This document shows, piece after piece, positions 1 through 64,000 of a DNA stretch of 64,000 nt; positions within the stretch are counted from its first letter, which is position 1; each line of letters opens with the position of its first letter. The stretch lies in assembly GCA_036834125.1 (NCBI GenBank), contig DAITOK010000004.1:4446-68445 (forward strand), in the 5' to 3' direction. The DNA comes from Chloroflexota bacterium (lineage in GTDB: Bacteria; Chloroflexota; Dehalococcoidia; GIF9; AB-539-J10). The translations under genes were made by a program, and so were the position numbers. The notes under the pieces are model-generated. The model ran no database searches, had not been told where the DNA came from, and worked only from the letters and a program-made list of their open reading frames with translations.

Positions 1-73
1 AAGGCTCTTCTTGTCCTTATGAAAAGCTTGTTGACCAAGCCTAGAATGCTCAGGATGCTGATTGTGCAGGGTA

Positions 74-313
74 TCAGGTTAGCCGGGATGAGGCTAGGGC
101 TTCAGCAGGAGATTTTCCCTCGCTGGCGACGCTACCGCGGTAAAGAGTTTGATAGAAAGCTCTTCTGAAAGACCTGGCGCGAAATATTAAATGCTCAGCA
201 ATATCGCAATAGTGATGTCCAGAATCTGAAACAGTTCGTATTTTCGAATCTAGAGACTTGGGTTTGCCCGTGATTCCGGTGTTGCGATTCAGACCTTGTC
301 GGTAACTATCCAT
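74..313 (-). pseudogene. possible remnant of an AraC/XylS-family HTH regulator (C-terminal helix region only); may be a spurious ORF
   Basis: 79-aa ORF. The segment IAEHLIFRARSFRRAFYQTLYR resembles the second HTH of AraC-family C-terminal domains. No N-terminal domain is present, and the ORF overlaps the 3' end of the PPTase gene. Confidence 0.15.
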
Positions 314-903
314 TCAACCTGGTTATCATCTTTGATGACAGAAATGATATGGTTGTTGTACCGCAATTGCTCGACAACAAAAGTCTCTCCCTTGTAGTCT
401 AAGGTGATGAGGTTTTCGTCCGGGACGGAAGTTACCCGGCAGGTTCGTAGCCCACCCACAACGCCAAGACCGATAGCCTTGAGCACTGCTTCCTTGGCAG
501 TCCAGTAGCGGAAGAATGTGTCCCAGGATCTGTCTCTCAGTTTCCACTCCTCGTCACTCACCGCATAGTTGAAAAGCGATTCGGTGCGAGGCACAATCTC
601 CTCAATGTCAATGCCAATTCTAGCGGTGCTCACCACAGCCGCCACATATTTAGGCTTGTGGGAGATAGACCAGTAAATCCCGTGGACAGGAAGCGGTACC
701 CCTTTTTCGTCCTGCATCAATTTCCCCAGCTTCACTGCACTTTTTCCAGCACTTAATTTTAGTGCCTCACGGGCAGCTCGACTTAGATGGTCTACCTTTT
801 CTCGACCGCTCAGGCTTCCCCTCTTAAGATAAGAGGGATCAGGGAAGTCATGATTGCCCTTGGTTGGGAGGTGGACTGGCATCACCACCGGAAATAGAGT
901 CAT
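289..903 (-). CDS. 4'-phosphopantetheinyl transferase (Sfp/EntD-type)
   Basis: 204 aa with the [12 protein letters not shown] motif typical of the PPTase superfamily. Its start overlaps the fabI stop (ATGA), which suggests translational coupling. It is the last gene of the FAS-like operon. Confidence 0.8.
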
Positions 904-1712
904 GGGCTTATCGGACCCCTCAGCGCCTTCTTGATGATATCTTTATCGAAATAGTTGACGGACATCCCGGCATCTACGACGATGCCCTGGGCGTTAATGC
1001 CACTGGAACGCTCGCTCAGCAGAAACGCCACGGTGTTGGCTACTTCTCTTGTTGTCAAGCCTTTTTTGCGCAACGTCAACTGCTCGGCGAAGAGGTAGTA
1101 GTCCAAGTACCCAGGTATCCCTGCCGAGGCTGAAGTCTTCAAAAGTCCCGCGTTCACGGAATTAAACCGAATCTGAGAAAAAGCGCTGAAGGATTTCGCC
1201 AGAAAGCAGATAGTGGAATCCAGGGCAGCTTTTACCGGAGCCATAAAACCATAGGGTTCGGCTGCCATCTTGGTGGTTGAGATGGAGATAGTGACAACAG
1301 ATGCTTTTTCATCCAATAGGCCTTTAAACGCATTAGCAATGGCGATCAAGGAATAGCAGGAGATATCAATTGACTGCAAGAAGTCTTTCTTTCTTGTCTC
1401 GTGAAATGGCTTAAGTCCTTCTTCGTAGTTGGCAAAGGCGATAGAATGGACGATGCCATGAAGCTTGGGATACTTCTTGGCGACATCCTCCGCCAGCTTC
1501 TTTATCTCCTCCTCTCGCTCCACATCGCAAACGTAGATATCGGCAGCGGGGAGAATCTTGGCGACGCTCTCCTTCCTTGCCTCCGAGCGAACGCTGTAAA
1601 TCACATTAGCGTTAGCCTCAGTGAGAACCTCGCCCACAGTGTAAGCCACGCTCTTCTTATTCGCCACCCCGAAAACCAGAAAATTCTTGCCGGCAATATC
1701 CAGGAAGTCCAT
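900..1712 (-). CDS. fabI: enoyl-[acyl-carrier-protein] reductase (NADH), FabI family
   Basis: 270-aa SDR. The [13 protein letters not shown] region matches the FabI Tyr-x6-Lys active site, and the Gly-rich N-terminus reads [11 protein letters not shown]. Confidence 0.85.
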
Positions 1713-1738
1713 ATTTCGCTCCTTTTATCCTCGTGAAG

Positions 1739-2164
1739 TCAAGGCGCCTCTTTAGCCAGGGTGACGGTGAATTCGACGGTGACCGAGGTCTTGCCGCCAA
1801 CCGAGGCTTTGCCTTTCATGTAGTAGGCGTTGCTGATTTTTTCCACAAGCTCGGTTTCAATGTCCAAGGTATCGCCGGGCCTGACGATATTTTTGAACTT
1901 GGCGTTGTTAATTCGGGTCAGGACGGGAATGCCGCCGCTCAAGCCACCTATCATTTTGGAAAGCAAAATCGCTCCTGTTTGGAAGATGGATTCGCAGATG
2001 AGTGCTCCCGGCATGATCGGTTGCCCGGGGTAATGTCCCTGAAAAACCGGGTCATCGGGTTTTACCTCTTTGACCGTTTTGATTTTTGTTCCGCTCATCT
2101 CCACGATTCTATCCACGAATAAGAAGGGTGGGCGATGCGGTATTGCGTTGAGTATTTCCTCCAT
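1739..2164 (-). CDS. fabZ: 3-hydroxyacyl-ACP dehydratase FabZ
   Basis: Hot-dog fold motifs are PHRPPFLFVDRI and FQGHYPGQPIMPGAL. I set the start at the internal ATG (MEEILN), which sits 8 nt after a GGAGGA RBS. The longer ORF extension runs into fabG. Confidence 0.85.
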   Translation of the reverse strand: MEEILNAIPHRPPFLFVDRIVEMSGTKIKTVKEVKPDDPVFQGHYPGQPIMPGALICESIFQTGAILLSKMIGGLSGGIPVLTRINNAKFKNIVRPGDTLDIETELVEKISNAYYMKGKASVGGKTSVTVEFTVTLAKEAP

Positions 2165-2165
2165 G

Positions 2166-2906
2166 TCATAGTCCTCCCGCAACCTCAAGATCGGAGCCGG
2201 TGATATAAGATGCCTCTTTGGAAGCCAGGAAGAGGACACAGGCAGCTACCTCTTCGGGCTTGCCGAACCTCTTGATGGGAATCCTGGCAAGATAGGCTTC
2301 ACGCAGTTTATCAGGCAAGTCTCGAATAAGTTCAGTTTCGATAAAACCTGGTGAGACGCAGTTGACGGTGATGCCGCGGGTAGCGACCTCTTTGGATAGC
2401 GATTTGGTCAGGGCAAGTAAGCCAGCTTTAGCAGCAGCGTAGTTAGCCTGACCTTCAAAGGCATACCTTTCCATGACCGAGCTGATATTGATAATCCGTC
2501 CATATCGTTTGCGCATCATATTCAGGACGGCGAATTTGCACATGTAAAAGATTCCTGTAAGGTTGACATTAAGAACATCGTGCCAATCCGTTTCCTTCAT
2601 CATAGCCAGGACAGAGTCCTTTCGGATGCCGGCATTGTTGACCAGGACTTCAAAGCTCCCATATTTACTCTCTAAGTATTTAAAGAATCTCTCCACTTCC
2701 TCATACCTGGACACATCGAGCTTCTGGATATCGAGATTTTCGGCGAACGGGCTGTTATCCTCTTTGAATCTGGCGGCTGCAGCCTCATTGGTGGAATAAG
2801 TGACTATAACTCGGGCGCCAGCCTTGAGGAAAGCCTCGGCGATGGCTCTGCCTATGCCTCTGGTGCCGCCGGTGACGATGACAGTTTGTCCTTTGAAATC
2901 GTACAT
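2166..2906 (-). CDS. fabG: 3-oxoacyl-ACP reductase FabG
   Basis: 246-aa classical SDR with TGGTRGIGRAIA, NNAG and a YAAAKAG catalytic Tyr/Lys. It lies inside the fab operon. Confidence 0.85.
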   Translation of the reverse strand: MYDFKGQTVIVTGGTRGIGRAIAEAFLKAGARVIVTYSTNEAAAARFKEDNSPFAENLDIQKLDVSRYEEVERFFKYLESKYGSFEVLVNNAGIRKDSVLAMMKETDWHDVLNVNLTGIFYMCKFAVLNMMRKRYGRIINISSVMERYAFEGQANYAAAKAGLLALTKSLSKEVATRGITVNCVSPGFIETELIRDLPDKLREAYLARIPIKRFGKPEEVAACVLFLASKEASYITGSDLEVAGGL

Positions 2907-2951
2907 TTCGTAACTCCCCTAACCCCTCTTATCTTAAGGGGGAACTTTAGG
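2907..2951 (-). repeat. intercistronic hairpin element, copy A (downstream of the CrtI-like gene 1 stop; supplies the fabG RBS)
   Basis: Read on the minus strand it is cctaaagttcccccttaagataagaggggttaggggagttacg. This shares about 80% identity with copy B at 4428-4469. It contains a stem ccc..ctt/aagagggg followed by a GGGGAG motif. Confidence 0.6.
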
Positions 2952-4362
2952 CACCTCTTGAGCAGAGGAACTTATCTACATCGTTGGCGACTATTACGCC
3001 GTAATTGGCGGCGCCTAGCCAACCGGACATAATGATGCCCACTGAGCCAGTATGGAAAAGCCCGGCTATTTCTTTGGGAAGACCCATACTGGTCTTTAAC
3101 CCTTCAAATTTGGTGCCGAAAGACGCGCCGTTGAGGTGCAGCGTATACCTGTGAAATGTCTTGGGCGTAGCTGCCTCGACGTAATCCATCTTGCGTCGAA
3201 TGTCAGGTATATATTTCTCCAGAGCATTCAGCGTCCGCTGAATCAATTCTTTTTTGGAGGCCAGGTATTCTTCTTGGGACAAGTTTGCCCAATCCTCGTA
3301 GTTGGCGTTGGATGAAGCAACGATGGAGTACATGTTCGAACTGGGTCGGGTCTCTGGATAGTAGATGGAGAAAGTTCGGCTGGTGGTATTCTTGCTGCGA
3401 AGTTCTACAGGGTCAAATTTCTCGGCTTCCGAAGTGAAGAGCAAATCTCCGATATAGTCAATCTTCTCGCCTTTCTTAATGCCAATATAGACCTGACAGC
3501 TGCTGTTATTGAGACGCACCTTGCCAGCTTCCTCCAGAAAGCCAGGAGAAAAGTGCTCATCTCCCACGAGCTTATGGACGGTGGATAACAGATTGCCGTT
3601 GGAGACAACTGCTTTAGCTTTGATTGATTGCCCATTGGCGATAACGCCGGCAACCTTTTTGTCTTTAACGAGTATCTTCTCAACCAGGCACCTGGTGCAG
3701 ATATGCACACCATTTCTTGCCAGTTCTTCCTGCATCTTCCCGATAAACTGGTCTGTGCCGCCACGGACAGTGTAAACCCCTTTGCTCATAAAGTTCGAGA
3801 ATACGATGCCGTAGCTTATAGCAGGGTCTTCCAGAGTCGAACCATTGGCGTAGGTGATGGGTTCCATGAGCAAGCGATGGACGTCATCACGACCGGGGAA
3901 GAATTTTTCAAAGAATTCCCTCGTGGTCATAGTCTGGTCGTCGTAAAAATTCATCTTGCGGGCTGCATCAAAAAAGTTTTCAATGTTCTCACGCGGCACC
4001 TTGAAGTGCTCCTGCAAGATGCGAGTGAAGTCTTCGCGGTCGTAAGTGGTGGTGAGGGAGAACTGCGGATTATCGAATCTGATGCCTTTGAGCTGAACAA
4101 TCATATCGGCGATTTCCGGGCTCCAGTATTTGCGGCAGGTCTTGATCATGCCCACAGGGAATCCGTGTAGGGCGACATCGAAGATATGTTGTTTTCTTTT
4201 GAACCAGGTCGCTAACCCGCCCAGCTTGGAGTGCTGCTCCAGGAGAAGGACTGAATGTCCGCTCTTAGCCAGCATATTGGCGCAGGACAGACCGGCTAGC
4301 CCTGCTCCGATGACGATGACATCGTATTCTGGCTTGATGACCTCAGGCAAGCTGTGGCTCAT
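2947..4362 (-). CDS. FAD-dependent oxidoreductase, phytoene desaturase (CrtI)/RetSat-like family (COG1233-type)
   Basis: 471 aa. The N-terminus [16 protein letters not shown]...[11 protein letters not shown] is a Rossmann FAD motif. The C-terminal [17 protein letters not shown] is typical of the CrtI family. It is embedded in a fab operon. Confidence 0.75.
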
Positions 4363-4427
4363 ACATCTTCCTTCACAGTTAGATTTTGTGCCCTAAATTC
4401 CCTTCTCGTTGCAACCTCTCTTCCGTG

Positions 4428-4469
4428 ATTCCCCTCACCCCCTCTTATGCCAAGAGAGGGACTTTTAGG
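4428..4469 (-). repeat. intercistronic hairpin element, copy B (between the two CrtI-like genes)
   Basis: Read on the minus strand it is cctaaaagtccctctcttggcataagagggggtgaggggaatcacg. It is a paralogous copy of element A. Confidence 0.6.
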
Positions 4470-4509
4470 AAAATCTTCTGACTACTGGATTTTAGCATTT
4501 AGTTTTGAT

Positions 4510-5895
4510 TCAAGTCTTCTGGAGAATGTGGAGGTTAGCCATGGAGATGCCGCTGAGCATAGCTCCCACAATTCCCAGGAAGCCCTGGTCAGTGCCGCAG
4601 ATGAACAGATTCTCGAGATGAGTCTTGCCTGTTTTGACCTTGTGCGGCGTTCCGTAGACTGCGCCATTGATATGACCGGTGAACCGGTAGATCGTTCTGG
4701 GAGTAAAGATGTCAGTAAAAACGATGTGCTTGCGGAAATCAGGGATAAACTTCATCACTTCTTCAAGCGTGGCTTCCAGACAGGCCCCTTTCTGGGCTTT
4801 GTAAGCCTGTTCATCTAATTGGTTCCAGAGTTCGTAATTTGCCAGGTTCGTTATCCTGATTATACCTTCGGGAAGGGGCTCATCAAATTGAAAGTTATTG
4901 GGGCAGCATACCACGCCACTGGAAACATCCACCAGCTGTTCTGGCTTGCGGTACCTAAATTTGTCCGAGTTATTGTAAAAGGTAATGGTTGCAGTGTAGC
5001 CGAGTTCAGCGGGCTCTCTGTTCAAGACCAGAATAAATTCCACGAAGGAAAGTTGGCCAGCATAGTGCTCGAAATGTGCGGGCTCGTGGTTAGCCAACAG
5101 ATTCATTGTTTCCACGTAGCCGGCAGAGGACAGTATTCTATCTGCAGTCAAGATTTCCCCGTTTTCGAGCACAATTGATTCAACTCTCCCGTGGGCACAT
5201 TTGAGGCTTCTTACGGCGCAGCGCATCCTTAGTTCACCGCCGCAGTCTTTGTATTTTCTGACCAGAACATCCAGAATCTGCCGCACGCCGGCTCGGGGAC
5301 GGGCGAAGCCTTCACAGAAAATGCTCTTGAACATGATAACGAACTGTCCGAACTCCATATCGTTCTCTTGGGCATTTCCGTAGAACATGAGCGGACAAAA
5401 GAGCATGTCAATAAGGAGCGGGTCGCCAAAGATAGAACTCAGGATTTCACGAGCTGATCTGGGCTTGGCGTAGAGATTGAGTTCGTCGTAATCAAAGATA
5501 GTTTTGAGCAGCTTCTGAAAGTTGTCAGCTTCTCTCGGGAAATTGTCTGTCACCTCTCGGACAAAGAAACTGAAATCGTTGTTGAATCTCAGAATCTTGT
5601 TGGGAAATCTGATTACGGACATGCGTTGTGGACAGAGGGCAAAATCCTCAGGCTTCAACTTGAGCTGTCGGAGTAGCTTGGGCAAAGGTGCTAGCCTCAT
5701 ATTTTTAGAAACGTAATTGGTTACAGCATGGAGTCCGACGTCGAATTTGCGTCCACTGCGGTTATAGAAGGAGTTAAGTCCTCCCACGCGATAATGCTTT
5801 TCCACGATACAGACCCTTTTACCGTAGTAAGCGAGTCTGATGCCGGCGGCAAGGCCAGACATTCCGGCTCCAATGATCACGACGTCGTAATGCAT
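4510..5895 (-). CDS. FAD-dependent oxidoreductase, phytoene desaturase (CrtI)/RetSat-like family, paralog 2
   Basis: 461 aa with N-terminal YDVVIIGAGMSGLAAG...IVEKHYRVGG. It is homologous to but diverged from the adjacent paralog, and ends in a C-terminal GFLGIVGAMLSG motif. Confidence 0.75.
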   Translation of the reverse strand: MHYDVVIIGAGMSGLAAGIRLAYYGKRVCIVEKHYRVGGLNSFYNRSGRKFDVGLHAVTNYVSKNMRLAPLPKLLRQLKLKPEDFALCPQRMSVIRFPNKILRFNNDFSFFVREVTDNFPREADNFQKLLKTIFDYDELNLYAKPRSAREILSSIFGDPLLIDMLFCPLMFYGNAQENDMEFGQFVIMFKSIFCEGFARPRAGVRQILDVLVRKYKDCGGELRMRCAVRSLKCAHGRVESIVLENGEILTADRILSSAGYVETMNLLANHEPAHFEHYAGQLSFVEFILVLNREPAELGYTATITFYNNSDKFRYRKPEQLVDVSSGVVCCPNNFQFDEPLPEGIIRITNLANYELWNQLDEQAYKAQKGACLEATLEEVMKFIPDFRKHIVFTDIFTPRTIYRFTGHINGAVYGTPHKVKTGKTHLENLFICGTDQGFLGIVGAMLSGISMANLHILQKT

Positions 5896-5987
5896 GGCTG
5901 GCTCTGTGACAAAACGAAAGCTAACTCAGGTTCCCATATCTCTGGGAAAGCAAAGCGAATACTTAACCTCCTCCGCCAGCGCTACCG

Positions 5988-6239
5988 TTAAAGGTTTTTC
6001 ATGCGCGGTTCCAGATAAGCCACGGAACTGTCCAGAGTAGCTAGTTGTACGTAGTCGTCTTCGGGGACCTCGATGCCGTAGCGTTTTCGTAGTTCCATAA
6101 TGATGTCAAGAAAATCCATGGAGTCCAATTCTATCTGTTCTCGTATCGGGATATTTCCCTTGAGGTTGCTAAGGTCTTCATCCGGTACGATCTGAGCTAT
6201 GATTTCGAGGATGGTGGCTCGGATTTGCTCTTTAGTCAT
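5988..6239 (-). CDS. acpP: acyl carrier protein
   Basis: 83 aa with the LDSMDFLDIIMEL phosphopantetheine-attachment motif (DSM in place of DSL). It sits between the KAS gene and the CrtI-like genes. Confidence 0.85.
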   Translation of the reverse strand: MTKEQIRATILEIIAQIVPDEDLSNLKGNIPIREQIELDSMDFLDIIMELRKRYGIEVPEDDYVQLATLDSSVAYLEPRMKNL

Positions 6240-6269
6240 GTCGCCTCCGTTTATTGAATACTTACTGCT

Positions 6270-7520
6270 TTACCTCTCAAATCTTTTTACGATAACAACT
6301 GAGTTGATGCCCAGCATGCCGAAGGAATTATTCAATATGTAGTCTACCTTGTCAACCTCTTTGGGCTCATTGATTACGAAGGTACCGAGATGACACTGTG
6401 GGTCGAGGTTATCCAGGTTGATTGTGGGATGGATTAGGTGGTCTTCAAAGGAAGGTAGATTGCCAGCTAATTCCAAAGCGCCGGCAGCACCCATGGCGTG
6501 ACCAATGAAACTCTTGGTGTTGTTTATAGAGGCATGGGGATATTCGCCAAACACTTCTCTGATTGCTTGGCACTCCACGGGATCTCCTTCAATGGTGCCT
6601 GTGCCGTGAGTGTTGATAATATCAATATCATCAGGCGAGATACCAGCTTTCCTCAGAGCAAGTCTCATGCACTCCACCTGTCTATCCTTGTTGGGAAAAA
6701 TAAAGTCAGAGGCGTCTGAATTTATGCCATAGCCCACGATCTCGCCGTAAATCTTGGCTTGTCTCTTAAGGGCATCGCTCAATCTTTCTAGGACGAAAAT
6801 GCATCCGCCCTCGGAAACCACCACACCGTTTCTATCCTTATCGAAGGGACGGCAGGCTTTTGTCGGGTCGGGATGAGAAGCTAAAGCACCTTCGCTTCGG
6901 AAGCCGGCAAAGATACCAAAAGAGCCTGTGCACTCCGAGACGCCGCCAGCCAGGGCTAAATCTACCTCGTTCAACAAGAGCATCTGTAAACCTTGAATAA
7001 TTCCGATATTGCCACCAGCGCAGGCAGCTCCCAGAGTGTAGTGTGGTCCAGTGATTCCCAGATTCAGAGTAACTTCGCCCGCTGGGTTGTTAGCCACAAC
7101 TCTGGGATTATGGTGGTGCGACCAGAATTTTACGTCGTAGTTGTACTGCTTGATTTCATATATTTCGTTTTCTGTTTCCACAGTACCGTGCTCGGTGATG
7201 CCGAGGTAAACACCAATTCGTGACCTGTCGAGGCTGGCAAGCTGCAAGCCGGCATCGTTGATTGCCTCCTGGGCACAGTAGATAGCTATGGAGCCGGCTC
7301 GTGTGCCACGGCGCAGATCCTTCTTTTTCTGGTATTTGAGGGGGTCAAACTGACATATGCCAGCTAATACTTCGCCCATATAGCGGACAGTAATTTTTTG
7401 TATTCCAGACTTGCCAGTAAGTAAACTCTTTCGGAATTCCGCCAAGTTATTCCCGTTGGGCGCAGTCAGTCCCACGCCGGTTATTACAATCCGTGTTTCG
7501 TTAAGTTTGCTTGTTATCAT
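6270..7520 (-). CDS. fabF: beta-ketoacyl-ACP synthase I/II (FabF/FabB-type KAS)
   Basis: 416 aa with the active-site Cys in GAACAGG, the HGTGT motif and the FIGHAMGAAG His motif. Confidence 0.9.
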   Translation of the reverse strand: MITSKLNETRIVITGVGLTAPNGNNLAEFRKSLLTGKSGIQKITVRYMGEVLAGICQFDPLKYQKKKDLRRGTRAGSIAIYCAQEAINDAGLQLASLDRSRIGVYLGITEHGTVETENEIYEIKQYNYDVKFWSHHHNPRVVANNPAGEVTLNLGITGPHYTLGAACAGGNIGIIQGLQMLLLNEVDLALAGGVSECTGSFGIFAGFRSEGALASHPDPTKACRPFDKDRNGVVVSEGGCIFVLERLSDALKRQAKIYGEIVGYGINSDASDFIFPNKDRQVECMRLALRKAGISPDDIDIINTHGTGTIEGDPVECQAIREVFGEYPHASINNTKSFIGHAMGAAGALELAGNLPSFEDHLIHPTINLDNLDPQCHLGTFVINEPKEVDKVDYILNNSFGMLGINSVVIVKRFER

Positions 7521-7635
7521 ATGGTAGGACTTCCCCTATGCGTGTAGACCTTGAAGTGGCTTGAAGAAATCTAATTACATCACTATCTGCAGATATGCTT
7601 TTCTGGATTCACTTCGCTCTGGGTCGCTCCAAATT

Positions 7636-8685
7636 CTACCATTCCAGACCCAGCATAAGGCAAACTAATCCGCTGCCAATCCCCAGCATGGCAACCTTAT
7701 CACCATGCTTGAGGCAACCTTGGTCAATTGCAATAGCCGTAGTAATGGGGAGGGAAACGGAGCCAATGTTTCCCAGATATTCTACAGTGGAGAAGTTCTT
7801 GGATTCATCAAGTCCGAGGGCTTTGAACAACAGTTTATTATGCACGGAGCTAACTTGGTGAGTGAAAACCTTATCTACATCGGAGTTACTCCACCCGAGC
7901 TCTTGTTTTGTAGCTTCCCAGGTGATAGGCGCCAAACTCAGCCCGTTCTTCAGGAGATCTCCGTAGTCTGTGCGCATATCAGGTATTTCCTCTAAATCGA
8001 AGAAGGAAACATCGGTTTCTATGCGGCAAAGGTTATTATGCCGCGAGGCAGTGCGTGTTACTCCGCCGAGAATTCTGTGACCGTTTTGTGATAGATGGGC
8101 ATGAGTCAGTACTGCAGCCACTGCTCCTGATCCTAAAGTTAGGGTGGCAAAGGCGAGTTTGAGCTTGTCTCTTGTGAGGTTTGGGTCCTTCAAAAGTTTA
8201 TCTATTGTTGCCTCAACAATAGGTTTACTACTCTCACAACCAACTACAATCCCAGCTTTGACCTGTCCCAATTCAATCATATTCGCCAGAGTCACCATGC
8301 CGTTAATAAATCCCAAACAAGCATTAGAGATGTCGAAGATAGTAGCTGTGGAGGGAAGTCCCAAGGAATCGTGAACTACAGTGGCTGTCGCTGGCTCAAG
8401 GAAATCGCGAGATACCGAAGTGTGCAGGAGGCATCCGATATCCTCTTTCTTGACACCAGATTTACTAATGGCTTTTTCTGCAGCTTTCATACCTGCTTGG
8501 CTCGGGGTTACTCCGTCGTCCCAAAACCGCCGTTCGCGAATGCCGGTCATCATTTCCAACCGGCCGAAAGACAGGTTGAGTTTCTCATATACCGGAGCCA
8601 GCCTTTGTTCCAGGCTCAAAGAGGTTACAGCATTTTGAGGGAGTTCGTAACCGAACGACTCAACGCAGACTTTCTCGTACCGCAT
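7636..8685 (-). CDS. 3-oxoacyl-ACP synthase III family protein (FabH-like)
   Basis: 349 aa with TGIRERRF and the active-site Cys in DISNACLGF. It is the first gene of the fab-like operon. Confidence 0.8.
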   Translation of the reverse strand: MRYEKVCVESFGYELPQNAVTSLSLEQRLAPVYEKLNLSFGRLEMMTGIRERRFWDDGVTPSQAGMKAAEKAISKSGVKKEDIGCLLHTSVSRDFLEPATATVVHDSLGLPSTATIFDISNACLGFINGMVTLANMIELGQVKAGIVVGCESSKPIVEATIDKLLKDPNLTRDKLKLAFATLTLGSGAVAAVLTHAHLSQNGHRILGGVTRTASRHNNLCRIETDVSFFDLEEIPDMRTDYGDLLKNGLSLAPITWEATKQELGWSNSDVDKVFTHQVSSVHNKLLFKALGLDESKNFSTVEYLGNIGSVSLPITTAIAIDQGCLKHGDKVAMLGIGSGLVCLMLGLEW

Positions 8686-8757
8686 TCAGTAACCTACTTT
8701 TCCCTCACAAATACGGCGAGCAACCAGGACGTGACTAGCTATAACAAAGCTGGACGC

Positions 8758-9159
8758 TCACTTCCGCTTGGTTGAGACTAATCTTGGAATATGGAACTTT
8801 GCTTTCAGGTTCTGCCACTTGCTTGCTGACTCTGGCGGAATAGCTTCGTCCGGTATGTACTTTCCCACTCCAGCAAGAGCAGCGCAGACCTTTCTTGAGT
8901 TTGCCACCTCGTCAGGGACATATTCATCGGCGGCAGCAATAGCCGCAGAAAGCAACCGGCGAGGCGCGAATCTTTCGACGCACTTAATTGCGAAGGAAAC
9001 CGCTCTATTTGGAACATGCTTGTCTAGAAAGTTGAGAGCAAAAAGTATCAACCTATCAGGGGCATATTTGTCAACTACTTTCACAAAAAGGACAAATCCC
9101 TTTTTGGCAAGAGACTTAATCATAAAATCGAACTTGGATTCTTTCTCCTGAGATGCCAT
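8758..9159 (-). CDS. hypothetical protein with five tandem ~24-aa repeats
   Basis: 133 aa. The repeats read KYAPDRL / KHVPNRAV / ERFAPRRL / EYVPDEVAN / KYIPDEAIP at regular spacing. The ORF is coding-like, with an RBS-like GAGGGG upstream. Confidence 0.45.
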   Translation of the reverse strand: MASQEKESKFDFMIKSLAKKGFVLFVKVVDKYAPDRLILFALNFLDKHVPNRAVSFAIKCVERFAPRRLLSAAIAAADEYVPDEVANSRKVCAALAGVGKYIPDEAIPPESASKWQNLKAKFHIPRLVSTKRK

Positions 9160-9389
9160 GTCCCCTCACACCAAGATATTATTATATTTACCACTTTTTG
9201 CTGGTATTTGTCAATCACGATAGCTTGTTTCTGTTGCCATCGCCATTTTTGTTGCAATGCGGAGGCCGAGATACATGGGTGACAATCATGGTATGTTTAG
9301 TGACGAAAACCCATTGTCCAAAAAGATAGATATGAATCCTGGAGAGGAGTAGCCAGCGTTCTAGGCTTTGAAGCCACGAAAGGCTGAGA

Positions 9390-10061
9390 GTGGAGTGGAT
9401 GGTGTTCTACTATACCGCAGGAAAAGAGAATGCCACTCTCACTGCCCAGCACTTCGGTATCTCAAGAAAAACATTTTACAAGTGGTTAGGACGCTTCCAG
9501 GACTCTAAATACAATGTCCGTAGCCTTCATGACCAGCCTAAAACTCCTCACCATAAGAGAAAGTGGGAAGTTACTCTTATCCAGGAAGATAGGATAAGAA
9601 AGTTAAGAACAAAACATCCTTACTACGGGAAAAGGAAGCTAAAAGTCCTTTATGAACAAGAATATGGCGAGGAGATATCTACCTGAAAAATCGAGAGGGT
9701 AATTCGCAAGCATAAGCTCTATCCTGACCAGAGGAAGGCAGAGAAAACCAGTAGAAAGAGAGCCAGAGCTCTAAAGAAGCCCAAGAAAAGAGTCACCAGC
9801 CTTGGTTATTAAAAGGGAAGCTTGTTTTTTCAGCTCGATACCATCGTTATCTACTGGAAGAACGTCCAAAGATACATTCTGACCGCTGTAGACCATGCTA
9901 GCAAACTAGCTTATGCCCGGATGTATAGGAACAAAAGCTCAAGGGCGGCAGCAGACTTCTTATACAGGCTACGCTACGTGGTAAACCAGCCTATTGAAAA
10001 TCTTCTGACAGATAATGGGAGTGAATTTGCCTGGGGTTTGAGAGAGCTGCTATCGGATTAG
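9390..10061 (+). mobile_element. IS481-family transposase remnant (frameshifted and C-terminally truncated pseudogene)
   Basis: ORF 9390-9686 carries an N-terminal HTH (FGISRKTFYKWLGRF). ORF 9822-10061 carries part of a DDE integrase core (TAVDHASKLAYARMY...LTDNGSEF). The two ORFs are in different frames, and the catalytic domain stops early. Confidence 0.6.
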
Positions 10062-10196
10062 GCATGCAGATCTTACTCTCATACAGCGTATTGAAATGGG
10101 GCTGGCTAAAATCCGCAGCCCAGCGTTACCCGTGTACTCAGCCGCCACAGAATACCCTTCAACTGTTCAAAATGTAGTATAATACGAGCACGTACC

Positions 10197-11231
10197 ATGC
10201 CAAAAAAGATAAAAGCGGGCATAATAAATGTCACCGGCTACATTGGTGTCGAGCTGACTCGCCTGCTTTGTCAGCACCCCCAAGTAAAGCTCGCGGTCGT
10301 TACCGGAAGGAGTGCAGCAGGACAAAAATTGGATGACGTGTTCCCGAACTTTGCAGGCACCAACTACACCGTAAAAGCTGAACTGGATAGCGAGGTAGAC
10401 ATCGCTTTCTCAGCTATGCCTCATAAAAGCAGTATAGACATAGTGCCTGCCTTGTTAAAACAGGGCATCAGGGTTGTTGATGCCAGTGCTGATTTCAGGC
10501 TGAAGAATGCTGACGAATATCCGAAATGGTATGGGTTTACGCATCCATCGCCCAACCTGTTGAAAGAAGCGGTTTTTGGCTTACCCGAACTGCATCGTGA
10601 GCAAATCGCCTCAGCCTCGCTAGTGGCAAACCCCGGCTGCTACAGCACCGGTGCCATCTTAGCCTTAGCACCACTGGTCAAAGAAAGGCTTATCCAACCC
10701 GAGATAGTGATAGATAGCAAATCTGGCGTCTCGGGCGCTGGACGAACCCTAAGCTTAACCACCCACTATTCTGAGGTCAACGAGGACGTTTGTGCCTATT
10801 CGCTAGAAGGACATCGACATTTGCCTGAAATAGAACAAGAATTAAGAGCACTTAGCTGTTCGTTTTTCCCTTCCATAACCTTCGTACCACATCTAATTCC
10901 CATGACTAGAGGCATATTGAGCACCTGTTATGCCAAACTAGCTGGTAGCCGTCGCCTGACAGCCGACAGTCTGAAGCAGTTGTACCGTGAGTTTTACAAA
11001 CATGCACCTTTCGTCCGGATAACGAGCCAACCTCCGCACACCAAACATACCTGGGGGACCAATTTGTGCCTTATCTACCCCACAATTGATTCTAGAACAG
11101 GTAAGATTATAGTGATTAGCTGTCTCGACAACCTCGTCAAAGGAGGTGCTGGGCAAGCGGTGCAAAATATGAATCTTATGTTTGACCTGCCTGAGACCAA
11201 GGGATTAGCATCCTTAGCCGTTTACCCGTGA
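10197..11231 (+). CDS. argC: N-acetyl-gamma-glutamyl-phosphate reductase
   Basis: 344 aa with the NPGCYSTG active-site Cys motif and an N-terminal Rossmann motif GYIGVEL. Confidence 0.9.
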   Translation: MPKKIKAGIINVTGYIGVELTRLLCQHPQVKLAVVTGRSAAGQKLDDVFPNFAGTNYTVKAELDSEVDIAFSAMPHKSSIDIVPALLKQGIRVVDASADFRLKNADEYPKWYGFTHPSPNLLKEAVFGLPELHREQIASASLVANPGCYSTGAILALAPLVKERLIQPEIVIDSKSGVSGAGRTLSLTTHYSEVNEDVCAYSLEGHRHLPEIEQELRALSCSFFPSITFVPHLIPMTRGILSTCYAKLAGSRRLTADSLKQLYREFYKHAPFVRITSQPPHTKHTWGTNLCLIYPTIDSRTGKIIVISCLDNLVKGGAGQAVQNMNLMFDLPETKGLASLAVYP

Positions 11232-11376
11232 AATGTACCCGCAGTTTTAGTACCTTCTGCCTATCAGCAGTAAGTACCATAGTGCTATTTACAATAGCTA
11301 GGAGGAATGATATAGTGAAAATACTTAAGCTTTAATTAAATATGGTTAAATAGTTCCACGCGGGTCTACGTGAGCT

Positions 11377-13707
11377 ATGGGAACTAAGTTAACATCAACG
11401 GTAGGCGAGGATAAGAAGAGCCTAACAATGCCCAAGGGCTGGGACGAGGTAGCGCATGCCCTGCTCCACAGCATTGGACTGGGAATATATGTCGTTCAAG
11501 AAGGAAAATTCGTGTATGTTAATCCGGCATTTCAAAAACTAACAGGCTACGCCGAAAACGAGCTATTAGACAAATACTCCCTTGACCTTGTTCATTCAGA
11601 AGATAGGGAGATGGTGAGGCGAAGAGCCATAGAAAACTTGAAGAGCCAGAAGAGCCGTGTTCCTTACGAATACAGACTTGTGAAAAAGAATGGCGAGGCA
11701 ATGTGGGTTTTGGAAGAAGTTACGTCAATACATTATGCCGGCAAGCGTGCCACAGCAGGATTTCTTATGGATATTACTGCTCGCAAGCAATTAGAGGAGA
11801 CTATCAAGGATTCAGAGGAAAGATACCGAACCATACTGAACGAGATGCAAGATGGCTATTTCGAGGTTGACCTCGGTGGACATGTCACGTTTGCTAACAA
11901 TGCGGTATGCCAGGATCTGGGATACTCAGCAGAAGAGCTGATTGGGATGAGCTACAAGAAGTTTACGTTTGAGGAGGATATAGAACCTGTATTTCGAGCT
12001 TTTAATGAGGTGTACCGAACCGGTGTGCCCAGCAAGGGCATCTATTCGAGGAGCCACCGCAAAGACGGAAGCCAGGGGTTTTATGAGACATCAGTTGCTC
12101 TGTTGAGAAATAACAAGGGCGAACCTATTGGGTTCCGTTGCGTTGGGCGTGACATCACCAAGCGTAAAGAAGGGGAAGAGAAACTACGCCAAAGTAGGGA
12201 AAGGTATAAAGCTCTGTTCGATAGCTCGGTCACAGGTACGGTTGTTGTGGACGCTGAAACCATGAATATAATGGTAGCTAATCAAGCCGCTCTGAAGATG
12301 TTCGGATTCAGCTCCGCAGAGGAAGGTATAGGAGCAAACCTTCTGGACTTTGTTCCCTCAGATGAAAGGGAAAGGGTTTTGCAGCTCATTAAGGAGGAAC
12401 TCTTCGAGAAAGACTCCCGGCAAGCCGTGGATCTCCCGGCGATGACCAAAGATGGTCGGAGAATATGGATAAATGTTACCGGTGCCAGAATCGCTCATGA
12501 AGGTAAATTGGCAGCCTTGATTTCTTTCACAGACATCACCGAGCGCAGGAGAGCAGAAGAGGCGCTGAAAGAGTCGGAGGAAAAATACCGAAGCATATTA
12601 GACGAAATAGGAGACGCCTATTTTGAAGTGGACCTGAAAGGCAATTTCACCTTCGTCAATGACCAGATGAGCCAACACTTACAGTACTCCAAAGAAGAGC
12701 TCCTGGGAATGAATTACAGAACCTTCACTGCCCCGGAAGAAATCCAAGAGATATATAAAGCCTACAATGAAGTATACCGTACAGGTCAGCCCAAAGCGAA
12801 TATTGGACATAAAATCATTCGAAAAGATGGCTCTAAGGGGTTCAGCGTCGTATCAATCTCTCCGGTGAGGAATGAGAAAGGCGAGGTCGTCAGATTTCGG
12901 GGTATCTCTCGTGATATCACTGAGCGCAAACGCTTGGAGGAAGAGCGAGAGGCTTTGCTGCAAAATATAAAGAACATCAACCAAAAGCTGGAAGAAGCCA
13001 ATAAAGAACTCCAAGATTTTGTCTACATTGCCTCGCATGATCTCCGGGAGCCGCTGCGGAAGATTTCCTCATTTGGCACGTTGCTTGAAGAGTCACTGAG
13101 AGGAAAACTGGATGAAGACCAGCGAGAAAACCTGGAGTTCATGATAGACGGCGCTCGCCGTATGCAGAATATGATAGACGCATTGCTTACCTATTCTCGG
13201 CTCACTACCAAAGCCAAGCCTTTTGAATGGGTAAATCTGAACGAGGTAGTCGAAGATGTAAAGAAGTTCGAATTGGCAGCTTTACTGGAAGAAACACAAG
13301 GTGCCATCCACATTCCCAAGCCACTGCCTTCAGTTCAAGCTGACCCAATTCAGATGCACCAACTTTTCCAGAACTTGATTGGCAATGGGCTAAAGTTCCA
13401 TAAAGAAGGTGTACTACCCGAGGTGACCATTCGCGCCTATGACCTCGGAAACCATATGATTCGAATAGAAGTGGAAGACAATGGAATAGGAATTGATGAA
13501 AAATACCATAGTCAATTGTTTACTATGTTTAGACGACTTCATACGAGAGAGCAGTATGAAGGGACAGGGATTGGTCTAGCTGTCTGTAAGAAAATCGTTG
13601 AGCGGCACGGAGGCAGCATCGGAGTAAGATCAAAGCCTGGCGAAGGGTCAACATTCTGGTTTACACTGCCCAAAGAAAGCCGCGTTAAGGAAGGATTAGG
13701 AAAATGA
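11377..13707 (+). CDS. cytoplasmic sensor histidine kinase with about four PAS domains
   Basis: 776 aa with no TM segments and repeated PAS-like blocks. The HisKA H-box is ASHDLREPLRKI. The HATPase_c G-boxes are GTGIGLAVCKKIVERHGGSI and GEGSTFWFTLP. Confidence 0.85.
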   Translation: MGTKLTSTVGEDKKSLTMPKGWDEVAHALLHSIGLGIYVVQEGKFVYVNPAFQKLTGYAENELLDKYSLDLVHSEDREMVRRRAIENLKSQKSRVPYEYRLVKKNGEAMWVLEEVTSIHYAGKRATAGFLMDITARKQLEETIKDSEERYRTILNEMQDGYFEVDLGGHVTFANNAVCQDLGYSAEELIGMSYKKFTFEEDIEPVFRAFNEVYRTGVPSKGIYSRSHRKDGSQGFYETSVALLRNNKGEPIGFRCVGRDITKRKEGEEKLRQSRERYKALFDSSVTGTVVVDAETMNIMVANQAALKMFGFSSAEEGIGANLLDFVPSDERERVLQLIKEELFEKDSRQAVDLPAMTKDGRRIWINVTGARIAHEGKLAALISFTDITERRRAEEALKESEEKYRSILDEIGDAYFEVDLKGNFTFVNDQMSQHLQYSKEELLGMNYRTFTAPEEIQEIYKAYNEVYRTGQPKANIGHKIIRKDGSKGFSVVSISPVRNEKGEVVRFRGISRDITERKRLEEEREALLQNIKNINQKLEEANKELQDFVYIASHDLREPLRKISSFGTLLEESLRGKLDEDQRENLEFMIDGARRMQNMIDALLTYSRLTTKAKPFEWVNLNEVVEDVKKFELAALLEETQGAIHIPKPLPSVQADPIQMHQLFQNLIGNGLKFHKEGVLPEVTIRAYDLGNHMIRIEVEDNGIGIDEKYHSQLFTMFRRLHTREQYEGTGIGLAVCKKIVERHGGSIGVRSKPGEGSTFWFTLPKESRVKEGLGK

Positions 13708-14156
13708 TCAAGGAATTGTCACCGCTGGTCATATTGCTGGTGGAGGACGACCCAGCAGACCAAAAGTTGATCAAGATCTCCCTTAGAGAACAAAAGCTCG
13801 CCAATGATATTTACACTGTACGGAGCGGCGAGGAAGGGTTGGACTTCTTGTACCACCGTGGACGTTACAGCGATGGAACTCCGCGACCCGATCTGATTCT
13901 GCTGGATTTAAACATGCCTGGAATAGGAGGAAAGGAATTCCTGAGGCAGCTCAAAAAAGATGAAAACCTGAAACAGATTCCCGTTGTTATCGTAACAACT
14001 TCGGAAGCCGAGAAGGATATAATAGATAGCTACAAGCTGCAAGCCAGTGGATATGTGCACAAGCCTGTGACGCTGGAGGGATTTAAGGAAGCCATGAAAA
14101 AACTCGAAGAATACTGGTTCGTATTGTGCAAACGAATACCTAAGGAACAACCATGA
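13704..14156 (+). CDS. single-domain response regulator (CheY-like receiver)
   Basis: 150 aa with VILLVEDDPADQ and DLILLDLNMPG (phospho-acceptor Asp). Its start overlaps the HK stop by ATGA. Confidence 0.85.
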   Translation: MIKELSPLVILLVEDDPADQKLIKISLREQKLANDIYTVRSGEEGLDFLYHRGRYSDGTPRPDLILLDLNMPGIGGKEFLRQLKKDENLKQIPVVIVTTSEAEKDIIDSYKLQASGYVHKPVTLEGFKEAMKKLEEYWFVLCKRIPKEQP

Positions 14157-15109
14157 CACAAGAAGTTCAAAAACCACTACTGAAAATGCTCATCTGCGAT
14201 GATGACCCTGGAGATCGCAAATTAGTCCGGACTTATCTACAGCGGATGACCGACAGGGAAATTGTGTTGCTAGAAGCTGGGCATACAGAGGAAATTCAGA
14301 ACGCTTTGGACAAAGGTAGAATTGACCTCGTCTTGATGGATAATCAAATGCCAGGCAAATCCGGTATGGAATGGCTTAGCGAAATTACAAAACGACAACT
14401 TGCTCCCGTGATTATGTTGACGGGGTCGGGAACCGAAGAGATTGCAGTACAAGCCTTTCAAGAGGGAGCAGTCGGTTATCTGTCAAAGAATAACCTATCC
14501 AAAGAAAAACTTAAGAATGCTATTGATGCTGCCTTGGATAAATGGGCACGGCTACAACAAGCCATGGCTGACAAAGAGAGGTTGGAAAGACTGGCAAACT
14601 TCGATTCCTTGACCGGGTTGTATAACCGCCGAGCGATTTTCAGCAAGTTGTATGAGTTGATCAATCTCGCCAATCGCTATAAAGAAGACTTTAGTCTGAT
14701 CATGCTGGACATTGACCATTTTAAGAAGGTCAACGATACCTATGGACATCTCACTGGAGATGAGGTCTTGGAGAAACTTGCTACCTTAATCTGTCGGAAC
14801 ATCCGCGAGACGGATATAGTGGGACGCTATGGAGGAGAGGAGTTTATCATTATTTTGCCCAAGACAAACCTGTCCTCGGCTTGGATTGTAGCTGAGCGAA
14901 TCCGAAGTATAATCGAGAAGGCAGAGATGAGAGACGCCGCGGACAATATATTCTCCATAACCGTGAGTCAAGGACTAGCTGGATGGGAGAGGGGCGAAGA
15001 TGCTATGTCTCTTATCGCTCGCGCTGACGAAGCTCTGTACAAGGCTAAGCAGAAAGGACGGAACCGGGTACAAATTCTGCTCGGTCCCAGCCTGAGAGAC
15101 AAAGTCTAG
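14153..15109 (+). CDS. response regulator with GGDEF (diguanylate cyclase) output domain
   Basis: 318 aa with an N-terminal REC domain (LICDDDPGD, DLVLMDNQMPG) and a C-terminal GGDEF domain (RYGGEEFIIILP). Its start overlaps the previous stop. Confidence 0.85.
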   Translation: MTQEVQKPLLKMLICDDDPGDRKLVRTYLQRMTDREIVLLEAGHTEEIQNALDKGRIDLVLMDNQMPGKSGMEWLSEITKRQLAPVIMLTGSGTEEIAVQAFQEGAVGYLSKNNLSKEKLKNAIDAALDKWARLQQAMADKERLERLANFDSLTGLYNRRAIFSKLYELINLANRYKEDFSLIMLDIDHFKKVNDTYGHLTGDEVLEKLATLICRNIRETDIVGRYGGEEFIIILPKTNLSSAWIVAERIRSIIEKAEMRDAADNIFSITVSQGLAGWERGEDAMSLIARADEALYKAKQKGRNRVQILLGPSLRDKV

Positions 15110-15138
15110 CTTATTATCGTCCCGACCACCAATAACTA

Positions 15139-16632
15139 TTATTTTTCTTGTTCGATTCCTTCTGGAGTCACTCCCAGTCTGTCGAAGGCATACTTGCCTT
15201 CAACGGGGATGCCCGCCAGGCGTTTTGCGATATTCTTAGTTTTTTCCACGTCGTAGCTACCCATAATAGCAATTTGCTCCATTCGAGGAGAGCCGCCACC
15301 GTGGACACCAGCATATTGCATCACGCCTGCTATCTCGGAACAAGACAAAGCCTGCACAAAGCGGAAAGCGCGATGTATGTCGTCTATTGATACCTTGGGG
15401 TTACGCATCATGTACTTCTTGATAAAGGGACCTATCTCTGGATTTAGCCAGTCTCCCTCACGGGGCAGCGTCGCCGGCATCCCGCCCGCTATATCCGCCA
15501 GAATATCATACTCATGATAGATATTTACACCGGCATGCCTTCGGCTCACGTTGCAGTAGAGCACATCCGGAACATATGTCCCAGAAGCTGCCTTCCGAGC
15601 ATTGACAGCAGCAGCGATGCCTGTCCCATAACATAGCTCTGAAGTGCAAATCAACTCAGCCAGCTTCTCCCTCACATGTGGCTCATTTTCAATTCCGTTG
15701 CATTCAGCCATCAAGGCGGTAGCGCCCGCGATCACATCTGTCATCGCCGGTTTGCAACCGGTATAGCTATGGCGATGATACAGGGCAAACATGAGCGCTA
15801 ACTGCCCTCCGTATTCGTATTCCCCATTCAAGAATACTCTTTCCCAAGGGACAAACACATTGTCAAAAATCACCATAGCATCGGCAGAGCCAAACGGACC
15901 GGGTGCGCCCATGCTAGTCGGCGTTTCGTAAAGAGCAGCACTTACAATCAGCTTCACACCTTCTTCATCAGCAGGTATAGCACAGGAAACTGCCCAAGGA
16001 CCTTCTTCCTTAGTCAGACGCCTTGTAGGCACGACCAATATCCACTCCTCAACGGGTGAGTAAGAGATGTGCACTTTGGCACCCCTGATCACGATACCAT
16101 CGCTCTTTGTTTCCACAACCCGAACATAAAGGTCAGGATCTAGCTGCTCGTGTGGCCTCCACGGGCGGTTCCCTTTGACATCCGTCTGAGCACAGGCTGC
16201 GGTACAATCTTTCTCCTGAAATTCTCTTAACCAGTTCTCAAATCTTTTGTGGTATTCAGTCCCGTAAGCCTTATCAACTTCATAAGTAACAACCGAATTG
16301 GCATTTATAGCATCAATGCCCATACAGCGAGCAATGCATCCTCCAACTTGGTGACAGGTTAGCCTGGTCATACGCTGTTTGGCTAGGAGATCGGCAATGC
16401 TGCGGTGGACATGACAGAACCGGTTTATCGTCTTGCCGGTCAGATGAGACTTGGCTGTCAATATATCTCTATACTCTTTGAACTCCGGGTCTCTTATGAT
16501 GTCATAGGTCTTCGCCAGAACGTTCACAGCCCCCTCTAAGCGCGGGTGGTCACGGTCTATTAGCTGCCCATTCATATAGACGTTCCGCTTCATCTTGCTC
16601 AATCTCTTTCGATACTCACTCGATGTAATCAC
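15139..16632 (-). CDS. abfD: 4-hydroxybutyryl-CoA dehydratase / vinylacetyl-CoA delta-isomerase (AbfD family)
   Basis: 497 aa with strong collinear similarity to AbfD from recall: GKTINRF, DGIVIRGAK, VIFDNVFVP and HGGGSP. Confidence 0.85.
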   Translation of the reverse strand: MITSSEYRKRLSKMKRNVYMNGQLIDRDHPRLEGAVNVLAKTYDIIRDPEFKEYRDILTAKSHLTGKTINRFCHVHRSIADLLAKQRMTRLTCHQVGGCIARCMGIDAINANSVVTYEVDKAYGTEYHKRFENWLREFQEKDCTAACAQTDVKGNRPWRPHEQLDPDLYVRVVETKSDGIVIRGAKVHISYSPVEEWILVVPTRRLTKEEGPWAVSCAIPADEEGVKLIVSAALYETPTSMGAPGPFGSADAMVIFDNVFVPWERVFLNGEYEYGGQLALMFALYHRHSYTGCKPAMTDVIAGATALMAECNGIENEPHVREKLAELICTSELCYGTGIAAAVNARKAASGTYVPDVLYCNVSRRHAGVNIYHEYDILADIAGGMPATLPREGDWLNPEIGPFIKKYMMRNPKVSIDDIHRAFRFVQALSCSEIAGVMQYAGVHGGGSPRMEQIAIMGSYDVEKTKNIAKRLAGIPVEGKYAFDRLGVTPEGIEQEK

Positions 16633-16665
16633 TGTAACCCCCTTTAGCTGATTTCATTTACCTTG

Positions 16666-17433
16666 CTATATGGTAGCGCCGCCATCTACCACGAGAACAT
16701 GCCCAGTCACATAGCTGGAAGCATCAGAAGCCAGGAAAATGGCAGCCCCCACCATCTCGTCAGGTTCAGCCACACGGTGCAACGGAGTCATTGCTGTAAC
16801 ACCTTTCACGATATCCGGGTTGCCCCAGAGGGCTTCGCTAAATCGAGTTTTGGTCAGCCCCGGCGCTATAGCATTCACTCTAATATTGTACTGCGCCCAT
16901 TGCTGCGCCATTACTTTCGTCGCCATAATCACTCCAGCTTTGCTGATGGAGTAGACTGGCAGGATATCAGGAGTAATTCCAGCCACCGAAGCGACGTTGA
17001 TAATGTTGCCTCCCCCTTGCTCTCTCATCACTCTGGCTACAGCCTGACTCAAGAAGAATAACCCTTTTAGATTGAGATTCATAATGGAATCCCAGGCACG
17101 CTCTTCTATATCTATAGCCTGATCCATAGTGGGGTTAGTGGCAGCATTGTTCACTAAAATATCAATCCGGCCAAACTCCTCTTTGACCTTGGGCACCAGA
17201 GTCTTTATCTCTTCCATCCTGCCTACATGTGCCGCCACAGCCAACGACTTCCGCCCGAGCTTCTTTATCTCCGCAGCCACTTCCTCCAGGTCCGGCAGTT
17301 TACGACTGGTTACTGCTACATCGGCGCCAAATCTGGCTAGCCCTATAGCAATAGCCTTGCCAATTCCGCGACTGCCACCAGTCACTAAGGCTACCTTGCC
17401 TGATAACGAAAAGATGTCTGGAGAAACACTCAT
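16666..17433 (-). CDS. SDR-family oxidoreductase
   Basis: It carries TGGSRGIGKAIA, NNAA and a YSISKAG catalytic Tyr/Lys. I set the start at ATG 17433 (MSVSP), 6 nt after an AGGAGG RBS. The longer ORF would translate through that RBS. Confidence 0.85.
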   Translation of the reverse strand: MSVSPDIFSLSGKVALVTGGSRGIGKAIAIGLARFGADVAVTSRKLPDLEEVAAEIKKLGRKSLAVAAHVGRMEEIKTLVPKVKEEFGRIDILVNNAATNPTMDQAIDIEERAWDSIMNLNLKGLFFLSQAVARVMREQGGGNIINVASVAGITPDILPVYSISKAGVIMATKVMAQQWAQYNIRVNAIAPGLTKTRFSEALWGNPDIVKGVTAMTPLHRVAEPDEMVGAAIFLASDASSYVTGHVLVVDGGATI

Positions 17434-17617
17434 TACATACCTCCTGAACACGATTTATCGGTCGAAGTTGCTGAGACCGACACCAGAGTATATATCAAGA
17501 TAGTGTCATAGGCAACTTGAGCAGCAAGGTTTATCAGTCGTTTTAAGCCCTCGCCCGGCTATGATATAGGAAGGCACACGAATTAGGCAAAAAGCTATGT
17601 GATGCAGCTTGTAAGCA

Positions 17618-18631
17618 TCATACATATGATTCGGCAAGCTGGAAATAACCCCGTGCACTTGCCAAAGCCTTTGCTTTTTCAGTCTGCGATATGAGTGGAT
17701 CATCAAGTTTGAAGCTTTCCACCTTGCCCCGCACATAAGCGCGGTAGCATTTGTAGAAATCGAGCAACTTCAGAAGTCCCTCATCACCGGTCACCTTTAC
17801 ATAGGTGCTCACAAGGTGGCGCGAAAGAACAGCTTGCCCATGGTGGTCCAAATCCATAGCCAGAAAGGCGAGCTCCGAAGCAACGTCGCAATAACGGAAC
17901 CTATCATTGAATTCGATGCAATCGTAAATATAAATATCCTTGGCAAAGCAGATATGGGCGGCATGAAGGTCGCCGTGGCAGTCTTTTATTTTTCCCTTTT
18001 CCACCCGTTTATCAAATAAACAGGCATTATTCTTGATGAAATCATCGGTGTAGCCTTTGATTCGCTGATAGCTTGCTTTAGGAATGCTAAGACCAATATA
18101 CTTCTCGGTCTGAGCAAAGTTTTCGTCACAATTGTGGCGTATAACATCTAATTGACCAAAAGAAGATATTCTTTCGTTCGTCTCAGCTCTGTGATGAAAG
18201 CTGGCCAGTTTTTCCACCACGCCGGTTACCATTTCTTTCGTGACCTTACCCTGAAGCAAGAGCACATCCATCATGTGCTCTTGAGGCAATTGCTTCATCT
18301 TGACAGTATACTCTATGGGTCTGCCTCGCCCTTCGATGCGAATTTTGCCCTTTTCTTCGGCAATTGGCACCACAGCTAAATAAACGTCGGGGCAAAGACG
18401 TCTGTTCAACTGCAACTCCTGTTGACAGAAGAAATGGCGTTTCTCCAAAGTAGTGTAATCGAGATAGCCAAGATTGACAGGCTTTTTAATCTTGTACACG
18501 TATTCGCCGGTGAGGAAAATAAAAGACATCTGGGTCTGAACTAGTTCTACCTTCTGTGGTTTGTGTAGATAAGACTCAGGCTTGAGGAGAGCTTCAATTG
18601 TAGATGGTAACGTTGACACTGGACTACTCAC
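17618..18631 (-). CDS. phosphotransferase-family protein (APH/choline-kinase-like fold)
   Basis: It has the Brenner-type HGDLH motif (DCHGDLHAAHICF) and a conserved N-terminal block YVYKIKKPVNLGYLDYTTLEKR. The start is uncertain. The ORF-track start overlaps the thiolase by 90 nt, so I placed it at a GTG near 18631, just after the thiolase stop. Confidence 0.55.
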   Translation of the reverse strand: MSSPVSTLPSTIEALLKPESYLHKPQKVELVQTQMSFIFLTGEYVYKIKKPVNLGYLDYTTLEKRHFFCQQELQLNRRLCPDVYLAVVPIAEEKGKIRIEGRGRPIEYTVKMKQLPQEHMMDVLLLQGKVTKEMVTGVVEKLASFHHRAETNERISSFGQLDVIRHNCDENFAQTEKYIGLSIPKASYQRIKGYTDDFIKNNACLFDKRVEKGKIKDCHGDLHAAHICFAKDIYIYDCIEFNDRFRYCDVASELAFLAMDLDHHGQAVLSRHLVSTYVKVTGDEGLLKLLDFYKCYRAYVRGKVESFKLDDPLISQTEKAKALASARGYFQLAESYV

Positions 18632-18635
18632 GGAA

Positions 18636-19931
18636 CTAAGCTCTTTCCCAAATAGCTGCCATCCCTTGTCCGCCACCAATGCACATAGTTTCCAAGCCAC
18701 GTCGTAGATTTCTGTGCACCATGTCATAGATGATGGTAACAGCTATTCTAGCTCCGGTGCAACCGATAGGATGACCCAAAGAAATGCCCCCGCCATGAGG
18801 ATTGATGTGGTTGAAATCCCACCCAAGCTCTTTCATACAACCCAGTACCTGGGCAGCAAAGGCCTCGTTGAGTTCAATGACATCAAAATCCTCGTTGCTC
18901 AGCCCTGTCCTTTTCAGCAGCTTTCTTACCGCGGGCACAGGACCCAGCCCCATATACTTTGGGTCTATCCCGCCTGAAGCCCAAGCCCTCAGGACTGCCG
19001 TAGGTTTAAGACCTAATTCTCTGGCTTTCTCGCGAGACATAAGCACTACAGCCGCAGCAGCATCATTAATACCTGACGAGTTGCCAGCTGTGACTGTTCC
19101 ATCTTTGCGGAAAGCTGGGGCAAGTTTAGCCATTTTCTCCATAGAAGTGTCCATCGGCCGTTCATCAGTATCGAAAATAACAGGCTCGCCCTTCTTTTGT
19201 GGAATAGCCACAGGTACTATTTCATCCTTGAACAAACCGTCAGCAATCGCTTTCCGTGCCCGCATATGACTAAGGTAGCCTATCTCATCCTGCTGCTCAC
19301 GGGTGAAGCCGTATCTCCTAGCAATCTCTTCAGCAGTATTTCCCATGTGATAGCCATAGAATATTTCCCACAGTCCGTCAAATACCATAAGGTCTATAAG
19401 CTCCCCTCTGGCACCGACATCCATACGGTAGCCCCAGCGTGCTTTAGGGAGGGCATACGGAGTATTGCTCATGTTTTCCATACCCCCAGCAATCACTACT
19501 TCAGCCTCTCCCAACATTATGGCTTCTGCCCCTAGGGTGATAGCCTTTAACCCTGAGGCACATACCTTATTCACGGTGAAGGCTGGGGTTTCTTTGGGAA
19601 TGCCGGCGTAAATTGATGCCTGACGGGCGACGTTTTGTCCCTGCGCTCCTTGAAGGACATTCCCCATAATTACTTCATCAACCTGCACAGGGCGCAAAGA
19701 GGAATCGTAATCATAATATTTCTTTTCCAGCTCTATCATGCCATCACACTTGAGTGCATCAGGAGTGTAACTTAGTGCTTCTTCACTGGATTTTGGTCTC
19801 AGGCTGGCTCGTTTAAGTGCCTCCTTGATTACGATAGCGCCTAGTTCAACTACAGGTATATCTTTTAAAGAACCGCCAAACGCACCAATTGCTGTCCTAG
19901 CACCACTGACAACGACTACTTCTCTTGCCAT
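18636..19931 (-). CDS. acetyl-CoA C-acyltransferase (thiolase II-type)
   Basis: 431 aa with the active-site Cys in NKVCASGLKAI, a C-terminal GGGQGMA and a CIGGGQG-like motif. Confidence 0.9.
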   Translation of the reverse strand: MAREVVVVSGARTAIGAFGGSLKDIPVVELGAIVIKEALKRASLRPKSSEEALSYTPDALKCDGMIELEKKYYDYDSSLRPVQVDEVIMGNVLQGAQGQNVARQASIYAGIPKETPAFTVNKVCASGLKAITLGAEAIMLGEAEVVIAGGMENMSNTPYALPKARWGYRMDVGARGELIDLMVFDGLWEIFYGYHMGNTAEEIARRYGFTREQQDEIGYLSHMRARKAIADGLFKDEIVPVAIPQKKGEPVIFDTDERPMDTSMEKMAKLAPAFRKDGTVTAGNSSGINDAAAAVVLMSREKARELGLKPTAVLRAWASGGIDPKYMGLGPVPAVRKLLKRTGLSNEDFDVIELNEAFAAQVLGCMKELGWDFNHINPHGGGISLGHPIGCTGARIAVTIIYDMVHRNLRRGLETMCIGGGQGMAAIWERA

Positions 19932-20023
19932 GATTTAATCTCCTTCCTGTTGAAACTTCTTTTCGGTAAGGTGCCTAATACCCTTAGCTAAGCAAAACCG
20001 CAGTCTAGCGCTTAAACGTCAGA

Positions 20024-20449
20024 CTATAAAGGTTTGAATGCCAGAAAAGTCGTCGAGTTGGCTCCTTCGCCTCTATGCAAAAACGTTACCTGAACCAAAG
20101 TGCCGATTTTTATGGTTTCGGGCTTGTTGCCGTCTACACCCTCGATACGAGCCACCACTTTCACTCCTTCCTCTAGCTCTACCACGCCGGAGACGTAAGG
20201 AAGTTTCCTATCATAACCTTCTTTTATCATGAACGGAGGACCTATTGCTATGCAGGTAAAAGCCACAAGCTTGCCTTTCCCTTTCATCTCAACCCACTTC
20301 ATTTTAGTGCCATAACACTTGATGCAAATAGGGCGGGGCGGGACAAAAAGAGACCCACACTTCAGACATTTCGACCCCATCAACTTTTCTTCATTGAGGA
20401 ACCGCTCATAAGAAATATCATTCAAGAGCCTTTCTTCCATTTGCTTCAT
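20024..20449 (-). CDS. Zn-ribbon OB-fold protein (DUF35 family), thiolase partner
   Basis: 141 aa with the CLKCGSLFVPPRPICIKC zinc ribbon followed by an OB-fold. It overlaps the upstream thiolase-like gene by 4 nt. Confidence 0.8.
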   Translation of the reverse strand: MKQMEERLLNDISYERFLNEEKLMGSKCLKCGSLFVPPRPICIKCYGTKMKWVEMKGKGKLVAFTCIAIGPPFMIKEGYDRKLPYVSGVVELEEGVKVVARIEGVDGNKPETIKIGTLVQVTFLHRGEGANSTTFLAFKPL

Positions 20450-21711
20450 CTCCTTTCCAGGATGACAAACGTAGAAGTACCTCCTGTCCCGCCCAAGCTT
20501 TGAGCTGCACCAAATCGTAAATCCTTAATAGGAACTTGCCTTTCTCCTGCTTCGCCTCTCAATTGCTTCCAAATCTCCACAAGCTGCCCTGTGCCTGTGG
20601 CCCCTACGGGATGACCTTTGCACTTAAGCCCCCCTGAGGTATTGATAGGCTTAGCACCATCCAATCTTGTCAACCCTTCCGCTACTGCTTTGTACCCTTC
20701 TCCGGGCTTGAAAAAACCTAAATCTTCAATGTGAATAATCTCAGCTATGGAGAAGCAATCATGAACCTCAGCGATTTGAATGTCTGCAGGCTTGAGCCCC
20801 GCTAGCTCATAGGCTTCTTGTGCGGCATATCTCGTAGCTTCGAAATAAGTGAGGTCTTCTTTGGCATGCAAAGCCTTACCACTACCTTGCCCAATACCCA
20901 CAACATACAATGGGTTATCAGTGAAATCCCTGGCTATTTCCTCGGCCACTAACAACACACAACTTGCCCCGTCACTGATGGGACAACAATCGTAGAGATG
21001 CATGGGCCAGGCAACTACGGGATTGGCTTGCGGGTCGCTGAGAAACTCCTTTTCGTCCCTCCACTTGGGTACAGGCTGCCCCATTTTCTTAGCCCTCTCA
21101 ATTCTCTGGTTCATGATGTCACGAATAGAGACATTGAATTGTGCCTTGGGGTTAAGGCGAGCATTATTGTGGCTTTTTATGGTCACATTCATCAGATGCT
21201 CTCGATTAGCTCCGTATTTAGCGAAATAGGCAACAGCTATGGCGCCAAAAACACCGGGAAAGGTAAATCCAGACTTCGCTTCATAAGGGCTGGCAGCCAT
21301 GGCCAGTCCCTGTGTAACTTCCTCCGTGCTCCGTTTGGACATCTCTTCGACCCCACCAACTAACACTACATCGTAGAACCCTGAGGCTATAGCAAAAACC
21401 CCCTCTCTGAATGCCAGCGCGCTGGAAGCACAAGCCCCTTCCGTCCGCGTGGCTGGTTTAGCCGTAAACCCTAGCAAATCTGAGATTATGGGGCCCCAGT
21501 GTCCCTGACGAACAAAGAAATCATTCGTGAAATTCCCTAGATAGATAGCATCAATGTCTTTAGGGTCTACTCCTTTATCCACTGTGGAAAGCATCTCTTG
21601 GAAAGCTTCAGCAAATAAGTATTTTGAATCCTTGTCTCTAAACACGCCAAACTTTGACATTCCCGCACCCACCATAGCTATTCCTCTCCCTAATTTTCTG
21701 CGCCCTCGCAT
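20446..21711 (-). CDS. thiolase-domain protein (SCP-x / archaeal-type thiolase family)
   Basis: It has the catalytic Cys in TRTEGACASSA and a C-terminal GGLKCKGHPVGATG. I set the start at ATG 21711 (MRGRR) directly after GGAGG. The longer ORF would overlap the amz gene region. Confidence 0.8.
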   Translation of the reverse strand: MRGRRKLGRGIAMVGAGMSKFGVFRDKDSKYLFAEAFQEMLSTVDKGVDPKDIDAIYLGNFTNDFFVRQGHWGPIISDLLGFTAKPATRTEGACASSALAFREGVFAIASGFYDVVLVGGVEEMSKRSTEEVTQGLAMAASPYEAKSGFTFPGVFGAIAVAYFAKYGANREHLMNVTIKSHNNARLNPKAQFNVSIRDIMNQRIERAKKMGQPVPKWRDEKEFLSDPQANPVVAWPMHLYDCCPISDGASCVLLVAEEIARDFTDNPLYVVGIGQGSGKALHAKEDLTYFEATRYAAQEAYELAGLKPADIQIAEVHDCFSIAEIIHIEDLGFFKPGEGYKAVAEGLTRLDGAKPINTSGGLKCKGHPVGATGTGQLVEIWKQLRGEAGERQVPIKDLRFGAAQSLGGTGGTSTFVILERR

Positions 21712-21740
21712 ATTACCTCCTAAATAGAAATCCTGGTCGC

Positions 21741-22256
21741 TCAAAAAATAATCCTGGGGCAGCACTGAGGACAAAAATACATTTCCTTCAAATCAGTATC
21801 AGCCAGGCTATTAGAAAAGTGCATGACACACTTATTGTTGGAACAATGCCCCAAGCCAAAAGTGTGCCCCAGTTCATGAATTATCTCTTTGGTGGCTCTC
21901 TCTAGAAACAAAGTTTCGTTCGGAGCTAAACCGTAATATTCTTGCTTCAGCCGATACAGAGATATAATGGCTGTGCCTGAGACCGCATCGGCCTCGCCAA
22001 ATACAAAGTTAAGCTTGGGAACATAAAGATCCACATCGGTTATACCCACAACCCTTTCCCCCTTTTCGGACCTCCCCAGAAAAGCTAGCAATTTCGAGGA
22101 AAAGTACTGCTTCCTCTGTGGATCATAAGCCTGAGTTAAATCGGTAAGACCTTTCCCTATCTGCACAATACAATGGAAAACTCCACTAACCCTGTCCCTA
22201 AGCTTCTCCATTATCTCATCAGCCACCTCGCCCATTGGCTTAAGTGTGATTTTCAC
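21741..22256 (-). CDS. amzA: archaemetzincin-like zinc metallopeptidase
   Basis: 171 aa with HELGHTFGLGHC (HExxHxxGxxH plus Cys) and a C-terminal CPQCC. Confidence 0.85.
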   Translation of the reverse strand: MKITLKPMGEVADEIMEKLRDRVSGVFHCIVQIGKGLTDLTQAYDPQRKQYFSSKLLAFLGRSEKGERVVGITDVDLYVPKLNFVFGEADAVSGTAIISLYRLKQEYYGLAPNETLFLERATKEIIHELGHTFGLGHCSNNKCVMHFSNSLADTDLKEMYFCPQCCPRIIF

Positions 22257-22585
22257 TCGAGCTTGCTTTTGCTCCTAAATGATTCTTTGAGATTTTACCA
22301 CAGACTGAGCGGGACGCAATGTTTAATAGTATAGTTAACCGCACAACCCCATCCAAATTTCCTAGCCTTGATGGGAGAGGATTAAGCTGAGAGTCCCCTC
22401 TTAATATGAGAGATATTAGAGGAGTCAGAAGTAACCTCCGCTCAGATCGTCATGATTTACAAGGGAAATAAGGCGAAGAGAGGCCTTCCTCCGAGGAGTA
22501 GCTAACTGAGAATAGCACGAGCTTCTGGGATAAACTATATTATATAGTTATAGTATATTTAATTTTAATTTATAATTGTTCAACA

Positions 22586-23920
22586 TTGAGGCAGGAATTG
22601 ACTTACCATCAAGCGGAAGAGTATCTCAATAGTTTCGTTAATTACGAACAAATTCCTGGCATATCCTATGCCCAGCCTGGCTATAGCCTAAGGCATGTCG
22701 AAGAGTTACTAAATCGCATAGATAACCCTCATTTGGCAGCTAGGACTGTTCATATCGCCGGCACTAAGGGCAAAGGAAGTGTAGCGGCGATGATCGCCCA
22801 AGTCCTGACTACTTCAGGATATAGGACCGGGCTGTATACCTCTCCTCACCTTCTCACTCTCAGGGAGCGCATCAAACTGGATGGCAGTTTAATTTCCGAA
22901 GCCGATTTTGCTAACACCCTGACTGAGATCGAGCCTTTCATCGAATCTATGAAGCAAGACGCTACCTTCCGACAACTGACCTATTTTGAGGCATTCACTG
23001 TGCTGGCATTTGCCTACTTCCGGAAAAAACAAGTGGACTTTCAGGTTCTGGAAGTGGGTCTCGGCGGCAGACTTGACGCTACTAATGTTGTGCCTGATCC
23101 TCTAGTGTGTGTTATTACCTCCATTAGCTTTGACCATATGCAGATTCTGGGTAATACTTTGGGCGAAATCGCTCGGGAGAAGGGCGGTATTATCAAGCCT
23201 GGTTGTTGGGTAGTGCTTTCTCCTCAGCCGGATGAAGCAGCTTCAGTATTCTACAATATTTGTCAAGAGAAAAAAGCTAAGGTGGTTCAGGTAGGAAAAG
23301 ATGTCACCTGGCATAAGCTGAGCAGTGACCTCTCTCAACAATCGCTGGTGGTCAATGGCAGAATGGGTAGATACCAGGTTGCTATTCCTCTTTTGGGTGA
23401 TTTTCAGCTTGAGAACGCGGCCGTTGCTATAGCTGCCTTAGAAGTCCTGGCTTCCCAAGGCTTTGCCGTCTCGGCGGCTGATATTGCCAAGGGACTGGCT
23501 CAAGTTAACTGGCCAGGACGATTCCAGATTGTGCGAAGAAATCCTTTGGTAGTAATTGACGGTGCTCACAATGTGGCGTCAATAAGAAGGCTCGTGAGCA
23601 ATATTCAAGAATACTTCCCCGGTAAAAGGATTCTCCTTGTCTTTGGAACATCCTCCGACAAAGACATACCAGGAATAGTAAGTGAGCTGGCTTACCTCTC
23701 CCCTAAGGTTATACTAACACAGGCATCCCATTCCCGCGCTGCCCCTTTGGGAACTTTAGCTGCCGAATTCCACAAACAGGGTATGGAGCCTGAAACTGGC
23801 GCCAGTGTCAGCCAAGCTATATCCCGCGCCCTGTCTCTGGCAGACAGTGCCGATGTTATCTGCGTTACCGGCTCGCTCTTTGTCGTGGCAGAGGCATTAG
23901 CCTACTTCTCAGAAAGCTGA
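22586..23920 (+). CDS. folC: bifunctional folylpolyglutamate synthase / dihydrofolate synthase
   Basis: 444 aa with the P-loop HIAGTKGKGS and Mur-ligase-family architecture. Confidence 0.85.
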   Translation: MRQELTYHQAEEYLNSFVNYEQIPGISYAQPGYSLRHVEELLNRIDNPHLAARTVHIAGTKGKGSVAAMIAQVLTTSGYRTGLYTSPHLLTLRERIKLDGSLISEADFANTLTEIEPFIESMKQDATFRQLTYFEAFTVLAFAYFRKKQVDFQVLEVGLGGRLDATNVVPDPLVCVITSISFDHMQILGNTLGEIAREKGGIIKPGCWVVLSPQPDEAASVFYNICQEKKAKVVQVGKDVTWHKLSSDLSQQSLVVNGRMGRYQVAIPLLGDFQLENAAVAIAALEVLASQGFAVSAADIAKGLAQVNWPGRFQIVRRNPLVVIDGAHNVASIRRLVSNIQEYFPGKRILLVFGTSSDKDIPGIVSELAYLSPKVILTQASHSRAAPLGTLAAEFHKQGMEPETGASVSQAISRALSLADSADVICVTGSLFVVAEALAYFSES

Positions 23921-24192
23921 GCTTCCAGAGGAGAAACGAGGGCTTCCTTGGGCAACATGTTGCGAAGGATTTGCTGAACCGCCATGATGTGGCTACATAT
24001 TGCCCATTGTGAAAAGAAGTGGCAACTACAATGCCATTTCCCGTCCGCATAGCTCAGCTTATGGTTATCATTCTCCCCACGGAAAGTAGCGGTTAACTCT
24101 GAGAAAGTGATACGACCCGGTTCCTGAGCATATCTTTTGGCTTTTTCGATCTTCCCGATCAGGCTTGACCGCATCTTACTTCCTGACTTCAT
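23902..24192 (-). CDS. small hypothetical protein with SWIM-type zinc-finger motif
   Basis: 96 aa with CSCHFFSQWAICSHIMA (CxC...CxH). It overlaps the folC 3' end on the opposite strand. The start may be an internal Met. Confidence 0.4.
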   Translation of the reverse strand: MKSGSKMRSSLIGKIEKAKRYAQEPGRITFSELTATFRGENDNHKLSYADGKWHCSCHFFSQWAICSHIMAVQQILRNMLPKEALVSPLEAQLSEK

Positions 24193-24278
24193 CAGTTTAC
24201 CACAGAAAACAGAGAGAATCCAGCGTCGGCAGCCAGGTGCAATTATGGTATCATACTACTGGGTTTGGTAAAGATACG

Positions 24279-24806
24279 ATGACCCGGGAGCCACAACTTA
24301 AACTTCTCATCAGCCACGATGAAATAGCTAAAGCTGTCAAAAGGCTAGCTCGTGAAATCCAGAAGGATTATCAAACTAAGAAACCTGTGCTGATAGGCAT
24401 CCTCAAAGGGTCATTTGTGTTCCTCGCTGACCTGATTCGGCAGCTTGATCTACCTCTGGAAGTTGACTTTGTCCAGCTCTCGAGCTATGGCTCTGCCAAA
24501 GACAGCTCGGGCAAGGTGCGCGTAATTAAAGCACTTAAGACGCCTATAAGGGGACGAGATGTTTTAGTGGTTGAAGATATCGTAGACACTGGGATTACCA
24601 CCTCTTTTTTGCTCGATTACCTAAGGAACAAAAGGCCGGCGTCGTTAAAGCTCTGCACACTTGCTGACAAGCCTGCCCGACACAAAGTTCCTGTATCCGT
24701 TGACTATCTGGGCTTCACCGTGCCGAATAAATTCATCGTGGGATACGGATTGGACCTCGACCAGAAATTCCGCAACTTGCCCGATATTTACACCATAGAG
24801 GATTAA
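24279..24806 (+). CDS. hpt: hypoxanthine phosphoribosyltransferase
   Basis: It has the PRPP-binding motif VLVVEDIVDTGIT and an N-terminus typical of HGPRT. I chose the start at internal ATG 24279 (MTREPQ). The long N-terminal extension in the ORF track is unlikely to be translated. Confidence 0.85.
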   Translation: MTREPQLKLLISHDEIAKAVKRLAREIQKDYQTKKPVLIGILKGSFVFLADLIRQLDLPLEVDFVQLSSYGSAKDSSGKVRVIKALKTPIRGRDVLVVEDIVDTGITTSFLLDYLRNKRPASLKLCTLADKPARHKVPVSVDYLGFTVPNKFIVGYGLDLDQKFRNLPDIYTIED

Positions 24807-24943
24807 TGCAGTTAACGCTAGGACTTCTCGCCATCCTGTTTCCTTTGGCGACAGGAGGCTAGAGAGAAATAGGTCAACCCCATATCAATCCTATCCTTTG
24901 AGGAAGAGGAGTTTAATATGAAATTGTCTGAGAGGATTAGAAG

Positions 24944-26635
24944 ATGAATCTAAAAGAGCTTGTTTCGGTAGCGAGAGGAGACACTGAAGCTGATCTACTC
25001 TTTAAGAATGCTCAAGTGGTGAATACACTGACAGGCGAAATAGAGCCAGCTAACGTCGCCATCTACAGCGATAGGATCGCCGGCGTCGGGGATTACGAGA
25101 AAGCCAAAGAAACTATAGACTTACAAGGACAGTTCTTGGCTCCTGGACTTATCAATGGACATACACATATTGAAAGCTCCATGCTCCATCCAGCTAGATA
25201 TGCCCAAGCAGTTGTGCCCAGAGGCACTTTGACAGTGGTCACTGATCTCCACGAGATTGCCAACGTCTGTGGACCTAGAGGCATAAAATTCGTCCTCACC
25301 TGGGCAAAAAAGCTTCCACTGGACATGTTCTTCATGGCTCCATCTTGTGTACCGGCAAGTCGGTTGGAGACATCAGGCGCTCGCATCACTTCCAGCGAAA
25401 TAAAGAGGCTCCTGGCTCATCCCAGGGTAATCGGTTTGGGTGAGGTGATGAATTTCCCCGGTGTGGTCACAGGAGATGAAGAGGTCTTGAAGAAGATAGA
25501 GGCCTCTCAAGGTAGGGTAATTGACGGACATGCTCCGGGGCTGTCCGGCAAGGAACTGAATGCCTATCTCTCGGCAGGTATTCTTTCTGACCACGAATCC
25601 ACCACGTTGAATGAAGGAGCCGAAAAGCTGCGTCGGGGTATGTATCTGATGATTCGAGAGGGCTCGTCTGAGAAGAATCTGGATGCTCTTCTGCCTCTGG
25701 TTACCGACAAAACTTACAAAAGATGCTTCTTTGTGGCGGACGATCGCAGTTGCTCTGATTTGCTTCGCGAAGGCGATATTGACGCAATAGTCCGCAAGGC
25801 TATCGAGAAAGGGCTGGACCCTGTCAGGGCAATTCAGATGGCAACAATCAACCCTGCCGAATATTTTAGGCTCCGCGACCGTGGGGCTATGGCTCCAGGC
25901 TATGCTGCCGACCTTATCACCATCACGGACCTAGCCAAATTCGAAATAGATATGGTGTTCCACAAGGGGAGGCTGGTAGCTAGGCAGGGTAAGCCCTTAT
26001 TCCCCCCACCACCCGTCACTCTAGAACTGAAGGACACAGTGCGGGTTAAATCCATCACGGCAAGGTCACTGAGAATAGCTGCTGCTAACGAGACCTACCC
26101 GGTTATCGAAATCGTTCGTGGACAGATAGTGACCAAAAAGACAATGGAAAAGGTAAAAGTTGATTATGATGGCACGGCTATGCCCGATGTGGAAAGGGAT
26201 ATCCTGAAGCTGGTAGTCGTGGAAAGGCACAGGGCTAGCGGCAATATCGGAGTAGGCTTAGTCAAGGGATTTGGCTTGAAAAAGGGAGCATTAGCCTCGT
26301 CAGTGGCTCACGACTCTCACAATATAATAGCAGTAGGCGCCGATGACCTCGACATCCTCAAGGCAATTGAAGAAATTAATAGGCTACAAGGCGGGCTGGT
26401 TGTTTGCGCCAACCTGGAAATCCTCGCTTCCCTACCCTTGCCCATCGCTGGCTTGCTTTCCCCAGAGCCGCTGGATGTAGTCGTATTCCAGTATGAAACA
26501 GTAGAGAAGGCTGCGGCTAGTCTGGGCAACTTGCCCCCGTCTCCATTCGCTATCCTTTCCTTCCTCGCCTTGCCTGTGATTCCCGAACTCAGGCTGACGG
26601 ACCTAGGCCTGGTGGACGTCAAGAATTCATACTGA
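24944..26635 (+). CDS. ade: adenine deaminase
   Basis: 563-aa amidohydrolase with the INGHTHIESS metal-binding motif and Ade-family length and architecture. Confidence 0.85.
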   Translation: MNLKELVSVARGDTEADLLFKNAQVVNTLTGEIEPANVAIYSDRIAGVGDYEKAKETIDLQGQFLAPGLINGHTHIESSMLHPARYAQAVVPRGTLTVVTDLHEIANVCGPRGIKFVLTWAKKLPLDMFFMAPSCVPASRLETSGARITSSEIKRLLAHPRVIGLGEVMNFPGVVTGDEEVLKKIEASQGRVIDGHAPGLSGKELNAYLSAGILSDHESTTLNEGAEKLRRGMYLMIREGSSEKNLDALLPLVTDKTYKRCFFVADDRSCSDLLREGDIDAIVRKAIEKGLDPVRAIQMATINPAEYFRLRDRGAMAPGYAADLITITDLAKFEIDMVFHKGRLVARQGKPLFPPPPVTLELKDTVRVKSITARSLRIAAANETYPVIEIVRGQIVTKKTMEKVKVDYDGTAMPDVERDILKLVVVERHRASGNIGVGLVKGFGLKKGALASSVAHDSHNIIAVGADDLDILKAIEEINRLQGGLVVCANLEILASLPLPIAGLLSPEPLDVVVFQYETVEKAAASLGNLPPSPFAILSFLALPVIPELRLTDLGLVDVKNSY

Positions 26636-26659
26636 TTAGGTAAAAAGGACAGGAAAGTT

Positions 26660-28006
26660 TTACTTCTGCCGTGTGGTCCATAGTGGGGTAGCATCGAAAG
26701 CCTCACCTCTGAGTTTGGCTGCTAAGATTTTCTCCAGTTCCTCTATAGGCACCCGGATTTGCGCCAGGCTGTCCCTTTCCCGAATGGTAACCTGCTTATC
26801 CTCTAAGGACTCAAAATCTATAGTAACGCAGAAGGGGGTGCCTATTTCGTCCTGTCGGCGATACCTCCGCCCTATGCTTTGAGAATCATCATATTCAGCG
26901 ACGAAATGCTGGCATAACTTCTTATAAACCTCTTTAGCCAGCGGGGTCAATTTCTCGTTCCGGCTCAAAGGCAAGACAGCTACTTTGATGGGAGCTATCG
27001 AGGGATGTAAATGGAGGACTGTCCTCTTTTCCCCTTCGACCTGTTCTTCATCGTAGGCATCAATGAGAAAAGCCAACACAGAGCGGTCAACGCCCGCGGA
27101 AGGCTCAATAACATAGGGAACGTATCTTTCGCTAGTCTCGGCATCATAATAACTGAGATCCTTGCCACTACATTTGGCATGCTGCGTGAGGTCGAAATTG
27201 CCTCTGTTGGCAATGCCTTCCAGTTCCGACCAACCCATTGGGAACAGATACTCGATGTCGTAACAATCTTTGGCATAGTGGGCAAGCTCTTCCTTGCCAT
27301 GGCGACGCAGGCGGAGGTTTTCTTTCCTGATGCCCAGCTTGATATACCAGTTGAAACGCTCTTTAACCCAATAATCGAGCCACTGCTCATCAGTGCCAGG
27401 TTTAACGAAGTACTCCAGCTCCATATGCTCAAACTCTCTGGTTCTAAAAATAAAATTGCCTGTAGTGATTTCGTTGCGGAAGGACTTGCCTATCTGCGCA
27501 ATGCCCAAAGGCAATCTTTTCCGGGAAGTGGCGATGACATTCTCGAAGTTAACGAAGATACCCTGTGCCGTTTCGGGGCGTAAATAGACTATGCTCGCCT
27601 CCTCCTCTACAGGACCCATAAAGGTCTTAAACATCAAGTTAAACATACGAGGCTCAGTCAGTTCACCGCCGCATTCAAGACAACTCTTGCCATCTACTTG
27701 GTCTGCTCGCCACCTCAGATGACATGATTTACATTCCACGAGAGGGTCTACAAAGCTGTCAACATGACCACTAGCTTTCCAAACCCCCGGATGCATCATA
27801 ATAGATGTCTCAATACCGACCACATCATCCCTTTCATGGACTATCGCCTTCCACCATGCCTCTCGGACATTGCGTTTAAGCTCCACTCCGATAGGACCAT
27901 AATCCCAGCAGCTTGCCAGACCACCGTATATTTCGCTGCTGGGGAAAATAATACCCCTCCGCTTACACAGGGAAACAATCTTGTCCATGTCAACTTTAGT
28001 CGGCAT
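26660..28006 (-). CDS. glyQS: glycine--tRNA ligase (dimeric class II GlyQS type)
   Basis: 448 aa. The N-terminus [22 protein letters not shown] is characteristic of GlyRS, and class II motifs are present. Confidence 0.9.
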
Positions 28007-28044
28007 CTTCTCTAGGTCTCCTCCTTCGAAAAATCATGCTATAC

Positions 28045-30477
28045 TCATTTCTTTGCCTTCGTAGTCTTCAAGGCTGCGAAACTCAGATTGTCTTCCTTGA
28101 GGCTAACGGTTATTGTATCTCCCTCTTTAAACTCGCCTTGCAATATCTTCGCTGAGAGTGGATTTTCCAGATACCTTTGAATAGCTCGGCGTAGGGGACG
28201 AGCACCATATACAGGGTCATAGCCCTTCTGGACCAGCCAAGCTTTGGCTTCCTCATCCACTTCAAGCTTGATTTTACGCTCGGCAAGCCGTTTTTCTACC
28301 TCACGGATAAGCAGCTCCACGATGCTCTTCAAATGCTGCTCAGTCAAGGGGTGGAAGATAATGACATCGTCTATTCTGTTGAGTAGCTCAGGACGAAAAG
28401 TTCGCTTCAGTGCCGTTTCAATAGCGGTCCGCATTCTCTGTTCGTCGCTTTGTTCCTTTCGCGGAAAGCCTAACCCTCCACGCTGGTACTCTTCAGTGCC
28501 CAGGTTGCTGGTCATGATGACCACCGTGTTCTTGAAATCCACAGTGCGACCATGCCCATCAGTGAGCCTGCCATCCTCCAGTAACTGTAACAGTATGTTG
28601 AATACGTCCGGGTGGGCTTTTTCTACCTCGTCGAAGAGGATGACCCGATAGGGACGACGACGCACAGCCTCAGTCAATTGCCCTCCTTCCTCATAGCCCA
28701 CATATCCCGGCGGCGCCCCGATAAGGCGAGACACGGTATGCTTCTCCATATACTCGGACATATCTAACCTGACCATGGCTTCTTCGTCATCGAACAGAAA
28801 CTCGGCTAAAGCGCGAGCCAGCTCGGTTTTCCCCACGCCGGTAGGACCCAAAAAGATGAAGCTGCCGATGGGACGTTTGGTGTCCTTGAGTCCGGCTCGG
28901 CTTCGCCGGATAGCTTCGGAGACAGCAGCCACTGCTTCTTCCTGGTTCACTATCCTTTCGTGTAGCCTCTCCTCCATATGAACCAGCTTCTCACTTTCGG
29001 TTTCCATCATTCGGGAAACAGGTATGCCCGTCCACTGAGCTACCAGCTCAGCAATATCTTCCTCGTCCACAACAGTATCAATTTTCTTCTCCTGCTGCCA
29101 TTTTAGTTTGGCTTGGTTGTACTCCTCTTCCAGTCGCAACCTTTGCGCTCTCAATTCGGCAGCTTTCTGGTAGTCTTGCCGTTCCGCAGCAGCGTCTTCT
29201 TCGTCACGCAAGCTTTTTATTTTGCGGTCTAGGGTTTTCACTTCCTCAGGAGCGCTTTCTATATCAATGCGTAACTTGCTGGCAGCTTCATCAATCAAAT
29301 CAATTGCCTTGTCAGGCAAAAATCTATCGGATATATATCTCTGGCTCAGCTTGGCAGCGGCCACCAGGGCAGAATCATCAATCTTTATCTTGTGGTGCTT
29401 CTCATAACGAGGACGAAGTCCGCGCAGCATCTCTATAGTGGCTTCTACACTGGGTTCCTCAATATATACAGGCTGGAAACGTCTTTCCAGCGCCTTATCT
29501 TTCTCAACGTGCTTGCGATATTCGTCGAGCGTAGTAGCGCCGATACACTGTATTTCACCACGAGCCAATACTGGCTTTAGCATGTTACTGGCATCAATTG
29601 CTCCCTCGGCACCCCCCGCCCCCACTACAGTGTGAAGCTCATCAATAAACAGAATGACCTCACCAGTTGCCTGCCTGACTTCGTCCAGCACTGCCTTCAA
29701 CCTTTCCTCAAACTCCCCGCGGAATTTGCTACCAGCAACCAACGCTCCCATATCCAGAGCCACCACCTTTTTCCCTTTCAAAGAATCAGGAACATCTTCA
29801 GCCACGATTTTCTGAGCCAATCCCTCGGCAATAGCCGTTTTGCCCACACCAGCCTCGCCAATAATGACAGGATTGTTCTTGGTCCGCCGCGACAATATCT
29901 GTATCACGCGTCTAATTTCTTTTTCCCGCCCGATAACCGGGTCAAGCTTGCCCTGACGAGCTAGTTCTGTAAGGTCGTGACCATATTTTTCCAAGGAGCG
30001 ATATTTGCTCTCCGCCTGGCGGTCGGTGACCCGATGACCACCGCGGATTTTTTGCAAAGCCCGGTAAATTTTTTCCTGATTAACGCCTGCTTCGGCTAAG
30101 ATGGCTGCGGCTTCACCTCTGGTTTCTCCAGCAATAGCAATAAGCAAATGCTCAGTGCTGACAAATTCGTCTTTGAGCCTGTCAGCCTCCCGGTTGGCAT
30201 TTTCCAGAAGAGCTTGGATACGTGGAGTGGCGTAGATTTGATGTGTTTCGTAAGCGACTCTGGGAAAACTATCCAGTGTGGCTTTCACCCGCTGCTTTAT
30301 CACCTCGATATCCACACCAAGCAATTGAAGTATATCTCTGGTTATCCCTCCTTCCTGCTCCAGTAAAGCCAACAGGACATGCTCTACATCCCATTGATTA
30401 TGGTGATAACGGCGAACAAATTCCTGCGAGGCTGCTAAAACCTCTTGTGCTTGCTCAGTAAATCTTTCTGGTCTCAA
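28045..30477 (-). CDS. clpC: Clp/Hsp100 AAA+ chaperone, ClpC-like
   Basis: 810 aa with two Walker A motifs ([26 protein letters not shown]). The short middle linker carries a UVR-like motif ([19 protein letters not shown]), which is ClpC-type rather than the long ClpB M-domain. Confidence 0.8.
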
Positions 30478-30481
30478 CTTT

Positions 30482-30844
30482 CTATACCTCCTTCCATTCT
30501 GCCTCCTCGATTATATCTCCAATTAACTCTACCATTCCGCCTTCGGCAATTTTCTTGAGTTTCTTCTCCATCTCTTCAAGTTGCTGTTGCATCTCCTGTA
30601 CCCTTTGCATCAACCTCAACGCCACCTCTACCCCGGCTAAATTAACGCCGCAATCACTCATGAGAGCCTTAATATACCGCAAGCGTTCAATATCCTGCTC
30701 TGAATAAAGTCGGATATTGCCACTGGAACGTTCCGGGCGAATTAACCCCAACCGTTCATAATAGCGCAACGTGTGGGCTTGTAAGCCGACCATCCTGGCA
30801 GCTACGCTTATGACATATCTTGGTTTAGAGTCCCAGTCCATCAT
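30482..30844 (-). CDS. hspR: MerR-family heat-shock repressor HspR
   Basis: 120 aa with a MerR-type HTH ([25 protein letters not shown]). It sits between dnaJ-like and clpC, matching the HspR operon context. Confidence 0.8.
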
Positions 30845-30858
30845 TGTGACACCTTACT

Positions 30859-31839
30859 CTATGTACGTCGCAAAGACTGCAATCTCTCAAATAGCTTCTT
30901 CTCCTCCTCAGTTAAATTGGTGGGCAGCACCACCTTTACCTTTGCGTACATATTACCATAACCTGAATTGTCTAACCTGGGCATACCCTTGCCTGTCAGG
31001 CGGAAAACCTTGCCGTTCTGAGTTTCTGGCGGTATTTTAAGAGACAGAGTACCATTTAAAGTGGGTACCTTGACCTCGCCACCTAAAATGGCAGTGGTTA
31101 GTGGTACCGGAACCTCGGTATATAGGTCATCTCCTTTGCGCTCAAATAATTGGTGAGGCAGGACTTTTACAACCAGGTAGAGGTCGCTCTTAGTGCCACC
31201 AGTACGTCCAGGTCCACCTTCTCTAGCTATACGAATTTTTGACCCATCCTTAACCCCGGCCGGAATTTTGACCTCCAGTCGCTTGGTGATAATTTTCCCA
31301 CCAGCACCATTGCACATGGTACAAACTCGACTACCCACTTTGCCTGTGCCGCCGCAAGCAGTACAAGGTTCTTCTGTCTGAAGCTGTATGATGCGTGTAG
31401 AACCTCGGTAGGTTTCCTCAAGACTCACCTCGATGGGAAATTCTAGGGCCTGACCACGCGGCGGTCCTCTCCTGAAATCCATAACAGAGTCGCCAAACAA
31501 TCTGTTTAAGATGTCATCAAGACTGCCTAAGTCACTGTACTGGAAGATAGTGTCACCCTGACTGAAATCCCAGCGAACTCCGCTCTGTCCCCCAGCTTTA
31601 GCAAATTGCTCTGCATATTCCCACTGCTCGCCAAACTGGTCATATTTCTTCCGCTTCTCAGGGTCGGACAGGACCTCATAAGCCTGGTTTATTTCTTTAA
31701 ATTTAGCCTCAGCCGATTTATCACCAGGGTTGAGGTCAGGATGGTATTTACGTGCCAGACGGCGGTAGGCTTGCTTGATTTCCTTCTCGGAAGCATCCCT
31801 ACTTACCCCCAGAATCTCATAGTAGTCTTTGCCGGGCAT
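30859..31839 (-). CDS. DnaJ-family chaperone (J domain plus Cys-rich region with only two CxxCxGxG repeats)
   Basis: It has a J domain (DYYEILGV...HPD) and [17 protein letters not shown] set the start at ATG 31839. The longer ORF would swallow the sigma70-like promoter identified upstream. Confidence 0.8.
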
Positions 31840-31867
31840 CCCTTTTTCTCCGCAGATTTTCAAGTGA

Positions 31868-31953
31868 ATTATAGAATTCTTTAAAAATTTTATCAAGTCT
31901 TTTTAAAATAAATGCCCAAGAAACTTGACAAAAATGTTTAGCCTTCTTATAAT
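31868..31953. promoter_or_regulatory. divergent near-consensus sigma70 promoters (dnaJ-hspR-clpC leftward; hsp20 rightward)
   Basis: On the plus strand, TTGACA (31925-31930), a 17-nt spacer, and TATAAT (31948-31953). On the minus strand, TTGATA (rc of 31891-31896), a 17-nt spacer, and TATAAT (rc of 31868-31873). Confidence 0.55.
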
Positions 31954-32007
31954 AAGTGCTGAAACTGAGAGTGGGGCTCAATAACGTAACGAAAGGAGGC
32001 GAGATAA

Positions 32008-32463
32008 ATGGCTATAGAGAGATGGCAACCTTTCCGTGAACTCGTGAGCCTAAGAGAGGCAATGGACAAGCTGTTCGAGGACAGCTTTGTCCGTCCCTCC
32101 CGCTTGTTCGCTACCCTTGGTGAAGAGGTGGTACCAGCCGTAGATGTATACCAGACTCCTGACGAGGTAGTGGTGAAGGCATCTCTGCCGGGGGTGAAAG
32201 CTGAAGATGTCAACATTGACATCACTGGCGACACCTTGACCATCAAGGGAGAAACCAAAGCAGAAGAGGAAGTCAAAAGAGAGAACTATATATACCAAGA
32301 GAGACGCTATGGTGCTTTCTCCCGCACCGTAGCTCTCCCCACTGGGCTTAAGCTAGACAAGGCTGAAGCCACCATGGCGGATGGCGTTCTCACCCTCACC
32401 ATACCAAAAGCGGAAGAGGTCAAGCCTAAACAGATTAAAATCAAAACCAGGGAGAAGAAATGA
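32008..32463 (+). CDS. Hsp20/alpha-crystallin family small heat-shock protein
   Basis: 151 aa with an alpha-crystallin domain (GVLTLTIPK and others). Upstream are a GGAGG RBS and a consensus promoter. Confidence 0.9.
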   Translation: MAIERWQPFRELVSLREAMDKLFEDSFVRPSRLFATLGEEVVPAVDVYQTPDEVVVKASLPGVKAEDVNIDITGDTLTIKGETKAEEEVKRENYIYQERRYGAFSRTVALPTGLKLDKAEATMADGVLTLTIPKAEEVKPKQIKIKTREKK

Positions 32464-33054
32464 CTATTTCCGAGCCCTGCTCTCAGACTTCAATAAGTCA
32501 ATGAATTGCTTTAAAGTCCGCGCTGTCGCGCCCCAGATGACATGCCCCTCATATTCGTACGCATAGGAGTCTGGCTGAAAATTGGCTTCTTCCATCAAGA
32601 ATGATAAGGGAACGGCAAAGAGCTCCTTGATTTCTTTGTTATCGAGCTTGAATGGATAAGGATAGGGTATAAAGGCAATAAATGGCGAAATAACGTAATT
32701 ACTGACAAGGGTTATGTTATCGTCAAATTCTCCCAAAATTTCCACATCCTTAGCTTTCAAACCTATTTCCTCTTCAGTCTCCCTCAAGGCTGTCTGAAGT
32801 AAGCTAGAATCAGATGGCTGACGAGTTCCCCCGGGAAAACAGACTTGCCCCTTGTGCAAATCTACTTCCTCGCTCCTTTCAGCGAACAAGATGTGATATT
32901 GTCCTCGGTCATAAAAAAGGGGTATTAGTACCGCCGAAGCTTTGAGGTTTTCGCCAGTGATTTTCCTTTTCTTGTGATGACGGAGGATTTTTCGAATCTG
33001 CTCTTTTTTCACGGTGTCGTGATTATACCACTTCAGAAAGCACTCCACGGACAA
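32464..33054 (-). CDS. NUDIX hydrolase, CoA pyrophosphatase-like
   Basis: 196 aa with the Nudix box GGTRQPSDSSLLQTALRETEEEIG and an upstream NudL-like region. Confidence 0.75.
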   Translation of the reverse strand: MSVECFLKWYNHDTVKKEQIRKILRHHKKRKITGENLKASAVLIPLFYDRGQYHILFAERSEEVDLHKGQVCFPGGTRQPSDSSLLQTALRETEEEIGLKAKDVEILGEFDDNITLVSNYVISPFIAFIPYPYPFKLDNKEIKELFAVPLSFLMEEANFQPDSYAYEYEGHVIWGATARTLKQFIDLLKSESRARK

Positions 33055-33127
33055 AGGTCGCTAATCAATCTCTATCTCTATTGCAAAAGTTGTCGCTACC
33101 ACAGGCTAAGGAGTATACTTAAAAGTT

Positions 33128-34201
33128 ATGGCTATAAAACAAGACTATTACGAAGTACTAGGAGTGCCTCGAAATGCCAGTGACGAGGAAATCAAGAAGG
33201 CGTTTCGCAGGTTAGCGAAACAGTATCATCCTGACCGCAACAAAGAACTGGGAGCCGAGGAGAAGTTCAAGGAAATAAACGAAGCTTACCAGGTTCTCTC
33301 TGACCCTGAGAAAAGGCGTAAGTATGACCGCTACGGTCGGGTAGATGTTGAAGAAAGCTTTTCTGGTTTTGGTGGGCTGGGAGACCTTTTTGAATATTTC
33401 TTCGGCGATTTTGGCACTCCTTTTACCAAGACAGCTCAGCGTGTCCCCCAAAAAGGGGAGAGTTTACAAAGTCACCTCACTCTTTCTTTTAAGGAGGCAG
33501 TGTTCGGCTGCAATAAGGAGGTTGAAATACACCGCATTGAATTTTGTCCATCCTGCCATGGCATTGGTTGCCAGCCGGGGATGAATCCCGAGACATGCCC
33601 GGAGTGTCGTGGCACGGGGCAGGTTAAGCGAATCATGCAAAGTATTTTCGGTCGTTACACCAGCACTACCACTTGCCCTCGTTGTAAAGGTGAAGGCGTG
33701 GTAATAACCCGTCCTTGCTCCCAATGCCAAGGAAAGGGGAGAGTAAAGGTCAGACGCAAAATAAAGGTTACTATTCCAGCAGGTGTAGATGATGGCTACC
33801 AACTCCGCGTGGATGGAGAAGGATGTGCCGGCTTATACGGAGGACCCCCCGGTGACCTCTATGTCACCTTATCGGTGAAGCCACATCACTTCTTCCACAG
33901 GGATGGCAATGATATTCTCTACGAGTTACCGATCAATTTCGCCCAGGCTGCCTTGGGTGATGAGGTGAGAGTGCCGTCTTTAGATGGAAAAGTAGAACTA
34001 AAAATACCACCTGGTACCCAAAGTGGAAGAGTCTTTCGCTGTAAAGGCAAAGGAATTCCTTATGTTGACGGCAGGGGCAGAGGTGACCTGCTGGTCAAAG
34101 TAAGCGTTATAACCCCTGAACACCTCGATAAAAATCAGCGCCGTCTGTTTGAAGAATTGGCTAACGTGCTACCTCGAACCGAACCGCCTTTGGAAATCTA
34201 A
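33128..34201 (+). CDS. dnaJ: molecular chaperone DnaJ (full type I, four CxxCxGxG repeats)
   Basis: 357 aa with a J domain (HPD), a G/F region and four Cys repeats: CPSCHG, CPECRG, CPRCKG, CSQCQG. Confidence 0.9.
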
Positions 34202-35172
34202 GCTACAGGCAGCGAATAGTTAGCTGCTAGCCTCTTGAACTTAAATAGTGCTCGGGTTACAGGCAAATCCTCAAAAAGAATGCTATAGATAAGATTGATA
34301 ATGGGTAATTTAAGTTTTTGTTTTTTGGCTAAAAGACGAGCTGCAGCAGTGGTGGCAATCCCTTCGGCGACATGCGGCATAGAAGCCAATATTTTCGATA
34401 GAGGCCGGCCCTTAGCCAGCTCATAGCCAACATAGTGATTACGGCTCAGGGTACTGGAGCAAGTAGTTATCAGGTCACCCAAACCAGCTAGACCATAGAA
34501 AGTGCCCGCCTTTGCTCCCAAGGCAACTCCTAAGGAAACAACCTCAGCCCATCCCCAAGCGATAAAGGCACCCTTAGCATTGTCACCCAAACCTAACCCA
34601 TCTATCATCCCCGCACCCAAAGCGATAATGTTTTTCAAAGCTCCGCTTAATTCAACTCCGATAATGTCGTCATCAAGGAAGGTCATGAACTGGGGAGATT
34701 CCATTAATTTTCTCGCCTCTTCCGCCACAGCCATATTCTGAGCAGCAATAACTGAGGCAGCAGGAAGACCTTGGGCAATTTCTGCAGCCAGGTTAGGACC
34801 AGACAGAACACAGATTTGTCTCCTTAAAGATGGTTTGACTTCCTCTGCCAGCACCTGTGACATCCTTTTACCGCTGCTTTGTTCCAAGCCTTTGGCAGCG
34901 CTCATTAACAACATAGAATCGGTAAGGTAATCCCTGGCTTGACTGATATTCTCTCGCAACTTTTGAGAGGGGACTGCCCAGATCGCCAAGTCAGCCCCGT
35001 TTAAAGCTTCTCTGATGTCACTAGTTGAGAAATAGCTACGCTGTCCCAGATTTAATTCTTCAGCCTCGTCTTTACTTCGTGTCCATAGGCTTACTGTTAT
35101 TCCTTTATCACCTAGCAAAGCACCTAAGGTGTTGCCCCAGGAGGTATTGCCTATGATGGTAACTTTGGGCAT
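34198..35172 (-). CDS. gpsA: NAD(P)H-dependent glycerol-3-phosphate dehydrogenase
   Basis: The internal-Met start [13 protein letters not shown] gives a typical GpsA N-terminus, so the 55-aa ORF extension is likely spurious. It is followed by plsY, the usual context. Confidence 0.85.
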
Positions 35173-35186
35173 AGACCTTACGCTTT

Positions 35187-35837
35187 TCACCACAATCGGC
35201 GCTCCGTGCCTTGTCTTAAGCGTTTGATATTGTCCCGATGCTGATAGACAATCAAGGCGACAACCACTAAGCCATAAATCAGATAAATAGGCGGAAGCAA
35301 ATTGTGGACAATAGTTAGAGGTAGCATCAAACACCAAGCTGCAAAGGAGCCAAGAATAGAACCAAGGGACATGTACCGACTACGTAAGGCTGCTATAGCC
35401 ACAATCTCAGCTCCGAATATGCCAGCCGGAGGAAAAATTGCGAATATCGTGCCAAAATAGGCGGTTACCCCTCTGCCCCCTCTAAACTTAGCGAATATTG
35501 GCCAATTATGCCCAACCACTGCAGCAAAGCCGGCAGCCACCTGGGCTATATGTTGCCAGTAAATAGACAAACTACCAATAGCTAAAACTCCATTGCCAAC
35601 ATCTACGATTACCGTCGCCAGCAAGACCGCCACTGCACCTTTTGCTACATCAAGCACCAAGGTCAAAAGACCTAACTTTGTTCCCACCGTTCTCATAACG
35701 TTAGTAGCGCCAGTCCGTCCACTTCCATATTGTCTGACATCAATGCCTTTCTTTAGCTTGCCTATGATTAAGCCAAACGGGATGGAACCCAGTAGATAAG
35801 CAATAGCTACTACAGCAATAAGCTCAGCTATTATCAT
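35187..35837 (-). CDS. plsY: glycerol-3-phosphate acyltransferase PlsY
   Basis: 216-aa polytopic membrane protein with a YLLGSIPFG N-terminus and GSGRTGATN. Confidence 0.9.
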   Translation of the reverse strand: MIIAELIAVVAIAYLLGSIPFGLIIGKLKKGIDVRQYGSGRTGATNVMRTVGTKLGLLTLVLDVAKGAVAVLLATVIVDVGNGVLAIGSLSIYWQHIAQVAAGFAAVVGHNWPIFAKFRGGRGVTAYFGTIFAIFPPAGIFGAEIVAIAALRSRYMSLGSILGSFAAWCLMLPLTIVHNLLPPIYLIYGLVVVALIVYQHRDNIKRLRQGTERRLW

Positions 35838-37173
35838 GCTTTAGCCCCATTTTCCTGTCGCTTTTGTGGGCGGCTTTAGTGAAGATTAGCTTCAAAGGAA
35901 CACCACGAAAACCGAAGTTTTGACGGAGTTTATTTTCCAAGTAGCGTTGATAAGAACTACGGACTAGCTCAGGGTCATTGACTTCAAGAACAAAGGTGGC
36001 TGGCTGAGATTCGTGCTGATAAGCTCGCTTTATGCGTAGCCGTCTGTAACCCACAAGGGGCGGAGGATAACTACTTAGGGCTTCTTTGACCGACCCATCA
36101 ACTTCTGATTGTGGCACTTGTTTTTGTCTTTCCTGCCAAACTTCCCAGGCACGGGGCAGGATCTTATCTACTCCTTGTCCAAGCTTGGCGGAAATATACA
36201 TAGTTGGTATGTAAGGCACAAATCTCAGTCTTTGCTCCACGCTTTGTCTAAATTCCTGCCTTTGCCCCTGGGGAATGAGATCCCATTTGTTAACCAGTAG
36301 CATTATACCTTTTCCTACCTCAATAATGTAGCCCGCTATATGCAAGTCCTGAGCTGTGATGAATTCACTAGCATCTATTAGCAACAGGGCAACATCGCAG
36401 CGGTTGATAGCTTGGATAGCTCGAATCAAACTGTAGTAATCTACTCCAGCGGCAACTCGTCCGCGTCGCCTAATCCCAGCAGTATCAATAAGCAGAATTT
36501 CTTTATCATCCCACCACATTACGGCGTCGAGCGAATCCCGAGTTGTGCCTGGCGACTCGTCTACAATAGCTCTTTCATGCCCCAGCAAAGCATTCAGCAA
36601 GGTTGATTTGCCAACGTTGGGTCGTCCGACGATGGCTATTTTAGCTTGCGTTGTCTGGACAACAACCGCAGGTTGAGGAGGTAGAAAAGACAATATGACA
36701 TCCTTCAACTCAGCTATACCTCGATTGTGATAAGCACTAATAGGTATTGGCTCACCGATGACCAAACGATAGAAGTCAGCCACATCATTTGTTTGCTCAG
36801 AAGAGTCCACTTTATTCACTGCCAGTACGACAAGTTTGTTACTAGTTCGTAGCACGTGGGCAATCGCTTCATCAGCAGCAAGTACTCCATCTTTAGCATC
36901 CACCACAAAAACGACGACATCAGCCTGGGCAATAGCTGCTTCAACTTGCTGTTTAACCTTTTGCTCCAAAGACGATTCTGGCTTAGCTTGCCAACCGCCT
37001 GTGTCCACTATGGTTAGCTCGCGCCCTTGCCAGGACACAGAAGCAAAGACGCGGTCTCTGGTGGTACCTGGCAGATCAGCAACCACAGCTATTCGCCGTT
37101 CTGCCAAGCGATTAAGCAATGTTGACTTGCCTACGTTGGTTCTGCCAACAATCGCCACAATCGGTCTGCTCAT
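35824..37173 (-). CDS. der: ribosome-biogenesis GTPase Der (EngA), tandem GTPase domains
   Basis: 449 aa with two G1 motifs (GRTNVGKST, GRPNVGKST) and a KH-like C-terminus. Confidence 0.9.
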   Translation of the reverse strand: MSRPIVAIVGRTNVGKSTLLNRLAERRIAVVADLPGTTRDRVFASVSWQGRELTIVDTGGWQAKPESSLEQKVKQQVEAAIAQADVVVFVVDAKDGVLAADEAIAHVLRTSNKLVVLAVNKVDSSEQTNDVADFYRLVIGEPIPISAYHNRGIAELKDVILSFLPPQPAVVVQTTQAKIAIVGRPNVGKSTLLNALLGHERAIVDESPGTTRDSLDAVMWWDDKEILLIDTAGIRRRGRVAAGVDYYSLIRAIQAINRCDVALLLIDASEFITAQDLHIAGYIIEVGKGIMLLVNKWDLIPQGQRQEFRQSVEQRLRFVPYIPTMYISAKLGQGVDKILPRAWEVWQERQKQVPQSEVDGSVKEALSSYPPPLVGYRRLRIKRAYQHESQPATFVLEVNDPELVRSSYQRYLENKLRQNFGFRGVPLKLIFTKAAHKSDRKMGLKHDNS

Positions 37174-38099
37174 CTGCGTGATACCTCGGAGGCGGATAGC
37201 AGGTTCACCAGGAGCGCCTTTTGCAGATGAAGTCTGTTTTCTGCCTGGTCAAACACTATTGACCGCGGGTCATCTAAAAGGCCCGGGGAAATTTCCTCGC
37301 CATGATGAGCAGGCAGGGGATGCATAAACAAAGCGTCCTTTCTAGCCAGGCTTAGTAATTTCTCGTTCACTTGGTATCCCGAAAAGGCGCCTCGGCGTTT
37401 CTCAGACTCAGCTTCCTGCCCCATGCTCACCCAGACATCAGTATAAACTACCTCAGCCTCTTTAGCTGCTTCGTAAGGGTCGTGGGTCAACAGAATCTGA
37501 CTACCACTAGCGGTCGCGAATTTCCTCGCCGGACTTAGTATCTGCTCCTTAATCTCATAGCCAGGAGGAGAAGCAAAGCGGAAATTGATGCCCACCAAGC
37601 AGGCGCAGAGAAATAAGCTATTGGCAACATTGTTGCTATCACCAATAAATGCCAGCGTCAAGCCGGAAAGCTTCCCCTTCTTTTCGTAGATGGTAAGAAG
37701 ATCAGAAAGAGCCTGGCAGGGATGTTCTAGGTCAGAAAGGGCATTAATCACGGGCACAGAGGCATGTTGGGCGAGAATCTCCAGAGTACCCTGCGAAAAT
37801 GTACGAGCCGCAATACCGTCAACATAGCGGCTAAGAACCCGAGCCACGTCAGACACTGCCTCGCGCTTACCCAAACCCACTTCCTCTGGAGATAGATATA
37901 TGCAATGCCCCCCTAGTTGATATATAGCCAAATCGAAGCTGACTCTGGTTCGCAAGGAAGGCTTCTCGAAGAGAAGAGCTAAGGTTTTGCCCGCCAGTAT
38001 GGATGATGTCCCCCCTCGCTTCGTGCGCTGAGCTTGTTTTATGAGGTCTTCAACCTCCTTGCGAGTCAGGTCCGATATTGAAAGTAAGTCCTTTTTCAT
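37170..38099 (-). CDS. argF: ornithine carbamoyltransferase-like transcarbamylase (variant active-site motifs)
   Basis: 309 aa with OTC-like HPCQ, DVWVSMG and SIVFDQAENRLH. However, the STRTR motif reads SLRTR and the HCLP motif reads HPLP. Confidence 0.7.
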   Translation of the reverse strand: MKKDLLSISDLTRKEVEDLIKQAQRTKRGGTSSILAGKTLALLFEKPSLRTRVSFDLAIYQLGGHCIYLSPEEVGLGKREAVSDVARVLSRYVDGIAARTFSQGTLEILAQHASVPVINALSDLEHPCQALSDLLTIYEKKGKLSGLTLAFIGDSNNVANSLFLCACLVGINFRFASPPGYEIKEQILSPARKFATASGSQILLTHDPYEAAKEAEVVYTDVWVSMGQEAESEKRRGAFSGYQVNEKLLSLARKDALFMHPLPAHHGEEISPGLLDDPRSIVFDQAENRLHLQKALLVNLLSASEVSRR

Positions 38100-38273
38100 A
38101 ATTCACTTGCCTTGATACTACTTTAGGCTATCTCGTTTGTCAATCGGCATAACACTAGTTTTTGTACTAAATCTCGAAGTTCATTACCAAATGGCAAATA
38201 GTTTGAACTGTATTATAATAGGCGAGGCGACCAACGAGCTATCATGGAATTGAACTTGCGGCAGGGTGAGAAT

Positions 38274-38516
38274 ATGGAAACCAATGTGAGATGTTACTCC
38301 GGCTACATCTATGCTCAAGAACCACGGGTGTTCACTTGGCAAGGAAAGGAAATAAAAATAAAGTCACTGAAACAGGTTCAGCAAGAGCCAGGCAAAAGGT
38401 TGTTCAAAGTTATCGCTGAGGATGGTAAACTATTTGAATTATGTTACAATGAAGCAGCTGACCGGTGGTCGGTTGTTGAATTACTAAGGAGTGAAAAGCA
38501 TGAAAGAGATCTTTGA
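38274..38516 (+). CDS. small hypothetical protein
   Basis: 80-aa ORF (METNVRCYSG...) with a GGTGAG RBS 5 nt upstream. It overlaps the lrp-like start by 26 nt and has no recognisable motif. Confidence 0.3.
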   Translation: METNVRCYSGYIYAQEPRVFTWQGKEIKIKSLKQVQQEPGKRLFKVIAEDGKLFELCYNEAADRWSVVELLRSEKHERDL

Positions 38517-38982
38517 GATTCTGGAGCAGAATGGTCGGGCAACTCCCGAACGGATTGCCACTATGGTAGACAAACCTGTTCGTGAGGTCGAGAAAATAAT
38601 TAAGCAAGCTGAGAAAGACGGAACAATCCTGAAATATAAAGCCGTAATAGACTGGTCTAAACTAGGCGAAGAAGATGTCTGGGCTTTAATTGAAGTCAGA
38701 GTAGCACCGCAACGTGGTGTGGGTTTCGATGCCATTGCTGAGCGCATCTATCAATTTCCGGAAGTATATTCTGCTTATCTCGTGTCCGGCACGTACGACT
38801 TGGCTATACTAGTAAGAGGTAAGAATATGCAGGAAATATCCACGTTCGTCGCCGAGAAACTGTCTCCCTTGGAGCAAGTGCAAAGTACAGTCACCCATTT
38901 TCTAATGAAACGCTATAAGGAGAACGGGGAAATCCTCAAAGTTGTCAAGGAAACAAATAGACGCCTACCCATAACGCCGTGA
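38491..38982 (+). CDS. Lrp/AsnC-family transcriptional regulator
   Basis: 163 aa with an N-terminal HTH (ILEQNGRATPERIATMV) and a C-terminal RAM/AsnC_trans domain. Confidence 0.85.
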   Translation: MKSMKEIFEILEQNGRATPERIATMVDKPVREVEKIIKQAEKDGTILKYKAVIDWSKLGEEDVWALIEVRVAPQRGVGFDAIAERIYQFPEVYSAYLVSGTYDLAILVRGKNMQEISTFVAEKLSPLEQVQSTVTHFLMKRYKENGEILKVVKETNRRLPITP

Positions 38983-38983
38983 C

Positions 38984-40201
38984 ATGCCGCGCACAAAGCT
39001 GACATTAAGCAAAACTCGAGATAACTTGATTTCACAGAAGGTGGCTACGCTGCCACCTTCGGGGATCAGGAAGTTTTTCGACCTACTTTCTTCTGTGAAA
39101 GACGTCATCTCGCTTAGTATTGGCGAGCCTGATTTCGTCACCCCCTGGCATATCAGGGAATCTGGCATATATTCTCTGGAAAAGGGCTACACCATGTACA
39201 CTTCGAACTCTGGCATGCCTGAACTACGCCAAGAATTAGCCTACTACTTGGAGAATCATTACGGGATAAGCTACAACCCCGAGTATGAAATTCTCATTAC
39301 GACAGGAAGCAGTGAAGCATTAGATCTTGCTCTGAGAGCAATTATCAATCCCGGGGACGAGGTCATAATTCCCAACCCTTGCTATGTGGCTTATCCTGCC
39401 GATGTTATTCTGGCTGGAGGCGTTCCCATCCTGATTCCCACGAATGAAGGAAACAACTTCGTCGTCAAGGCAAACGATATTGAACCTCGAATCACAAAGC
39501 ATACAAAGGCTATTTTGGTAGGTTACCCGGCAAACCCTACAGGCGCGGTCATATCCAAGAAAGAGGCAGAGGCAATTGCCGAGGTAGCTAAAAAATATGA
39601 TTTACTGGTAATATCTGATGAGATATATGCTCGTCTGGTCTACGGAGTAGAACATGTTTGTTTCCCTAGCCTTCCCGGAATGAAGGAGCGCACCATCCTG
39701 ATCAGTGGGTTTTCCAAAGCCCATGCCATGACTGGCTGGCGTATTGGCTATGTGGCAGCCGAGCGGTATCTAATACAAGCCCTGACCAAAATACATCAAT
39801 ATACTATGCTTTGTGCCCCTACAATGGCGCAAATGGCAGCCATCGAAGCCCTCAGAAACGGTGAAGCTGAAGTCGAAAAGATGGTTCAAGAATACAACCG
39901 ACGCCGTCGCATCATGGTCAAAAGATTGAACGAAATCGGCTTACCATGTTTTGAACCCAAGGGGGCTTTCTATGCCTTCCCTTCTATAAAAGCTACTGGA
40001 ATGAATTCAGAGGAATTTGCCGAGAAGCTGCTCTTAGAAGAAAGAGTTGCTGTAGTCCCAGGTACTGCTTTCGGTCCATACGGTGAAGGCTTTGTTCGCT
40101 GCTGTTATGCTACATCGTTATCCAACATCGAAGAGGCTCTGAAAAGAATAGACAGGTTTGTTAGACAGCATAGGCTAATCACAACGCAAGGGGTAAATTA
40201 A
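38984..40201 (+). CDS. PLP-dependent aminotransferase, class I (aspartate/aromatic aminotransferase-like)
   Basis: 405 aa with the Lys motif GFSKAHAMTGWRIGY and the fold-type I pattern. It starts 2 nt after the lrp-like stop. Confidence 0.85.
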   Translation: MPRTKLTLSKTRDNLISQKVATLPPSGIRKFFDLLSSVKDVISLSIGEPDFVTPWHIRESGIYSLEKGYTMYTSNSGMPELRQELAYYLENHYGISYNPEYEILITTGSSEALDLALRAIINPGDEVIIPNPCYVAYPADVILAGGVPILIPTNEGNNFVVKANDIEPRITKHTKAILVGYPANPTGAVISKKEAEAIAEVAKKYDLLVISDEIYARLVYGVEHVCFPSLPGMKERTILISGFSKAHAMTGWRIGYVAAERYLIQALTKIHQYTMLCAPTMAQMAAIEALRNGEAEVEKMVQEYNRRRRIMVKRLNEIGLPCFEPKGAFYAFPSIKATGMNSEEFAEKLLLEERVAVVPGTAFGPYGEGFVRCCYATSLSNIEEALKRIDRFVRQHRLITTQGVN

Positions 40202-40325
40202 AACAAGTTCTAGTTTTGCCTACTATTTCACAAAGATACACTAATGTATCCGTACTTGGATGGCTTCAAGTATGGGACTTTTATAATAAAGACTTTATGT
40301 GAATCCCCCAGGAGGTGAATTAGTT

Positions 40326-41669
40326 ATGGATGGACAGAAAGAAAAGAAGGTGATAAACCGTCTTCAATCAATGTACCCGCTCAGGAATAAAGTAAATGAG
40401 ACATACCTAAAAAGTATTGAAGCTATAAAAGCAGGCAAGCCTGCTGTTTGGGCTATGCTCAACTTCTATTATGGTGACCCAATTCTGAAAGCCATGGATA
40501 TAGAAGTGGTCTATCCTGAGAACTATGGTGCTCTTGCCGCAGCTGTAGGTGTCGCCCAGCAATACCTAGATCGAGCTATTGCTGAGGGTTTTCCTACTCA
40601 TCTTTGCGGCTATAGCCTGACCACCATAGGCTACACGGCTAGGATGATGAAGGATTTGAAAGGGCAAATACCGCCGGAAGCACCCGTTGGGGGAATGCCC
40701 AAGCCACTATTTTTGCTGTCCTCGGCAGCTATATGTGATGCAAGATACAAGTGGTTCCAAGCATTGGGGCGCTATATGGATGTTCCGGTCTGGCCATTAG
40801 AAGCTCCCATCCCCGGCATCAAAGAATTTTCAATTGGGGGCTATTATGAAAGGATGGTGGAGCTGGGAGTAAAGCACCTGAGGGACTTTGTGGCTTTTGT
40901 CGAAAAGATGGTGGGCAGGAAGATGGATTGGGACAAGCTGAACAAAATGGCGAATCTCATGATAGAGATCAATCGCGTTTGGCACGAGATCAACGAACTG
41001 CGTAAAGTAAAGCCATGCCCTATGCACAGCCGAGACTTCTGGAGTGCCATGCCTGCCGCTTTGTTCTTAGCTGGCGACCTTGAGGACTCACTGAAGCTCT
41101 ACCAGAATATGTATCAGGAGGTAAAAGAGAGGGTCAACAGCCATATGGGTGCCATCCCCAATGAGAAATACCGTTTGGTGTTTGCCGAGCTTCCTCCTTG
41201 GCACAGCCTGGGCTTTTTCGACAAACTGGCAGAGAGGGGATGGAATTTCGTCATGGAGAGCTTTGGTTATCATCCGCCCATACCCCTGGATCTCAGTAAG
41301 GTCAGTGACCCTCTTGAGCGCATTACCAGATTCAGTCTCCAATTCCTTGTTGGCTACTACGAGGATGCCCGAAAACACAACGCGATTGGCGGCACCTCTG
41401 CTTATCCTTACCTGAAGTTTGCTAAGGAATGGAGATGCGATGGAGCACTCCTTCATCCCCTCATCAGTTGCCGCAGTGCCTCGACACACCTTCCCTATGT
41501 TTCAAACATGCTCATGGAGAAGCTCAGGGTCCCCTCCTTAACCATAGAAGGTGATATCGTAGATCTTCGCTTGTTTAACCCGGAAGATGCCCTAGCTAAG
41601 GCAGAGCCATTCGAGGAAATCTTGGAACACTATAGAAAGGTCAGAAGACTGGAAGGGTTTGACTGGTGA
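40326..41669 (+). CDS. 2-hydroxyacyl-CoA dehydratase / benzoyl-CoA reductase family subunit (HgdA/BcrB-like)
   Basis: About 447 aa from ATG 40326, which sits 8 nt after AGGAGGTG. The family is recognised by overall similarity and conserved Cys residues. Confidence 0.75.
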   Translation: MDGQKEKKVINRLQSMYPLRNKVNETYLKSIEAIKAGKPAVWAMLNFYYGDPILKAMDIEVVYPENYGALAAAVGVAQQYLDRAIAEGFPTHLCGYSLTTIGYTARMMKDLKGQIPPEAPVGGMPKPLFLLSSAAICDARYKWFQALGRYMDVPVWPLEAPIPGIKEFSIGGYYERMVELGVKHLRDFVAFVEKMVGRKMDWDKLNKMANLMIEINRVWHEINELRKVKPCPMHSRDFWSAMPAALFLAGDLEDSLKLYQNMYQEVKERVNSHMGAIPNEKYRLVFAELPPWHSLGFFDKLAERGWNFVMESFGYHPPIPLDLSKVSDPLERITRFSLQFLVGYYEDARKHNAIGGTSAYPYLKFAKEWRCDGALLHPLISCRSASTHLPYVSNMLMEKLRVPSLTIEGDIVDLRLFNPEDALAKAEPFEEILEHYRKVRRLEGFDW

Positions 41670-41716
41670 TACACTTGGGTTTCAACTGACATTTCAACCG
41701 ACAAGGAGGCGCACAG

Positions 41717-42883
41717 ATGCCAGACAAAACGAAAGGTCTCAAGAAAGCTCGAGAAATTTATTTGAATCGTTCGCAGAGAGTCAGAGAGCTCAAGGCGGCG
41801 GGGAAAAGGATAATAGGCTATCCCTGTGTCTATGTGCCGCTGGAGATGCTCACCGCTCTTGACCTCATTCCCTACCGAACGTGCGGCAACATCAGGGAAC
41901 CCGTCACCGAAGCGGATAAGGCGTTGCCTAGCTCATTTTGCCCTCTCATGCGCACCTGTCTCGATTGTGCTCTGAAAGGCAAAAACGATTTTTTGGATGG
42001 TATGGCAACGATTCACTCCAGCGACCCTCAGGAAAAGACTTCTCGTGTCTGGCAATCTTATACTAACTATTCCTACTACCATTTTATAGACATGCCCATC
42101 ACCGTTCGTCCCGAAGCCCTAGAATACTTCAGAAACCAGCTAAACGATTTCAGAAAGACTCTGGAGGCTTTCACCGGGAAGAAGTTGACCAGAGACAAGC
42201 TCGAGGCAGCTATTAAAGCTCACAATGAACAGCGGACCTTAGTGAGAAAATTGTACGAACTAACGAAGCCATCACTACCATTCATCTCGGGAACAGAAAT
42301 CGTTCAGGTAGTAAAGGCTTTAGAAAGCTTGCCTGTAACTGATGCGAATGACCTTTTAACAGAGGTCATAAGCGAAGTACAAGACCGCACCGATAAACCC
42401 CAGAAAAAGCCAGCACGTCTTCTGATATGGAGTAGTACTCTTGATGATGCCGACATCATGCAAGTATTTGAGGCTAAGGCTAATGTGGTGATGAACGAAA
42501 GCTGTGGCGGTATTAGAGCTTATAGAGGTATGGTGAAATTGACCGCTGACCCATTGGAGGGGCTTGCCAACTACTATCTCAACGAAATCACCTGCGCCCG
42601 CACGTTCAGGCAGGCTACTCTCGGTGAAACCAAAAAAGACTACATTCGAGACCTCCAGAGTCGTTTTGGCTATTTCAAAGGTATCATCCAAGATTGGAAA
42701 ATCAATGGTGTCATAATGCTGCTTGTTAGATATTGTGACCCGTTTGCCTTTGAAATGCCATCGCTAAAAGATTACTTGGACAGCATTGGTGTCCCCAGCA
42801 CATATATAGAATATGACTATTCCCTAGGAACCCTAGCCCCATTAAGGATCAGGGTCGAAGCTTTCCTTGAGACGCTGAGTTAA
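41717..42883 (+). CDS. 2-hydroxyacyl-CoA dehydratase / benzoyl-CoA reductase family subunit (HgdB/BcrC-like)
   Basis: 388 aa with GYPCVYVPLEMLTALDLIP and multiple conserved Cys residues, typical of the D-component family. Confidence 0.75.
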   Translation: MPDKTKGLKKAREIYLNRSQRVRELKAAGKRIIGYPCVYVPLEMLTALDLIPYRTCGNIREPVTEADKALPSSFCPLMRTCLDCALKGKNDFLDGMATIHSSDPQEKTSRVWQSYTNYSYYHFIDMPITVRPEALEYFRNQLNDFRKTLEAFTGKKLTRDKLEAAIKAHNEQRTLVRKLYELTKPSLPFISGTEIVQVVKALESLPVTDANDLLTEVISEVQDRTDKPQKKPARLLIWSSTLDDADIMQVFEAKANVVMNESCGGIRAYRGMVKLTADPLEGLANYYLNEITCARTFRQATLGETKKDYIRDLQSRFGYFKGIIQDWKINGVIMLLVRYCDPFAFEMPSLKDYLDSIGVPSTYIEYDYSLGTLAPLRIRVEAFLETLS

Positions 42884-42906
42884 CAGTAGTCCGCGAGGAG
42901 GCTTAC

Positions 42907-43749
42907 TTGTATTTCGCTGGTGTTGATATAGGCTCAACCATGACCAAGGTTGTGCTCATAGACAAGAGCAACAACTTACTTGCAACCATCAAAGGTCCCA
43001 CCGGTCCCGAGTATCGCCAACTTGCCAACGAAGTCATGTGGCAGGCGCTTAAGCAAGCGAAGTTACGGATTGAAGATATCTCTTACATTGTAGCTACAGG
43101 CTATGGACGGCTCAATGTACCTTTCGCGGACTGCCAGATAACAGAGCTTTCTTGTCATGCCAAAGGCGTGTCCAGTCTTTTTCCCAACGTCAGGACGGCA
43201 ATTGATATAGGCGGCCAAGATGCTAAGTGCATGAAAATTGACAAAGGCAAACTCGTCAGCTTCGTCATGAACGATAAGTGTGCTGCTGGCACCGGCAGAT
43301 TTCTTGAGGTGACAGCATCTGCGCTAGACATCCGATTAGAAGACATGGGAGATATTTCCTTAAATGCCACCAAGAAAATCCACATAAGCAACTTATGCAC
43401 TGTCTTCGCCCAGCAAGAAGTAGTGAGCCTCCTTTCTCGCGGAGAAAAGCTGGAAAACATTCTAGCTGGACTGCACGATGCCTTGGCTAGCCGCGTAGCC
43501 ACACTGGCACGGCGGCTTAATATAGAGCCTGATGTAGTACTCACCGGTGGCGTGGCTAAGAATACAGGCATGGTCAGGGCAATGAAAGAAAGCTTGGGGT
43601 ACGAAATCCTTGTTCCAGACGAACCGCTCATCACCGGCGCACTTGGTGCTGCCATCCGGGCAAAGGAAATCTATATGAATGCCATGGCGGTGGGAGAGAT
43701 GCTGCCTAAAAAGACGCGACGGCTGGAAAAAGCTACCTTCTTCTGTTAG
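42907..43749 (+). CDS. acyl-CoA dehydratase activase / BadF-BadG-BcrA-BcrD family ATPase, copy 1
   Basis: 280-aa ASKHA fold with GVDIGSTMTKVV at the N-terminus and a CAAGTGRF cluster-helix motif. Confidence 0.85.
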   Translation: MYFAGVDIGSTMTKVVLIDKSNNLLATIKGPTGPEYRQLANEVMWQALKQAKLRIEDISYIVATGYGRLNVPFADCQITELSCHAKGVSSLFPNVRTAIDIGGQDAKCMKIDKGKLVSFVMNDKCAAGTGRFLEVTASALDIRLEDMGDISLNATKKIHISNLCTVFAQQEVVSLLSRGEKLENILAGLHDALASRVATLARRLNIEPDVVLTGGVAKNTGMVRAMKESLGYEILVPDEPLITGALGAAIRAKEIYMNAMAVGEMLPKKTRRLEKATFFC

Positions 43750-43757
43750 GAGCAACC

Positions 43758-44561
43758 ATGACCTGGGCTATGGGTATTGATATTGGCTCGGCATATAGCA
43801 AAGGTGTCATAATCAAAAATTTTGAGTTTGTAGCTTCATATATAGTCATATCGGGAGCCAATTATCGAGCATCTGCCGATACTATAAGGACAGAGTTATT
43901 AAGAAAGGCAAACCTTATCCAAAAAGACCTAGCCAATATTGTAGCTACTGGCTGCGGTGCTGATAATGTCTATTTTGCTAGCCAAAAGGCAAGCGACATA
44001 GTTTGCACTGCACGGGGCATAAACAATGTGTTTCCACAAGTCAGAACTGTGATTGATGTAGCCAGTCAATCCACTAGAGTAATACGGCTGAACGGAGAAG
44101 GAATTGTAACTAACTTTACCGTGAGCGAGAAATGCGCTGCTGGTGGTGGACGTTTTATTGAAGTTATCGCCAACGTCTTGAGGGTAAGTGTGAATGACTT
44201 CAGTTCGCTGGCAGCCAAATCGAAAAACCCTATTACGTTTGGTACGGGCTGTGCTGTCTTCGGCGAATCTGAGGCTATTACTAGGATAAGTGAGGGCACA
44301 TCCAAAGAAGATATTGCTGCCGGTGCTAACAAGGCTCTGGCAAGCAAGATCTCTGCTTTGGTCAAGAAGACTAAGCTAGAGGAGCCCTATGCCATCTGTG
44401 GCGGCGGCGCTCTCAACAACACTCTCATCAAAGCTATAGAGGACGAATTGAACACGAAGCTATTAACACCACCACATCCCCAATTTATTACTGCCCTTGG
44501 CGCTGCCATAATCGCCGCAACATCAGCCATACCCGAACTCAGCAAAGAAACGCAGAGCTAA
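43758..44561 (+). CDS. BadF-BadG-BcrA-BcrD family ATPase, copy 2
   Basis: 267 aa with GIDIGSAYSKGV at the N-terminus and CAAGGGRF. It is a paralog of the preceding gene and sits 8 nt downstream of it. Confidence 0.8.
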   Translation: MTWAMGIDIGSAYSKGVIIKNFEFVASYIVISGANYRASADTIRTELLRKANLIQKDLANIVATGCGADNVYFASQKASDIVCTARGINNVFPQVRTVIDVASQSTRVIRLNGEGIVTNFTVSEKCAAGGGRFIEVIANVLRVSVNDFSSLAAKSKNPITFGTGCAVFGESEAITRISEGTSKEDIAAGANKALASKISALVKKTKLEEPYAICGGGALNNTLIKAIEDELNTKLLTPPHPQFITALGAAIIAATSAIPELSKETQS

Positions 44562-44611
44562 TATTGTCGTTGGACTAAAACACTCAAGCAAATAGGAAAT
44601 ATTTATCAGAC

Positions 44612-44640
44612 TTGACAAGAACCTAGAACAGCGTATAATA
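44612..44640 (+). promoter_or_regulatory. perfect sigma70-consensus promoter
   Basis: TTGACA (44612-44617), an exact 17-nt spacer, and TATAAT (44635-44640), about 70 nt upstream of the 44714 start. Confidence 0.6.
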
Positions 44641-44713
44641 TTTTATCTTGGTTGACTTGTTCGCAGGTAACTGACCTGTGACAGCAAAAAGAAGTTTACC
44701 AAAGCTGGAGGGC

Positions 44714-45271
44714 ATGAGGGTAGTAATCACAAGCCTTATCGCGGTCATTATAATAGCCTTAGTCTCGTTTCTGCCAGCTTTCGCCCAGGAGAGGGGCACA
44801 ATCACTATCACCATGACTGGGGTAAGTGAAATTTCCATCACTCTGGATAAAACGGAATGGGCTTTGGGGAACGTAACTCCAAACACTGAATATAAGACAA
44901 GTCCGCCGGTAGAATGGTGCACTTTGACGGTACAGGGCAATTGTAAGGTGAACACATATATTGAGGGGGAAGATGCAACATGGATAGCTAATCCCAGCGA
45001 ATATAGGTGGACATTGAGCAATGATGGTAGTAATGGGGAACATATATATGGATTATGGTTTCGCATATCGCGTGATGCTATGCGAGGACCAAGAGGGGAC
45101 GGCTATGTTCCTATCAACAAAACACAAAGTGAATTCTGGCCGTATGCAGGAGGGTCACCTCTCGCTCCCAATGCCACCAAGAAATTTGGGCTAGCATTGC
45201 TGACCCCCACCCGCTTCTACAGCGGCAGGCAGATGCAAACCCGCATCATCATAAGCGCTGTGGCTGCCTGA
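44714..45271 (+). CDS. secreted hypothetical protein (N-terminal signal peptide)
   Basis: The start at MRVVITSLIAVIIIALVSFLPAFAQE fits a signal peptide with an AFA-QE cleavage site. It has no known domain and is Asn/Thr/Gly-rich. Confidence 0.5.
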   Translation: MRVVITSLIAVIIIALVSFLPAFAQERGTITITMTGVSEISITLDKTEWALGNVTPNTEYKTSPPVEWCTLTVQGNCKVNTYIEGEDATWIANPSEYRWTLSNDGSNGEHIYGLWFRISRDAMRGPRGDGYVPINKTQSEFWPYAGGSPLAPNATKKFGLALLTPTRFYSGRQMQTRIIISAVAA

Positions 45272-45831
45272 TGATAGGTTATATCAAGTCAGCTGGGCTC
45301 CTGGCTGTTCTATTGTTTGTCTCTTTTCCAACGTTTAGTCTGGCTCAAAGCGTTAACTTCAGCGTTTTCCCCACTGAGGTAAGTATCAGTAACTTGGCTA
45401 CAGGCGAAGCTGCACAATTTCAGCTGACCATTCATAATAAGGAATTGGCAACTCACAATTTCACTCTTACTACTTTTCAGCCGTCAGAAGCTCAAAGAAG
45501 ACAGGATATGGGCGAATTTCCCGATGCTAATTGGATAAGCTTCTCCCCTACTAAAATCCAGGTGCCTACCCAGTCCCAAGCCAATGTAACGGTAACACTC
45601 GCTGTCCCGCGAGAGAAAAAATGGGCAGACAAAAACTGGGAAATATGGCTGGGAGTCGCCCCCGAATCCATTGACCTGGTGGGGGTAAAGTTTTATGTTC
45701 GTCTGCTGGTATCTACAAAGCCTGAAGGCAGAGGCGAATTCATGATAAGACTGTTCATTGCGATTGCCATAACCATAGTACTTCTTAGCTATGGCGTCTA
45801 TTATTTCACCCACAAAGTCAAGCCCAAATAG
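45271..45831 (+). CDS. hypothetical surface protein: signal peptide plus C-terminal TM anchor with basic tail
   Basis: 186 aa. The N-terminus LLAVLLFVSFPTFSLAQS is a signal peptide. The C-terminus IRLFIAIAITIVLLSYGVYYFTHKVKPK is a TM helix with a KVKPK tail. Its start overlaps the previous stop (ATGA). Confidence 0.5.
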   Translation: MIGYIKSAGLLAVLLFVSFPTFSLAQSVNFSVFPTEVSISNLATGEAAQFQLTIHNKELATHNFTLTTFQPSEAQRRQDMGEFPDANWISFSPTKIQVPTQSQANVTVTLAVPREKKWADKNWEIWLGVAPESIDLVGVKFYVRLLVSTKPEGRGEFMIRLFIAIAITIVLLSYGVYYFTHKVKPK

Positions 45832-45890
45832 CCATTAAGCCCCAACGTAAGTCCAAAGTCATAAATATCCTTTCTCTCCGAGTGTCATAG

Positions 45891-45933
45891 TACTAAATTC
45901 TGGTGCAAAACAGTACTGACAGGTGATTCCTAC
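45891..45933 (+). repeat. conserved ~45-nt motif with palindrome CAGTACTG, copy 1 (upstream of ECF sigma gene)
   Basis: tactaaattctggtgcaaaacagtactgacaggtgattcc. It matches the reverse complement of 47686-47740. Both copies are in the same orientation relative to their downstream gene. Confidence 0.65.
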
Positions 45934-45993
45934 ATGATCGATTAGCTGATATGCTGAAAACGTAGATAGTACAACCGCATAGACAGGGGCGAC

Positions 45994-46593
45994 ATGAAAG
46001 TAGCTGAACATACGTTGCGAGGTTATGAAACTCAACTAATCAAAAGATTGCGCGCGGGTGATAACGCAGCCAAAGAGGAATTTTATAACCTTTACAGGAA
46101 CAGGATTTATTTTCTGGTATCAGAGCAAGTAGGACGAAACCATGCCGTAACTGAAGACTTGGTTCAAGAAGTATTTGTTGCTGCCTTGAGTTCACTACAC
46201 AAATTCCGTGGTGACAGCCAGCTTTACACTTGGCTACGCAGTATCGCACTTCACAAAATAAACGATTATCATCGTCACCAAGCGCGAGAGCCTCAATGCA
46301 AGAAATCGCCCCCTGATTTTAGTAGCGTACAACTAGAACGAGTCTCGGACGACGAACCTGCAACCTATACTGAGATGGAGTCCGAAGAACTTCGCCAGTC
46401 AGTTAACCAAGCCTTGGCAAGTTTGCCTCAAGATTATCAAGAAGTTTTAGTGTTAAAATACCTCAAAGGTATGCCCGTGTTAGCCATAAGTCAAGTTATG
46501 GGCCGCTCACCAAAGTCAGTCGAGGGATTACTGGCACGAGCCCGGAAGGCTATGAAAGACAACTGGGAAGAGAACAATCACGACGAACTGTAA
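45994..46593 (+). CDS. ECF-type RNA polymerase sigma-70 factor (sigma-24 family)
   Basis: 199 aa with region 2 (YNLYRNRIYFLV...DLVQEVFV) and region 4 (VLVLKYLKGMPVLAISQVMGRSPKSVEGLLARARK). Confidence 0.85.
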   Translation: MKVAEHTLRGYETQLIKRLRAGDNAAKEEFYNLYRNRIYFLVSEQVGRNHAVTEDLVQEVFVAALSSLHKFRGDSQLYTWLRSIALHKINDYHRHQAREPQCKKSPPDFSSVQLERVSDDEPATYTEMESEELRQSVNQALASLPQDYQEVLVLKYLKGMPVLAISQVMGRSPKSVEGLLARARKAMKDNWEENNHDEL

Positions 46594-46636
46594 ATTTCAG
46601 CCTACACCAGCACAGGTAGAAAAACTAGGACGACAA

Positions 46637-47653
46637 CTAAGACACAATCTTCTTTACTGCCTGGAAAGCATTAACCAAACCATGCCCAACGCCTGATGTT
46701 GCCATAGGAGTGCAACTATTTTCAATTGCCCAGCGTACTTCGTCATTGAGCAAGCCATTGCCGTTACTATCTTCAGCAACGCTGAAAACCAAGGCAGCTA
46801 CTCCCGAGATGTGAGCTGCAGCTGCTGAGGTGCCGGTCTTGTACCCATATTGGTTGTCAGGCAATTCAGAATAGATATTAAAACCGGGGGCAGCTACATC
46901 TACCCAATCGCCATAGCTGGATAACAAAGCTAATGAATCATCTGCGTTGGTGCCTGCCACGGCAACACAATTAGCATAATAAGCTGGATAAGAAGGCAAC
47001 GACTTCCCCTTGTTGCCTGCTGCAGCTATAAGTATAGCTCCCCGGCTCCACGCGTAGTTGACTGCTTTCTGCAGTTCCAGCGACTCTGTCATGGATAAAC
47101 TCAAGTTTATAATCTTAGCTCCGCGGTCCACCGCCCAAATGATGCCCTTGGCGACTGCCGATGGTTCACACCTTCCGTCATCGTCAGCTACCTTCACGTT
47201 CATTAGCCGACATTCCGGAGCTACAGCAACAATAGTACCTGCCATGTGAGTTCCGTGCCCGTACAGGTCGTCGCTGGTGGGACTGTTGCTAAAATTAACT
47301 TCTACTACCACTCTATCAGCCAAATCTGGATTGCCTTTATCAATACCAGTATCCAACACAGCCACTACAATAGACTTGTCTCCCGTGGTTATCTGCCAGG
47401 CTTTCGTCACCTCTATCTTCTTTATCCCCCATCGCTTACTTAAATAACTATCATCCACAGAATACGTTGTCTTCGGAGAAGAGTTATAACTTGAGGAATC
47501 GCTATTGTTCACTTGCGATTCATAGTAGACTGGCACATAGCTATAAGCGGACGCGCTTTCCGTCGGAAATAAGACATCGTACACCATGCCGCCCACGAGT
47601 ATCACCTCAACCAAAGTAAGAGCTATAGCTAGACGATATTTTAGGTCCTTCAT
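46637..47653 (-). CDS. S8-family subtilisin-like serine peptidase with N-terminal membrane anchor
   Basis: The catalytic triad context is VAVLDTGID, HGTHMAG and GTSAAAAHISG. After MKDLKYR the protein has a hydrophobic N-terminal segment LAIALTLVEVILVGGMV. The start is ambiguous among 47653, 47662 and 47695. Confidence 0.8.
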   Translation of the reverse strand: MKDLKYRLAIALTLVEVILVGGMVYDVLFPTESASAYSYVPVYYESQVNNSDSSSYNSSPKTTYSVDDSYLSKRWGIKKIEVTKAWQITTGDKSIVVAVLDTGIDKGNPDLADRVVVEVNFSNSPTSDDLYGHGTHMAGTIVAVAPECRLMNVKVADDDGRCEPSAVAKGIIWAVDRGAKIINLSLSMTESLELQKAVNYAWSRGAILIAAAGNKGKSLPSYPAYYANCVAVAGTNADDSLALLSSYGDWVDVAAPGFNIYSELPDNQYGYKTGTSAAAAHISGVAALVFSVAEDSNGNGLLNDEVRWAIENSCTPMATSGVGHGLVNAFQAVKKIVS

Positions 47654-47685
47654 ATATATCATATATAACCAACTGCGAAAGCCGA

Positions 47686-47740
47686 TAGAAATCACCTATC
47701 GGTACCGTTTCAGTACTGTTTTGCTTAGAATTTAGTAATA
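47686..47740 (-). repeat. conserved motif with palindrome CAGTACTG, copy 2 (upstream of the subtilisin gene)
   Basis: The plus strand reads atcacctatcggtaccgtttcagtactgttttgcttagaatttagtaata. Its reverse complement matches copy 1 (tactaaattct..gcaaaacagtactga..aggtgatt). Confidence 0.65.
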
Positions 47741-47965
47741 TGACCTTTCACCTAGGACTCGCGGGCTAGGAATCACGTTCCTGCGTAGCACTGCGTATAG
47801 AACCTATGTTCCAGGTGAGGAGAGCAGCGACTGCTTTGAATTTGTCGTTGGTCATTCAGCGCATCGTTAAGTGCGACAGCCGCCTGAAAACAATGGAACT
47901 TGTAAGGGAAGAGATACTGGAGGAAGTGTTGCCTGAGGCCAGAACTTGGCTTCAGTGGTTACTGA

Positions 47966-47995
47966 TTGACATATAAGACAAAAGTTTGCTATAAT
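47966..47995 (+). promoter_or_regulatory. sigma70-consensus promoter upstream of the large surface esterase gene
   Basis: TTGACA (47966-47971), an 18-nt spacer, and TATAAT (47990-47995). This leaves a leader of about 270 nt before ATG 48269. Confidence 0.5.
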
Positions 47996-48268
47996 TTTTT
48001 AATTAAAGGCTATACACACAGGTAGGCTTTCTGAGTGTCGAGAGCGGGGTCGTCTAGTGTTTTCAGTCAATGGAAAAGTATCATCGGCAGCAGTTCCCCT
48101 ATCCTCGGAGTATCCAAAATTTCTAAAGCCTTATCTCCACCCTGTAGCCAATATTTGCTGCCATTTGGTTAGGCAATATCTGTAAAGGAGGTGAGAATAT
48201 CGGGCAAATCAATGTATTCGGCATCTTTACAGAAGATTAATGAATTTAAGTAAAAGGGAGGAGGGAAA

Positions 48269-50440
48269 ATGGCATTAAAAAGATATTGTATTATTGCTGT
48301 TTTGGTAATTGTCGCGTTGCTGTTGCCCATAGGGGGTCAAGTTGGGGCTGGACAAGGCAACATAACGCTCACGCTAGATTGGATGATGTATGGCGGATAC
48401 AATCGTACATATGGATATTACGTCCCGACAGGTTACAACTCTAGCGGAGGCCCGGTTCCTCTGCTATTTTCGTTTCATGGTCTGGGCAGCAATGGACAGG
48501 CACAAGAGTACTTAACCAGCTTTGCTGAACTTGCCGAACAGGAAGGCTTTATTGCCGTATTTCCGTACGCTACGAATATACCCGGATACCATCCCATCCT
48601 GCCAACGTGGCTTCCCAATTACGGCATTCAGTGGAACCTGGATGGACCAGGGTCAATGCAATACTACTACGATGTTGATGACCTGGGATTTGTTTCGGCG
48701 TTAGTTGACAAATTTACCGCCGACTACAACATCACCCGTGGTCGCATATACGCAACCGGGATGTCCAACGGCGCCATGTTTTCATACTTCCTAGCCATGA
48801 AGCTGCCTGGCGTCTTTGCTGGCATTGCAGCAGTAACCTCTCCAATGACTCTAAATATGTGGGAGTACGATTTCGACACAGATGTTGGCTGTCCGGTAAC
48901 CGTGATTTTGATACAGGGCACACATGACCCCATCGTTCCTTATAATGGCCTGCCAAACGTAACCGGATCGGTTGACCAGACTATTGACTATTGGAAAGAT
49001 GCCAATAATATAACGACGGAACCAGTGGAAACGACCTTTGACGGATATCCGAATGACCCGACGAAAGTTTACCGCTATGTTTATGGTGGGGGTGCTGACA
49101 ATACCGAGGTAATACTGTATAAGGTTGACTTGGGCGGACACACTTGGCCCGGATCATATCAATATGCTCCTGAGGCAGTCATTGGCAAGACCTCTTACGA
49201 GATCAACGCTACTGAGAAGATATGGGAACATTTCGAAGCTCATTCATTACCACCGCTACCGCCTGTTCGAAGGTCGCCAAAAGTGGTAACACCGGGAGAA
49301 GAATTTGAGGTAAAAATTAGCTTCGCTGCCCCTGAGGGTGCATTCCAGAACATCAACCTCACTGACAGTGCTCCGACGGGCTGGACAGTAAGCGTTAATA
49401 CTACCTGGCCTGACCCGGATGCAGACACAGCCCAGACTCCAGCGGCTAATCAAGCGCAATATATTTGGAACGGCCCCTACAACAATAACACATGGTTCAC
49501 AGCAGTTTACAAGGTGAAGGTGCCTGATGACGCTGCACCCGGGAACTACACTTTCAGTGGTTTACTCAGGTACTCCGTTGGCGCAAACAACCAAGAGGCA
49601 GCAGTGAGAGGCAACACCCGTGTGAGAGTGGTGGACAGATATACTCTCACTGTCAATAGCGCCGCCGGGGGCAGTGTCACCATGCCAGGCACAGGGAACT
49701 TCACTTATCGCGGTGGAAAGGTGGTCTACCTGGCTGCTACACCCAGTTCTGGCTATAAATTCAGCCAATGGTCAGGCGATAATAGCACCGTGCAGATTGT
49801 TGGTACGGACCCCAAGTACGCCATCATTACCATGAACGGCAACTACACAATCACCGCCGAATTTGAGAAGATACCACCAACCGTTAGTACAACAACTATC
49901 TATTCCGGCGATGTCGGAACTGATTCGGCTAACCTCAAGATGTCATATACCATGGGTGGCTACGGTTCGGTAGATGTCCGCTTCGCATATAAGAAGTCCA
50001 CTGACACGGAATGGAGTAATACCTCCTGGACATCCAGATCGGCAGCAGGAACATACAACCAAACAGTTACCGGTCTTAGCCCTGCTACAACTTATCAGTA
50101 TAAGGCGCAACTCAGATACGACAGCATTGTGATTGAGGGGGCTGTGAAGCAGTTCACGACAGCGGCAATACCGGGCGGCGGAGGAGGTGGATGCTTCATT
50201 GCCACGGCAGCCTACGGAACCCCCACCGCAGTACAGCTCAACGTGTTGCGAGAGTTCCGAGATGCTGTGTTGCTGAAGAGTGCCCTAGGCTCTCGACTTG
50301 TTGACCTCTACTACAAAGCCAGCCCGCCGATTGCGGAATTCATATCACAGCACGACGTCCTGATGACCGTCGTCAGGGAGCTTCTAGTGGAGCCGATTGT
50401 GTGGTTGCTTAAAGCTACGAGCGTTATATGGCACAGCTGA
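48269..50440 (+). CDS. secreted multi-domain protein with five domains in series
   Basis: The 723-aa protein starts with the signal peptide MALKRYCIIAVLVIVALLLPIGG. The first domain is a PHB-depolymerase-family esterase with the GxSxG lipase box GMSNGAMFSYF and an HG upstream. A beta-sandwich domain follows. Next is a divergent InlB B-repeat (YTLTVNSAAGGSVTMPG...YLAATPSSGYKFSQWSGD). A fibronectin-III-like domain follows. After a Gly6 linker the last domain starts with CFIATAAYGT. Confidence 0.8.
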   Translation: MALKRYCIIAVLVIVALLLPIGGQVGAGQGNITLTLDWMMYGGYNRTYGYYVPTGYNSSGGPVPLLFSFHGLGSNGQAQEYLTSFAELAEQEGFIAVFPYATNIPGYHPILPTWLPNYGIQWNLDGPGSMQYYYDVDDLGFVSALVDKFTADYNITRGRIYATGMSNGAMFSYFLAMKLPGVFAGIAAVTSPMTLNMWEYDFDTDVGCPVTVILIQGTHDPIVPYNGLPNVTGSVDQTIDYWKDANNITTEPVETTFDGYPNDPTKVYRYVYGGGADNTEVILYKVDLGGHTWPGSYQYAPEAVIGKTSYEINATEKIWEHFEAHSLPPLPPVRRSPKVVTPGEEFEVKISFAAPEGAFQNINLTDSAPTGWTVSVNTTWPDPDADTAQTPAANQAQYIWNGPYNNNTWFTAVYKVKVPDDAAPGNYTFSGLLRYSVGANNQEAAVRGNTRVRVVDRYTLTVNSAAGGSVTMPGTGNFTYRGGKVVYLAATPSSGYKFSQWSGDNSTVQIVGTDPKYAIITMNGNYTITAEFEKIPPTVSTTTIYSGDVGTDSANLKMSYTMGGYGSVDVRFAYKKSTDTEWSNTSWTSRSAAGTYNQTVTGLSPATTYQYKAQLRYDSIVIEGAVKQFTTAAIPGGGGGGCFIATAAYGTPTAVQLNVLREFRDAVLLKSALGSRLVDLYYKASPPIAEFISQHDVLMTVVRELLVEPIVWLLKATSVIWHS

Positions 50441-50452
50441 TGTGCTGTAAAT

Positions 50453-50515
50453 CGCTGGGCTGTTTTGCAAGGCTCACCTAACGATGTGAGGATATAGGAG
50501 CGAAGAACAGCCCAG
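50453..50515 (+). other. structured 3'-UTR element (nested stem-loops)
   Basis: The outer stem pairs gctgggctgtt with aacagcccagc. It encloses an inner hairpin ctcac-ctaacgat-gtgag, beginning 13 nt after the stop codon. Confidence 0.4.
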
Positions 50516-50540
50516 CAGGGATACGGCGTCTGCCGCGCTG

Positions 50541-50580
50541 AGAGCTGACCGTGCGTTTCGCACGGTCAGCTCTTCCATTT
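50541..50580 (+). terminator. strong hairpin, probable intrinsic terminator
   Basis: A perfect 15-bp stem pairs agagctgaccgtgcg with cgcacggtcagctct around a ttt loop, and is followed by tccatttcc. It lies between the surface-protein gene and polX. Confidence 0.5.
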
Positions 50581-50631
50581 CCGCTCTGTGGCTGAAACAG
50601 GAGTATAATAACAGGGGAGGCGAACAAGCGT

Positions 50632-52356
50632 ATGAAAAACAGCGAGGTGGCTAAGGTCTTTCAGGATATCGCCGACCTTCTGGAGCTTAAGGGAGAGAAT
50701 GTCTTCAAAATCCGCGCCTACCAGAAGGCAGCACGGGCTATCGAGCATTACCCCAGGGAACTGGAAAATATGGTTGAACAAGGGGAGGACTTGCAGATTA
50801 TTCCCGGCGTGGGGGAAGCAATAGCCAAGAAGGCCACTGAGCTGATCACAACAGGCAAGCTGGGTTATTACGAAAATCTCAAGGCTGAGTTCCCGCCAGG
50901 GATAATTAACCTTCTGGCTATACCAGGGGTTGGTCCCAAGACAGCGAACAAACTTTCCAAGGAGCTAGGTATAAGCTCGATAGATGAACTGGAGCGAGCC
51001 ATTCGCGATGGACGGGTGGCTAAACTCTTTCGCCTGGGGGAGAAGACTGCCGACAACATTTTGCACCAAATTCAGGCTTTGCGCCGCAAAGACCAGCGCA
51101 TACCGATCGGCGAAGCTTTGCCCGTTGTTGAGGAAATAGTAGCTGCCCTCCGCTCTATTCCCGGCGTGAATAATCTCACCCCCGCAGGTAGCCTGAGGCG
51201 CTTTCGAGAAACCTTGGGCGATATTGACCTGATGGGCACGGCTGAGAATCCCAAAGCTGTCATAGACGCTTTCGTAGCCTTGCCTCAGGTGAAGCAAGTG
51301 CTGGCTCAAGGTTCAACCAAAGCTAGTGCAATTGCCACTGGCGGCTTACAGGTTGATCTCAGGATGGTAGAACACGATTCATTCGGTTCTCTACTTCAAT
51401 ACTTCACGGGCAGCAAGCAGCATAATATTTCCTTGAGAGAAAGAGGGCGCAAGCAAGGACTCAAGCTGAGTGAATATGGAATAACTGTAGTGGCTATAGA
51501 CAAGCTGGAAAGGTTTGTCACTGAAGAGGAATTCTACCATAGGCTAGGTCTGCAATATATCCCGCCGGAGCTCAGAGAAGCACAAGGGGAGATAGAAAAA
51601 GCTGAGCAAGGTGCAATACCACGTCTCGTAGAGCTGTCAGATATAAAGGGCGATCTGCACGTACACACTGACTGGAGCGACGGACATAATTCCTTGGACG
51701 ATATGGTTCAGGCTGCCAAAGACATGGGCTATCAATATATTGCAGTTACAGAGCATTCGGCAGGACGTGGCATTGCTCACGGTCTGGATACGGAACGGCT
51801 AAGGCAACAGGTCGCTGAAATCAAGGCTCTCAATAAGCGTTTGACCGGCATTAATGTGCTAACTGGCATTGAAGTTGATATTCGAGCGGATGGCACTTTA
51901 GACCTGCCAAGTGAGATTCTCTCCGAGTTGGACATAGTGATCGCTGGCGTACATTCTGCAATGAACCAAGATGAAGAAAAGATGACCCGCAGGGTGATAA
52001 AGGCTATTGAAAACCCTGATGTGAATATGATTGCACACCTTACCTGTCGCATTATAGGAGAGCGCGAACCTATTGCCATAGACCTGGAAGCTGTCTTTCA
52101 GGCAGCAGCCAAGTACCGTAAGGTCCTCGAGATTAACGCCATGCCCGATCGCCTTGACTTGAGAGACGTTCACGCTTTTCGTGCCCGCGAATTGGGGGTG
52201 AAGCTTGCTATCGGCACTGACGCCCATAGCGTAGCGCACCTCGGTTTTATGCGATTTGGGGTAAGTGTGGCGCGGCGAGCCTGGTGCGAGCCCCAGCATA
52301 TCCTAAACACCTTGCCTCTAGAGGAATTGCTTGCCGCCTTAAAGAAGCATCACTAA
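50632..52356 (+). CDS. polX: DNA polymerase X family protein with C-terminal PHP (histidinol-phosphatase-like) domain
   Basis: 574 aa. The N-terminal pol-beta-like region has a helix-hairpin-helix (IPGVGPKTANKL). The C-terminal PHP motifs are HVHTDWSDGH and AVTEHS. A GGGGAGG RBS lies upstream. Confidence 0.9.
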   Translation: MKNSEVAKVFQDIADLLELKGENVFKIRAYQKAARAIEHYPRELENMVEQGEDLQIIPGVGEAIAKKATELITTGKLGYYENLKAEFPPGIINLLAIPGVGPKTANKLSKELGISSIDELERAIRDGRVAKLFRLGEKTADNILHQIQALRRKDQRIPIGEALPVVEEIVAALRSIPGVNNLTPAGSLRRFRETLGDIDLMGTAENPKAVIDAFVALPQVKQVLAQGSTKASAIATGGLQVDLRMVEHDSFGSLLQYFTGSKQHNISLRERGRKQGLKLSEYGITVVAIDKLERFVTEEEFYHRLGLQYIPPELREAQGEIEKAEQGAIPRLVELSDIKGDLHVHTDWSDGHNSLDDMVQAAKDMGYQYIAVTEHSAGRGIAHGLDTERLRQQVAEIKALNKRLTGINVLTGIEVDIRADGTLDLPSEILSELDIVIAGVHSAMNQDEEKMTRRVIKAIENPDVNMIAHLTCRIIGEREPIAIDLEAVFQAAAKYRKVLEINAMPDRLDLRDVHAFRARELGVKLAIGTDAHSVAHLGFMRFGVSVARRAWCEPQHILNTLPLEELLAALKKHH

Positions 52357-52466
52357 GCCCGGGCACATCGCAGGTTAAACTGCAATCAGCATCCAAATGT
52401 ATAGAGAAATACCGGAGTGGTTGGAACACAACCAACGAGTAAAAAGGCGAAAAAAGGAGAGTTACG

Positions 52467-53264
52467 ATGGCAAAACAAGATGTGCTTTATACGAAGGACA
52501 ACGGCATCGGCATAATAACGCTTAACCGCCCGGCGAAATTAAACGCCTTGACCCACAAAATGCTCGCTCGGATTCACTCACTCATCGAAGATGTCAAGAA
52601 AGATGACGAGGTGAGAGCTGTTATAGTGACCGGAAAAGGGCGAGCTTTTTCGGCAGGAACTGATATTACCGACGAGGTGCCACAGAGTGCTGAGATAGAA
52701 ATAAACTTCATGAAAGAGAAGATTTCCACAGAGTACCGACAATCACTCTGGTTCTTTAACAGTATTCCTAAGCCAGTGATTTGTGCCATAAACGGAGTTG
52801 CCGTAGGCATTGGAGCAGAATTTACACTACATTGCGATGTCAGAATCGCTGCCGAAAGTGCCCGATGGGGACAGGTGTTCGTCCTAAGAGGTATAACTCC
52901 GGATACAGGCGCAGGGACTTATCTCTTGCCTCGCATCGTGGGATTATCTAAAGCCTGCGAACTAGTGTTCTCAGGAGAAATCATTGACGCCCAAGAGATG
53001 CTGCGAATAGGGCTGGTGAGTAAGGTTGTACCTGACGCAGAACTGATGTCAGCAGCTAAAGAAATGGCCAAGAAGCTAACTAGAGGTGCTCCTCTGGCAA
53101 TACAGATGGCGAAACAATTGATGTACAGGGGGCTCGAGCAAACTATGGAAGCACACCAAGAAGCCGCGCGCTATTGCTTCCAACTGAGCTGCAAGACAGA
53201 GGATTTTCGAGAAGGCATCACGTCTTTTTTTGAAAAAAGAGAGCCTCGCTGGAAGGGCAAATAG
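52467..53264 (+). CDS. enoyl-CoA hydratase/isomerase (crotonase) family protein
   Basis: 265 aa with LNRPAKLNAL and the oxyanion-hole motifs GKGRAFSAGTDI and AINGVAVGIGAE. Confidence 0.85.
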   Translation: MAKQDVLYTKDNGIGIITLNRPAKLNALTHKMLARIHSLIEDVKKDDEVRAVIVTGKGRAFSAGTDITDEVPQSAEIEINFMKEKISTEYRQSLWFFNSIPKPVICAINGVAVGIGAEFTLHCDVRIAAESARWGQVFVLRGITPDTGAGTYLLPRIVGLSKACELVFSGEIIDAQEMLRIGLVSKVVPDAELMSAAKEMAKKLTRGAPLAIQMAKQLMYRGLEQTMEAHQEAARYCFQLSCKTEDFREGITSFFEKREPRWKGK

Positions 53265-53462
53265 CCAACTGCTCAGTACGTTTGCTTTACCAAGCCTGAT
53301 CGGGTCTACTCAAAGCCTCATGTTGCAGAGCCCGTAGTTTTAGCTTTATGGAGAAAAAGAAGCGTCTTTTCAAAGCAAAATAGGAATACTTATGTTTATT
53401 TAAACGTGCCTTGCCAATTGCTCGAGTGTTATAATCAACACAATTATCGCTAGGAGGAAACA

Positions 53463-54467
53463 ATGTTCAAAACACGCATAACCGAACTGTTTGGCATTAG
53501 GTATCCTATTATCCAAGGTGGAATGATGTGGATCTCTCGGGCGGAGTTGGTGTCGGCGGTGTCCAATGCTGGAGGACTCGGTATACTCACAGCATTTACC
53601 TTTCCTACCCCGAAAGAACTTGCTGCCGAAATCGAGAAGACAAAAACGCTTACCGATAAGCCGTTCGGGGTAAACATAACATTGTTGCCTACCCTTCGCC
53701 CCATAGATATTGACAGCTATATAGATGCGGTTATCGAATCGGGAGTGAAAATTGTGGAAACAGCCGGTAGAAGTCCAGAACAGTATATGGGGAGACTCAA
53801 ATCGGCTGGAGTAAAAGTGATCCACAAATGCACGGCGGTTCGTTTTGCTCGTACCGCCCAGCGAATAGGCTGTGATGCCGTTAGCATTGATGGTTTTGAG
53901 TGCGCTGGACACCCTGGTGAAGAAGATATCACCTCCCTTGTTCTTATTCCGTTAACCGTTGACGCGGTAGATATTCCTGTTATTGCTTCAGGCGGGTTTG
54001 GTGATGGTCGGGGTCTTGTAGCTGCTTTGGCGTTGGGAGCTGAAGCAGTCAACATGGGCACGCGCTTTATGGCTACTAAGGAGGCACCTGGACATCCCAA
54101 AGTAAAAGAATTACTCATCAAAGCATCGGAACGTGACACTGTACTGGTTCTGCGCTCATTCCGCAACACAATGAGGGCACTAAGAAATCCCACATCCGAA
54201 AAAGTGATAGAGCTGGAAAAGCAAGGTGCCGACATACATCAGCTTGAATCACTAATCAGTGGTAAGGTAGGATTGAAATTGCTCGAATCTGGTGATATCG
54301 AGAATGGGCTGCTCAGCGTGGGACAGGTAGTGGGTCTTGTTCATGACATTCCCACGGTTAAGGAGTTGATAGACAGGATAATGAGAGAGGCAGAAGACGT
54401 CGTCTCGCGGATTACCGCTCGTGGCATTTTCAAGCCGCTGCGCAAGCCGACAGAGGTCGCCAAATAA
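53463..54467 (+). CDS. nitronate monooxygenase / FabK-like FMN-dependent enoyl reductase family protein
   Basis: 334 aa with YPIIQGGMMWIS and SNAGGLGIL (TIM-barrel FMN family, NPD/NMO). It has AGGFGDGRG near the C-terminal half. Confidence 0.8.
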   Translation: MFKTRITELFGIRYPIIQGGMMWISRAELVSAVSNAGGLGILTAFTFPTPKELAAEIEKTKTLTDKPFGVNITLLPTLRPIDIDSYIDAVIESGVKIVETAGRSPEQYMGRLKSAGVKVIHKCTAVRFARTAQRIGCDAVSIDGFECAGHPGEEDITSLVLIPLTVDAVDIPVIASGGFGDGRGLVAALALGAEAVNMGTRFMATKEAPGHPKVKELLIKASERDTVLVLRSFRNTMRALRNPTSEKVIELEKQGADIHQLESLISGKVGLKLLESGDIENGLLSVGQVVGLVHDIPTVKELIDRIMREAEDVVSRITARGIFKPLRKPTEVAK

Positions 54468-54584
54468 GCCAGGATTTCCCTGCCTCGAATGGGTTCAGCA
54501 TGGCAAACACCCGTTTAACCCATGCGACAGGCATCTTCTGCAGAAAGTGTGTGTTCAGAGAAATGCAGTTCTTGTCCAAGGTAA

Positions 54585-55298
54585 TTGTTTGTAATGCCTG
54601 TGGAGGTGGCTGGAGTGCCCACTCGAGATATCCAAATAGTTCAAAGGCTGAAAAGCGCTATTGCTGAAGGTAAGAACTGGTATATAGCCTTACTCGAAGC
54701 CATCCGCGTTTGGGAGATGCTGGAGGAAGATTATAATGGGCGGCACTATCAATATCTTATTGACAACGAGGCTCTTGACTGGCTAACGGTCGCAGAGAGG
54801 TTGTGTCAGGAGCTCAGTGGACTTGTCCCCGAAAAAGAACTCGTCAACCTTCTTTTCTTCGGCATCCCGCCCATCGAATTATCCAAAGACGAGTTCAAGA
54901 GTTTGATGGGTGATAAGTACAAGGCTCACCTTAACTATTTCTACGGTGTTCTTGTAGAAAGATTTCTCATTCTAGCTGTGGCTGAGGAAATACGAAAGAA
55001 AAAAAGAGTCTTAGGCTTAAACACTGACAATGGGGTGCTCGACGAGGCATATCAACGAGTCTACGGTGCTTCCCAGTCCATCCTTCTGAAACAGTTCAGA
55101 AGAGAAAGACACTATCCTCAATTGAGGTCCATAAAGTTGAGAGAGCTTGACGAATTTATTTATTGGCTCTTCAAATACCGCATAAAGACCCAGGACAAGT
55201 CCCGTGTGGCTAGTGATACCAGGAAAGCCTTAAAAAAGTTGCACGAGCTACTAGCTCGCAAAACTAAACCAGCTCGCCTCTCGGTTCTTGAAGAATAA
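54585..55298 (+). CDS. hypothetical protein
   Basis: 237-aa ORF that is coding-like and predicted helical, with no recognisable motif. Alternative start at MPVEVAG (54594). Confidence 0.45.
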   Translation: MFVMPVEVAGVPTRDIQIVQRLKSAIAEGKNWYIALLEAIRVWEMLEEDYNGRHYQYLIDNEALDWLTVAERLCQELSGLVPEKELVNLLFFGIPPIELSKDEFKSLMGDKYKAHLNYFYGVLVERFLILAVAEEIRKKKRVLGLNTDNGVLDEAYQRVYGASQSILLKQFRRERHYPQLRSIKLRELDEFIYWLFKYRIKTQDKSRVASDTRKALKKLHELLARKTKPARLSVLEE

Positions 55299-55304
55299 GA
55301 CATA

Positions 55305-57995
55305 TCAACTACCAGCGGATGATGACCTCAACTGAGATAATTCTTGTTGCAACCTTTGTAACTTATCTTTGAGCGTCATCAGCTTCTGTTTCTCTTTTTC
55401 AATAACCTGAGCTGGCGCTTTACCCAAGAAAGTTTCGTCTCTCAGCCTAGCATCGAGCTGGGCAATTCTGGATTGGATTTCCTCGCTTTCTCTAGTTAGT
55501 CGCTGTTCTTCGGCAAGCCAGTCCACAATACCTGCCAAAGGCATGACCACCTCAGCTTCTTTCAAAACCAAGACCAGCACATCTGCCGTATCAGTTTTCC
55601 TTTCTCGGCGGCTGCACATTGTCAGTGGGCGAACTCTCGCCAGTGCCTCTACGATGTCTGCTTTTGGCACAAGACTGGGGAGAAGCTCATCAGCATAGAT
55701 CTCAGCTTCAATCCACCTGTCTGGCTTCACTTTATACTGAGCTCGAACGTTACGCACAGCTCGGACAATCTCTATTACCGAATCCATCACTCGCTCTGCT
55801 TCCGGGGCAAAGGTTTTATCATCGGCGACAGGATAAGGAGCTATCATAATCGAGGCGGGCATGTTGTCCTTGTTAGGCAAACGCTGTTTCAAGTTTTGCC
55901 ATAATTCCTCGGTAACAAAAGGCATAAAAGGATGGAGAAGGCGCAACGATTTTTCCAATGTATCTGTCAAGAAGGGTAGAGGTGAGGGATGAGATTGGTT
56001 GCGAAGTCTTATCTTAGCGATTTCAATATACCAATCACAGAGCTTCGACCAGATGAAATTGTAGATTTGCTGCTCTGCTTCACCAAATTCAAAGTTCTCC
56101 ATCAGCTCAGCAACATTCTTGATCAGTCGGTTAAGTTGACTATGAATCCATCGGTCTTCTATTTCCTGCGATTGAACTTTCATCGCCCCGGCTTCTAGCC
56201 CTTCGGCATCCAGGCTTTGAAAGATGAACCTGGCAGCATTCCATAATTTATTGGCGAAGTTGCGCCCGCTTTCCAGCTTGCTCTTGCCCACATTCACATC
56301 ATTCCCTGGCGAAGCCCCCATAGTCAAAGCAAAGCGGAGAGCATCAACGCCATACTTAGCGATGGCGTCGTTAGGGCTTATCACGTTCCCCCGCAATTTG
56401 CTCATCTTCTCTCCCTTCTCATCCCGAATCAAGCCATGCAGATATACGGTACGAAAAGGTATTTCTCCTGTGTCCTCCAGTCCCATCATGATCATCCTGG
56501 CAACCCAGAAGAAAAGAATGTCGTAACCTGTTTCCATCACTGAGGTAGGATAAAAGTAGCGAAGGTCTTCAGTGTCGTCTGGCCAGCCTAGCGTAGAATG
56601 TGTCCACAGCGCTGAGCTGAACCAGGTATCTAAGACATCAGGATCTTGGATCATCTGCATCGAATTACAATGAGCACAGATCGTCGGTTCCTCCACCGAA
56701 GCAATCACCTTGCTACAATTCTGACAATACCAAACAGGAACGCGGTGTCCCCACCATAGTTGTCGGCTGATGCACCAATCCTTGATATTCTCCATCCAGT
56801 CAAAATATATTTTGGTGAAGCGCTCTGGAATTATCCTTATCCTACCATCTCTAACTGCTTCGATAGCGGCTTTGGCTAGAGGCTGCGTCTTGACAAACCA
56901 TTGCAGGCTGACCTTGGGTTCGATCATCGTCTGGCAGCGACTACAATGTCCTACCGAATGAGAATAAGGCTCAACCTTCTCCAGAAGTGTTCTATCTTTC
57001 AAATCAGAAAGCACTTTCTCTCGACAGGCAAACCTTTCCAGTCCTTGGTATGGTCCAGCGTTCTGGTTCATAGTGGCATCCGGATTCATGATATCTACCA
57101 AGGGCAAATTGTGCCTCTGAGCCACCTCGAAGTCAGTGGGGTCATGAGCTGGGGTTATCTTCAGTGCTCCTGTGCCAAAGGAAACATCTACCGCTTCATC
57201 GCCGATTATGGGGATTTCTCTGTTGATAATGGGCAGAATGACCTTCTTTCCGACAAGATTTCTGTATCGCTCGTCTTCAGGATTTACAGCCACGGCCGTG
57301 TCGCCCAGGAACGTTTCCGGACGCGTTGTGGCTACAGTAACGAAGCCTTCGCCTTCACTTCGCGGATACCGAATATAATACAGATGTCCAAGAACATCTT
57401 TATGTTCGACTTCAAGATCAGAGATAGCCGTTCGGCAGCGGGGACACCAGTTTATCATTCGTTCTCCGCGATACACCAGCCCCTTGTTGTACAGACGGAC
57501 AAAAGCCGTACGAACGGCTCTACTGGGGCCTTCATCTAAGGTAAATTTCTCCCTTGTCCAATCGCAGGAAGCTCCTAAGAGCTGGTGCTGGAGCCTGATA
57601 TTCCTCCGGCTTTTGTCAGCCCATTCCCAGATCAATTCGGTGAACCTATCTCTGCCAATCTGTTCTTTTGTTTTTCCTTGCTTAGCCAGTTGCTGCTCTA
57701 CAACCACTTGCGTGGCGATGCCAGCATGGTCAGTGCCTGGTAACCACAGCGATGGTTCCCCTCTCATCCTGTGCCATCTGATCATGATATCTTCCAGTGT
57801 CGCAGTCAGAGCATGCCCCAGATGCAGTTCACCGGTAACATTTGGGGGCGGCATGATGATGACGAAAGGTTTTTTCCTTGGGTCTATCTTAGGGGTAAAG
57901 TAGCCTTGCTTAAGCCAGAAATCATACCATTTCTTTTCTATCTTGCCTGGCTCATACGCTTTAGGTATTTCGGACATTTCCGGTGAATAGTTCAA
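55305..57995 (-). CDS. valS: valine--tRNA ligase
   Basis: 896 aa with HIGH (PNVTGELHLGHAL) and a KMSKS region. The ORF-track start is a TTG. The ATG at 57977 (MSEIPK) is an alternative start. Confidence 0.9.
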   Translation of the reverse strand: MNYSPEMSEIPKAYEPGKIEKKWYDFWLKQGYFTPKIDPRKKPFVIIMPPPNVTGELHLGHALTATLEDIMIRWHRMRGEPSLWLPGTDHAGIATQVVVEQQLAKQGKTKEQIGRDRFTELIWEWADKSRRNIRLQHQLLGASCDWTREKFTLDEGPSRAVRTAFVRLYNKGLVYRGERMINWCPRCRTAISDLEVEHKDVLGHLYYIRYPRSEGEGFVTVATTRPETFLGDTAVAVNPEDERYRNLVGKKVILPIINREIPIIGDEAVDVSFGTGALKITPAHDPTDFEVAQRHNLPLVDIMNPDATMNQNAGPYQGLERFACREKVLSDLKDRTLLEKVEPYSHSVGHCSRCQTMIEPKVSLQWFVKTQPLAKAAIEAVRDGRIRIIPERFTKIYFDWMENIKDWCISRQLWWGHRVPVWYCQNCSKVIASVEEPTICAHCNSMQMIQDPDVLDTWFSSALWTHSTLGWPDDTEDLRYFYPTSVMETGYDILFFWVARMIMMGLEDTGEIPFRTVYLHGLIRDEKGEKMSKLRGNVISPNDAIAKYGVDALRFALTMGASPGNDVNVGKSKLESGRNFANKLWNAARFIFQSLDAEGLEAGAMKVQSQEIEDRWIHSQLNRLIKNVAELMENFEFGEAEQQIYNFIWSKLCDWYIEIAKIRLRNQSHPSPLPFLTDTLEKSLRLLHPFMPFVTEELWQNLKQRLPNKDNMPASIMIAPYPVADDKTFAPEAERVMDSVIEIVRAVRNVRAQYKVKPDRWIEAEIYADELLPSLVPKADIVEALARVRPLTMCSRRERKTDTADVLVLVLKEAEVVMPLAGIVDWLAEEQRLTRESEEIQSRIAQLDARLRDETFLGKAPAQVIEKEKQKLMTLKDKLQRLQQELSQLRSSSAGS

Positions 57996-58082
57996 GCTAT
58001 TTTGACACAGTAGCGTTTCATTAGTTCAATCTCGTGTAGTGACATTCACAATTCACACCTTACATCGTCTATCAGCAACATC

Positions 58083-58481
58083 TTAACTGGAATATTTTGC
58101 TATCTGTAGTAAGCTAATCTCCGGCATGGGGTAGCGCTTCGGATTGTCGGTGACAAGTGTTAGATTGTTGGAAATAGCTACAGCAGCCATAATAACATCG
58201 GGAAGGGAGAGCGTAACTCCTTTTTCCCTGTAGATTCTTTTGTATTGTCCAGCCCTTTTGGCTATTTCTTTGGTCACCTCATAATATTCAAGACTATCCA
58301 AAACTTCTTCGGTTATCTCCTTTTCCTTCTCCCTCATCCCAGCACAGACTTCGATAATATTGACCAGACAGCACCCTAAAAGCGAGCCTTCGGAGGCTAG
58401 TTTTTTAATGAATTTCACCTTCTCGTTTTTTCCTCGTAAATAGTCGATGATTATTGTAGTATCTAGCAGATAATCAGCCAT
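58083..58481 (-). CDS. vapC: PIN-domain ribonuclease toxin VapC
   Basis: 132 aa. The N-terminus LLDTTIIIDYLRG carries the conserved Asp residues. A C-terminal LVTDN motif is present. Confidence 0.85.
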   Translation of the reverse strand: MADYLLDTTIIIDYLRGKNEKVKFIKKLASEGSLLGCCLVNIIEVCAGMREKEKEITEEVLDSLEYYEVTKEIAKRAGQYKRIYREKGVTLSLPDVIMAAVAISNNLTLVTDNPKRYPMPEISLLQIAKYSS

Positions 58482-58483
58482 GG

Positions 58484-58753
58484 TTATTGTGAGAGTTCCC
58501 TAAATCTTTTCTCCGCTTCCTCCCTTAGGTCCCTGACCCAGCGGTAAGTTCCCTTCTTCTTAATTTCAGGATAATCTTCGTCTTTCCAGGCACCAGCCGC
58601 TTTTTCCAGCGCCTTTTGCAGCTGTATTCTTTTCAATTCCTTCCTCGTTGCTTCCACCACAAACTTGCTCCTTCCTCTCTTGCCCACCAGCTTATCTATT
58701 ACCTGGAGAAGGTCTTCGGGAAAAACTAAGTGTGCTTTACTCTTCGTGACCAT
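58484..58753 (-). CDS. vapB: type II antitoxin (ribbon-helix-helix/VapB-like)
   Basis: 89-aa basic protein immediately upstream of vapC with a 2-nt gap. The N-terminal KRGRSKFVVEATRKEL is consistent with an RHH DNA-binding motif. Confidence 0.65.
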   Translation of the reverse strand: MVTKSKAHLVFPEDLLQVIDKLVGKRGRSKFVVEATRKELKRIQLQKALEKAAGAWKDEDYPEIKKKGTYRWVRDLREEAEKRFRELSQ

Positions 58754-58820
58754 AGCGTCCTAAACTTGTACCCCAATTTAGTTCCACAATTGGTGTAACA
58801 TAATGACATACTTTGTCAAA

Positions 58821-60011
58821 TTAGCGCTCGCTTAGGAGCTCCACCACCCTGTCCAAGACTTTGTCCGCTACCTCCCGTTTGGGGAGGAGAGGCAGGCTTT
58901 TAACTTTCCCTTGGCGGTCAATTATGGTCACTCGATTAGTATCAGCGCCAAAGCCACTACCCTTAGAGGTAATATCATTAGCCACGATAAGAGCGAGTCT
59001 TTTTTGCTCGAGCTTTCGCTTAGCATTTTCGACTAAGTTGCTACTCTCAGCAGCAAAGCCTACCTTGATGAAGTTTCCTTGGACACTGCTCAAAATGTCT
59101 GGTGTGTTCTCTAGTTCTAAGGTTATTCCTCCTTCTTTCTTTTTGATTTTCTCTTTGGCTGCTGTCTTGGGGCGGTAATCAGCTACAGCCGCAGCCATAA
59201 TAAGCGCGTCAGCTTTGGCAACCGTATTCTGTACCGCTTGATACATTTCCTGAGCTGTGCTGACCTTGATAACTTCAACACCTAGAGGCTCGGGTAATGA
59301 AGTAGGGGCTGTCACAAGAGTTACTTTAGCGCCCCGGTCACGGGCTGCTTCAGCCAGAGCATAGCCCATTTTTCCTGAAGAACGATTGCTGATGTAGCGA
59401 ACTGGATCAATCGGCTCTTGGGTGCCGCCGGCAGTGACTACAATGTGCTTGCCAGCAAGATCTCCGCTCTTGCCTAGAACTTGGCGAATACTGCCGACAA
59501 TATCATTAATATCAGCGAGTCGCCCTACACCTTCTTTGCCCGAAGCTAACCACCCTGTAGCCGGACCAACTATGACAAAGCCACGAGCTTTGAGCTTAGA
59601 CAAATTATCCTGAGTGATTGGATTATTATACATATTACTTTCCATAGCCGGGGCAATAAGCACTGGTGCTTTGGTAGCCAGCACTGTGCAGCACAGCATG
59701 TCATCGGCAATGCCCATAGCCAGCTTGGCAATAGTATTAGCGGTTGCCGGAGCAATAACCACTATATCGGCAGAATGGGCTAAGGAAACATGTTCAACAC
59801 TGAACTCCGAAGCCAAATCAAACATCTCAATCACTACAGGGCTACCGGTGAGAGCTCGGAAGGTAACAGGTGACACAAATTGTGTGGCTTCTTTAGTCAT
59901 CACTACATTGACTTTAGCACCAGCCTGAGTCAACTGACTGGCAATCTCCGCTGCTTTATAGGCAGCAATGCTCCCTGTCACTCCTAAAACTATGGTCTTA
60001 TTTCTTAACAC
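58821..60011 (-). CDS. coaBC: bifunctional phosphopantothenoylcysteine decarboxylase / phosphopantothenate--cysteine ligase
   Basis: 396 aa with an N-terminal flavoprotein domain (ILGVTGSIAAYKA) and a C-terminal DFP/CoaB domain. Confidence 0.9.
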   Translation of the reverse strand: MLRNKTIVLGVTGSIAAYKAAEIASQLTQAGAKVNVVMTKEATQFVSPVTFRALTGSPVVIEMFDLASEFSVEHVSLAHSADIVVIAPATANTIAKLAMGIADDMLCCTVLATKAPVLIAPAMESNMYNNPITQDNLSKLKARGFVIVGPATGWLASGKEGVGRLADINDIVGSIRQVLGKSGDLAGKHIVVTAGGTQEPIDPVRYISNRSSGKMGYALAEAARDRGAKVTLVTAPTSLPEPLGVEVIKVSTAQEMYQAVQNTVAKADALIMAAAVADYRPKTAAKEKIKKKEGGITLELENTPDILSSVQGNFIKVGFAAESSNLVENAKRKLEQKRLALIVANDITSKGSGFGADTNRVTIIDRQGKVKSLPLLPKREVADKVLDRVVELLSER

Positions 60012-60781
60012 TATTGCTCCTTATTCATGTCATAAACAAGACGCAATCCGATCAACGTTAAGTCAGGATTTATTATCTCTATCGCTGGTATTTCCTGGGC
60101 TAGAAAGTGCGCCTGCCCACCGGTGGCTATTATCTTAGCCTTGCATCCAAGCTCTTCTTCTATTCGTCGAATCATACTCTCGATAAGCCCAATGTAGCCG
60201 AATATTATCCCCGATTGCATAGCTGAAATAGTGCTCCGTCCGATGACCTTCTCCGGGCGGCTTAACCTGATTCGAGGCAGTGCCGCGGTACGCGTGAACA
60301 AAGCCTCAGTAGCTATGACGATCCCTGGGGCAATAGCCCCGCCTAGGTAATCGCCATCTTTAGACACAACATCAAAGGTGGTAGCTGTGCCTAGGTCAAT
60401 AATTATTAGCGGCTTGCCGTAGAGATTCAGCGCAGCTACAGCATTGACCACACGGTCAGGTCCAACCTCTCGGGGGTTATCCAGGCGAATACGCATACCT
60501 GTCTTCACACCAGCTTCCACAATCAACGGTTTAATAGCTAAGTATTTTCTGCATAGCTCTAAGAATATAGGCAACAATGGCGGCACAACACTACACAATA
60601 CCGCTCCAGTAATCTTGGAAGATAAAACTTTTTCCCGCTCCATAAGATTGAGCAAAACCCCACCGTACTCGTCCGCTGTCCGATGAATGTCGGTAGCTAA
60701 ACTCCAGGTGACCTTTAGCTTATCGCCGTCGAACACACCTAGCTTAATGTTAGTGTTCCCAATATCAATTGCTAACAACAC
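60011..60781 (-). CDS. coaX: type III pantothenate kinase
   Basis: 256 aa with a LAIDIGNTNIKLG N-terminus (ASKHA). It is coupled to coaBC by overlap. Confidence 0.85.
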   Translation of the reverse strand: MLLAIDIGNTNIKLGVFDGDKLKVTWSLATDIHRTADEYGGVLLNLMEREKVLSSKITGAVLCSVVPPLLPIFLELCRKYLAIKPLIVEAGVKTGMRIRLDNPREVGPDRVVNAVAALNLYGKPLIIIDLGTATTFDVVSKDGDYLGGAIAPGIVIATEALFTRTAALPRIRLSRPEKVIGRSTISAMQSGIIFGYIGLIESMIRRIEEELGCKAKIIATGGQAHFLAQEIPAIEIINPDLTLIGLRLVYDMNKEQ

Positions 60782-60896
60782 AGATGCCTTTTTCTATTCC
60801 TCCTTTACGAACTGAGTATAGCATTACCAGCCAATCTGTGCTACTCTTGGCGACCTATTTCCGGAAACTCGCGCTCAGCTAGAACTTCTTAATTCG

Positions 60897-61373
60897 TCAC
60901 CGCTTTTCTGCCAGTTCCAACAACTTCTTGACCATGTTTTGCCAATGTGTACCCTGCCAATAGATACGGTGGCAAGCAGGGCATTCTGTATAATGCGCCT
61001 GGCTTTCTCGAACGCGAGGCGGAACCAAATGTTGCACAGCTTGCTTATCCCGAGCCACTAATGGTTGATTGCATTCAAGGCACAAAGAGAAGGGGTTGAA
61101 GTGATAATTTAAATTCAATGCTTTTGCTACTTCTTGTACTTGGAGCTTAGGGTCATCTTGCGTGATGAGTATCGCTTTTAGTTTGCCGCTCGTCACCAGA
61201 CCTCTTTTCACAAATTGAGTATCTTTGGTCAGAACTACTCTATCCTCGCCGAGAGCCGTCTTAATCATTCTCCCGTCGTCTTTTTGCTTAAATAGCAGTG
61301 TATTATAGCCCATCATCCTCAACCACCGAACTAGTTTGCCCACGTTATTATCAGCAATAAACTTAACTTCCAT
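60897..61373 (-). CDS. Mut7-C RNase-domain protein (DUF5615/Mut7-C family)
   Basis: The N-terminal FIADNNVGKLVRWLRMMGY is a PIN-like Mut7-C motif. The C-terminal CLECN...CPACHRIYW is a zinc ribbon. The start was chosen at MEVKF. Confidence 0.7.
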   Translation of the reverse strand: MEVKFIADNNVGKLVRWLRMMGYNTLLFKQKDDGRMIKTALGEDRVVLTKDTQFVKRGLVTSGKLKAILITQDDPKLQVQEVAKALNLNYHFNPFSLCLECNQPLVARDKQAVQHLVPPRVRESQAHYTECPACHRIYWQGTHWQNMVKKLLELAEKR

Positions 61374-61412
61374 GGTTATACAGAACAAAGGAAGCCGATT
61401 GTATTGAAGGAT

Positions 61413-62363
61413 TTAGAGATAGCCCCGACGACGAATGTAAAAGAATATGATTCCGCTAGTAATCGCCATAAGCACAAGCAAAATACCCAGTGTTAGAAAG
61501 CTACCAGGGTTGACCCCACCGGGCAATGGAACATTCATGCCGTAAATACTGGCTATCAACGTAGGCGGTGCCAGCACTCCCATTACGATAGTCAATATTC
61601 TCATTATCTCTTGAATTCGATGCGAGGTTAACCAGTTGCTGGTATCGGAAAGCCCGTCCACAACCTCTTTGCAATCCTCCAATCCATCCCAGATTTTGCG
61701 AATGTGGTCGGCAATGTCACCAAAATAGACTTCCTGGTCCTCTTTGAAGAAGGGATACTCTTCTTTTTCCAGAGTCTCGATTACCGCAATCTGAGGATGG
61801 ATGACGCGGCGGAAAGAAATAAGGTCTCGTCGAATCAATGAAATCTCCTTGACAGTCTCCGGCACAGGTCGCTTGAGGATAATATCTTCTACAGCATCAA
61901 TGTTTTGGGTAACCTTATCCAATATTGGAAAGCAAGCATCCACCAATCTATCAATGATGTGATAAAGGAGAAATCCTGAGCTTCGCCCCAAGTACCGTTC
62001 ACGACTTTCTTTGCTAGTTTCACATTCTTGGAAAAACTTGGCTAATGGCTTGAGGTCGCCAGCACAGTGCACAGTCACAACGTAATTCTCACCAACAAAT
62101 ATATCCAATTCGCTGGGCTTGGTTATACGATTCCCTTTATCGAATACCGGAAAATGTAACACCATGAACAGATAATCTTCATATTCGTCAATTTTGGGAC
62201 GCTGTATACGACTGAGGACATCTTCCAGATCCAGGGGATGGAAATTGAAATGCTGAGCTAGGAATTGCACCTCACTAGGGGTAGGCTTCTCAATATAATA
62301 CCAGGTCAGCTTGCACTCTGTAATTGAGCGGACGTTCAATTCTTTTTGTTCTATAACCGACAT
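61413..62363 (-). CDS. corA: magnesium/cobalt transporter CorA
   Basis: 316 aa with two C-terminal TM helices and the GMN motif (YGMNVPLPG). Confidence 0.85.
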   Translation of the reverse strand: MSVIEQKELNVRSITECKLTWYYIEKPTPSEVQFLAQHFNFHPLDLEDVLSRIQRPKIDEYEDYLFMVLHFPVFDKGNRITKPSELDIFVGENYVVTVHCAGDLKPLAKFFQECETSKESRERYLGRSSGFLLYHIIDRLVDACFPILDKVTQNIDAVEDIILKRPVPETVKEISLIRRDLISFRRVIHPQIAVIETLEKEEYPFFKEDQEVYFGDIADHIRKIWDGLEDCKEVVDGLSDTSNWLTSHRIQEIMRILTIVMGVLAPPTLIASIYGMNVPLPGGVNPGSFLTLGILLVLMAITSGIIFFYIRRRGYL

Positions 62364-62467
62364 ATTGCTCCTGCTATAGTCAATTTTTTCTCTATTTTAA
62401 CACCAATTTCTTATCAACGTAGCTATTTCCACAAAACAATCTTATCAAAATTATCGTATTTAGTTTA

Positions 62468-62496
62468 TTGACAAAAAACAAATTTTCCAATATCAT
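62468..62496 (+). promoter_or_regulatory. near-consensus sigma70 promoter upstream of etfBA
   Basis: TTGACA (62468-62473), a 17-nt spacer, and TATCAT (62491-62496). An AAGGAGGTG RBS follows. Confidence 0.5.
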
Positions 62497-62530
62497 CGTT
62501 TGGCTGTAAAATTTCCAAGGAGGTGTGCAA

Positions 62531-63331
62531 ATGCCAGTCAACATGATTGTCTGTTGCAAACAAGTACCTGACCCTGAAGCACCACCGGCTGTATTCAAGG
62601 TGGTAAATAATAAGATGACCCTACCACCCGATGTAAAACCTGTTATCGGTCAATATGAAGAGTTTGCTTTGGAAGCTGCTCTTAAAATCAAGGATGCTGT
62701 AGGTGGCAAAATTACTGCGATTAGCTTAGGCAACAATTTTGTTCGCGACGTGATCAAGAAAGCATTAGCAGTAGGAGCGGATGAGCTGATCCTTCTTGAG
62801 GATAAAGCTTTTGAAGATAGCGATAGTTGGTCAACAGCCAAGGCTCTAGCTGCGGCAATAAAGAAAATAGGACAATATGACATCATCTTCTGCGGCAGGC
62901 AATCATCTGACTGGGATGCTGGGCAAGTAGGGCTAGGCATTGCGGAGATTTTAGGAATTCCTGCTGTCACACTGGCTCGCAAGGTGGAGGTCAGCGATGG
63001 CAAAGCTAAGGCCGAGCGAGTTATCCCTGATGGTTACCAGGTTGTCGAAGTAACATTTCCTGCTTTGATCACAGTAACTAGCGGCATAGGAGCACTTCGT
63101 TATGCTACTTTGAAGGGAATAATGGCGGCAGCTAAAAAGCAACCTATAGTTTGGAAACCAGCCGATATCGGGCTTCAGCCTTCAGAGGTTGGCGCTGCCG
63201 GAGGACGCAGCAAGTTAGATAAACTCTTCCAGCCAGTCAAGGAATCCAAATGCGAGATGATCAGCGCAGATACCGCTGCTGAAGCCGGCGCTAAACTAGC
63301 TGTAAGGCTTAGGGAAGTCAAATTACTTTAA
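62531..63331 (+). CDS. etfB: electron transfer flavoprotein beta subunit
   Basis: The N-terminus is MPVNMIVCCKQVPD. I set the start at ATG 62531, 7 nt after GGAGG. The ORF track starts at an upstream GTG. Confidence 0.85.
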   Translation: MPVNMIVCCKQVPDPEAPPAVFKVVNNKMTLPPDVKPVIGQYEEFALEAALKIKDAVGGKITAISLGNNFVRDVIKKALAVGADELILLEDKAFEDSDSWSTAKALAAAIKKIGQYDIIFCGRQSSDWDAGQVGLGIAEILGIPAVTLARKVEVSDGKAKAERVIPDGYQVVEVTFPALITVTSGIGALRYATLKGIMAAAKKQPIVWKPADIGLQPSEVGAAGGRSKLDKLFQPVKESKCEMISADTAAEAGAKLAVRLREVKLL

Positions 63332-63346
63332 GCTAAGGAGGAAACA

Positions 63347-64000
63347 ATGGCCGAATATAAAGGGATATTAGTTTTTGGTGAGCTAGTGGATGGAAAGTTA
63401 GCTTCCATTACCACTGAATTACTAGGATGTGGCAGAAGGCTTGCTAATGAGTTAAAGGAGGAACTATCCTGTTTACTAGCCAGTGATGTCGTGGGTGAAG
63501 CTTCTAAGGAAGCAATCGCCTATGGAGCTGACAAGGTTTATGTTGCTGAACATCCTGCTTTCAAGGAATACCAAGCCGATTCCTGTATACAGGTGGCAGA
63601 GAAATTGGTCAAGGATATTTCTCCCCGCGTAGTACTTATCGGGCAGACAGCCATGGGCAGAGACCTGGCTCCTCGTCTTGCTTTCAGACTGGGTACTAGT
63701 CTGACCACAGATTGCCTCGACCTACGTATAGATCCAGCCACAAAGCTACTAGTGAGAACCCGCCCTGTTTATGGCGGCAATGCTCAAGCTGTATTTACCA
63801 GCGATTCCATGCCTCAGATGGTCACTGTGAGAGCCAAGGCGATGTCACCTATAGAGCGTGATAACTCCAGAAAGGGAACGGTGGTTCCTGCTAAGTTTGA
63901 CATTGATATGTCCAAGGTAAAGACCAAGGTACTAGAGACGGTGAAGGAAGAAACTGTCGGGGTTAAGCTTGAGGATGCTCCCGTGATTGTTTGTGGGGGT
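63347..64000 (+). CDS. etfA: electron transfer flavoprotein alpha subunit (3' end outside window)
   Basis: The ORF starts at ATG 63347 after AAGGAGG and is open to the window end. The N-terminal domain is typical of EtfA (ILVFGE...VYVAEHP). Confidence 0.85.
   Translation, partial: MAEYKGILVFGELVDGKLASITTELLGCGRRLANELKEELSCLLASDVVGEASKEAIAYGADKVYVAEHPAFKEYQADSCIQVAEKLVKDISPRVVLIGQTAMGRDLAPRLAFRLGTSLTTDCLDLRIDPATKLLVRTRPVYGGNAQAVFTSDSMPQMVTVRAKAMSPIERDNSRKGTVVPAKFDIDMSKVKTKVLETVKEETVGVKLEDAPVIVCGG

Follow-up and report, generated by a model that had tools for sequence, protein, structure and literature searches.

The locus lies at the left end of the window, the whole 64-kb stretch of DNA that was analysed, and forms an operon of ten genes (Table 1). 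The nine genes that had been described as co-directional and tightly packed or overlapping were all found on the minus strand, and the FabI and PPTase genes overlap by 4 nt. Since the FabG stop codon (2168-2166) lies one base ahead of the likely FabZ ATG (2164-2162), FabZ is 141 aa long. The tenth gene had been taken for an upstream neighbour encoding a 'repeat protein'. However, its 133-aa product is conserved at 68–78% identity in the same position in five compared loci (L004, L005, L007, L008 and L009), and in related Dehalococcoidia genomes the gene opens the operon (taxon names of compared loci, here and below, are MAG labels and possibly wrong). Further upstream lies a remnant in which positions 9390-9686 match HTH_28/HTH_32 and positions 9822-10061 match an rve fragment. 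The original prediction assigned it to IS481 and took it as a sign of accessory status. It is indeed a transposase remnant, but it could not be assigned to IS481 in particular, and accessory status finds no support in related Dehalococcoidia, in which the operon sits amid rpsU, yqeY, serA and serC at ~80–90% identity.

Table 1. Genes of the operon and the adjoining convergent gene (window coordinates)
Feature	Position	Strand	Evidence
Small conserved protein, 133 aa	8758..9159	-	No match in profile comparison to Pfam and NCBIfam; repeated K-Y/H-x-P-D/N-R/E motifs
OleA-type thiolase (predicted head-to-head Claisen condensing)	7636..8685	-	NF006720 (454 bits); OleA-series structures
FabF-like KS (predicted dedicated, elongating)	6270..7520	-	PF00109, PF02801; Cys-His-His present
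Dedicated ACP	5988..6239	-	PF00550; DSMD serine motif
CrtI-superfamily flavoprotein B, 461 aa	4510..5895	-	Amino_oxidase, NAD_binding_8
CrtI-superfamily flavoprotein A, 471 aa	2947..4362	-	
FabG-type 3-oxoacyl-ACP reductase	2166..2906	-	TIGR01830; Tyr-x3-Lys motif
FabZ-type 3-hydroxyacyl-ACP dehydratase, 141 aa	1739..2164	-	PF07977, NF000582; open frame to 2239
FabI-type enoyl-ACP reductase	900..1712	-	adh_short_C2; Tyr-x6-Lys (by eye)
Sfp-type 4'-phosphopantetheinyl transferase (predicted to serve the dedicated ACP)	289..903	-	PF01648 (52 bits); AusB, EntD, HetI-like matches
DUF362 protein, C-terminal 55 codons	1..168	+	Translation matches the end of L001 9287-10591

The thiolase scored well above the NF006720 cut-off of 285 bits. 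Its closest solved relatives were the 3ROW/3S20/4KTI/5VXD/6B2R series together with 3FK5 (234 bits, E 3e-68, full length, 39% identity). The 3ROW-series structures, which carry the database name '3-oxoacyl-ACP synthase III', we take to be OleA. True FabH structures reached 83 bits at most, and Glu97, Cys123, His276 and Asn306 of the thiolase align with the catalytic residues. The earlier identification as a FabH-like KAS III was rejected because of this difference in score and the conserved catalytic residues. Judged by its sequence, the enzyme is an OleA-type head-to-head condensing enzyme, and most likely belongs to the final stage of the pathway, not to initiation. The claim that the operon encodes every elongation-cycle activity, a FabH-like enzyme included, is therefore not supported.

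The remaining enzymes differ in how closely they match curated families. The KS gave 328.6 bits against TIGR03150 (cut-off 493.75) and is therefore not a canonical FabF; it is 66–72% identical to its Nitrospinota and Planctomycetota counterparts. The ACP fell under every AcpP cut-off (TIGR00517, for example, 31 bits against 70). FabI matched adh_short_C2 at 187 bits and the best FabI model at 181 bits (cut-off 362), with 61–73% identity across phyla. FabZ exceeded its NF000582 cut-off (129.7 against 113 bits) and FabG gave 297.0 bits against 297.75 for TIGR01830. Neither a FabD motif, whose absence from the operon had been noted, nor a second KS was found in the whole 64-kb window, and we propose that malonyl transfer for this elongation set is borrowed from elsewhere. 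The sub-threshold KS, ACP and FabI, the operon's own PPTase and the lack of FabD support a specialised rather than a housekeeping module. The original prediction of a module for a particular acyl chain is borne out further by the co-occurrence of the CrtI-like pair with KS, ACP, FabZ and FabI in several phyla. That the organism relies on this cluster as its sole, bulk type II FAS, with the CrtI-like genes as unrelated passengers, is highly improbable: KS, ACP, KR, DH and ER are all present and no other fab cluster lies in the 64-kb window, but this co-occurrence, the low family scores, the missing FabD, the OleA-type character of 'FabH' and the existence of CrtI-A::FabZ fusions all speak against it. 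Elsewhere in the window lie a FabK-like gene (53463-54467) and plsY, which hint at separate housekeeping lipid machinery.

The two flavoenzymes between the ACP and FabG genes are paralogues, as predicted (25% identity, E 2e-36). Their assignment to the CrtI/RetSat family is not supported by the scores of the two, 86 and 73 bits, which lie far below the cut-off of 238 for the curated phytoene desaturase family. The best NCBIfam match of B was the carotenoid isomerase TIGR02730 (96.5 bits against 587), and identity to solved CrtI-type structures was 18–20%; the fold is nonetheless CrtI-like. Among 77 assessable loci, B is encoded upstream of A in 40, and FabZ directly follows CrtI-A in 52. Two lineages, P0122 and P0395, carry CrtI-A::FabZ fusions that are 45% identical to each other, the P0395 fusion being present on three contigs. 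On the basis of adjacency and fusion, we propose that CrtI-A works with FabZ.

The flavoenzymes could alternatively be reductases (saturases, as RetSat) or dehydrogenases that extend conjugation from 2-enoyl to 2,4-dienoyl, giving a conjugated or modified chain rather than a methylene-interrupted one. We consider this unlikely, even though the CrtI fold would suit it, as would an 'ApeI-like' (aryl-polyene dehydratase) Pfam match of FabZ in precomputed annotations. C31:9, the ole-linked hydrocarbon of planctomycetes and Desulfotalea, is presumably a skipped polyene, which argues against conjugation. A reference title in PMC6463001 fits this structure. UfaD, a CrtI-like desaturase, does make a conjugated diene from an allylic substrate, but in vivo its product was detected only under aerobic growth, and its authors propose O2 as the electron acceptor (PMC7380195), whereas many hosts of the present module are strict anaerobes. 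In addition, no quinone-linked or other electron-transfer partner is conserved in the cluster.

Comparison of gene order across taxa, which the original prediction had proposed as a check, showed that Dehalococcoidia, Nitrospinota, Nitrospirota and Planctomycetota share the core KS-ACP-CrtI(B)-CrtI(A)-(FabG)-FabZ-FabI at 52–73% identity. Bdellovibrionota have it in a reduced version, CrtI(A)-FabG-FabZ-FabI, and many Planctomycetaceae have CrtI-A by itself. In several genomes the core is linked to ole genes. The order is oleABCD-KS-ACP-CrtIB-CrtIA-FabG-FabZ-FabI in a Nitrospirales locus (L029) and, all co-directional, KS-ACP-CrtIB-OleA-OleB-OleC-OleD-CrtIA-FabG-FabZ-FabI in a Smithella locus (L090); in both, a homologue of the thiolase (45–54% identity) is followed by oleB, oleC and oleD. 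OleC and/or OleD lie upstream of the core in seven Planctomycetota loci, with OleC/OleD matches in the compared loci below equivalog cut-offs, and OleA lies downstream on the opposite strand in four loci of that phylum. Two other loci (L086 and L088) also contain ole genes. OleB, OleC and OleD were found neither in the window nor within ~10 kb in the 11 Dehalococcoidia loci with OleA, and no ole genes lay near the core in the Nitrospinota (next to cdsA-dxr-ispF) and Bdellovibrionota loci.

A strongly kept and broadly spread core, present also in these ole-less loci, would be expected of a branch that supplies the membrane with ordinary unsaturated fatty acids independently of O2. Here trans-2-enoyl-ACP would be converted to its cis-3 isomer by the flavoenzymes, the dedicated KS and FabI would control the branch point, the OleA association would be secondary, and the whole would be a functional analogue of FabA/FabB, FabM, FabX or the Enterococcus faecalis FabN-FabO-FabI set. 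The housekeeping surroundings in Dehalococcoidia and the absence of FabA in Kuenenia are consistent with this, and E. faecalis offers a precedent in a KS, dehydratase and FabI set dedicated to unsaturated fatty acids (PMC9671860). Nevertheless, we consider such a branch unlikely: a private ACP and PPTase would cut it off from PlsX/PlsY, which draw on housekeeping acyl-ACP, OleA is encoded within the operon here, oleABCD lies in the midst of the module in L090, and two different flavoenzymes exceed the need of one isomerisation.

To the left of window position 1, the locus extends into the convergent DUF362 gene (434 aa). Next come a condensation/WS-DGAT-like acyltransferase gene, whose product has an HHSAADG motif, and genes for SRPBCC and radical SAM proteins. 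The set is conserved from L001 to L007, and in L013 it follows FabI in the same direction. In this Dehalococcoidia lineage, the acyltransferase, DUF362 and SRPBCC trio probably processes or transfers the product in place of OleBCD. A ladderane-type or other cyclised-lipid pathway, as proposed for the anammox candidate clusters, would fit the flavoenzyme superfamily and FASII context, which match those clusters, and the radical SAM gene ~3.5 kb away in relatives. For the present locus this is scarcely credible, because the family is widespread in non-anammox bacteria, the radical SAM protein is small (310 aa) and matches curated radical SAM families only weakly and partially, always below cut-off, and a second non-canonical KS is absent.

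We favour, at even chances, the reading that this type II, O2-independent module makes unsaturated chains for OleA and is the discrete-enzyme counterpart of Pfa synthase plus OleABCD. We infer the substrates, the isomerase/desaturase chemistry, the order of steps and the end product as follows. KS, ACP, FabG, FabZ and FabI, with their own Sfp-type PPTase, would form a private ACP-based elongation module. A and B would act beside FabZ on ACP-bound enoyl intermediates to retain, move or introduce double bonds without O2. The likeliest chemistry would be a redox-neutral isomerisation that takes the trans-2 product of FabZ to cis-3 or cis-2, comparable to that of CRTISO or the P. acnes fatty-acid isomerase. 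The resulting chains would be substrates of the thiolase, encoded by the operon's second gene, which would join two of them head to head. For other phyla the scheme continues with OleB, OleC and OleD, which would convert the 2-alkyl-3-oxo acid to a long C31:8/C31:9-type polyolefin.

Several observations count against this reading: the core without nearby ole genes in Nitrospinota and Bdellovibrionota, the lack of OleB, OleC and OleD in the window and within ~10 kb in OleA-bearing Dehalococcoidia loci, CrtI-A alone in many Planctomycetaceae, and a full FabI, which points to chains that are saturated at least in part. To our knowledge, a flavin cannot desaturate an unactivated methylene, which weighs on the same side. 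Anammox homologues failed to complement crtI, and anammox clusters expressed heterologously in E. coli gave no polyunsaturated fatty acids; both count against it too. In favour of the reading, Desulfotalea psychrophila, which has FASII clusters with phytoene-desaturase-like genes but no Pfa, produces the hydrocarbons C31:8 and C31:9, and these are known from planctomycetes as well (PMC2649909); among the latter, pfa-like clusters are listed only for Gemmata and P. limnophilus (PMC3098273). In Shewanella, 31:9 needs Pfa plus OleABCD (PMC6463001). Since the same gene set lies among ole genes in several other phyla, the module is a strong candidate for the oxygen-independent route to polyunsaturated chains and hydrocarbons.

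Among known systems, the carotenoid enzymes CrtI, CrtD and CRTISO are distant: the best score of A or B is roughly one third of the family cut-off, carotenoid genes are absent from the neighbourhood, and the context is one of acyl-ACP enzymes, to one of which CrtI-A is sometimes fused. The Propionibacterium acnes polyunsaturated fatty acid isomerase (2B9W; 13% identity) acts on free linoleic acid with no ACP or FAS context. UfaD of Rhodobacter furan fatty acid synthesis is, by description, a phytoene-dehydrogenase-like flavoenzyme acting on an acyl chain beside an existing double bond, but its chains are phospholipid-bound and its partners are UfaM and UfaO, not KS, ACP and FabZ (PMC7380195). 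Helicobacter pylori FabX and E. faecalis FabN/FabO/FabI share flavin-dependent or dedicated KS, DH or ER enzymes that place a cis double bond during elongation (PMC8626469, PMC9671860). They differ from the present module in that FabX is an NMO-family FMN/[4Fe-4S] enzyme, not CrtI-like, and in that both systems use the housekeeping ACP, feed membrane lipids and are not known to have an OleA link.

The FASII clusters of Kuenenia stuttgartiensis, D. psychrophila, Geobacter and Pelobacter (Rattray et al. 2009) combine FAS-type genes with amine-oxidase/CrtI-like flavoenzymes, described as 'phytoene dehydrogenase-like'. The parallel first drawn with anammox clusters is apt and extends to Desulfotalea, where DP2405 and DP2406 form an adjacent pair. 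The likeness of kuste3336, kuste3607 and DP2405/6 to CrtI-A and CrtI-B is one of description. Those clusters differ in holding radical SAM and SAM-methylase genes, several non-canonical FabF copies, a glycosyltransferase and a phenylacetyl-CoA ligase, with FabI elsewhere in the genome. Rattray et al. (2009) proposed a novel anaerobic PUFA/PUHC route for them and did not consider ole genes. The cluster type, noted in 2009, is still uncharacterised, as work from 2016, 2023 and 2026 indicates, and the literature surveyed yielded no mention of the ole linkage, the CrtI-A::FabZ fusions or so broad a distribution.

The Pfa synthase and OleABCD of Shewanella and other marine gammaproteobacteria differ in that Pfa proteins are multidomain (TIGR02813 gave 88 bits here against a cut-off of 1010) and include acyltransferase and chain-length-factor domains that the present module lacks. 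Pfa also uses a PfaD-type rather than a FabI-type ER and has FabA-like DH/isomerase domains where two CrtI-like flavoproteins stand here, and OleBCD is not adjacent in this genome. Shared with the present locus are a dedicated ACP-based synthase with KS, KR, DH and ER activities, its own Sfp-type PPTase (the PfaE analogue), physical linkage of the module to ole genes and, established there and suggested here by gene content, an OleA that takes the unsaturated product for head-to-head condensation to a polyolefin (PMC6463001).

Nine co-directional, minus-strand genes were found at 289-8685 as originally predicted, with corrections (see table). Packing is tight, with a 4-nt overlap between the FabI and PPTase genes. 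The ATG of FabZ lies at position 2164 and the FabG stop codon ends one base before it, which gives a protein of 141 aa; the same length was obtained by gene callers on contigs identical to this one. The 133-aa 'repeat protein' is conserved in related genomes (68-78% identity), where its position is also kept, and it is therefore counted as a tenth operon gene. Rfam and tRNA scans of the window gave no matches.

Features of the operon and its surroundings in the window
Feature	Position	Strand	Basis or family match
End of convergent DUF362 protein gene (last 55 codons)	1-168		
Sfp-type PPTase	289-903	-	Pfam, NCBIfam
FabI-type enoyl reductase	900-1712	-	Pfam, NCBIfam
FabZ, 141 aa	1739-2164	-	Pfam, NCBIfam
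FabG	2166-2906	-	Pfam, NCBIfam
Amine-oxidase/CrtI-superfamily flavoprotein A (CrtI-A)	2947-4362	-	Pfam, NCBIfam
Amine-oxidase/CrtI-superfamily flavoprotein B (CrtI-B)	4510-5895	-	Pfam, NCBIfam
ACP	5988-6239	-	Pfam, NCBIfam
FabF-like ketosynthase (KS)	6270-7520	-	Pfam, NCBIfam
Thiolase-fold 'KAS III', 349 aa	7636-8685	-	Pfam, NCBIfam
'Repeat protein', 133 aa	8758-9159		No family match
Transposase fragments	9390-10061		HTH_28/HTH_32 and rve
asd, PAS histidine kinase, response regulator, GGDEF response regulator	10197-15109		
HpaB-family flavoprotein, SDR, unassigned 369-aa ORF, two thiolases	15139-21774	-	
der (EngA)-plsY-gpsA cluster	34198-37173	-	
Two HGD-D (2-hydroxyacyl-CoA dehydratase/benzoyl-CoA reductase-like) subunits, then two BcrAD/BadFG ATPases	40299-44561	+	
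Enoyl-CoA hydratase	52467-53264		
FabK-like NMO-family protein	53463-54467	+	TIGR03151, 312 bits (cut-off 453)

The operon is probably not a housekeeping fatty acid synthase locus. Against the NCBIfam equivalogs, the KS scored 328.6 bits (FabF, cut-off 493.75), the ACP 31 bits (AcpP, cut-off 70.45) and the FabI-type reductase 181 bits (FabI, cut-off 362). FabG was borderline, at 297.0 bits for a cut-off of 297.75, and FabZ was the sole one of these five proteins above its cut-off (NF000582). The thiolase gave 113 bits with the FabH model TIGR00747, for which the cut-off is 292. A FabD motif is absent from every frame of the 64-kb window, as is a second KS; no FabD was seen among the neighbours of related loci L001-L009, and the locus does not show FabD together with plsX or acc genes. 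The operon also carries its own PPTase. Elsewhere in the window, the der-plsY-gpsA cluster and the FabK-like gene hint at separate housekeeping lipid machinery. PlsY clears the cut-off of its equivalog; glycerophospholipids are therefore made through acyl-phosphate in this organism. The gene of the FabK-like protein adjoins that of the enoyl-CoA hydratase; the protein could serve as the housekeeping enoyl-ACP reductase or be FabX-like, or it could be unrelated.

The 349-aa thiolase had been read as a FabH-like KAS III, an identity that comparison with solved structures overturned. It matched the 3ROW/3S20/4KTI/5VXD/6B2R series and 3FK5, which we take to be Xanthomonas OleA (the head-to-head condensing thiolase), over its full length with 39% identity (234 bits, E 3e-68), versus at most 83 bits for true FabH structures; its score with NF006720 was 454 bits. 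Cys123, His276 and Asn306 are conserved, and Glu97 aligns with the OleA-specific glutamate, presumably the catalytic base. Its homologues in L029 (Nitrospirales, 54% identity) and L090 (Smithella, 45%) are each directly followed by OleB-, OleC- and OleD-type genes: a haloalkane-dehalogenase-like alpha/beta-hydrolase, an AMP ligase with 'olefin beta-lactone synthetase' as best specific match, and a reductase with '2-alkyl-3-oxoalkanoate reductase' as best match. This context supports the OleA reading independently of how the structures are named. An acyl-CoA-primed KAS III of the PA3286 type was considered and dropped, given the structure search and the ole context. Similarly, the AMP-binding and 3-beta-HSD-like neighbours might have been a fatty-acyl-AMP loader and a thioester reductase; NCBIfam matches and gene order identify them as OleC and OleD, and the ether-lipid, sphingolipid and alcohol products that followed from the loader and reductase reading were set aside with it. 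By homology, the product of 7636-8685 is thus a predicted OleA-type enzyme, not FabH, and would join two long acyl thioesters by non-decarboxylative Claisen condensation. The 64-kb window gave no homologue of OleB, OleC or OleD, and nor did the Dehalococcoidia loci to a distance of about 10 kb. In some Dehalococcoidia, a second tandem OleA-like/KS/ACP set lies directly upstream of the operon (L010 1-2200, L014 1-2300, L011 about 3658).

Gene order around the flavoproteins is kept across phyla. In tblastn searches with the window proteins, the core KS-ACP-CrtIB-CrtIA-(FabG)-FabZ-FabI was recovered from Dehalococcoidia, Nitrospinota, Nitrospirota, Phycisphaerae, Pirellulales and Planctomycetaceae, with cross-phylum identities to the window of 64-68% for CrtI-A, 66-72% for KS, 61-73% for FabI and 52-62% for CrtI-B. 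Further searches added Smithella, Rubinisphaera and Bdellovibrionota (Halobacteriovorax, and CrtIA-FabG-FabZ-FabI in Bacteriovorax sp. BSW11_IV). One genome per species was scanned with a degenerate pattern, which matched at least 600 stretches; among the matches listed, 598 of 600 encode a CrtI-A relative. The best 80 loci were kept. Among those of the best 80 (of at least 600 matches) that were assessable for each neighbour, FabZ lies downstream of CrtI-A in 52 of 77 and CrtI-B upstream in 40 of 77, and FabI (40/71), ACP (31/70) and KS (26/59) are found around it. The possibility that the CrtI-like genes are passengers lacking conserved co-occurrence, which the original prediction had named as fatal to itself, is clearly contradicted by these counts and by the shared core.

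In some loci, ole genes lie within or beside this core. In L090, a single strand carries KS-ACP-CrtIB-OleA-OleB-OleC-OleD-CrtIA-FabG-FabZ-FabI; in L029, oleABCD comes first and the core after. OleC and/or OleD lie upstream of KS in seven Planctomycetota loci, and OleA lies downstream on the opposite strand in four. The divergent lineages L086 and L088 also have ole genes beside the core. L029 and L088 have genes inserted between those for the two flavoproteins, CrtI-B and CrtI-A; these belong to no known family or are unrelated. L086 (a 2.48-Mb contig, ERZ25039505) encodes P0132, a deep-branching CrtI-A relative with 39-41% identity and no adjacent CrtI-B; FabG-FabZ-FabI is kept downstream of it, and oleD, oleC, oleB and oleA lie about 6 kb off on the other strand. 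In Nitrospinota (L020, L023, L026, L030) the module is directly downstream of cdsA, dxr and ispF, which are phospholipid and MEP-pathway genes, and ole genes are absent within 10 kb. CrtI-A also occurs alone (64-66% identical) in L033, L039, L051, L055 and other Planctomycetaceae loci, and Planctomicrobium sp. SH661 and SH527, both with complete genomes, are among the hosts; several of these lone genes are beside DUF1800/DUF1501 genes and others have only FabZ.

CrtI-A and CrtI-B are paralogous, with a full-length identity of 25% (E 2e-36), and are predicted to have the FAD-binding Rossmann fold and the CrtI-type substrate domain. Both fall far short of the threshold for the phytoene desaturase family TIGR02734, for which they scored 85.9 and 73.2 bits (cut-off 238), and their best equivalogs gave 114.7 and 96.5 bits for cut-offs of about 550-587. 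They are not covered by any curated NCBIfam model, nor by a solved structure, and no characterised function was found in the literature searched. The orthogroup is compact when clustered at 50% identity. The setting is not that of carotenoid or isoprenoid synthesis: crtB, crtE and cyclase genes were found neither in the window cluster nor in related loci, where the neighbours are acyl-ACP and ole genes, and anammox homologues failed to complement crtI. CrtI-A is fused to FabZ in two proteins, P0122 (625 aa) and P0395 (644 aa, on three contigs). The two share just 45% identity, and an isolated assembly artefact is therefore not the explanation of the fusion. Routes to biotin (pimelate), lipoate, mid-chain methyl-branched and furan fatty acids were also considered; they were rejected because the partner genes (methyltransferase, bio, lip and UfaM/UfaO) are absent from every locus.

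Accessory status had been proposed from the IS remnant upstream. Hundreds of CrtI-A homologues are more than 80% identical, and those with a taxon name are from MAGs of Dehalococcoidia or Chloroflexota. Related genomes keep the operon, with about 80-90% identity to the window's genes, amid rpsU, yqeY, serA, serC and a tRNA synthetase gene. The transposase fragments occur in this genome alone and coincide with a rearrangement, and so do not argue for an accessory island. In the related locus L005 the asd-histidine kinase-GGDEF genes are found past the far end of the locus; here they are upstream of it, with the fragments in between, which suggests that the whole block was inverted in this genome in an IS-associated event. 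The end of an ENA contig with the identical operon lies a few hundred bases upstream of that operon's first gene. Further into the window, the group with the HpaB-family flavoprotein looks like an acyl-CoA cluster (beta-oxidation or 4-hydroxybutyryl-CoA-type), and the HGD-D subunits with their ATPases are possibly an ATP-dependent dehydratase or reductase system.

Contigs with an identical cluster extend beyond the window's left edge, where they carry the rest of the convergent DUF362 gene and, past it, genes for a condensation/WS-DGAT-like acyltransferase (its HHSAADG motif is intact), for an SRPBCC protein and for a small radical SAM protein. This set is kept in Dehalococcoidia loci. In L013 (6026-9100), the SRPBCC, condensation-type and DUF362 genes directly follow FabI on the same strand and are not converging, which supports their functional link to the module. 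In sequence searches of solved structures the DUF362 protein had no match and the condensation-type protein just weak matches to NRPS C-domains.

We propose that the operon is an OleA-linked, type II unsaturated-chain module. The original reading of a specialised module stands in part: the kept CrtI co-occurrence and the low equivalog scores of KS, ACP and FabI bear it out, and the FabH-like identity and accessory status are not supported. The module would supply OleA with unsaturated chains by discrete enzymes and without O2; FabZ and the two flavoproteins would work together on enoyl-ACP. For the flavoproteins we infer redox-neutral isomerisation as the likelier chemistry, because many hosts are strict anaerobes, because the cluster has no conserved electron-transfer partner and because CrtI-style extension of conjugation cannot give a skipped polyene. 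No OleBCD was found within reach in Dehalococcoidia. There the pathway may therefore end in a ketone, or in a derivative of a 2-alkyl-3-oxo or 2-alkyl-3-hydroxy acid that the condensation-type acyltransferase would handle; of the whole account, this part is the weakest.

Taken to its full extent, the hypothesis is a tentative one. CrtI-A and CrtI-B might represent a new ACP-dependent, O2-independent class of enzymes that install or isomerise double bonds and, with the discrete FAS-like enzymes, might form a 'type II PUFA synthase', the missing source of polyunsaturated chains for OleA's C31:8/C31:9 without Pfa in planctomycetes, Desulfotalea, Smithella and Nitrospirales. In Dehalococcoidia, OleA's 2-alkyl-3-oxo acid might be captured by the condensation-type acyltransferase, DUF362 and SRPBCC proteins to give an undescribed mycolate-like or ketone-derived lipid class. 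With a defined set of about ten genes, experiments could address three open questions directly: how strict anaerobes and other bacteria without Pfa synthase and O2-dependent desaturases obtain polyunsaturated chains and C31:8/C31:9, hydrocarbons widespread in sediments and planctomycetes; which role 'phytoene-dehydrogenase-like' enzymes have in FASII clusters, among them the anammox ones discussed for ladderane synthesis since 2009; and which lipids are made by uncultured Dehalococcoidia, abundant in subsurface sediments. An oxygen-independent flavin enzyme that sets cis double bonds in ACP-bound chains would, if real, be new to enzymology and of use in engineering olefin and PUFA production.

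The proposed supply of unsaturated chains to OleA draws on a parallel with the Shewanella 31:9 hydrocarbon, which depends on Pfa plus OleABCD (PMC6463001). Like that pair, the module would combine a private ACP and its own PPTase, KS, KR, DH and ER with delivery to OleA. Pfa-type PUFA synthases are large multidomain PfaA/B/C/D proteins, whereas the operon's proteins are all discrete and single-domain, and the Pfa model TIGR02813 gave 88 bits for a cut-off of 1010. The proposal also draws on D. psychrophila, whose FASII clusters include phytoene-desaturase-like genes; it lacks Pfa and makes C31:8 and C31:9, reported from planctomycetes too (PMC2649909); pfa-like clusters are listed for just two planctomycetes (PMC3098273).

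The general kind of cluster was noted in 2009 and proposed as a novel anaerobic PUFA route (PMC2649909), and papers of 2023 (PMC10139942) and 2026 still give the flavoenzyme's role as unknown. The window operon is a variant of this already known but uncharacterised type. A limited search of the literature did not turn up the oleABCD interleaving, the fusions to FabZ, so broad a distribution or the variant in Dehalococcoidia. The operon does not match the anammox 'ladderane' candidate cluster, amxACP-amxFabZ-FabF-FabF2-PDH-B12 radical SAM (PMC10139942). The anammox cluster has two KS genes, including a non-canonical one, whereas the operon has one, with an intact Cys-His-His triad. The anammox cluster includes a B12-radical SAM enzyme, and the window's relatives have nearby only the small radical SAM protein of 310 aa, whose matches to curated radical SAM families are weak and partial. 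Finally, the anammox cluster is restricted to anammox bacteria, whereas the flavoenzyme family of the window is found in many non-anammox phyla.

Follow-up and report, generated by a model that had tools for sequence, protein, structure and literature searches.

The Dehalococcoidia contig analysed here carries, on its + strand, a four-gene unit whose product is predicted from the genes to be one heterotetrameric, oxygen-sensitive Fe-S radical enzyme of the benzoyl-CoA reductase (BCR)/2-hydroxyacyl-CoA dehydratase (HAD) superfamily. The enzyme falls in a large clade without a characterised member and, judged by sequence, has no orthologue among the named BCRs and HADs. Its build is BCR-like but the genes around it are typical of 2-hydroxyacid fermentation, and the routine database label "benzoyl-CoA reductase" is therefore probably wrong. 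We tentatively favour HAD-type dehydration by a BCR-type four-subunit enzyme, with an aliphatic (R)-2-hydroxyacyl-CoA rather than benzoyl-CoA as substrate, although we place this at slightly less than an even chance.

All of the open reading frames named in an earlier sequence-only reading were found on the + strand of the window (the whole stretch of 64,000 nucleotides). An Lrp/AsnC regulator (38491/38500–38982; PF01037, E 1.8e-17) and a class I/II aminotransferase of 405 aa (38984–40201; PF00155, E 8e-76) are followed by two HGD-D genes, one for the catalytic, substrate-binding subunit of 447 aa (40326–41669; PF06050, E 4.6e-42), the counterpart of BzdO, MbdO and HadB, and one for the electron-relay subunit of 388 aa (41717–42883; PF06050, E 9.8e-75), the BzdN counterpart. 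Two BcrAD_BadFG ATPase genes complete the unit, ATPase 1 (42907–43749, 280 aa; PF01869, E 8.9e-68) being canonical and MbdQ/HadI-like, and ATPase 2 (43758–44561, 267 aa; PF01869, E 3e-43) its divergent partner. The two HGD-D proteins share about 23% of their residues in a partial alignment, in agreement with the proposal that they are different subunits. The intergenic gaps among the core four genes are 47, 23 and 8 bp, the start codon (ATG) of the 447-aa subunit has a Shine-Dalgarno sequence (AGGAGGTGA) 7 nt upstream, and the same contig has identical gene calls in a JGI metagenome. The four-gene set is real and under selection, and chance open reading frames are ruled out. ETF genes are present in the window at 62.5–64 kb.

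In the GTDB species-representative collection, 233 genomic stretches carry a confirmed orthologue of the 447-aa subunit, and the hosts of the four-gene set are mostly Dehalococcoidia, together with Syntrophales and Desulfobacterales. Across 80 loci, several of them cut short by contig ends, the four genes were matched in 80, 72, 65 and 65 respectively, with their order kept; they are a conserved unit, widespread in uncultured anaerobes. The Lrp regulator and the aminotransferase, which the sequence-only reading had linked to the enzyme, adjoin it only in the window and five of its closest relatives among 87 loci. A terminator-like hairpin (40249–40276, + strand; a 12-bp stem with a T-rich tail, as a consensus match only) separates the aminotransferase from the four-gene unit, which agrees with this link being unconserved. 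Both genes are probably lineage-specific neighbours in a separate transcription unit; the aminotransferase scores 593 bits against the NCBIfam model PRK07682, just below the cut-off of 620.

Three cysteines of the 447-aa subunit (C94, C137 and C382) are invariant in its family and align with BzdO C95, C128 and C380, and are from this alignment the predicted ligands of an open [4Fe-4S] cluster. The E65 of a YPEN motif is also invariant; its counterparts in the alignment are BzdO E65 and HadB E55. The AlphaFold model (pLDDT 82.8) gives Foldseek TM-scores of 0.79–0.80 with BzdO, 0.81 with MbdO and 0.77 with HadB, sequence identity to both BzdO and MbdO is 22%, and the family profile scores HadB (119 bits) slightly above BzdO (112 bits) and MbdO (92 bits). 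Judged by sequence, this catalytic subunit lies as far from BzdO as from HadB. BzdO H131 is matched by R140 and Q274 by a Leu, and BzdO residues 288–360, the aromatic-pocket region including Y298 and L302, are without alignment to the 447-aa subunit. A family-specific motif, P230-C-P-M-H-S-R-D-F238, is found where CoA-binding helix III of BzdO starts.

These substitutions bear on whether the enzyme could be a genuine class I BCR that dearomatises benzoyl-CoA at 2 ATP, as claimed for marine Dehalococcoidia (PMC5736913; bioRxiv 10.1101/400804) and as implied by the names that such Dehalococcoidia genes receive at JGI ("benzoyl-CoA reductase subunit B" for relatives) and in many metagenome papers. 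In architecture the enzyme matches BCR, but both the catalytic His131 and the thioester-binding Gln274 of BzdO are unconserved, the low identity to BzdO and MbdO tells against it, and the NCBIfam equivalog cut-offs are missed by far (BzdO 93 of 449 bits, BzdN 151 of 454, BcrB 47 of 487, BcrC 114 of 421, and BzdQ 174 and 124 of 380). Moreover, neither the window nor any of the 80 loci showed a recognisable benzoate-CoA ligase, dch, had or oah gene, and Dch-, Had- and Oah-type matches were absent from the best NCBIfam matches of the neighbours tested. We consider a true benzoyl-CoA reductase very improbable.

The 388-aa subunit has BzdN as its top PDB match (150 bits, versus 89 bits for HadC). 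The [8Fe-9S] double cubane of BzdN is held by C36, C73, C100, C263, C293 and C327 (PMC11971306), and these align with C37, C75, S102, C263, C293 and C340. In 72 sequences (71 orthologues and the window copy) every ligand column is Cys except column 102, where 52 sequences have Cys and 20, the window copy among them, have Ser. By alignment, then, the 388-aa family keeps all six double-cubane ligand positions of BzdN, with Ser at one of them in the window copy. This bears out the BCR-like subunit and cofactor layout proposed from the sequence alone, as does the O-N-Q-P gene order, shared with mbdONQP.

Identity between the two ATPases is 34% by BLASTP and 32% in a separate alignment; they are thus ancient paralogues, far from the >90% identity at which the sequence-only reading would have taken them for a recent duplication. 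ATPase 1 scores 276 bits against TIGR00241, is 46% identical to both HadI and MbdQ, and its family has invariant DIGGQD and GDIGST motifs and invariant cluster cysteines C125 and C164. ATPase 2 forms its own clade across all lineages; its cluster cysteines C126 and C165 are likewise invariant, but the DIGGQD motif is degenerate (DVASQS in the window copy): 50 of 57 orthologues have Ser in place of the Asp, and the GG is unconserved. MbdP shows a comparable change, to DIGGQT.

Other lineages place different genes beside the unit. In one locus an MFS transporter, 3-hydroxyacyl-CoA dehydrogenase, thiolase and two family III CoA-transferases precede the two HGD-D genes, and an AMP ligase, acyl-CoA dehydrogenase, SDR, enoyl-CoA hydratase and third family III CoA-transferase follow them. 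Two loci have a gene for a LarA-like 2-hydroxyacid racemase 60 bp downstream in the same orientation, a D-2-hydroxyacid dehydrogenase abuts the unit in five loci, and an acyl-CoA dehydrogenase lies inside the 8-kb flanks in 15. In nine loci, from Thermodesulfobacteriota MAGs and one Dehalococcoidia MAG (L081), and with all four genes on the contig in seven, an SDR, a thiolase and a DUF35 gene are upstream and MaoC, a B12 mutase and MeaB are next in most; no acyl-CoA dehydrogenase was seen in these nine except one gene beyond the mutase in L081. Many loci have housekeeping neighbours (pur, pncAB, plsY). Pooled across lineages, the neighbours correspond in type to the partners found in the C. 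difficile had operon, ldhA-hadA-hadI-hadBC-acdB-etfBA (PMC6311696), and they point to HAD pathways. The idea of 2-oxo and 2-hydroxy acid fermentation thus gains support from genes other than those on which it was based, namely the racemase, D-2-hydroxyacid dehydrogenase, family III CoA-transferases and acyl-CoA dehydrogenase of other lineages.

In the scheme that we favour, the two ATPases would pair as a heterodimer bridged by a [4Fe-4S] cluster, which the two invariant cysteines of each would hold. Binding and hydrolysis of ATP, mainly by ATPase 1, would load the double-cubane-type cluster in the 388-aa subunit with a low-potential electron, which would then move on to the 447-aa subunit. 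There, at the open-site [4Fe-4S] cluster with its three invariant cysteines and YPEN glutamate, the thioester carbonyl of the bound acyl-CoA would become a ketyl radical. The substrate may be an aliphatic, possibly dicarboxylic, (R)-2-hydroxyacyl-CoA derived from amino, 2-oxo or 2-hydroxy acids, and the net reaction would be a HAD-type dehydration to an enoyl-CoA. This product could be hydrated, oxidised and thiolysed (MaoC hydratase, SDR, thiolase/DUF35) or reduced by acyl-CoA dehydrogenase. The chassis would retain an ancestral double cubane and two-gene ATPase module. Dehydration is favoured by the YPEN motif held in common with HadB, which is also the best match of the family profile, and by the hosts: in strict, energy-limited anaerobes catalytic use of ATP is more plausible than stoichiometric use (established knowledge, discussed in PMC11971306).

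Several observations count against HAD-type dehydration. The six-ligand set and two distinct ATPases are conserved in the four-gene family, the 388-aa subunit is clearly nearer BzdN than HadC, the gene order is mbdONQP-like, and the 8–47 bp spacing suggests equimolar subunits. Each HAD-type neighbour is lineage-specific, several are encoded on the other strand or lie past a possible terminator, and many loci have housekeeping neighbours only. The main rival, possible but somewhat unlikely in our judgement, builds on the same points: a reductase with BCR mechanics would act on a non-benzoyl acyl-CoA with stoichiometric ATP, the double cubane storing two electrons and the ATPase heterodimer spending about one ATP per electron. 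Candidate reactions include reduction of substituted aryl-, dienoyl- or other hard-to-reduce acyl-CoA, and even reductive dehydroxylation of 2-hydroxyacyl-CoA. The cofactor layout, six double-cubane positions and a three-Cys open cluster, is one that Fuchs et al. 2025 assign to the BCR state as separate from HAD. Also in keeping are two non-identical ATPases of ancient origin, of which one resembles MbdP in its degenerate nucleotide motif, BzdN as best solved relative of the 388-aa subunit, and the tightly spaced O-N-Q-P order. In operons of the Syntrophales type a hydratase, a dehydrogenase and a thiolase come after the enzyme, a formal parallel to BCR with Dch, Had and Oah. Such a reductase, however, leaves the racemase, D-2-hydroxyacid dehydrogenase, family III CoA-transferase and aminotransferase neighbours without a role, and the energy limitation of the hosts and the altered BzdO residues and pocket region speak against it. 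Heterodimeric ATPases are not fully diagnostic either, since DCCP-R reduces without them (PMC7317905).

PlsA/PlsR and Ger resemble the unit in having two ATPase and two reductase/dehydratase-type units and a similar total size (about 1,380 aa here; a PlsA/PlsR coding region of 4.2–4.9 kb implies about 1,400–1,640 aa), and a split four-polypeptide analogue of plasmalogen synthase or glycerol ester reductase, acting on the sn-1 acyl ester of membrane lipids, could account for plsY, the sn-1 acyltransferase gene, directly upstream on the same strand in six loci. However, the conserved PlsA/Ger signature is a fusion of 2x PF01869 with PF09989 (PMC13159169), in a different gene order, and PF09989 gave no hit to either HGD-D subunit, even with the threshold relaxed to E<=10; both are full-length PF06050 proteins whose nearest relatives, like most conserved neighbours, are CoA-ester enzymes. 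The plsY gaps are about 80–500 bp, and in the window group plsY is 4.5 kb away beside gpsA, in opposite orientation in the window, so that inherited synteny would fit. The plasmalogen synthase reading is thus very unlikely, and of the earlier interpretation the two HGD-D subunits, the two ATPases and the BCR-like layout stand, while this option and a conserved Lrp/aminotransferase link are not supported.

The DCCP/DCCP-R system of Carboxydothermus hydrogenoformans (PDB 6ENO/7YYL) and E. coli YjiM/YjiL share ATP-dependent cluster reduction and a similar Cys spacing, C-x18-C-x18-C-x26-(C/S)-x160-C-x29-C-x46-C in the 388-aa subunit, whose top NCBIfam match is the double-cubane reductase model, albeit at 199 bits against a cut-off of 350. 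This match and the loci with housekeeping neighbours only would suit a DCCP-like reductase of small non-CoA molecules. DCCPs, however, are homodimers with a seven-Cys motif and a double cubane per subunit, served by a single homodimeric ATPase from one gene (PMC7317905), whereas the genes here specify a heterodimer, always with a BzdO/HadB-type substrate-binding subunit of a single open cluster, and two ATPases, amid recurrent CoA-ester enzymes. We give this reading, or any function beyond all those considered, very little weight.

Like the class I BCRs BzdNOPQ of Aromatoleum sp. CIB (PDB 8S02) and MbdONQP of Thauera chlorobenzoica (PDB 9G87/9GAI), the unit has four subunits, one HGD-D protein with a three-Cys open [4Fe-4S] site and conserved Glu, another with six Cys positions for [8Fe-9S], and two non-identical ATPases, one divergent; the Mbd gene order is shared and these enzymes are the best fold matches of the 447-aa subunit. 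It differs from them in its low identity, the equivalog misses, the Arg, Leu and Ser substitutions at His131 and Gln274 of BzdO and Cys100 of BzdN, the unaligned pocket, the absence of benzoyl-CoA pathway genes nearby and its strictly anaerobic hosts. To our knowledge, all known HADs, among them HadBC with HadI of C. difficile (PDB 3O3M/4EHT) and HgdAB with HgdC, have one homodimeric activator gene, unlike the two distinct ATPase genes here. In the only HAD with a solved structure the distal sub-cluster is gone (PMC11971306), leaving a [4Fe-5S] remnant in the small subunit where the 388-aa family has the full six-ligand set, and the HadB and HadC equivalog models are unmet (105 bits against 750 and 116 against 700). 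The three-Cys cluster with its YPEN glutamate, the best profile score and ATPase 1 are nevertheless HadB- and HadI-like, and across lineages the family III CoA-transferase, acyl-CoA dehydrogenase, ETF, D-2-hydroxyacid dehydrogenase and aminotransferase neighbours are those of a had operon.

The four genes lie on the plus strand within a co-directional row of ORFs at 38.2–44.6 kb of the window. The row opens with a 90-aa ORF without a family match and continues with an Lrp/AsnC regulator (starting at 38491 or 38500 and ending at 38982), a 405-aa class I/II aminotransferase (38984–40201), HGD-D proteins of 447 aa (40326–41669) and 388 aa (41717–42883), and two BcrAD_BadFG ATPases of 280 aa (ATPase 1, 42907–43749) and 267 aa (ATPase 2, 43758–44561). 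Pfam E-values for the matched ORFs range from 1e-17 to 1e-76, and re-examination of the ORFs returned exactly the sizes given in the sequence-only reading. The 447-aa start call is supported by a Shine-Dalgarno sequence (AGGAGGTGA) 7 nt upstream and by agreement with the lengths of its orthologues. Spacings inside the four-gene unit are 47, 23 and 8 bp, and the 124-bp gap between the aminotransferase and the first HGD-D gene holds a 12-bp hairpin followed by a T-run. The contig is also found in a JGI metagenome and its relatives are Dehalococcoidia MAGs; an Rfam scan matched no RNA families in the window. A perfect sigma-70 consensus (TTGACA, 16 nt, TATAAT; 44612–44639, plus strand) is located 51 bp past the ATPase 2 stop codon and precedes two small exported proteins, an ECF sigma factor and an S8 peptidase, all of which are also downstream of the four genes in related loci.

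Matches to the family occur at 233 stretches of the GTDB collection. To compare gene neighborhoods we used 80 loci from species-representative genomes with flanks of up to 8 kb, in which ORFs were called, clustered and mapped. The four genes were matched in 80, 72, 65 and 65 of these loci respectively, in the same order, and several of the loci end at contig edges. No neighbor beyond the four genes is universal among the 80. The sequence-only reading had noted the Lrp regulator and aminotransferase beside the four genes, but outside the window this adjacency is seen in just five of the closest loci, and in the window the hairpin lies in between; we reject the two as a conserved part of the system.

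ATPases 1 and 2 are 34% identical by BLASTP and 32% in a multiple alignment, and two ATPase genes with 32–34% identity are present in every locus where the contig extends far enough. In a neighbor-joining tree of 12 diverse orthologue pairs and four solved references, the ATPase-1 sequences form a single clade adjoining MbdQ (ATPase 1 is 46% identical to MbdQ and 46% to HadI) and the ATPase-2 sequences form a separate clade of their own; the duplication is therefore older than the spread of the family, and the two proteins are ancient paralogues. The earlier argument from two non-identical ATPases, which an identity above 90% would have undone, thus stands, and the low identity together with distinct clades in every lineage rules out a recent duplication. 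The cysteines for a bridging [4Fe-4S] cluster are invariant in both families (C125/C164 in ATPase 1, C126/C165 in ATPase 2). The DIGGQD motif is invariant in ATPase 1 and replaced by DVASQS in the ATPase 2 of the window; the motif Asp is Ser in 50 of 57 ATPase 2 orthologues and the Gly-Gly pair is not conserved, whereas MbdP, the delta subunit of 3-methylbenzoyl-CoA reductase, has the milder change DIGGQT. With these unequal motifs the pair looks like an asymmetric heterodimer, as judged from sequence. 2-Hydroxyacyl-CoA dehydratases (HADs: Had, Hgd, Fld and Lcd), in contrast, have a single homodimeric activator gene.

The 388-aa protein is the counterpart of BzdN, in which the [8Fe-9S] double cubane is held by Cys36, Cys73, Cys100, Cys263, Cys293 and Cys327 (Fuchs et al. 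2025, PMC11971306). In a HMMER alignment these positions fall on C37, C75, S102, C263, C293 and C340 of the 388-aa subunit. Among 72 sequences (71 orthologues and the window copy), five of the six ligand columns are Cys in 69–72, and column 102, equivalent to BzdN Cys100, is Cys in 52 and Ser in the 20 others, including the window copy, so that at the family level all six Cys positions expected of a benzoyl-CoA reductase (BCR: Bcr, Bzd and Mbd) are kept. Cys is kept at the distal ligand positions C37, C263 and C293 in 69–71 of the 72. In HadC, by comparison, the first two distal positions are Pro and Ala and only the third is Cys, and the HAD beta subunit retains a single [4Fe-5S] remnant (PMC11971306). 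Column 102 is a curiosity in its own right, small yet real. BzdN Cys100 marks a ligand position of the proximal sub-cluster of [8Fe-9S]. Cys-bearing and Ser-bearing copies are intermixed among relatives at about 85% identity to the window in the 447-aa subunit, which implies that this Fe-S ligand has switched repeatedly.

The 447-aa protein corresponds to the subunits that bind substrate. TM-scores of its AlphaFold model (pLDDT 82.8) are 0.81 with MbdO, 0.79–0.80 with BzdO and 0.77 with HadB, and drop to 0.58–0.64 with the partner subunits BzdN, MbdN and HadC. The invariant C94, C137 and C382 align with BzdO C95, C128 and C380, which hold a [4Fe-4S] cluster with water on the fourth iron, and the invariant E65, part of a YPEN motif that HadB shares, matches Glu55 of HadB and the catalytic residue Glu65 of BzdO in position. 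The three-Cys open [4Fe-4S] site and Glu characteristic of a HAD alpha subunit are thus present. The position of BzdO His131 is occupied by Arg140; MbdO likewise lacks this His, so it is not a universal BCR feature. The benzoyl-thioester pocket of BzdO, which we compared at Tyr97, Gln274, Tyr298, Trp46, Leu302 and Leu383, is not reproduced: Tyr97 is retained as Y96, Gln274 is replaced by Leu289 and Leu383 by Ala, and both the BzdO N-terminus and residues 288–360, which include Y298 and L302, are unaligned. Further motifs are peculiar to the family: CD(A)RYKWFQ following the second cluster Cys, PCPMHSRDF at the start of what in BzdO is the CoA-channel helix III, LPPWH, and HP..SCR..ST. A profile of the 447-aa family scores 119 bits on HadB, 112 on BzdO and 92 on MbdO, and the family is therefore equidistant from the dehydratase and reductase catalytic subunits.

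The four-gene enzyme stays well short of every NCBIfam equivalog cut-off. The 447-aa subunit scores 105 bits against HadB (cut-off 750), 93 against BzdO (449) and 47 against BcrB (487), and the 388-aa subunit scores 199 against the double-cubane reductase model NF040772 (350), 151 against BzdN (454) and 116 against HadC (700). The BCR equivalog models applied (TIGR03190/03191/03192 and TIGR02259–02263) also gave 174 and 124 bits for BzdQ (cut-off 380) and 114 for BcrC (421). The enzyme is not an orthologue of any characterized enzyme. It does share with BCRs the joint encoding of two HGD-D proteins and two non-identical BcrAD_BadFG ATPases, and its O-N-Q-P gene order is that of mbdONQP. A genuine benzoyl-CoA reductase is nonetheless very unlikely, with every curated threshold missed and a gene context that points elsewhere: no benzoate-CoA ligase, dch/had/oah, badK/H/I or ferredoxin linkage was recognized in the 64-kb window and the 80 loci (flanks of up to 8 kb), and no Dch/Had/Oah-type protein is among the best NCBIfam matches of the neighbors tested. 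Double-cubane cluster proteins (DCCPs) of the YjiM type are homodimers of a seven-Cys protein with one partner ATPase, whereas the 388-aa protein invariably comes with two ATPases and a separate subunit that carries a single cluster. With this different partner set and a score well below the NF040772 cut-off we do not place the enzyme among the DCCP/YjiM proteins, and we give only a slight chance to a DCCP-like small-molecule reductase or some other function.

The family in the window is one branch of a much larger uncharacterized clade. A comparison with 50%-identity cluster representatives gives 140 relatives of the 447-aa subunit at E≤1e-30, and 114 full-length representatives (within relatives P0121–P0270; 27–46% identity) carry its motifs in looser form, those in common being YPEN, CxY, CD.RYKW, PCPM..D, PPWH and SCR. 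The ten top matches that we looked up, nine of them within the 114, all come from uncultured sources (metagenomes or MAGs) and bear generic names, with no cultured or characterized anchor among these ten nearest representatives. A literature search found no paper on the clade, including under Dehalococcoidia 2-hydroxyacyl-CoA dehydratases or the phylogeny of BCRs, HADs and double-cubane proteins, and no cryo-EM paper on 3-methylbenzoyl-CoA reductase.

The sequence-only reading had also raised a split plasmalogen synthase. The anaerobic plasmalogen synthase PlsA and the glycerol ester reductase Ger are fusions (PMC13159169; bioRxiv 10.64898/2026.06.23.733905) with a conserved 'BBD' core of two PF01869 domains and PF09989, also called DUF2229 (PMC13159169). 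The four-gene enzyme, in contrast, consists of separate polypeptides, and both HGD-D subunits match PF06050 alone, without a PF09989 match even at E≤10; membership of PlsA/Ger is therefore rejected on domain content and that part of the earlier reading is not borne out. The gene for the acyl-phosphate:glycerol-3-phosphate sn-1 acyltransferase, plsY, is directly upstream of the four genes and co-directional with them in six of the related loci (L021, L026, L030, L043, L044 and L045), and in the window group it is 4.5 kb away in a gpsA-plsY-der block (35187–35837, minus strand, in the window itself). This proximity keeps the idea of a PlsAR/Ger-like lipid enzyme from complete dismissal, but gaps of about 80–500 bp and changing orientation suit inherited synteny better than an operon, and we consider such an enzyme highly improbable.

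The neighborhoods fall into several types. In the window type, a divergent pyrB-like/der/plsY/gpsA block is upstream and the two small exported proteins, ECF sigma factor and S8 peptidase are downstream. A carboxylase type has divergent genes for a biotin carboxylase, carboxyltransferase, enoyl-CoA hydratase, BKACE-family enzyme and acyl-CoA dehydrogenase, and a housekeeping type has purF-purM-purH, pncAB and, in some loci, plsY on the upstream side and an acyl-CoA dehydrogenase on the downstream side. In two loci (L031 and L032) a LarA-like nickel-pincer 2-hydroxyacid racemase is encoded 60 bp downstream on the same strand, and in five others (L040, L043, L044, L045 and L047) a D-2-hydroxyacid dehydrogenase gene lies directly against the last ATPase gene and an ADP-forming acyl-CoA synthetase is encoded close by. 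The single locus L074 contains an MFS transporter, a 3-hydroxyacyl-CoA dehydrogenase, an HMG-CoA-synthase-like/DUF35 protein, a thiolase and two family III CoA-transferases, followed by the two HGD-D genes, an AMP ligase, an acyl-CoA dehydrogenase, an SDR, an enoyl-CoA hydratase and a third family III CoA-transferase.

A further type occurs in Thermodesulfobacteriota MAGs (Syntrophales- and Desulfobacterales-type) and two Dehalococcoidia MAGs. Here an SDR, an SCPx-type thiolase and a DUF35 protein precede the four genes and a MaoC hydratase follows; the arrangement also includes MeaB and a divergent B12 acyl-CoA mutase with its large and small subunits, and some loci have a GntR regulator and a FadD-type ligase. 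We assigned L068, L072, L073, L075–L078, L080, L081 and L048 to this arrangement, L072 and L048 having the mutase without the SDR/thiolase/DUF35 row, and the row itself is seen in nine loci, from Thermodesulfobacteriota MAGs and one Dehalococcoidia MAG. In at least three of these nine the four genes and the mutase are on the same strand, and in L072 the order on a single strand is MeaB, four genes and mutase, with 10 bp between ATPase 2 and the mutase. By NCBIfam the mutase is no more than 'methylmalonyl-CoA mutase-like', at 425 bits against an equivalog cut-off of 876, and its TMY and VVR segments may correspond to the carboxylate-binding Tyr89 and Arg207 of methylmalonyl-CoA mutase. No acyl-CoA dehydrogenase was seen in the gene rows of this type, except for one beyond the mutase in L081. 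In the nine loci the four-gene enzyme sits in the slot expected for an acyl-CoA dehydrogenase, and in these operons it would fill a slot that needs an enoyl-CoA-forming step.

Other acyl-CoA genes of the window are an enoyl-CoA hydratase at 52.5 kb and ETF genes at 62.5–64 kb. A second acyl-CoA module (15139–21774, minus strand) encodes a 497-aa HpaB-family protein, an SDR, a thiolase, a DUF35 (ChsH2 OB-fold) protein and an SCPx-type thiolase; the HpaB Pfam family presumably also includes 4-hydroxybutyryl-CoA dehydratase. A dedicated ACP-dependent cluster (289–8685, minus strand), with a related contig L083, encodes a phosphopantetheinyl transferase, an SDR, a FabA/ApeI-like dehydratase, a FabG-like reductase, two FAD amine-oxidase/phytoene-desaturase-like proteins, an ACP, a ketosynthase and a FabH-like enzyme, and looks like a specialized lipid or polyene pathway, not housekeeping fatty-acid synthesis. 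A signaling trio (11377–15109, plus strand) comprises a 776-aa histidine kinase with at least four PAS domains, a stand-alone receiver and a receiver-GGDEF diguanylate cyclase.

CoA ligases, CoA-transferases, hydratases, dehydrogenases, thiolases and the mutase recur around the four genes, and from these we infer that the substrate is very likely a CoA thioester. Beyond this, the hardware of the enzyme and its neighbors point in different directions. A double cubane with two non-identical ATPases, one of them degenerate, is the hardware of ATP-stoichiometric reductases; the tight, equimolar-looking gene spacing and a 388-aa subunit nearer to BzdN also speak for an ATP-stoichiometric reductase of a non-benzoyl acyl-CoA, which we regard as possible if somewhat doubtful. 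The adjoining racemase and 2-hydroxyacid dehydrogenase, however, would have no role beside an aryl-CoA reductase, and a dehydratase could plausibly retain ancestral hardware; we therefore rank first a HAD-type dehydration on a BCR-type chassis, which is our leading reading even though we hold it at somewhat under an even chance. Subunit identities and fold, the cluster ligands, the old ATPase paralogy, the conserved four-gene unit and its neighborhoods are established by these comparisons, whereas the electron path, the ketyl-radical chemistry and the choice of dehydration over reduction are all things that we infer. As to novelty, we suggest only tentatively that the enzyme either is a dehydratase with a double-cubane relay and two-gene asymmetric ATPases or carries out a novel net reduction of an aliphatic CoA ester driven by ATP, a possible example of the latter being reductive dehydroxylation of a 2-hydroxyacyl-CoA.

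If either of these is true, the 'class I BCR' genes from which aromatic degradation by subsurface Dehalococcoidia has been deduced would be misassigned. JGI labels relatives of the four genes benzoyl-CoA reductase, and similarly labeled genes underpin claims that subsurface Dehalococcoidia degrade aromatics via an ATP-consuming class I BCR, an inference that puzzled those authors energetically (PMC5736913; bioRxiv 10.1101/400804). The clade represents a large gap in what is known of anaerobic carbon metabolism. Within the BCR/HAD superfamily the four-gene enzyme forms a deep and widespread branch that is well conserved and combines its traits in an unusual way.

The neighbors that pull against the hardware comprise, when summed across lineages, an aminotransferase, a D-2-hydroxyacid dehydrogenase, a 2-hydroxyacid racemase, family III CoA-transferases, and acyl-CoA dehydrogenase/ETF; together they amount to the partner set of the leucine reductive pathway of C. 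difficile, ldhA-hadA-hadI-hadBC-acdB-etfBA (PMC6311696). The HAD pathway partners among them (2-hydroxyacid dehydrogenase, CoA-transferase and acyl-CoA dehydrogenase/ETF) are each adjacent to the four genes in some lineages and universal in none. Three cluster states are distinguished by Fuchs et al. 2025 (PMC11971306): two double cubanes in DCCPs, one double cubane and an open [4Fe-4S] cluster in BCRs, and a [4Fe-5S] remnant and an open [4Fe-4S] cluster in HADs. By its predicted ligands the four-gene enzyme would have the BCR state. In the same scheme a double cubane in one subunit denotes a reductase and its loss a dehydratase (PMC11971306). A family that combines BCR-type hardware with a HAD-type context would put this rule to the test, and the four-gene family offers a natural setting in which to ask what is contributed by the double cubane and by the ATPase heterodimer.

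Follow-up and report, generated by a model that had tools for sequence, protein, structure and literature searches.

We asked why two convergent genes, one encoding an ECF sigma factor and the other an S8 subtilisin, are each preceded by the same ~50-nt motif in the window (the whole 64-kb stretch of DNA analyzed here). The motif occurs there twice (copies A and B, Table 1), with exact blocks of 11, 15 and 12 nt (the last including a Y) common to both copies. Each block is found only at these two places in the window, and the chance expectation for an exact 15-mer is ~1e-4. The repeated motif described in the earlier note is therefore real, and the distances given there (60–100 and 35–90 nt) match the 59–103 nt upstream of the sigma ATG (45994) and the 33–87 nt upstream of the subtilisin ATG (47653) that we measured. 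Copy B additionally holds an exact 11-nt insertion, a duplicate of its AAAC-GTAC unit.

The sigma factor has 825 homologs, the closest of which, among the matches listed, come from Dehalococcoidia MAGs. For the subtilisin, the closest NCBIfam model is mycosin, with a score under the model cutoff. We placed its start at the ATG at 47653, a position kept in orthologs, and rejected the GTG at 47695 that opens the longest reading frame and falls within the motif. Pfam and NCBIfam searches of the neighborhood revealed no anti-sigma gene near the pair, as the earlier note had reported, and no anti-sigma domain in the 197- and 186-residue proteins encoded upstream.

Table 1. Genes, motif copies and predicted promoter elements in the window.
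Feature	Position	Strand	Description
Two conserved secreted/membrane proteins, 197 and 186 aa	44678..45831	+	In synteny comparisons, always directly upstream of the sigma promoter
Copy A	45884-45932	+	GTCATAGTACTAAATTCT-GGT-GCAAAACAGTACTGA-C-AGGTGATTCCTA
Copy A, A-box region	45884..45901	+	GTCATAGTACTAAATTCT; GTAC 45890-45893; ~-72 to -65 of the predicted promoter
Copy A, C box	45905..45916	+	GCAAAACAGTAC; ~-57 to -46
Copy A, E box	45922-45929	+	GGTGATTC; overlaps -35-like TTCCTA 45927-45932
Copy A, predicted extended -10	45947..45955	+	TGATATGCT; hexamer 45950-45955, 17 bp past the -35
ECF (group 4) sigma factor, 199 aa	45994..46593	+	Pfam Sigma70_r2, Sigma70_r4_2, Sigma70_ECF
S8 subtilisin with N-terminal membrane anchor, 338 aa	46637..47653	-	Peptidase_S8, E=5.6e-43
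Copy B, predicted -10 region	47662..47671	-	TGGTTATATA; ATG 47653 only 8-9 nt downstream; position from sequence
Copy B, E box	47696-47689	-	GGTGATTT; overlaps -35-like TTTCTA 47691-47686
Copy B, D box	47702..47712	-	TGAAACGGTAC; extra 11-nt C-box unit, one helical turn from the distal C box
Copy B, distal C box	47713..47724	-	GCAAAACAGTAC
Copy B, A-box region	47727..47744	-	GTCATATTACTAAATTCT
Copy B	47744-47686	-	GTCATATTACTAAATTCT-AA-GCAAAACAGTACTGA-AACGGTACCGAT-AGGTGATTTCTA
Surface protein with esterase domain, InlB B-repeat and CFI-box-CTERM	48269..50440	+	Divergent from the subtilisin

The motif had been interpreted as a dimeric-regulator site with the 8-bp palindrome CAGTACTG as its core. 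Copy B, through its 11-nt insertion, has octamer palindromes at two places (CAGTACTG and CGGTACCG). Of 25 genomes, only 8 have a palindromic octamer upstream of sigma, where AAAACAGTAC is conserved instead, so CAGTACTG does not qualify as the conserved core; the proximal CGGTACCG upstream of the subtilisin is retained in 20 of 21 genomes. A protein-binding site is still likely, with conserved units that are phased 11-bp repeats rather than a single palindrome.

Compared across loci, the motif resolves into a module composed of an A box, one or more C boxes, an E box and a core promoter. The A box (GTACTAAW) lies near -70 and reads GTCATAGTACTAAWTTCT in 25 sigma loci and GGTCRCATTACYAAATTCT in 20 of the 21 subtilisin loci. 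The C box (AAAAC(A/G)KTAC), whose proximal unit spans -55 to -46, is present in 1–3 copies placed 10–11 bp, or one helical turn, apart. Its additional unit in copy B, the D box, has no counterpart in copy A and was found in 20 of the 21 subtilisin loci (it is missing from L014), while L038 and L046 have three C-type units in tandem. Between loci, the count of 11-nt units thus changes (1, 2 or 3) at a constant register to the E box (GGKGATTY, -40 to -33). The core promoter consists of a TTCNCA or TTYACM -35, a 17-bp spacer and a TAnnnT -10, often TGn-extended. With units 11 bp apart, one to three of them C-type, and an E box overlapping the -35, the module has the form of a tandem-repeat operator. 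At C-box positions unforced by the search pattern, 124 instances carried A at -54 to -52 in 94–100% and C at -51 in 83%; T/A at -71/-70 occurred in 73–74% of them, and in the E box/-35 region C at -31 and A at -30 were found in 65% and 55% of instances, respectively. Because the search patterns prescribed KTAC and most of the E box, the invariance of these positions is partly circular, and only the protein-selected loci constitute unbiased sets.

In different Dehalococcoidia genomes, 25 sigma loci and 21 subtilisin loci have the motif conserved in the upstream region. Their sigma proteins are 58–75% identical to that of the window, and the surrounding non-coding sequence has diverged. When 185,579 species genomes, whose representatives do not include the window's own genome, were scanned with a strict pattern, ~40 loci were returned, all in Chloroflexota MAGs, together with ~20 further chance matches against ~17 expected. 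A relaxed pattern gave 88 matches in 939 kb compared with 1 in shuffled sequence. The genes downstream of the strict-pattern loci fall into four classes, namely sigma, subtilisin, surface proteins and small winged-helix (wHTH) proteins. The module is a conserved promoter of these gene classes in uncultured Dehalococcoidia. We rejected a dispersed repeat, a possibility raised in the earlier note, along with a miniature mobile element: the window has 2 copies in 64 kb, and every copy elsewhere precedes a gene, has the same orientation as that gene and keeps a fixed register to a -10. Scan matches in Bellilinea and Bacillus proved to be conserved coding sequence (MKRYNQVILDG..., transposase-like) rather than the motif, and the single match in a viral collection lies inside coding sequence and was attributed to chance.

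Because this cis element is common to the sigma and subtilisin genes, in the same orientation and register, and is conserved at every orthologous locus examined, the two genes are very probably co-regulated, in line with the earlier proposal. Judged from its sequence, the module is the mark of an undescribed co-regulated gene set. Dehalococcoidia are abundant and mostly uncultured, and the regulation of their transcription is almost undescribed; the module provides a searchable sequence signature for it.

The two inverted copies had also been proposed as sites at which an invertible or mobile cassette of 1.8 kb recombines. They do bracket a discrete segment, and in one related genome (L001) a gene for a large serine recombinase is found ~1 kb upstream of sigma. 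However, none of the ~25 loci is inverted and all share one arrangement. The outer flank of the sigma copy always bears the two small membrane-protein genes, that of the subtilisin copy never does, and hybrids between the two copies were absent. Moreover, L012 has the sigma copy without any subtilisin, and further copies are single, at unlinked genes, and always in promoter orientation and register. No recombinase gene was found in the window neighborhood of the pair, in agreement with the earlier note. We regard a cassette as vanishingly improbable; the inverted orientation of the copies follows from two convergent genes each having its own promoter.

The register to the -10 identifies the type of promoter. 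A -10-like hexamer lies exactly 20 nt past the E box in every gene class, and the class sequences are TGATATTCT, TGCTATATT, TGYTATATA, TGCTATACT, TATCAT and TAGAGT. All 25 sigma loci carry the hexamer TAT[GTC][CT]T, with TG[ACG]TAT[GT][CT]T at the exact copy-A -10 offset (25/25), and the subtilisin class carries TG[CT]TA[TA]A[TA]A at the copy-B offset. All 25 loci of the sigma class have TGn, as do nearly all of those in the subtilisin and surface-protein classes (displaced by 1 nt in a few), and many of the wHTH class lack it. The -35 reads TTC[CTA]CA in the sigma class and TTYACM in the wHTH class, with a 17-bp spacer. Conservation of the -10 is moderate: at positions unforced by the search, the 124 unique instances have T-12 in 72%, A-11 in 77%, T-7 in 60% and G-14 in 61%, and one wHTH subgroup reads CACTAT. 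We thus found the hallmarks of a sigma-70-type promoter, that is, TAnnnT at a fixed position, a TTGACA-related -35 at 17±1 bp, and TGn. Neighboring genes of these genomes have undoubted promoters of the form TTGACA-17-(TGn)TAnnAT, indicating that the lineage's housekeeping polymerase reads such sites; the genes for the 197- and 186-residue proteins have their own canonical promoter, TTGACA-17-TATAAT. Transcription is predicted to start at ~45960-45964 (+) from copy A and at ~47653-47657 (-) from copy B. The subtilisin gene lacks a Shine-Dalgarno sequence, and 8–12 nt separate its start codon from the -10, so its mRNA, from the predicted start site, is probably leaderless or near-leaderless.

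ECF sigma genes are typically autoregulated from a directly upstream promoter, and their regulons comprise envelope functions. The adjacent ECF sigma factor might accordingly use the motif as its target promoter; it would then autoregulate, as the earlier note suggested, and drive the protease and the surface proteins, with GAAAC or GGTGA as the -35 and an unusual -10. Consistent with this, the motif lies upstream of sigma at all loci and is common to the other regulon genes, and the GAAAC/AAAAC of the C box resembles ECF -35 elements. The sigma factor is also the sole DNA-binding protein in the conserved cluster, an observation that counts against a separate regulator. However, we found no conserved ECF-type -10. 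A GAAAC (-35) plus TCnnA (-10) promoter was rejected; TCnnA at 16/17 nt from AAAC is not conserved, and at 16/17 nt from GGTGA (-19 to -13) the information content is only 0.1–0.5 bit. Past the E box, the sequence differs both from class to class and within a class. The conserved element is instead TAnnnT with TGn, 23 nt past GGTGA and 17 bp past TTCNCA, a sigma-70 geometry, and TGn is read by sigma region 3, which ECF sigmas lack. In addition, the 11-nt insertion parts the distal AAAAC from the E box in the subtilisin copy, and the module heads wHTH operons in assemblies without a sigma-class motif copy in the strict-pattern scan. The motif is thus rather improbable as the target of this ECF sigma factor, and autoregulation through it is unlikely.

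Other core assignments were also discarded. For a GGTGA(T) -35 with a SigR-like GYTG -10, GYTG is confined to three classes, coincides with the TGn of the extended -10, and is missing from the wHTH class and from L024, L031, L041 and L055. A SigD/FliA-like -10 was considered for the resemblance of GCTGATAT to GCCGATAT, but there is no TAAA -35 and the resemblance is limited to the sigma class. A sigma-54 -24/-12 reading did not fit.

We also considered that the motif acts as RNA, through a common 5' leader structure or a small hairpin of GTAC repeats. GTAC units can pair (GTACYG-AAA-CGGTAC), and a terminator-like hairpin was flagged at 47700-47718 (+). However, with the predicted -10 downstream of it, the motif is probably not transcribed, no Rfam match was found in the window, and the 11-nt copy-number steps and fixed -10 distance are features at the DNA level. 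The pairing, including the flagged hairpin, which we rejected, is a by-product of the self-complementary GTAC and is lost at the GGTGGC/GGTGCT repeats of L046. RNAalifold yielded no consensus fold for the sigma 5' UTR, and a hairpin drawn by hand was weakly supported. A role as RNA is therefore very doubtful. GTAC as a methylation-switch site is likewise unlikely, as KTAC (ATTAC) substitutes freely.

The boxes could also be intrinsic promoter features without a dedicated regulator, either phased A-tracts serving as a UP-like or curved-DNA enhancer, or the discriminator of a second housekeeping-like sigma. AAAA tracts do follow an 11-bp period immediately upstream of the -35, and the core promoter appears competent alone. 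In contrast to this expectation, the best-conserved bases contain G/C (GTAC, GGKGA) and are not A/T tracts, canonical promoters at the same loci lack the boxes, and confinement to a coherent gene set suggests specific control. We give this possibility little credence.

In the explanation that we favor, and consider probable, a conserved sigma-70/SigA-type promoter has the motif as its upstream, operator half and is controlled by an oligomerizing DNA-binding protein, defining an envelope and signaling regulon. Its starting points were observed directly: the anatomy of the module, its conservation, its fixed register to a sigma-70-like -10, and the downstream gene classes. SigA would read the core, while the E box, one to three C-box units and the A box would line one helix face beside it. 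A putative DNA-binding protein would oligomerize along the phased boxes and, once bound, touch RNA polymerase at the -35 or compete with it there. Activation has roughly an even chance of being the outcome, perhaps slightly better; repression via -35 occlusion is a real though less probable prospect.

The set regulated in this way would comprise the ECF sigma factor, the membrane subtilisin, CFI-box-CTERM surface proteins, and operons headed by a small wHTH gene. The window's own surface protein belongs to the class that bears the module in other genomes, and its gene uses a consensus sigma-70 promoter (47966-47995). A literature search returned no account of the sigma-subtilisin pairing or of CFI-box-CTERM. 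The module joins an orphan ECF sigma, a membrane protease, these surface proteins and a large family of tiny DNA-binding proteins in one testable regulon. The sigma factor, lacking an anti-sigma partner, would be controlled by its own transcription, as an output of the circuit and not as the reader of the motif. Streptomyces sigE, via CseB, and HrpL, via HrpRS, are ECF sigmas under transcriptional rather than anti-sigma control. The window's sigma gene resembles them in having no adjacent anti-sigma gene and a promoter that carries putative regulator sites; it differs in that its family is unclassified (an NCBIfam superfamily match only) and its regulator is a candidate. The module therefore suggests the level of transcription as a control route for an anti-sigma-less ECF sigma.

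The layout has parallels in well-studied operators. At PhoB pho boxes and at OmpR and SARP sites, sigma-70 promoters carry 10–11-bp direct repeats at or overlapping a weak -35, with more copies upstream and an ordinary -10. The module shares the 10–11-bp phasing, the abutment on the -35 and the ordinary -10, whereas its repeat sequences are unrelated and no response-regulator or SARP gene is linked to it. CarH/CarA operators at P_carH/P_crt consist of 3–5 direct repeats of 11 bp on one DNA face, varying in number between promoters, and one repeat includes the -35; they are bound by MerR-type wHTH domains (PMC9304148). BldC of Streptomyces (68 aa), a minimal MerR-type wHTH protein without an effector domain, binds direct repeats cooperatively and head-to-tail. 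Its repeats are spaced by one helical turn and vary in number, and the developmental regulators under its control include sigma-related genes (PMC5859096). The phased units of the module, variable in number and reaching the -35, resemble the CarH arrangement, and their spacing of one helical turn and variable number that of BldC. However, the module repeat is nAAAC(A/G)KTACn, and on neither strand do the boxes fit the CarH (nnnnTnnACAn) or BldC (AATTnnnnC) consensus.

These parallels bear on the small wHTH family, which comprises 3771 MerR-type winged-helix proteins of 70–80 aa with an invariant helix and wing, encoded in multiple copies per genome behind near-identical promoters. Among 73 wHTH loci sampled by protein similarity alone, 55 carried C and E boxes 54–69 nt before the ATG, compared with 23 of 1736 control windows. 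An AlphaFold model (pLDDT 80.7) matched the DNA-binding domains of RacA, NmlR, CarH, MtaN and BldC. It superposed on the CarH domain with a TM of 0.73–0.74, whereas the fold match to BldC was weak (TM 0.55/0.65). A C-terminal helix is retained in the wHTH proteins, which resemble the RacA and NmlR domains more closely. Unlike CarH, a repressor with a B12 light-sensing domain, they have no sensor domain; like BldC they are minimal and lack an effector domain, but they share no significant sequence similarity with it (BldC is absent from their PDB sequence matches).

We tentatively put forward the small wHTH family itself as the best candidate regulator of the boxes, on the basis of the boxes at its own promoters and the modeled fold. 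No wHTH gene was found in the window or within 4–10 kb of any sigma locus, assemblies with wHTH-class matches showed zero overlap with those with sigma or subtilisin matches in the strict-pattern scan, and no contig common to sigma and wHTH was found among the best 120 proteins of each family. More speculatively still, the boxes may be the operator of this family, which would polymerize on the phased KTAC repeats, autoregulate its signaling operons, and switch an envelope programme in sediment Dehalococcoidia that comprises the anti-sigma-less ECF sigma, the leaderless membrane subtilisin and the CFI-box-CTERM surface proteins. In such a programme, the subtilisin would possibly act as the processing protease of the CFI-box proteins. 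For in vitro studies and the reading of metatranscriptomes, the module supplies defined promoters and a candidate regulator. One module-headed wHTH operon carries a different ECF sigma together with its anti-sigma.

The motif precedes both the ECF sigma gene and the convergent S8 subtilisin gene in equal orientation relative to each, confirming what the earlier note had described, and its three exact blocks have no further occurrence within the 64-kb window beyond copy A (upstream of the sigma gene) and copy B (upstream of the subtilisin gene). In copy B the AAAC-GTAC unit is duplicated by an exact insertion of 11 nt. The GTG at 47695 opening the longest subtilisin ORF falls within the motif; the true start is the ATG at 47653, the position conserved among orthologues. 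The palindrome previously proposed as the core is not what is conserved: of 25 sigma copies, only 8 have CAGTACTG in palindromic form. Among subtilisin copies, 20/21 retain the proximal CGGTACCG, and the conserved unit is better written as nAAAC(A/G)KTACn.

Features of the window and of the promoter module (negative numbers refer to the predicted promoter)
Feature	Position	Strand	Description
ECF sigma gene	45994-46593	+	Pfam Sigma70_r2, r4_2, ECF
S8 subtilisin gene	46637-47653	-	Peptidase_S8 E=5.6e-43
Surface protein	48269-50440		PHB-depolymerase-like esterase domain, InlB B-repeat, CFI-box-CTERM
Copy A	45884-45932	+	GTCATAGTACTAAATTCT ggt GCAAAACAGTACTGA c AGGTGATTCCTA
Copy B	47744-47686	-	GTCATATTACTAAATTCT aa GCAAAACAGTACTGA aacggtaccgat AGGTGATTTCTA
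Predicted sigma promoter	-35 45927-45932; -10 45950-45955; TG 45947-45948	+	
Predicted subtilisin promoter	-35 47691-47686; -10 about 47668-47662	-	
A box	about -72 to -65		GTACTAAW
Optional extra C-type unit	11 bp upstream of C box		one in subtilisin class (D box)
C box	-55 to -46		AAAAC(A/G)KTAC
E box	-40 to -33		GGKGATTY; overlaps -35
Core promoter			17-bp spacer, then (TGn)TAnnnT -10
-35-like hexamer			sigma class TTCCCA, TTCTCA or TTCACA; wHTH class TTTACC or TTCACA
-10 region			sigma class TGATATTCT, TGATATGCT or TGCTATGTT (25/25); subtilisin class TGYTATATA or TGCTAAATA; surface proteins TGCTATATT or TGTTACAGT; others TGCTATACT, TATCAT, TAGAGT, TATGGT

The sigma protein has hundreds of homologues, those listed sharing 72-75% identity and belonging to MAGs labelled Dehalococcoidia or Chloroflexi. 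Contigs fetched via five of them show a fixed gene order: two small secreted/membrane proteins, sigma, the convergent subtilisin and, divergent from it, a large surface protein. Despite differing surrounding non-coding DNA, all fetched contigs have the motif ahead of sigma and subtilisin. Scanning 185,579 genomes, one per species, with the strict pattern RAAACRGTACNRNYRGGTGATTY returned 61 loci, about 40 of them in Dehalococcoidia or Chloroflexota MAGs (38 assemblies); the remaining ~20, in unrelated taxa, compare with roughly 17 expected by chance, and several are plainly coding sequence.

The earlier note had also considered the copies as recombination sites of an invertible or mobile cassette. 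This reading was rejected: the arrangement is uniform in all ~25 paired loci, where the sigma copy invariably has the small membrane-protein genes on its outer side and the copies are 1.8-2.2 kb apart; one fetched locus (L012) lacks the subtilisin and holds the sigma copy by itself; and single copies occur at unlinked genes. In the window, the neighbourhood of the pair contains no recombinase, as noted before, and no regulator gene; its genes code for an aminotransferase, 2-hydroxyacyl-CoA dehydratase and activators, PolX, enoyl-CoA hydratase and ValRS. An RNA element was likewise rejected, the motif lying upstream of the predicted start; it has no Rfam match.

Several features of the surrounding genes were also observed. 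The two conserved proteins of window 44678-45831, which have no assigned function, are invariably encoded ahead of the sigma promoter. Both carry a signal peptide, which is joined in one to a beta-rich domain and in the other to an Ig-like domain (weak fn3_5/FixG_C hits) plus a membrane anchor at the C terminus. They resemble the subunit and anchor of a surface fibre more than an anti-sigma. Directly upstream, window 40299-44561 encodes a 2-hydroxyacyl-CoA dehydratase-like pair (HGD-D) and two BcrAD/BadFG-type activator ATPases, syntenic with the sigma cluster in several, not all, related genomes (loci L004, L007). A single genome (737-kb contig CAVYNS010000003.1) has, in place of the first small membrane-protein gene and immediately before the second and sigma, a gene for a large serine recombinase of 504 aa (L001 3490-5004, L002 1264-2778); it is not seen at other loci and is probably an integrated element.

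Alignment of all instances on the GGTGATTY block revealed a -10-like hexamer, usually TGn-preceded, exactly 20 nt downstream of the block in every gene class, and a -35-like hexamer formed by the last three block bases and the next three, exactly 17 bp from the -10. Base frequencies were calculated from 124 unique instances of a relaxed pattern at positions that it leaves free: T/A at -71/-70 (73-74%), A at -54 to -52 (94-100%), C at -51 (83%), A at -43 (79%), T at -42 (82%), G at -14 (61%), T at -12 (72%), A at -11 (77%) and T at -7 (60%). From the alignment and these frequencies, the module therefore comprises the A box, the C box with its optional extra unit, the E box, the spacer and the -10. 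C-type units number three in loci L038 and L046; among sigma loci, L056 has an additional one. The subtilisin ATG lies 8-9 nt past the predicted -10 and a Shine-Dalgarno sequence is absent, so its mRNA is inferred to be leaderless or nearly so. The predicted sigma mRNA leader would be ~30 nt long with an AGGGG ribosome-binding site. A possible hairpin was observed in the sigma 5' UTR, ~5-30 nt past the predicted start (loci L004-L070; window 45960-45993), in the variants UAUUAC...GUAAUA, UGCUGCG...CGUAGCA and UUACGUG...CACGUAA; pairing covers 76.6% of cells and double changes occur at three pairs, but RNAalifold predicts none and the window has no clear equivalent.

The predicted geometry of the module is that of a housekeeping sigma factor: a TTGACA-related -35, a 17-bp spacer, and TGn with TAnnnT. 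At the sigma-subtilisin loci, the two small membrane-protein genes and the large surface protein have plain TTGACA-17-(TGn)TAnnAT promoters, which show the kind of site recognised by this lineage's housekeeping polymerase. The region that reads TGn is absent from ECF sigmas. The proposal that the ECF sigma autoregulates and drives the protease through the motif fails on its defining feature, a conserved -10 at ECF spacing being absent. No conserved sequence is found 16-17 nt past AAAC in the aligned instances; 16-17 nt past GGTGA (-19 to -13), information content is 0.1-0.5 bit across the 124 instances, and the conserved downstream element lies 23 nt past GGTGA.

Conservation is far higher in the 23-bp core (-55 to -33) than in the -10, and C-type units recur at one helical turn in varying number; together, these features would be the signature of an oligomerising DNA-binding protein set against the -35. 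CarH, whose operators overlap the -35, is a known parallel to phased repeats at this position, and the PhoB, OmpR and SARP activators are further ones. BldC, a MerR-like protein of 68 aa, parallels the phased units: it binds head-to-tail to between two and four repeats spaced by one turn (PMC5859096). The module itself precedes a 70-80-aa MerR-type winged-helix (wHTH) protein (MPVTINGQTYYRT...; Pfam MerR_1 and HTH_17), which heads operons with a receiver protein and a PilT-like ATPase, with a small protein and a multi-PAS sensor, or with another ECF sigma and its anti-sigma. Among 80 metagenome loci sampled by protein similarity alone (73 distinct upstream regions), C and E boxes stand 54-69 nt before the wHTH ATG in 55/73 regions versus 23/1736 control windows. 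A relaxed module pattern that takes in the -10 gave 88 matches in 939 kb versus one in shuffled sequence, and in wHTH loci it matched only before the wHTH gene. At E<=1e-5 the family numbers 3771 proteins, in which recognition helix and wing are invariant, and its AlphaFold model (pLDDT 80.7) matches the DNA-binding domains of RacA, NmlR, CarH and MtaN, and BldC more weakly. It would be the obvious candidate regulator: no other gene occurs as widely behind the module, and its fold is suitable. No wHTH gene was seen in the window or within 4-10 kb of any sigma locus, and in the strict scan, assemblies with wHTH-class hits and those with sigma/subtilisin-class hits are disjoint. Activation is suggested by boxes that reach upstream from -33, repression by the E box overlapping the -35 of a core promoter that is itself fairly good, a layout also seen at CarH operators.

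Two wHTH paralogues on one 338-kb contig (L155, L156) have nearly identical promoters. The gene is multi-copy per genome (L155, L156; L026, L030, L031), and each wHTH-headed signalling operon has ~150 nt of near-identical upstream sequence.

Sigma-70 promoters controlled through a phased operator are, as a kind, well known; neither this module nor its regulon nor the wHTH family linked to it seems to have been described before, and a literature search found no description of the motif, the sigma-subtilisin pairing or CFI-box-CTERM. We consider the module a sound and useful finding.

The module precedes sigma at ~20 loci, subtilisin at ~17, and signal-peptide surface proteins with InlB B-repeats at others (L015, L016, L038, L048, L050). 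Both complete module-driven surface proteins end in a CFI-box-CTERM domain, also found in the divergent surface protein of the window (NF041770, E=1.5e-25). Module-driven surface proteins (L050, L048, L038) and the subtilisin (window 47653-47600, minus strand) share a promoter variant, with an extra 11-nt unit and a GGATTGGATGG spacer, and similar first codons (MKKLKYLAIAL...); this joint likeness suggests that promoter and 5' coding end may have been duplicated together as a cassette. The window's surface-protein promoter (47966-47995) is a perfect TTGACA-18-TGnTATAAT ~270 nt upstream of the start, and the leader is therefore unusually long. In the orthologous loci L001, L004, L007 and L010, this leader contains a terminator- or attenuator-like structure (hairpin AAATCCC...GGGATTT, then a T-run) as well as several CTAGTAC/AAGTAC elements. 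A further E-box-like ACGTGATTCCTA lies within an imperfect palindrome (AGGAACGTGATTCCT) ~30-80 nt upstream of copy B (window 47767-47778, minus strand, and 47752-47761). Orthologues conserve the nearby AGTCCTAGGT element ahead of their subtilisin module, and it is found again, as an inverted repeat (GTCCTAGT...ACTAGGAC), beside the surface-protein promoter. In two Chloroflexia-labelled MAGs (L024, about 1640-1760, minus strand, and L063), no gene follows the module, which has a TGCTATACT -10; the ~70-nt predicted transcript contains CUCCUCC, ends in a strong intrinsic terminator (GGCCCCTG...CAGGGGCC TTTTTTT) and is a candidate small RNA under module control.
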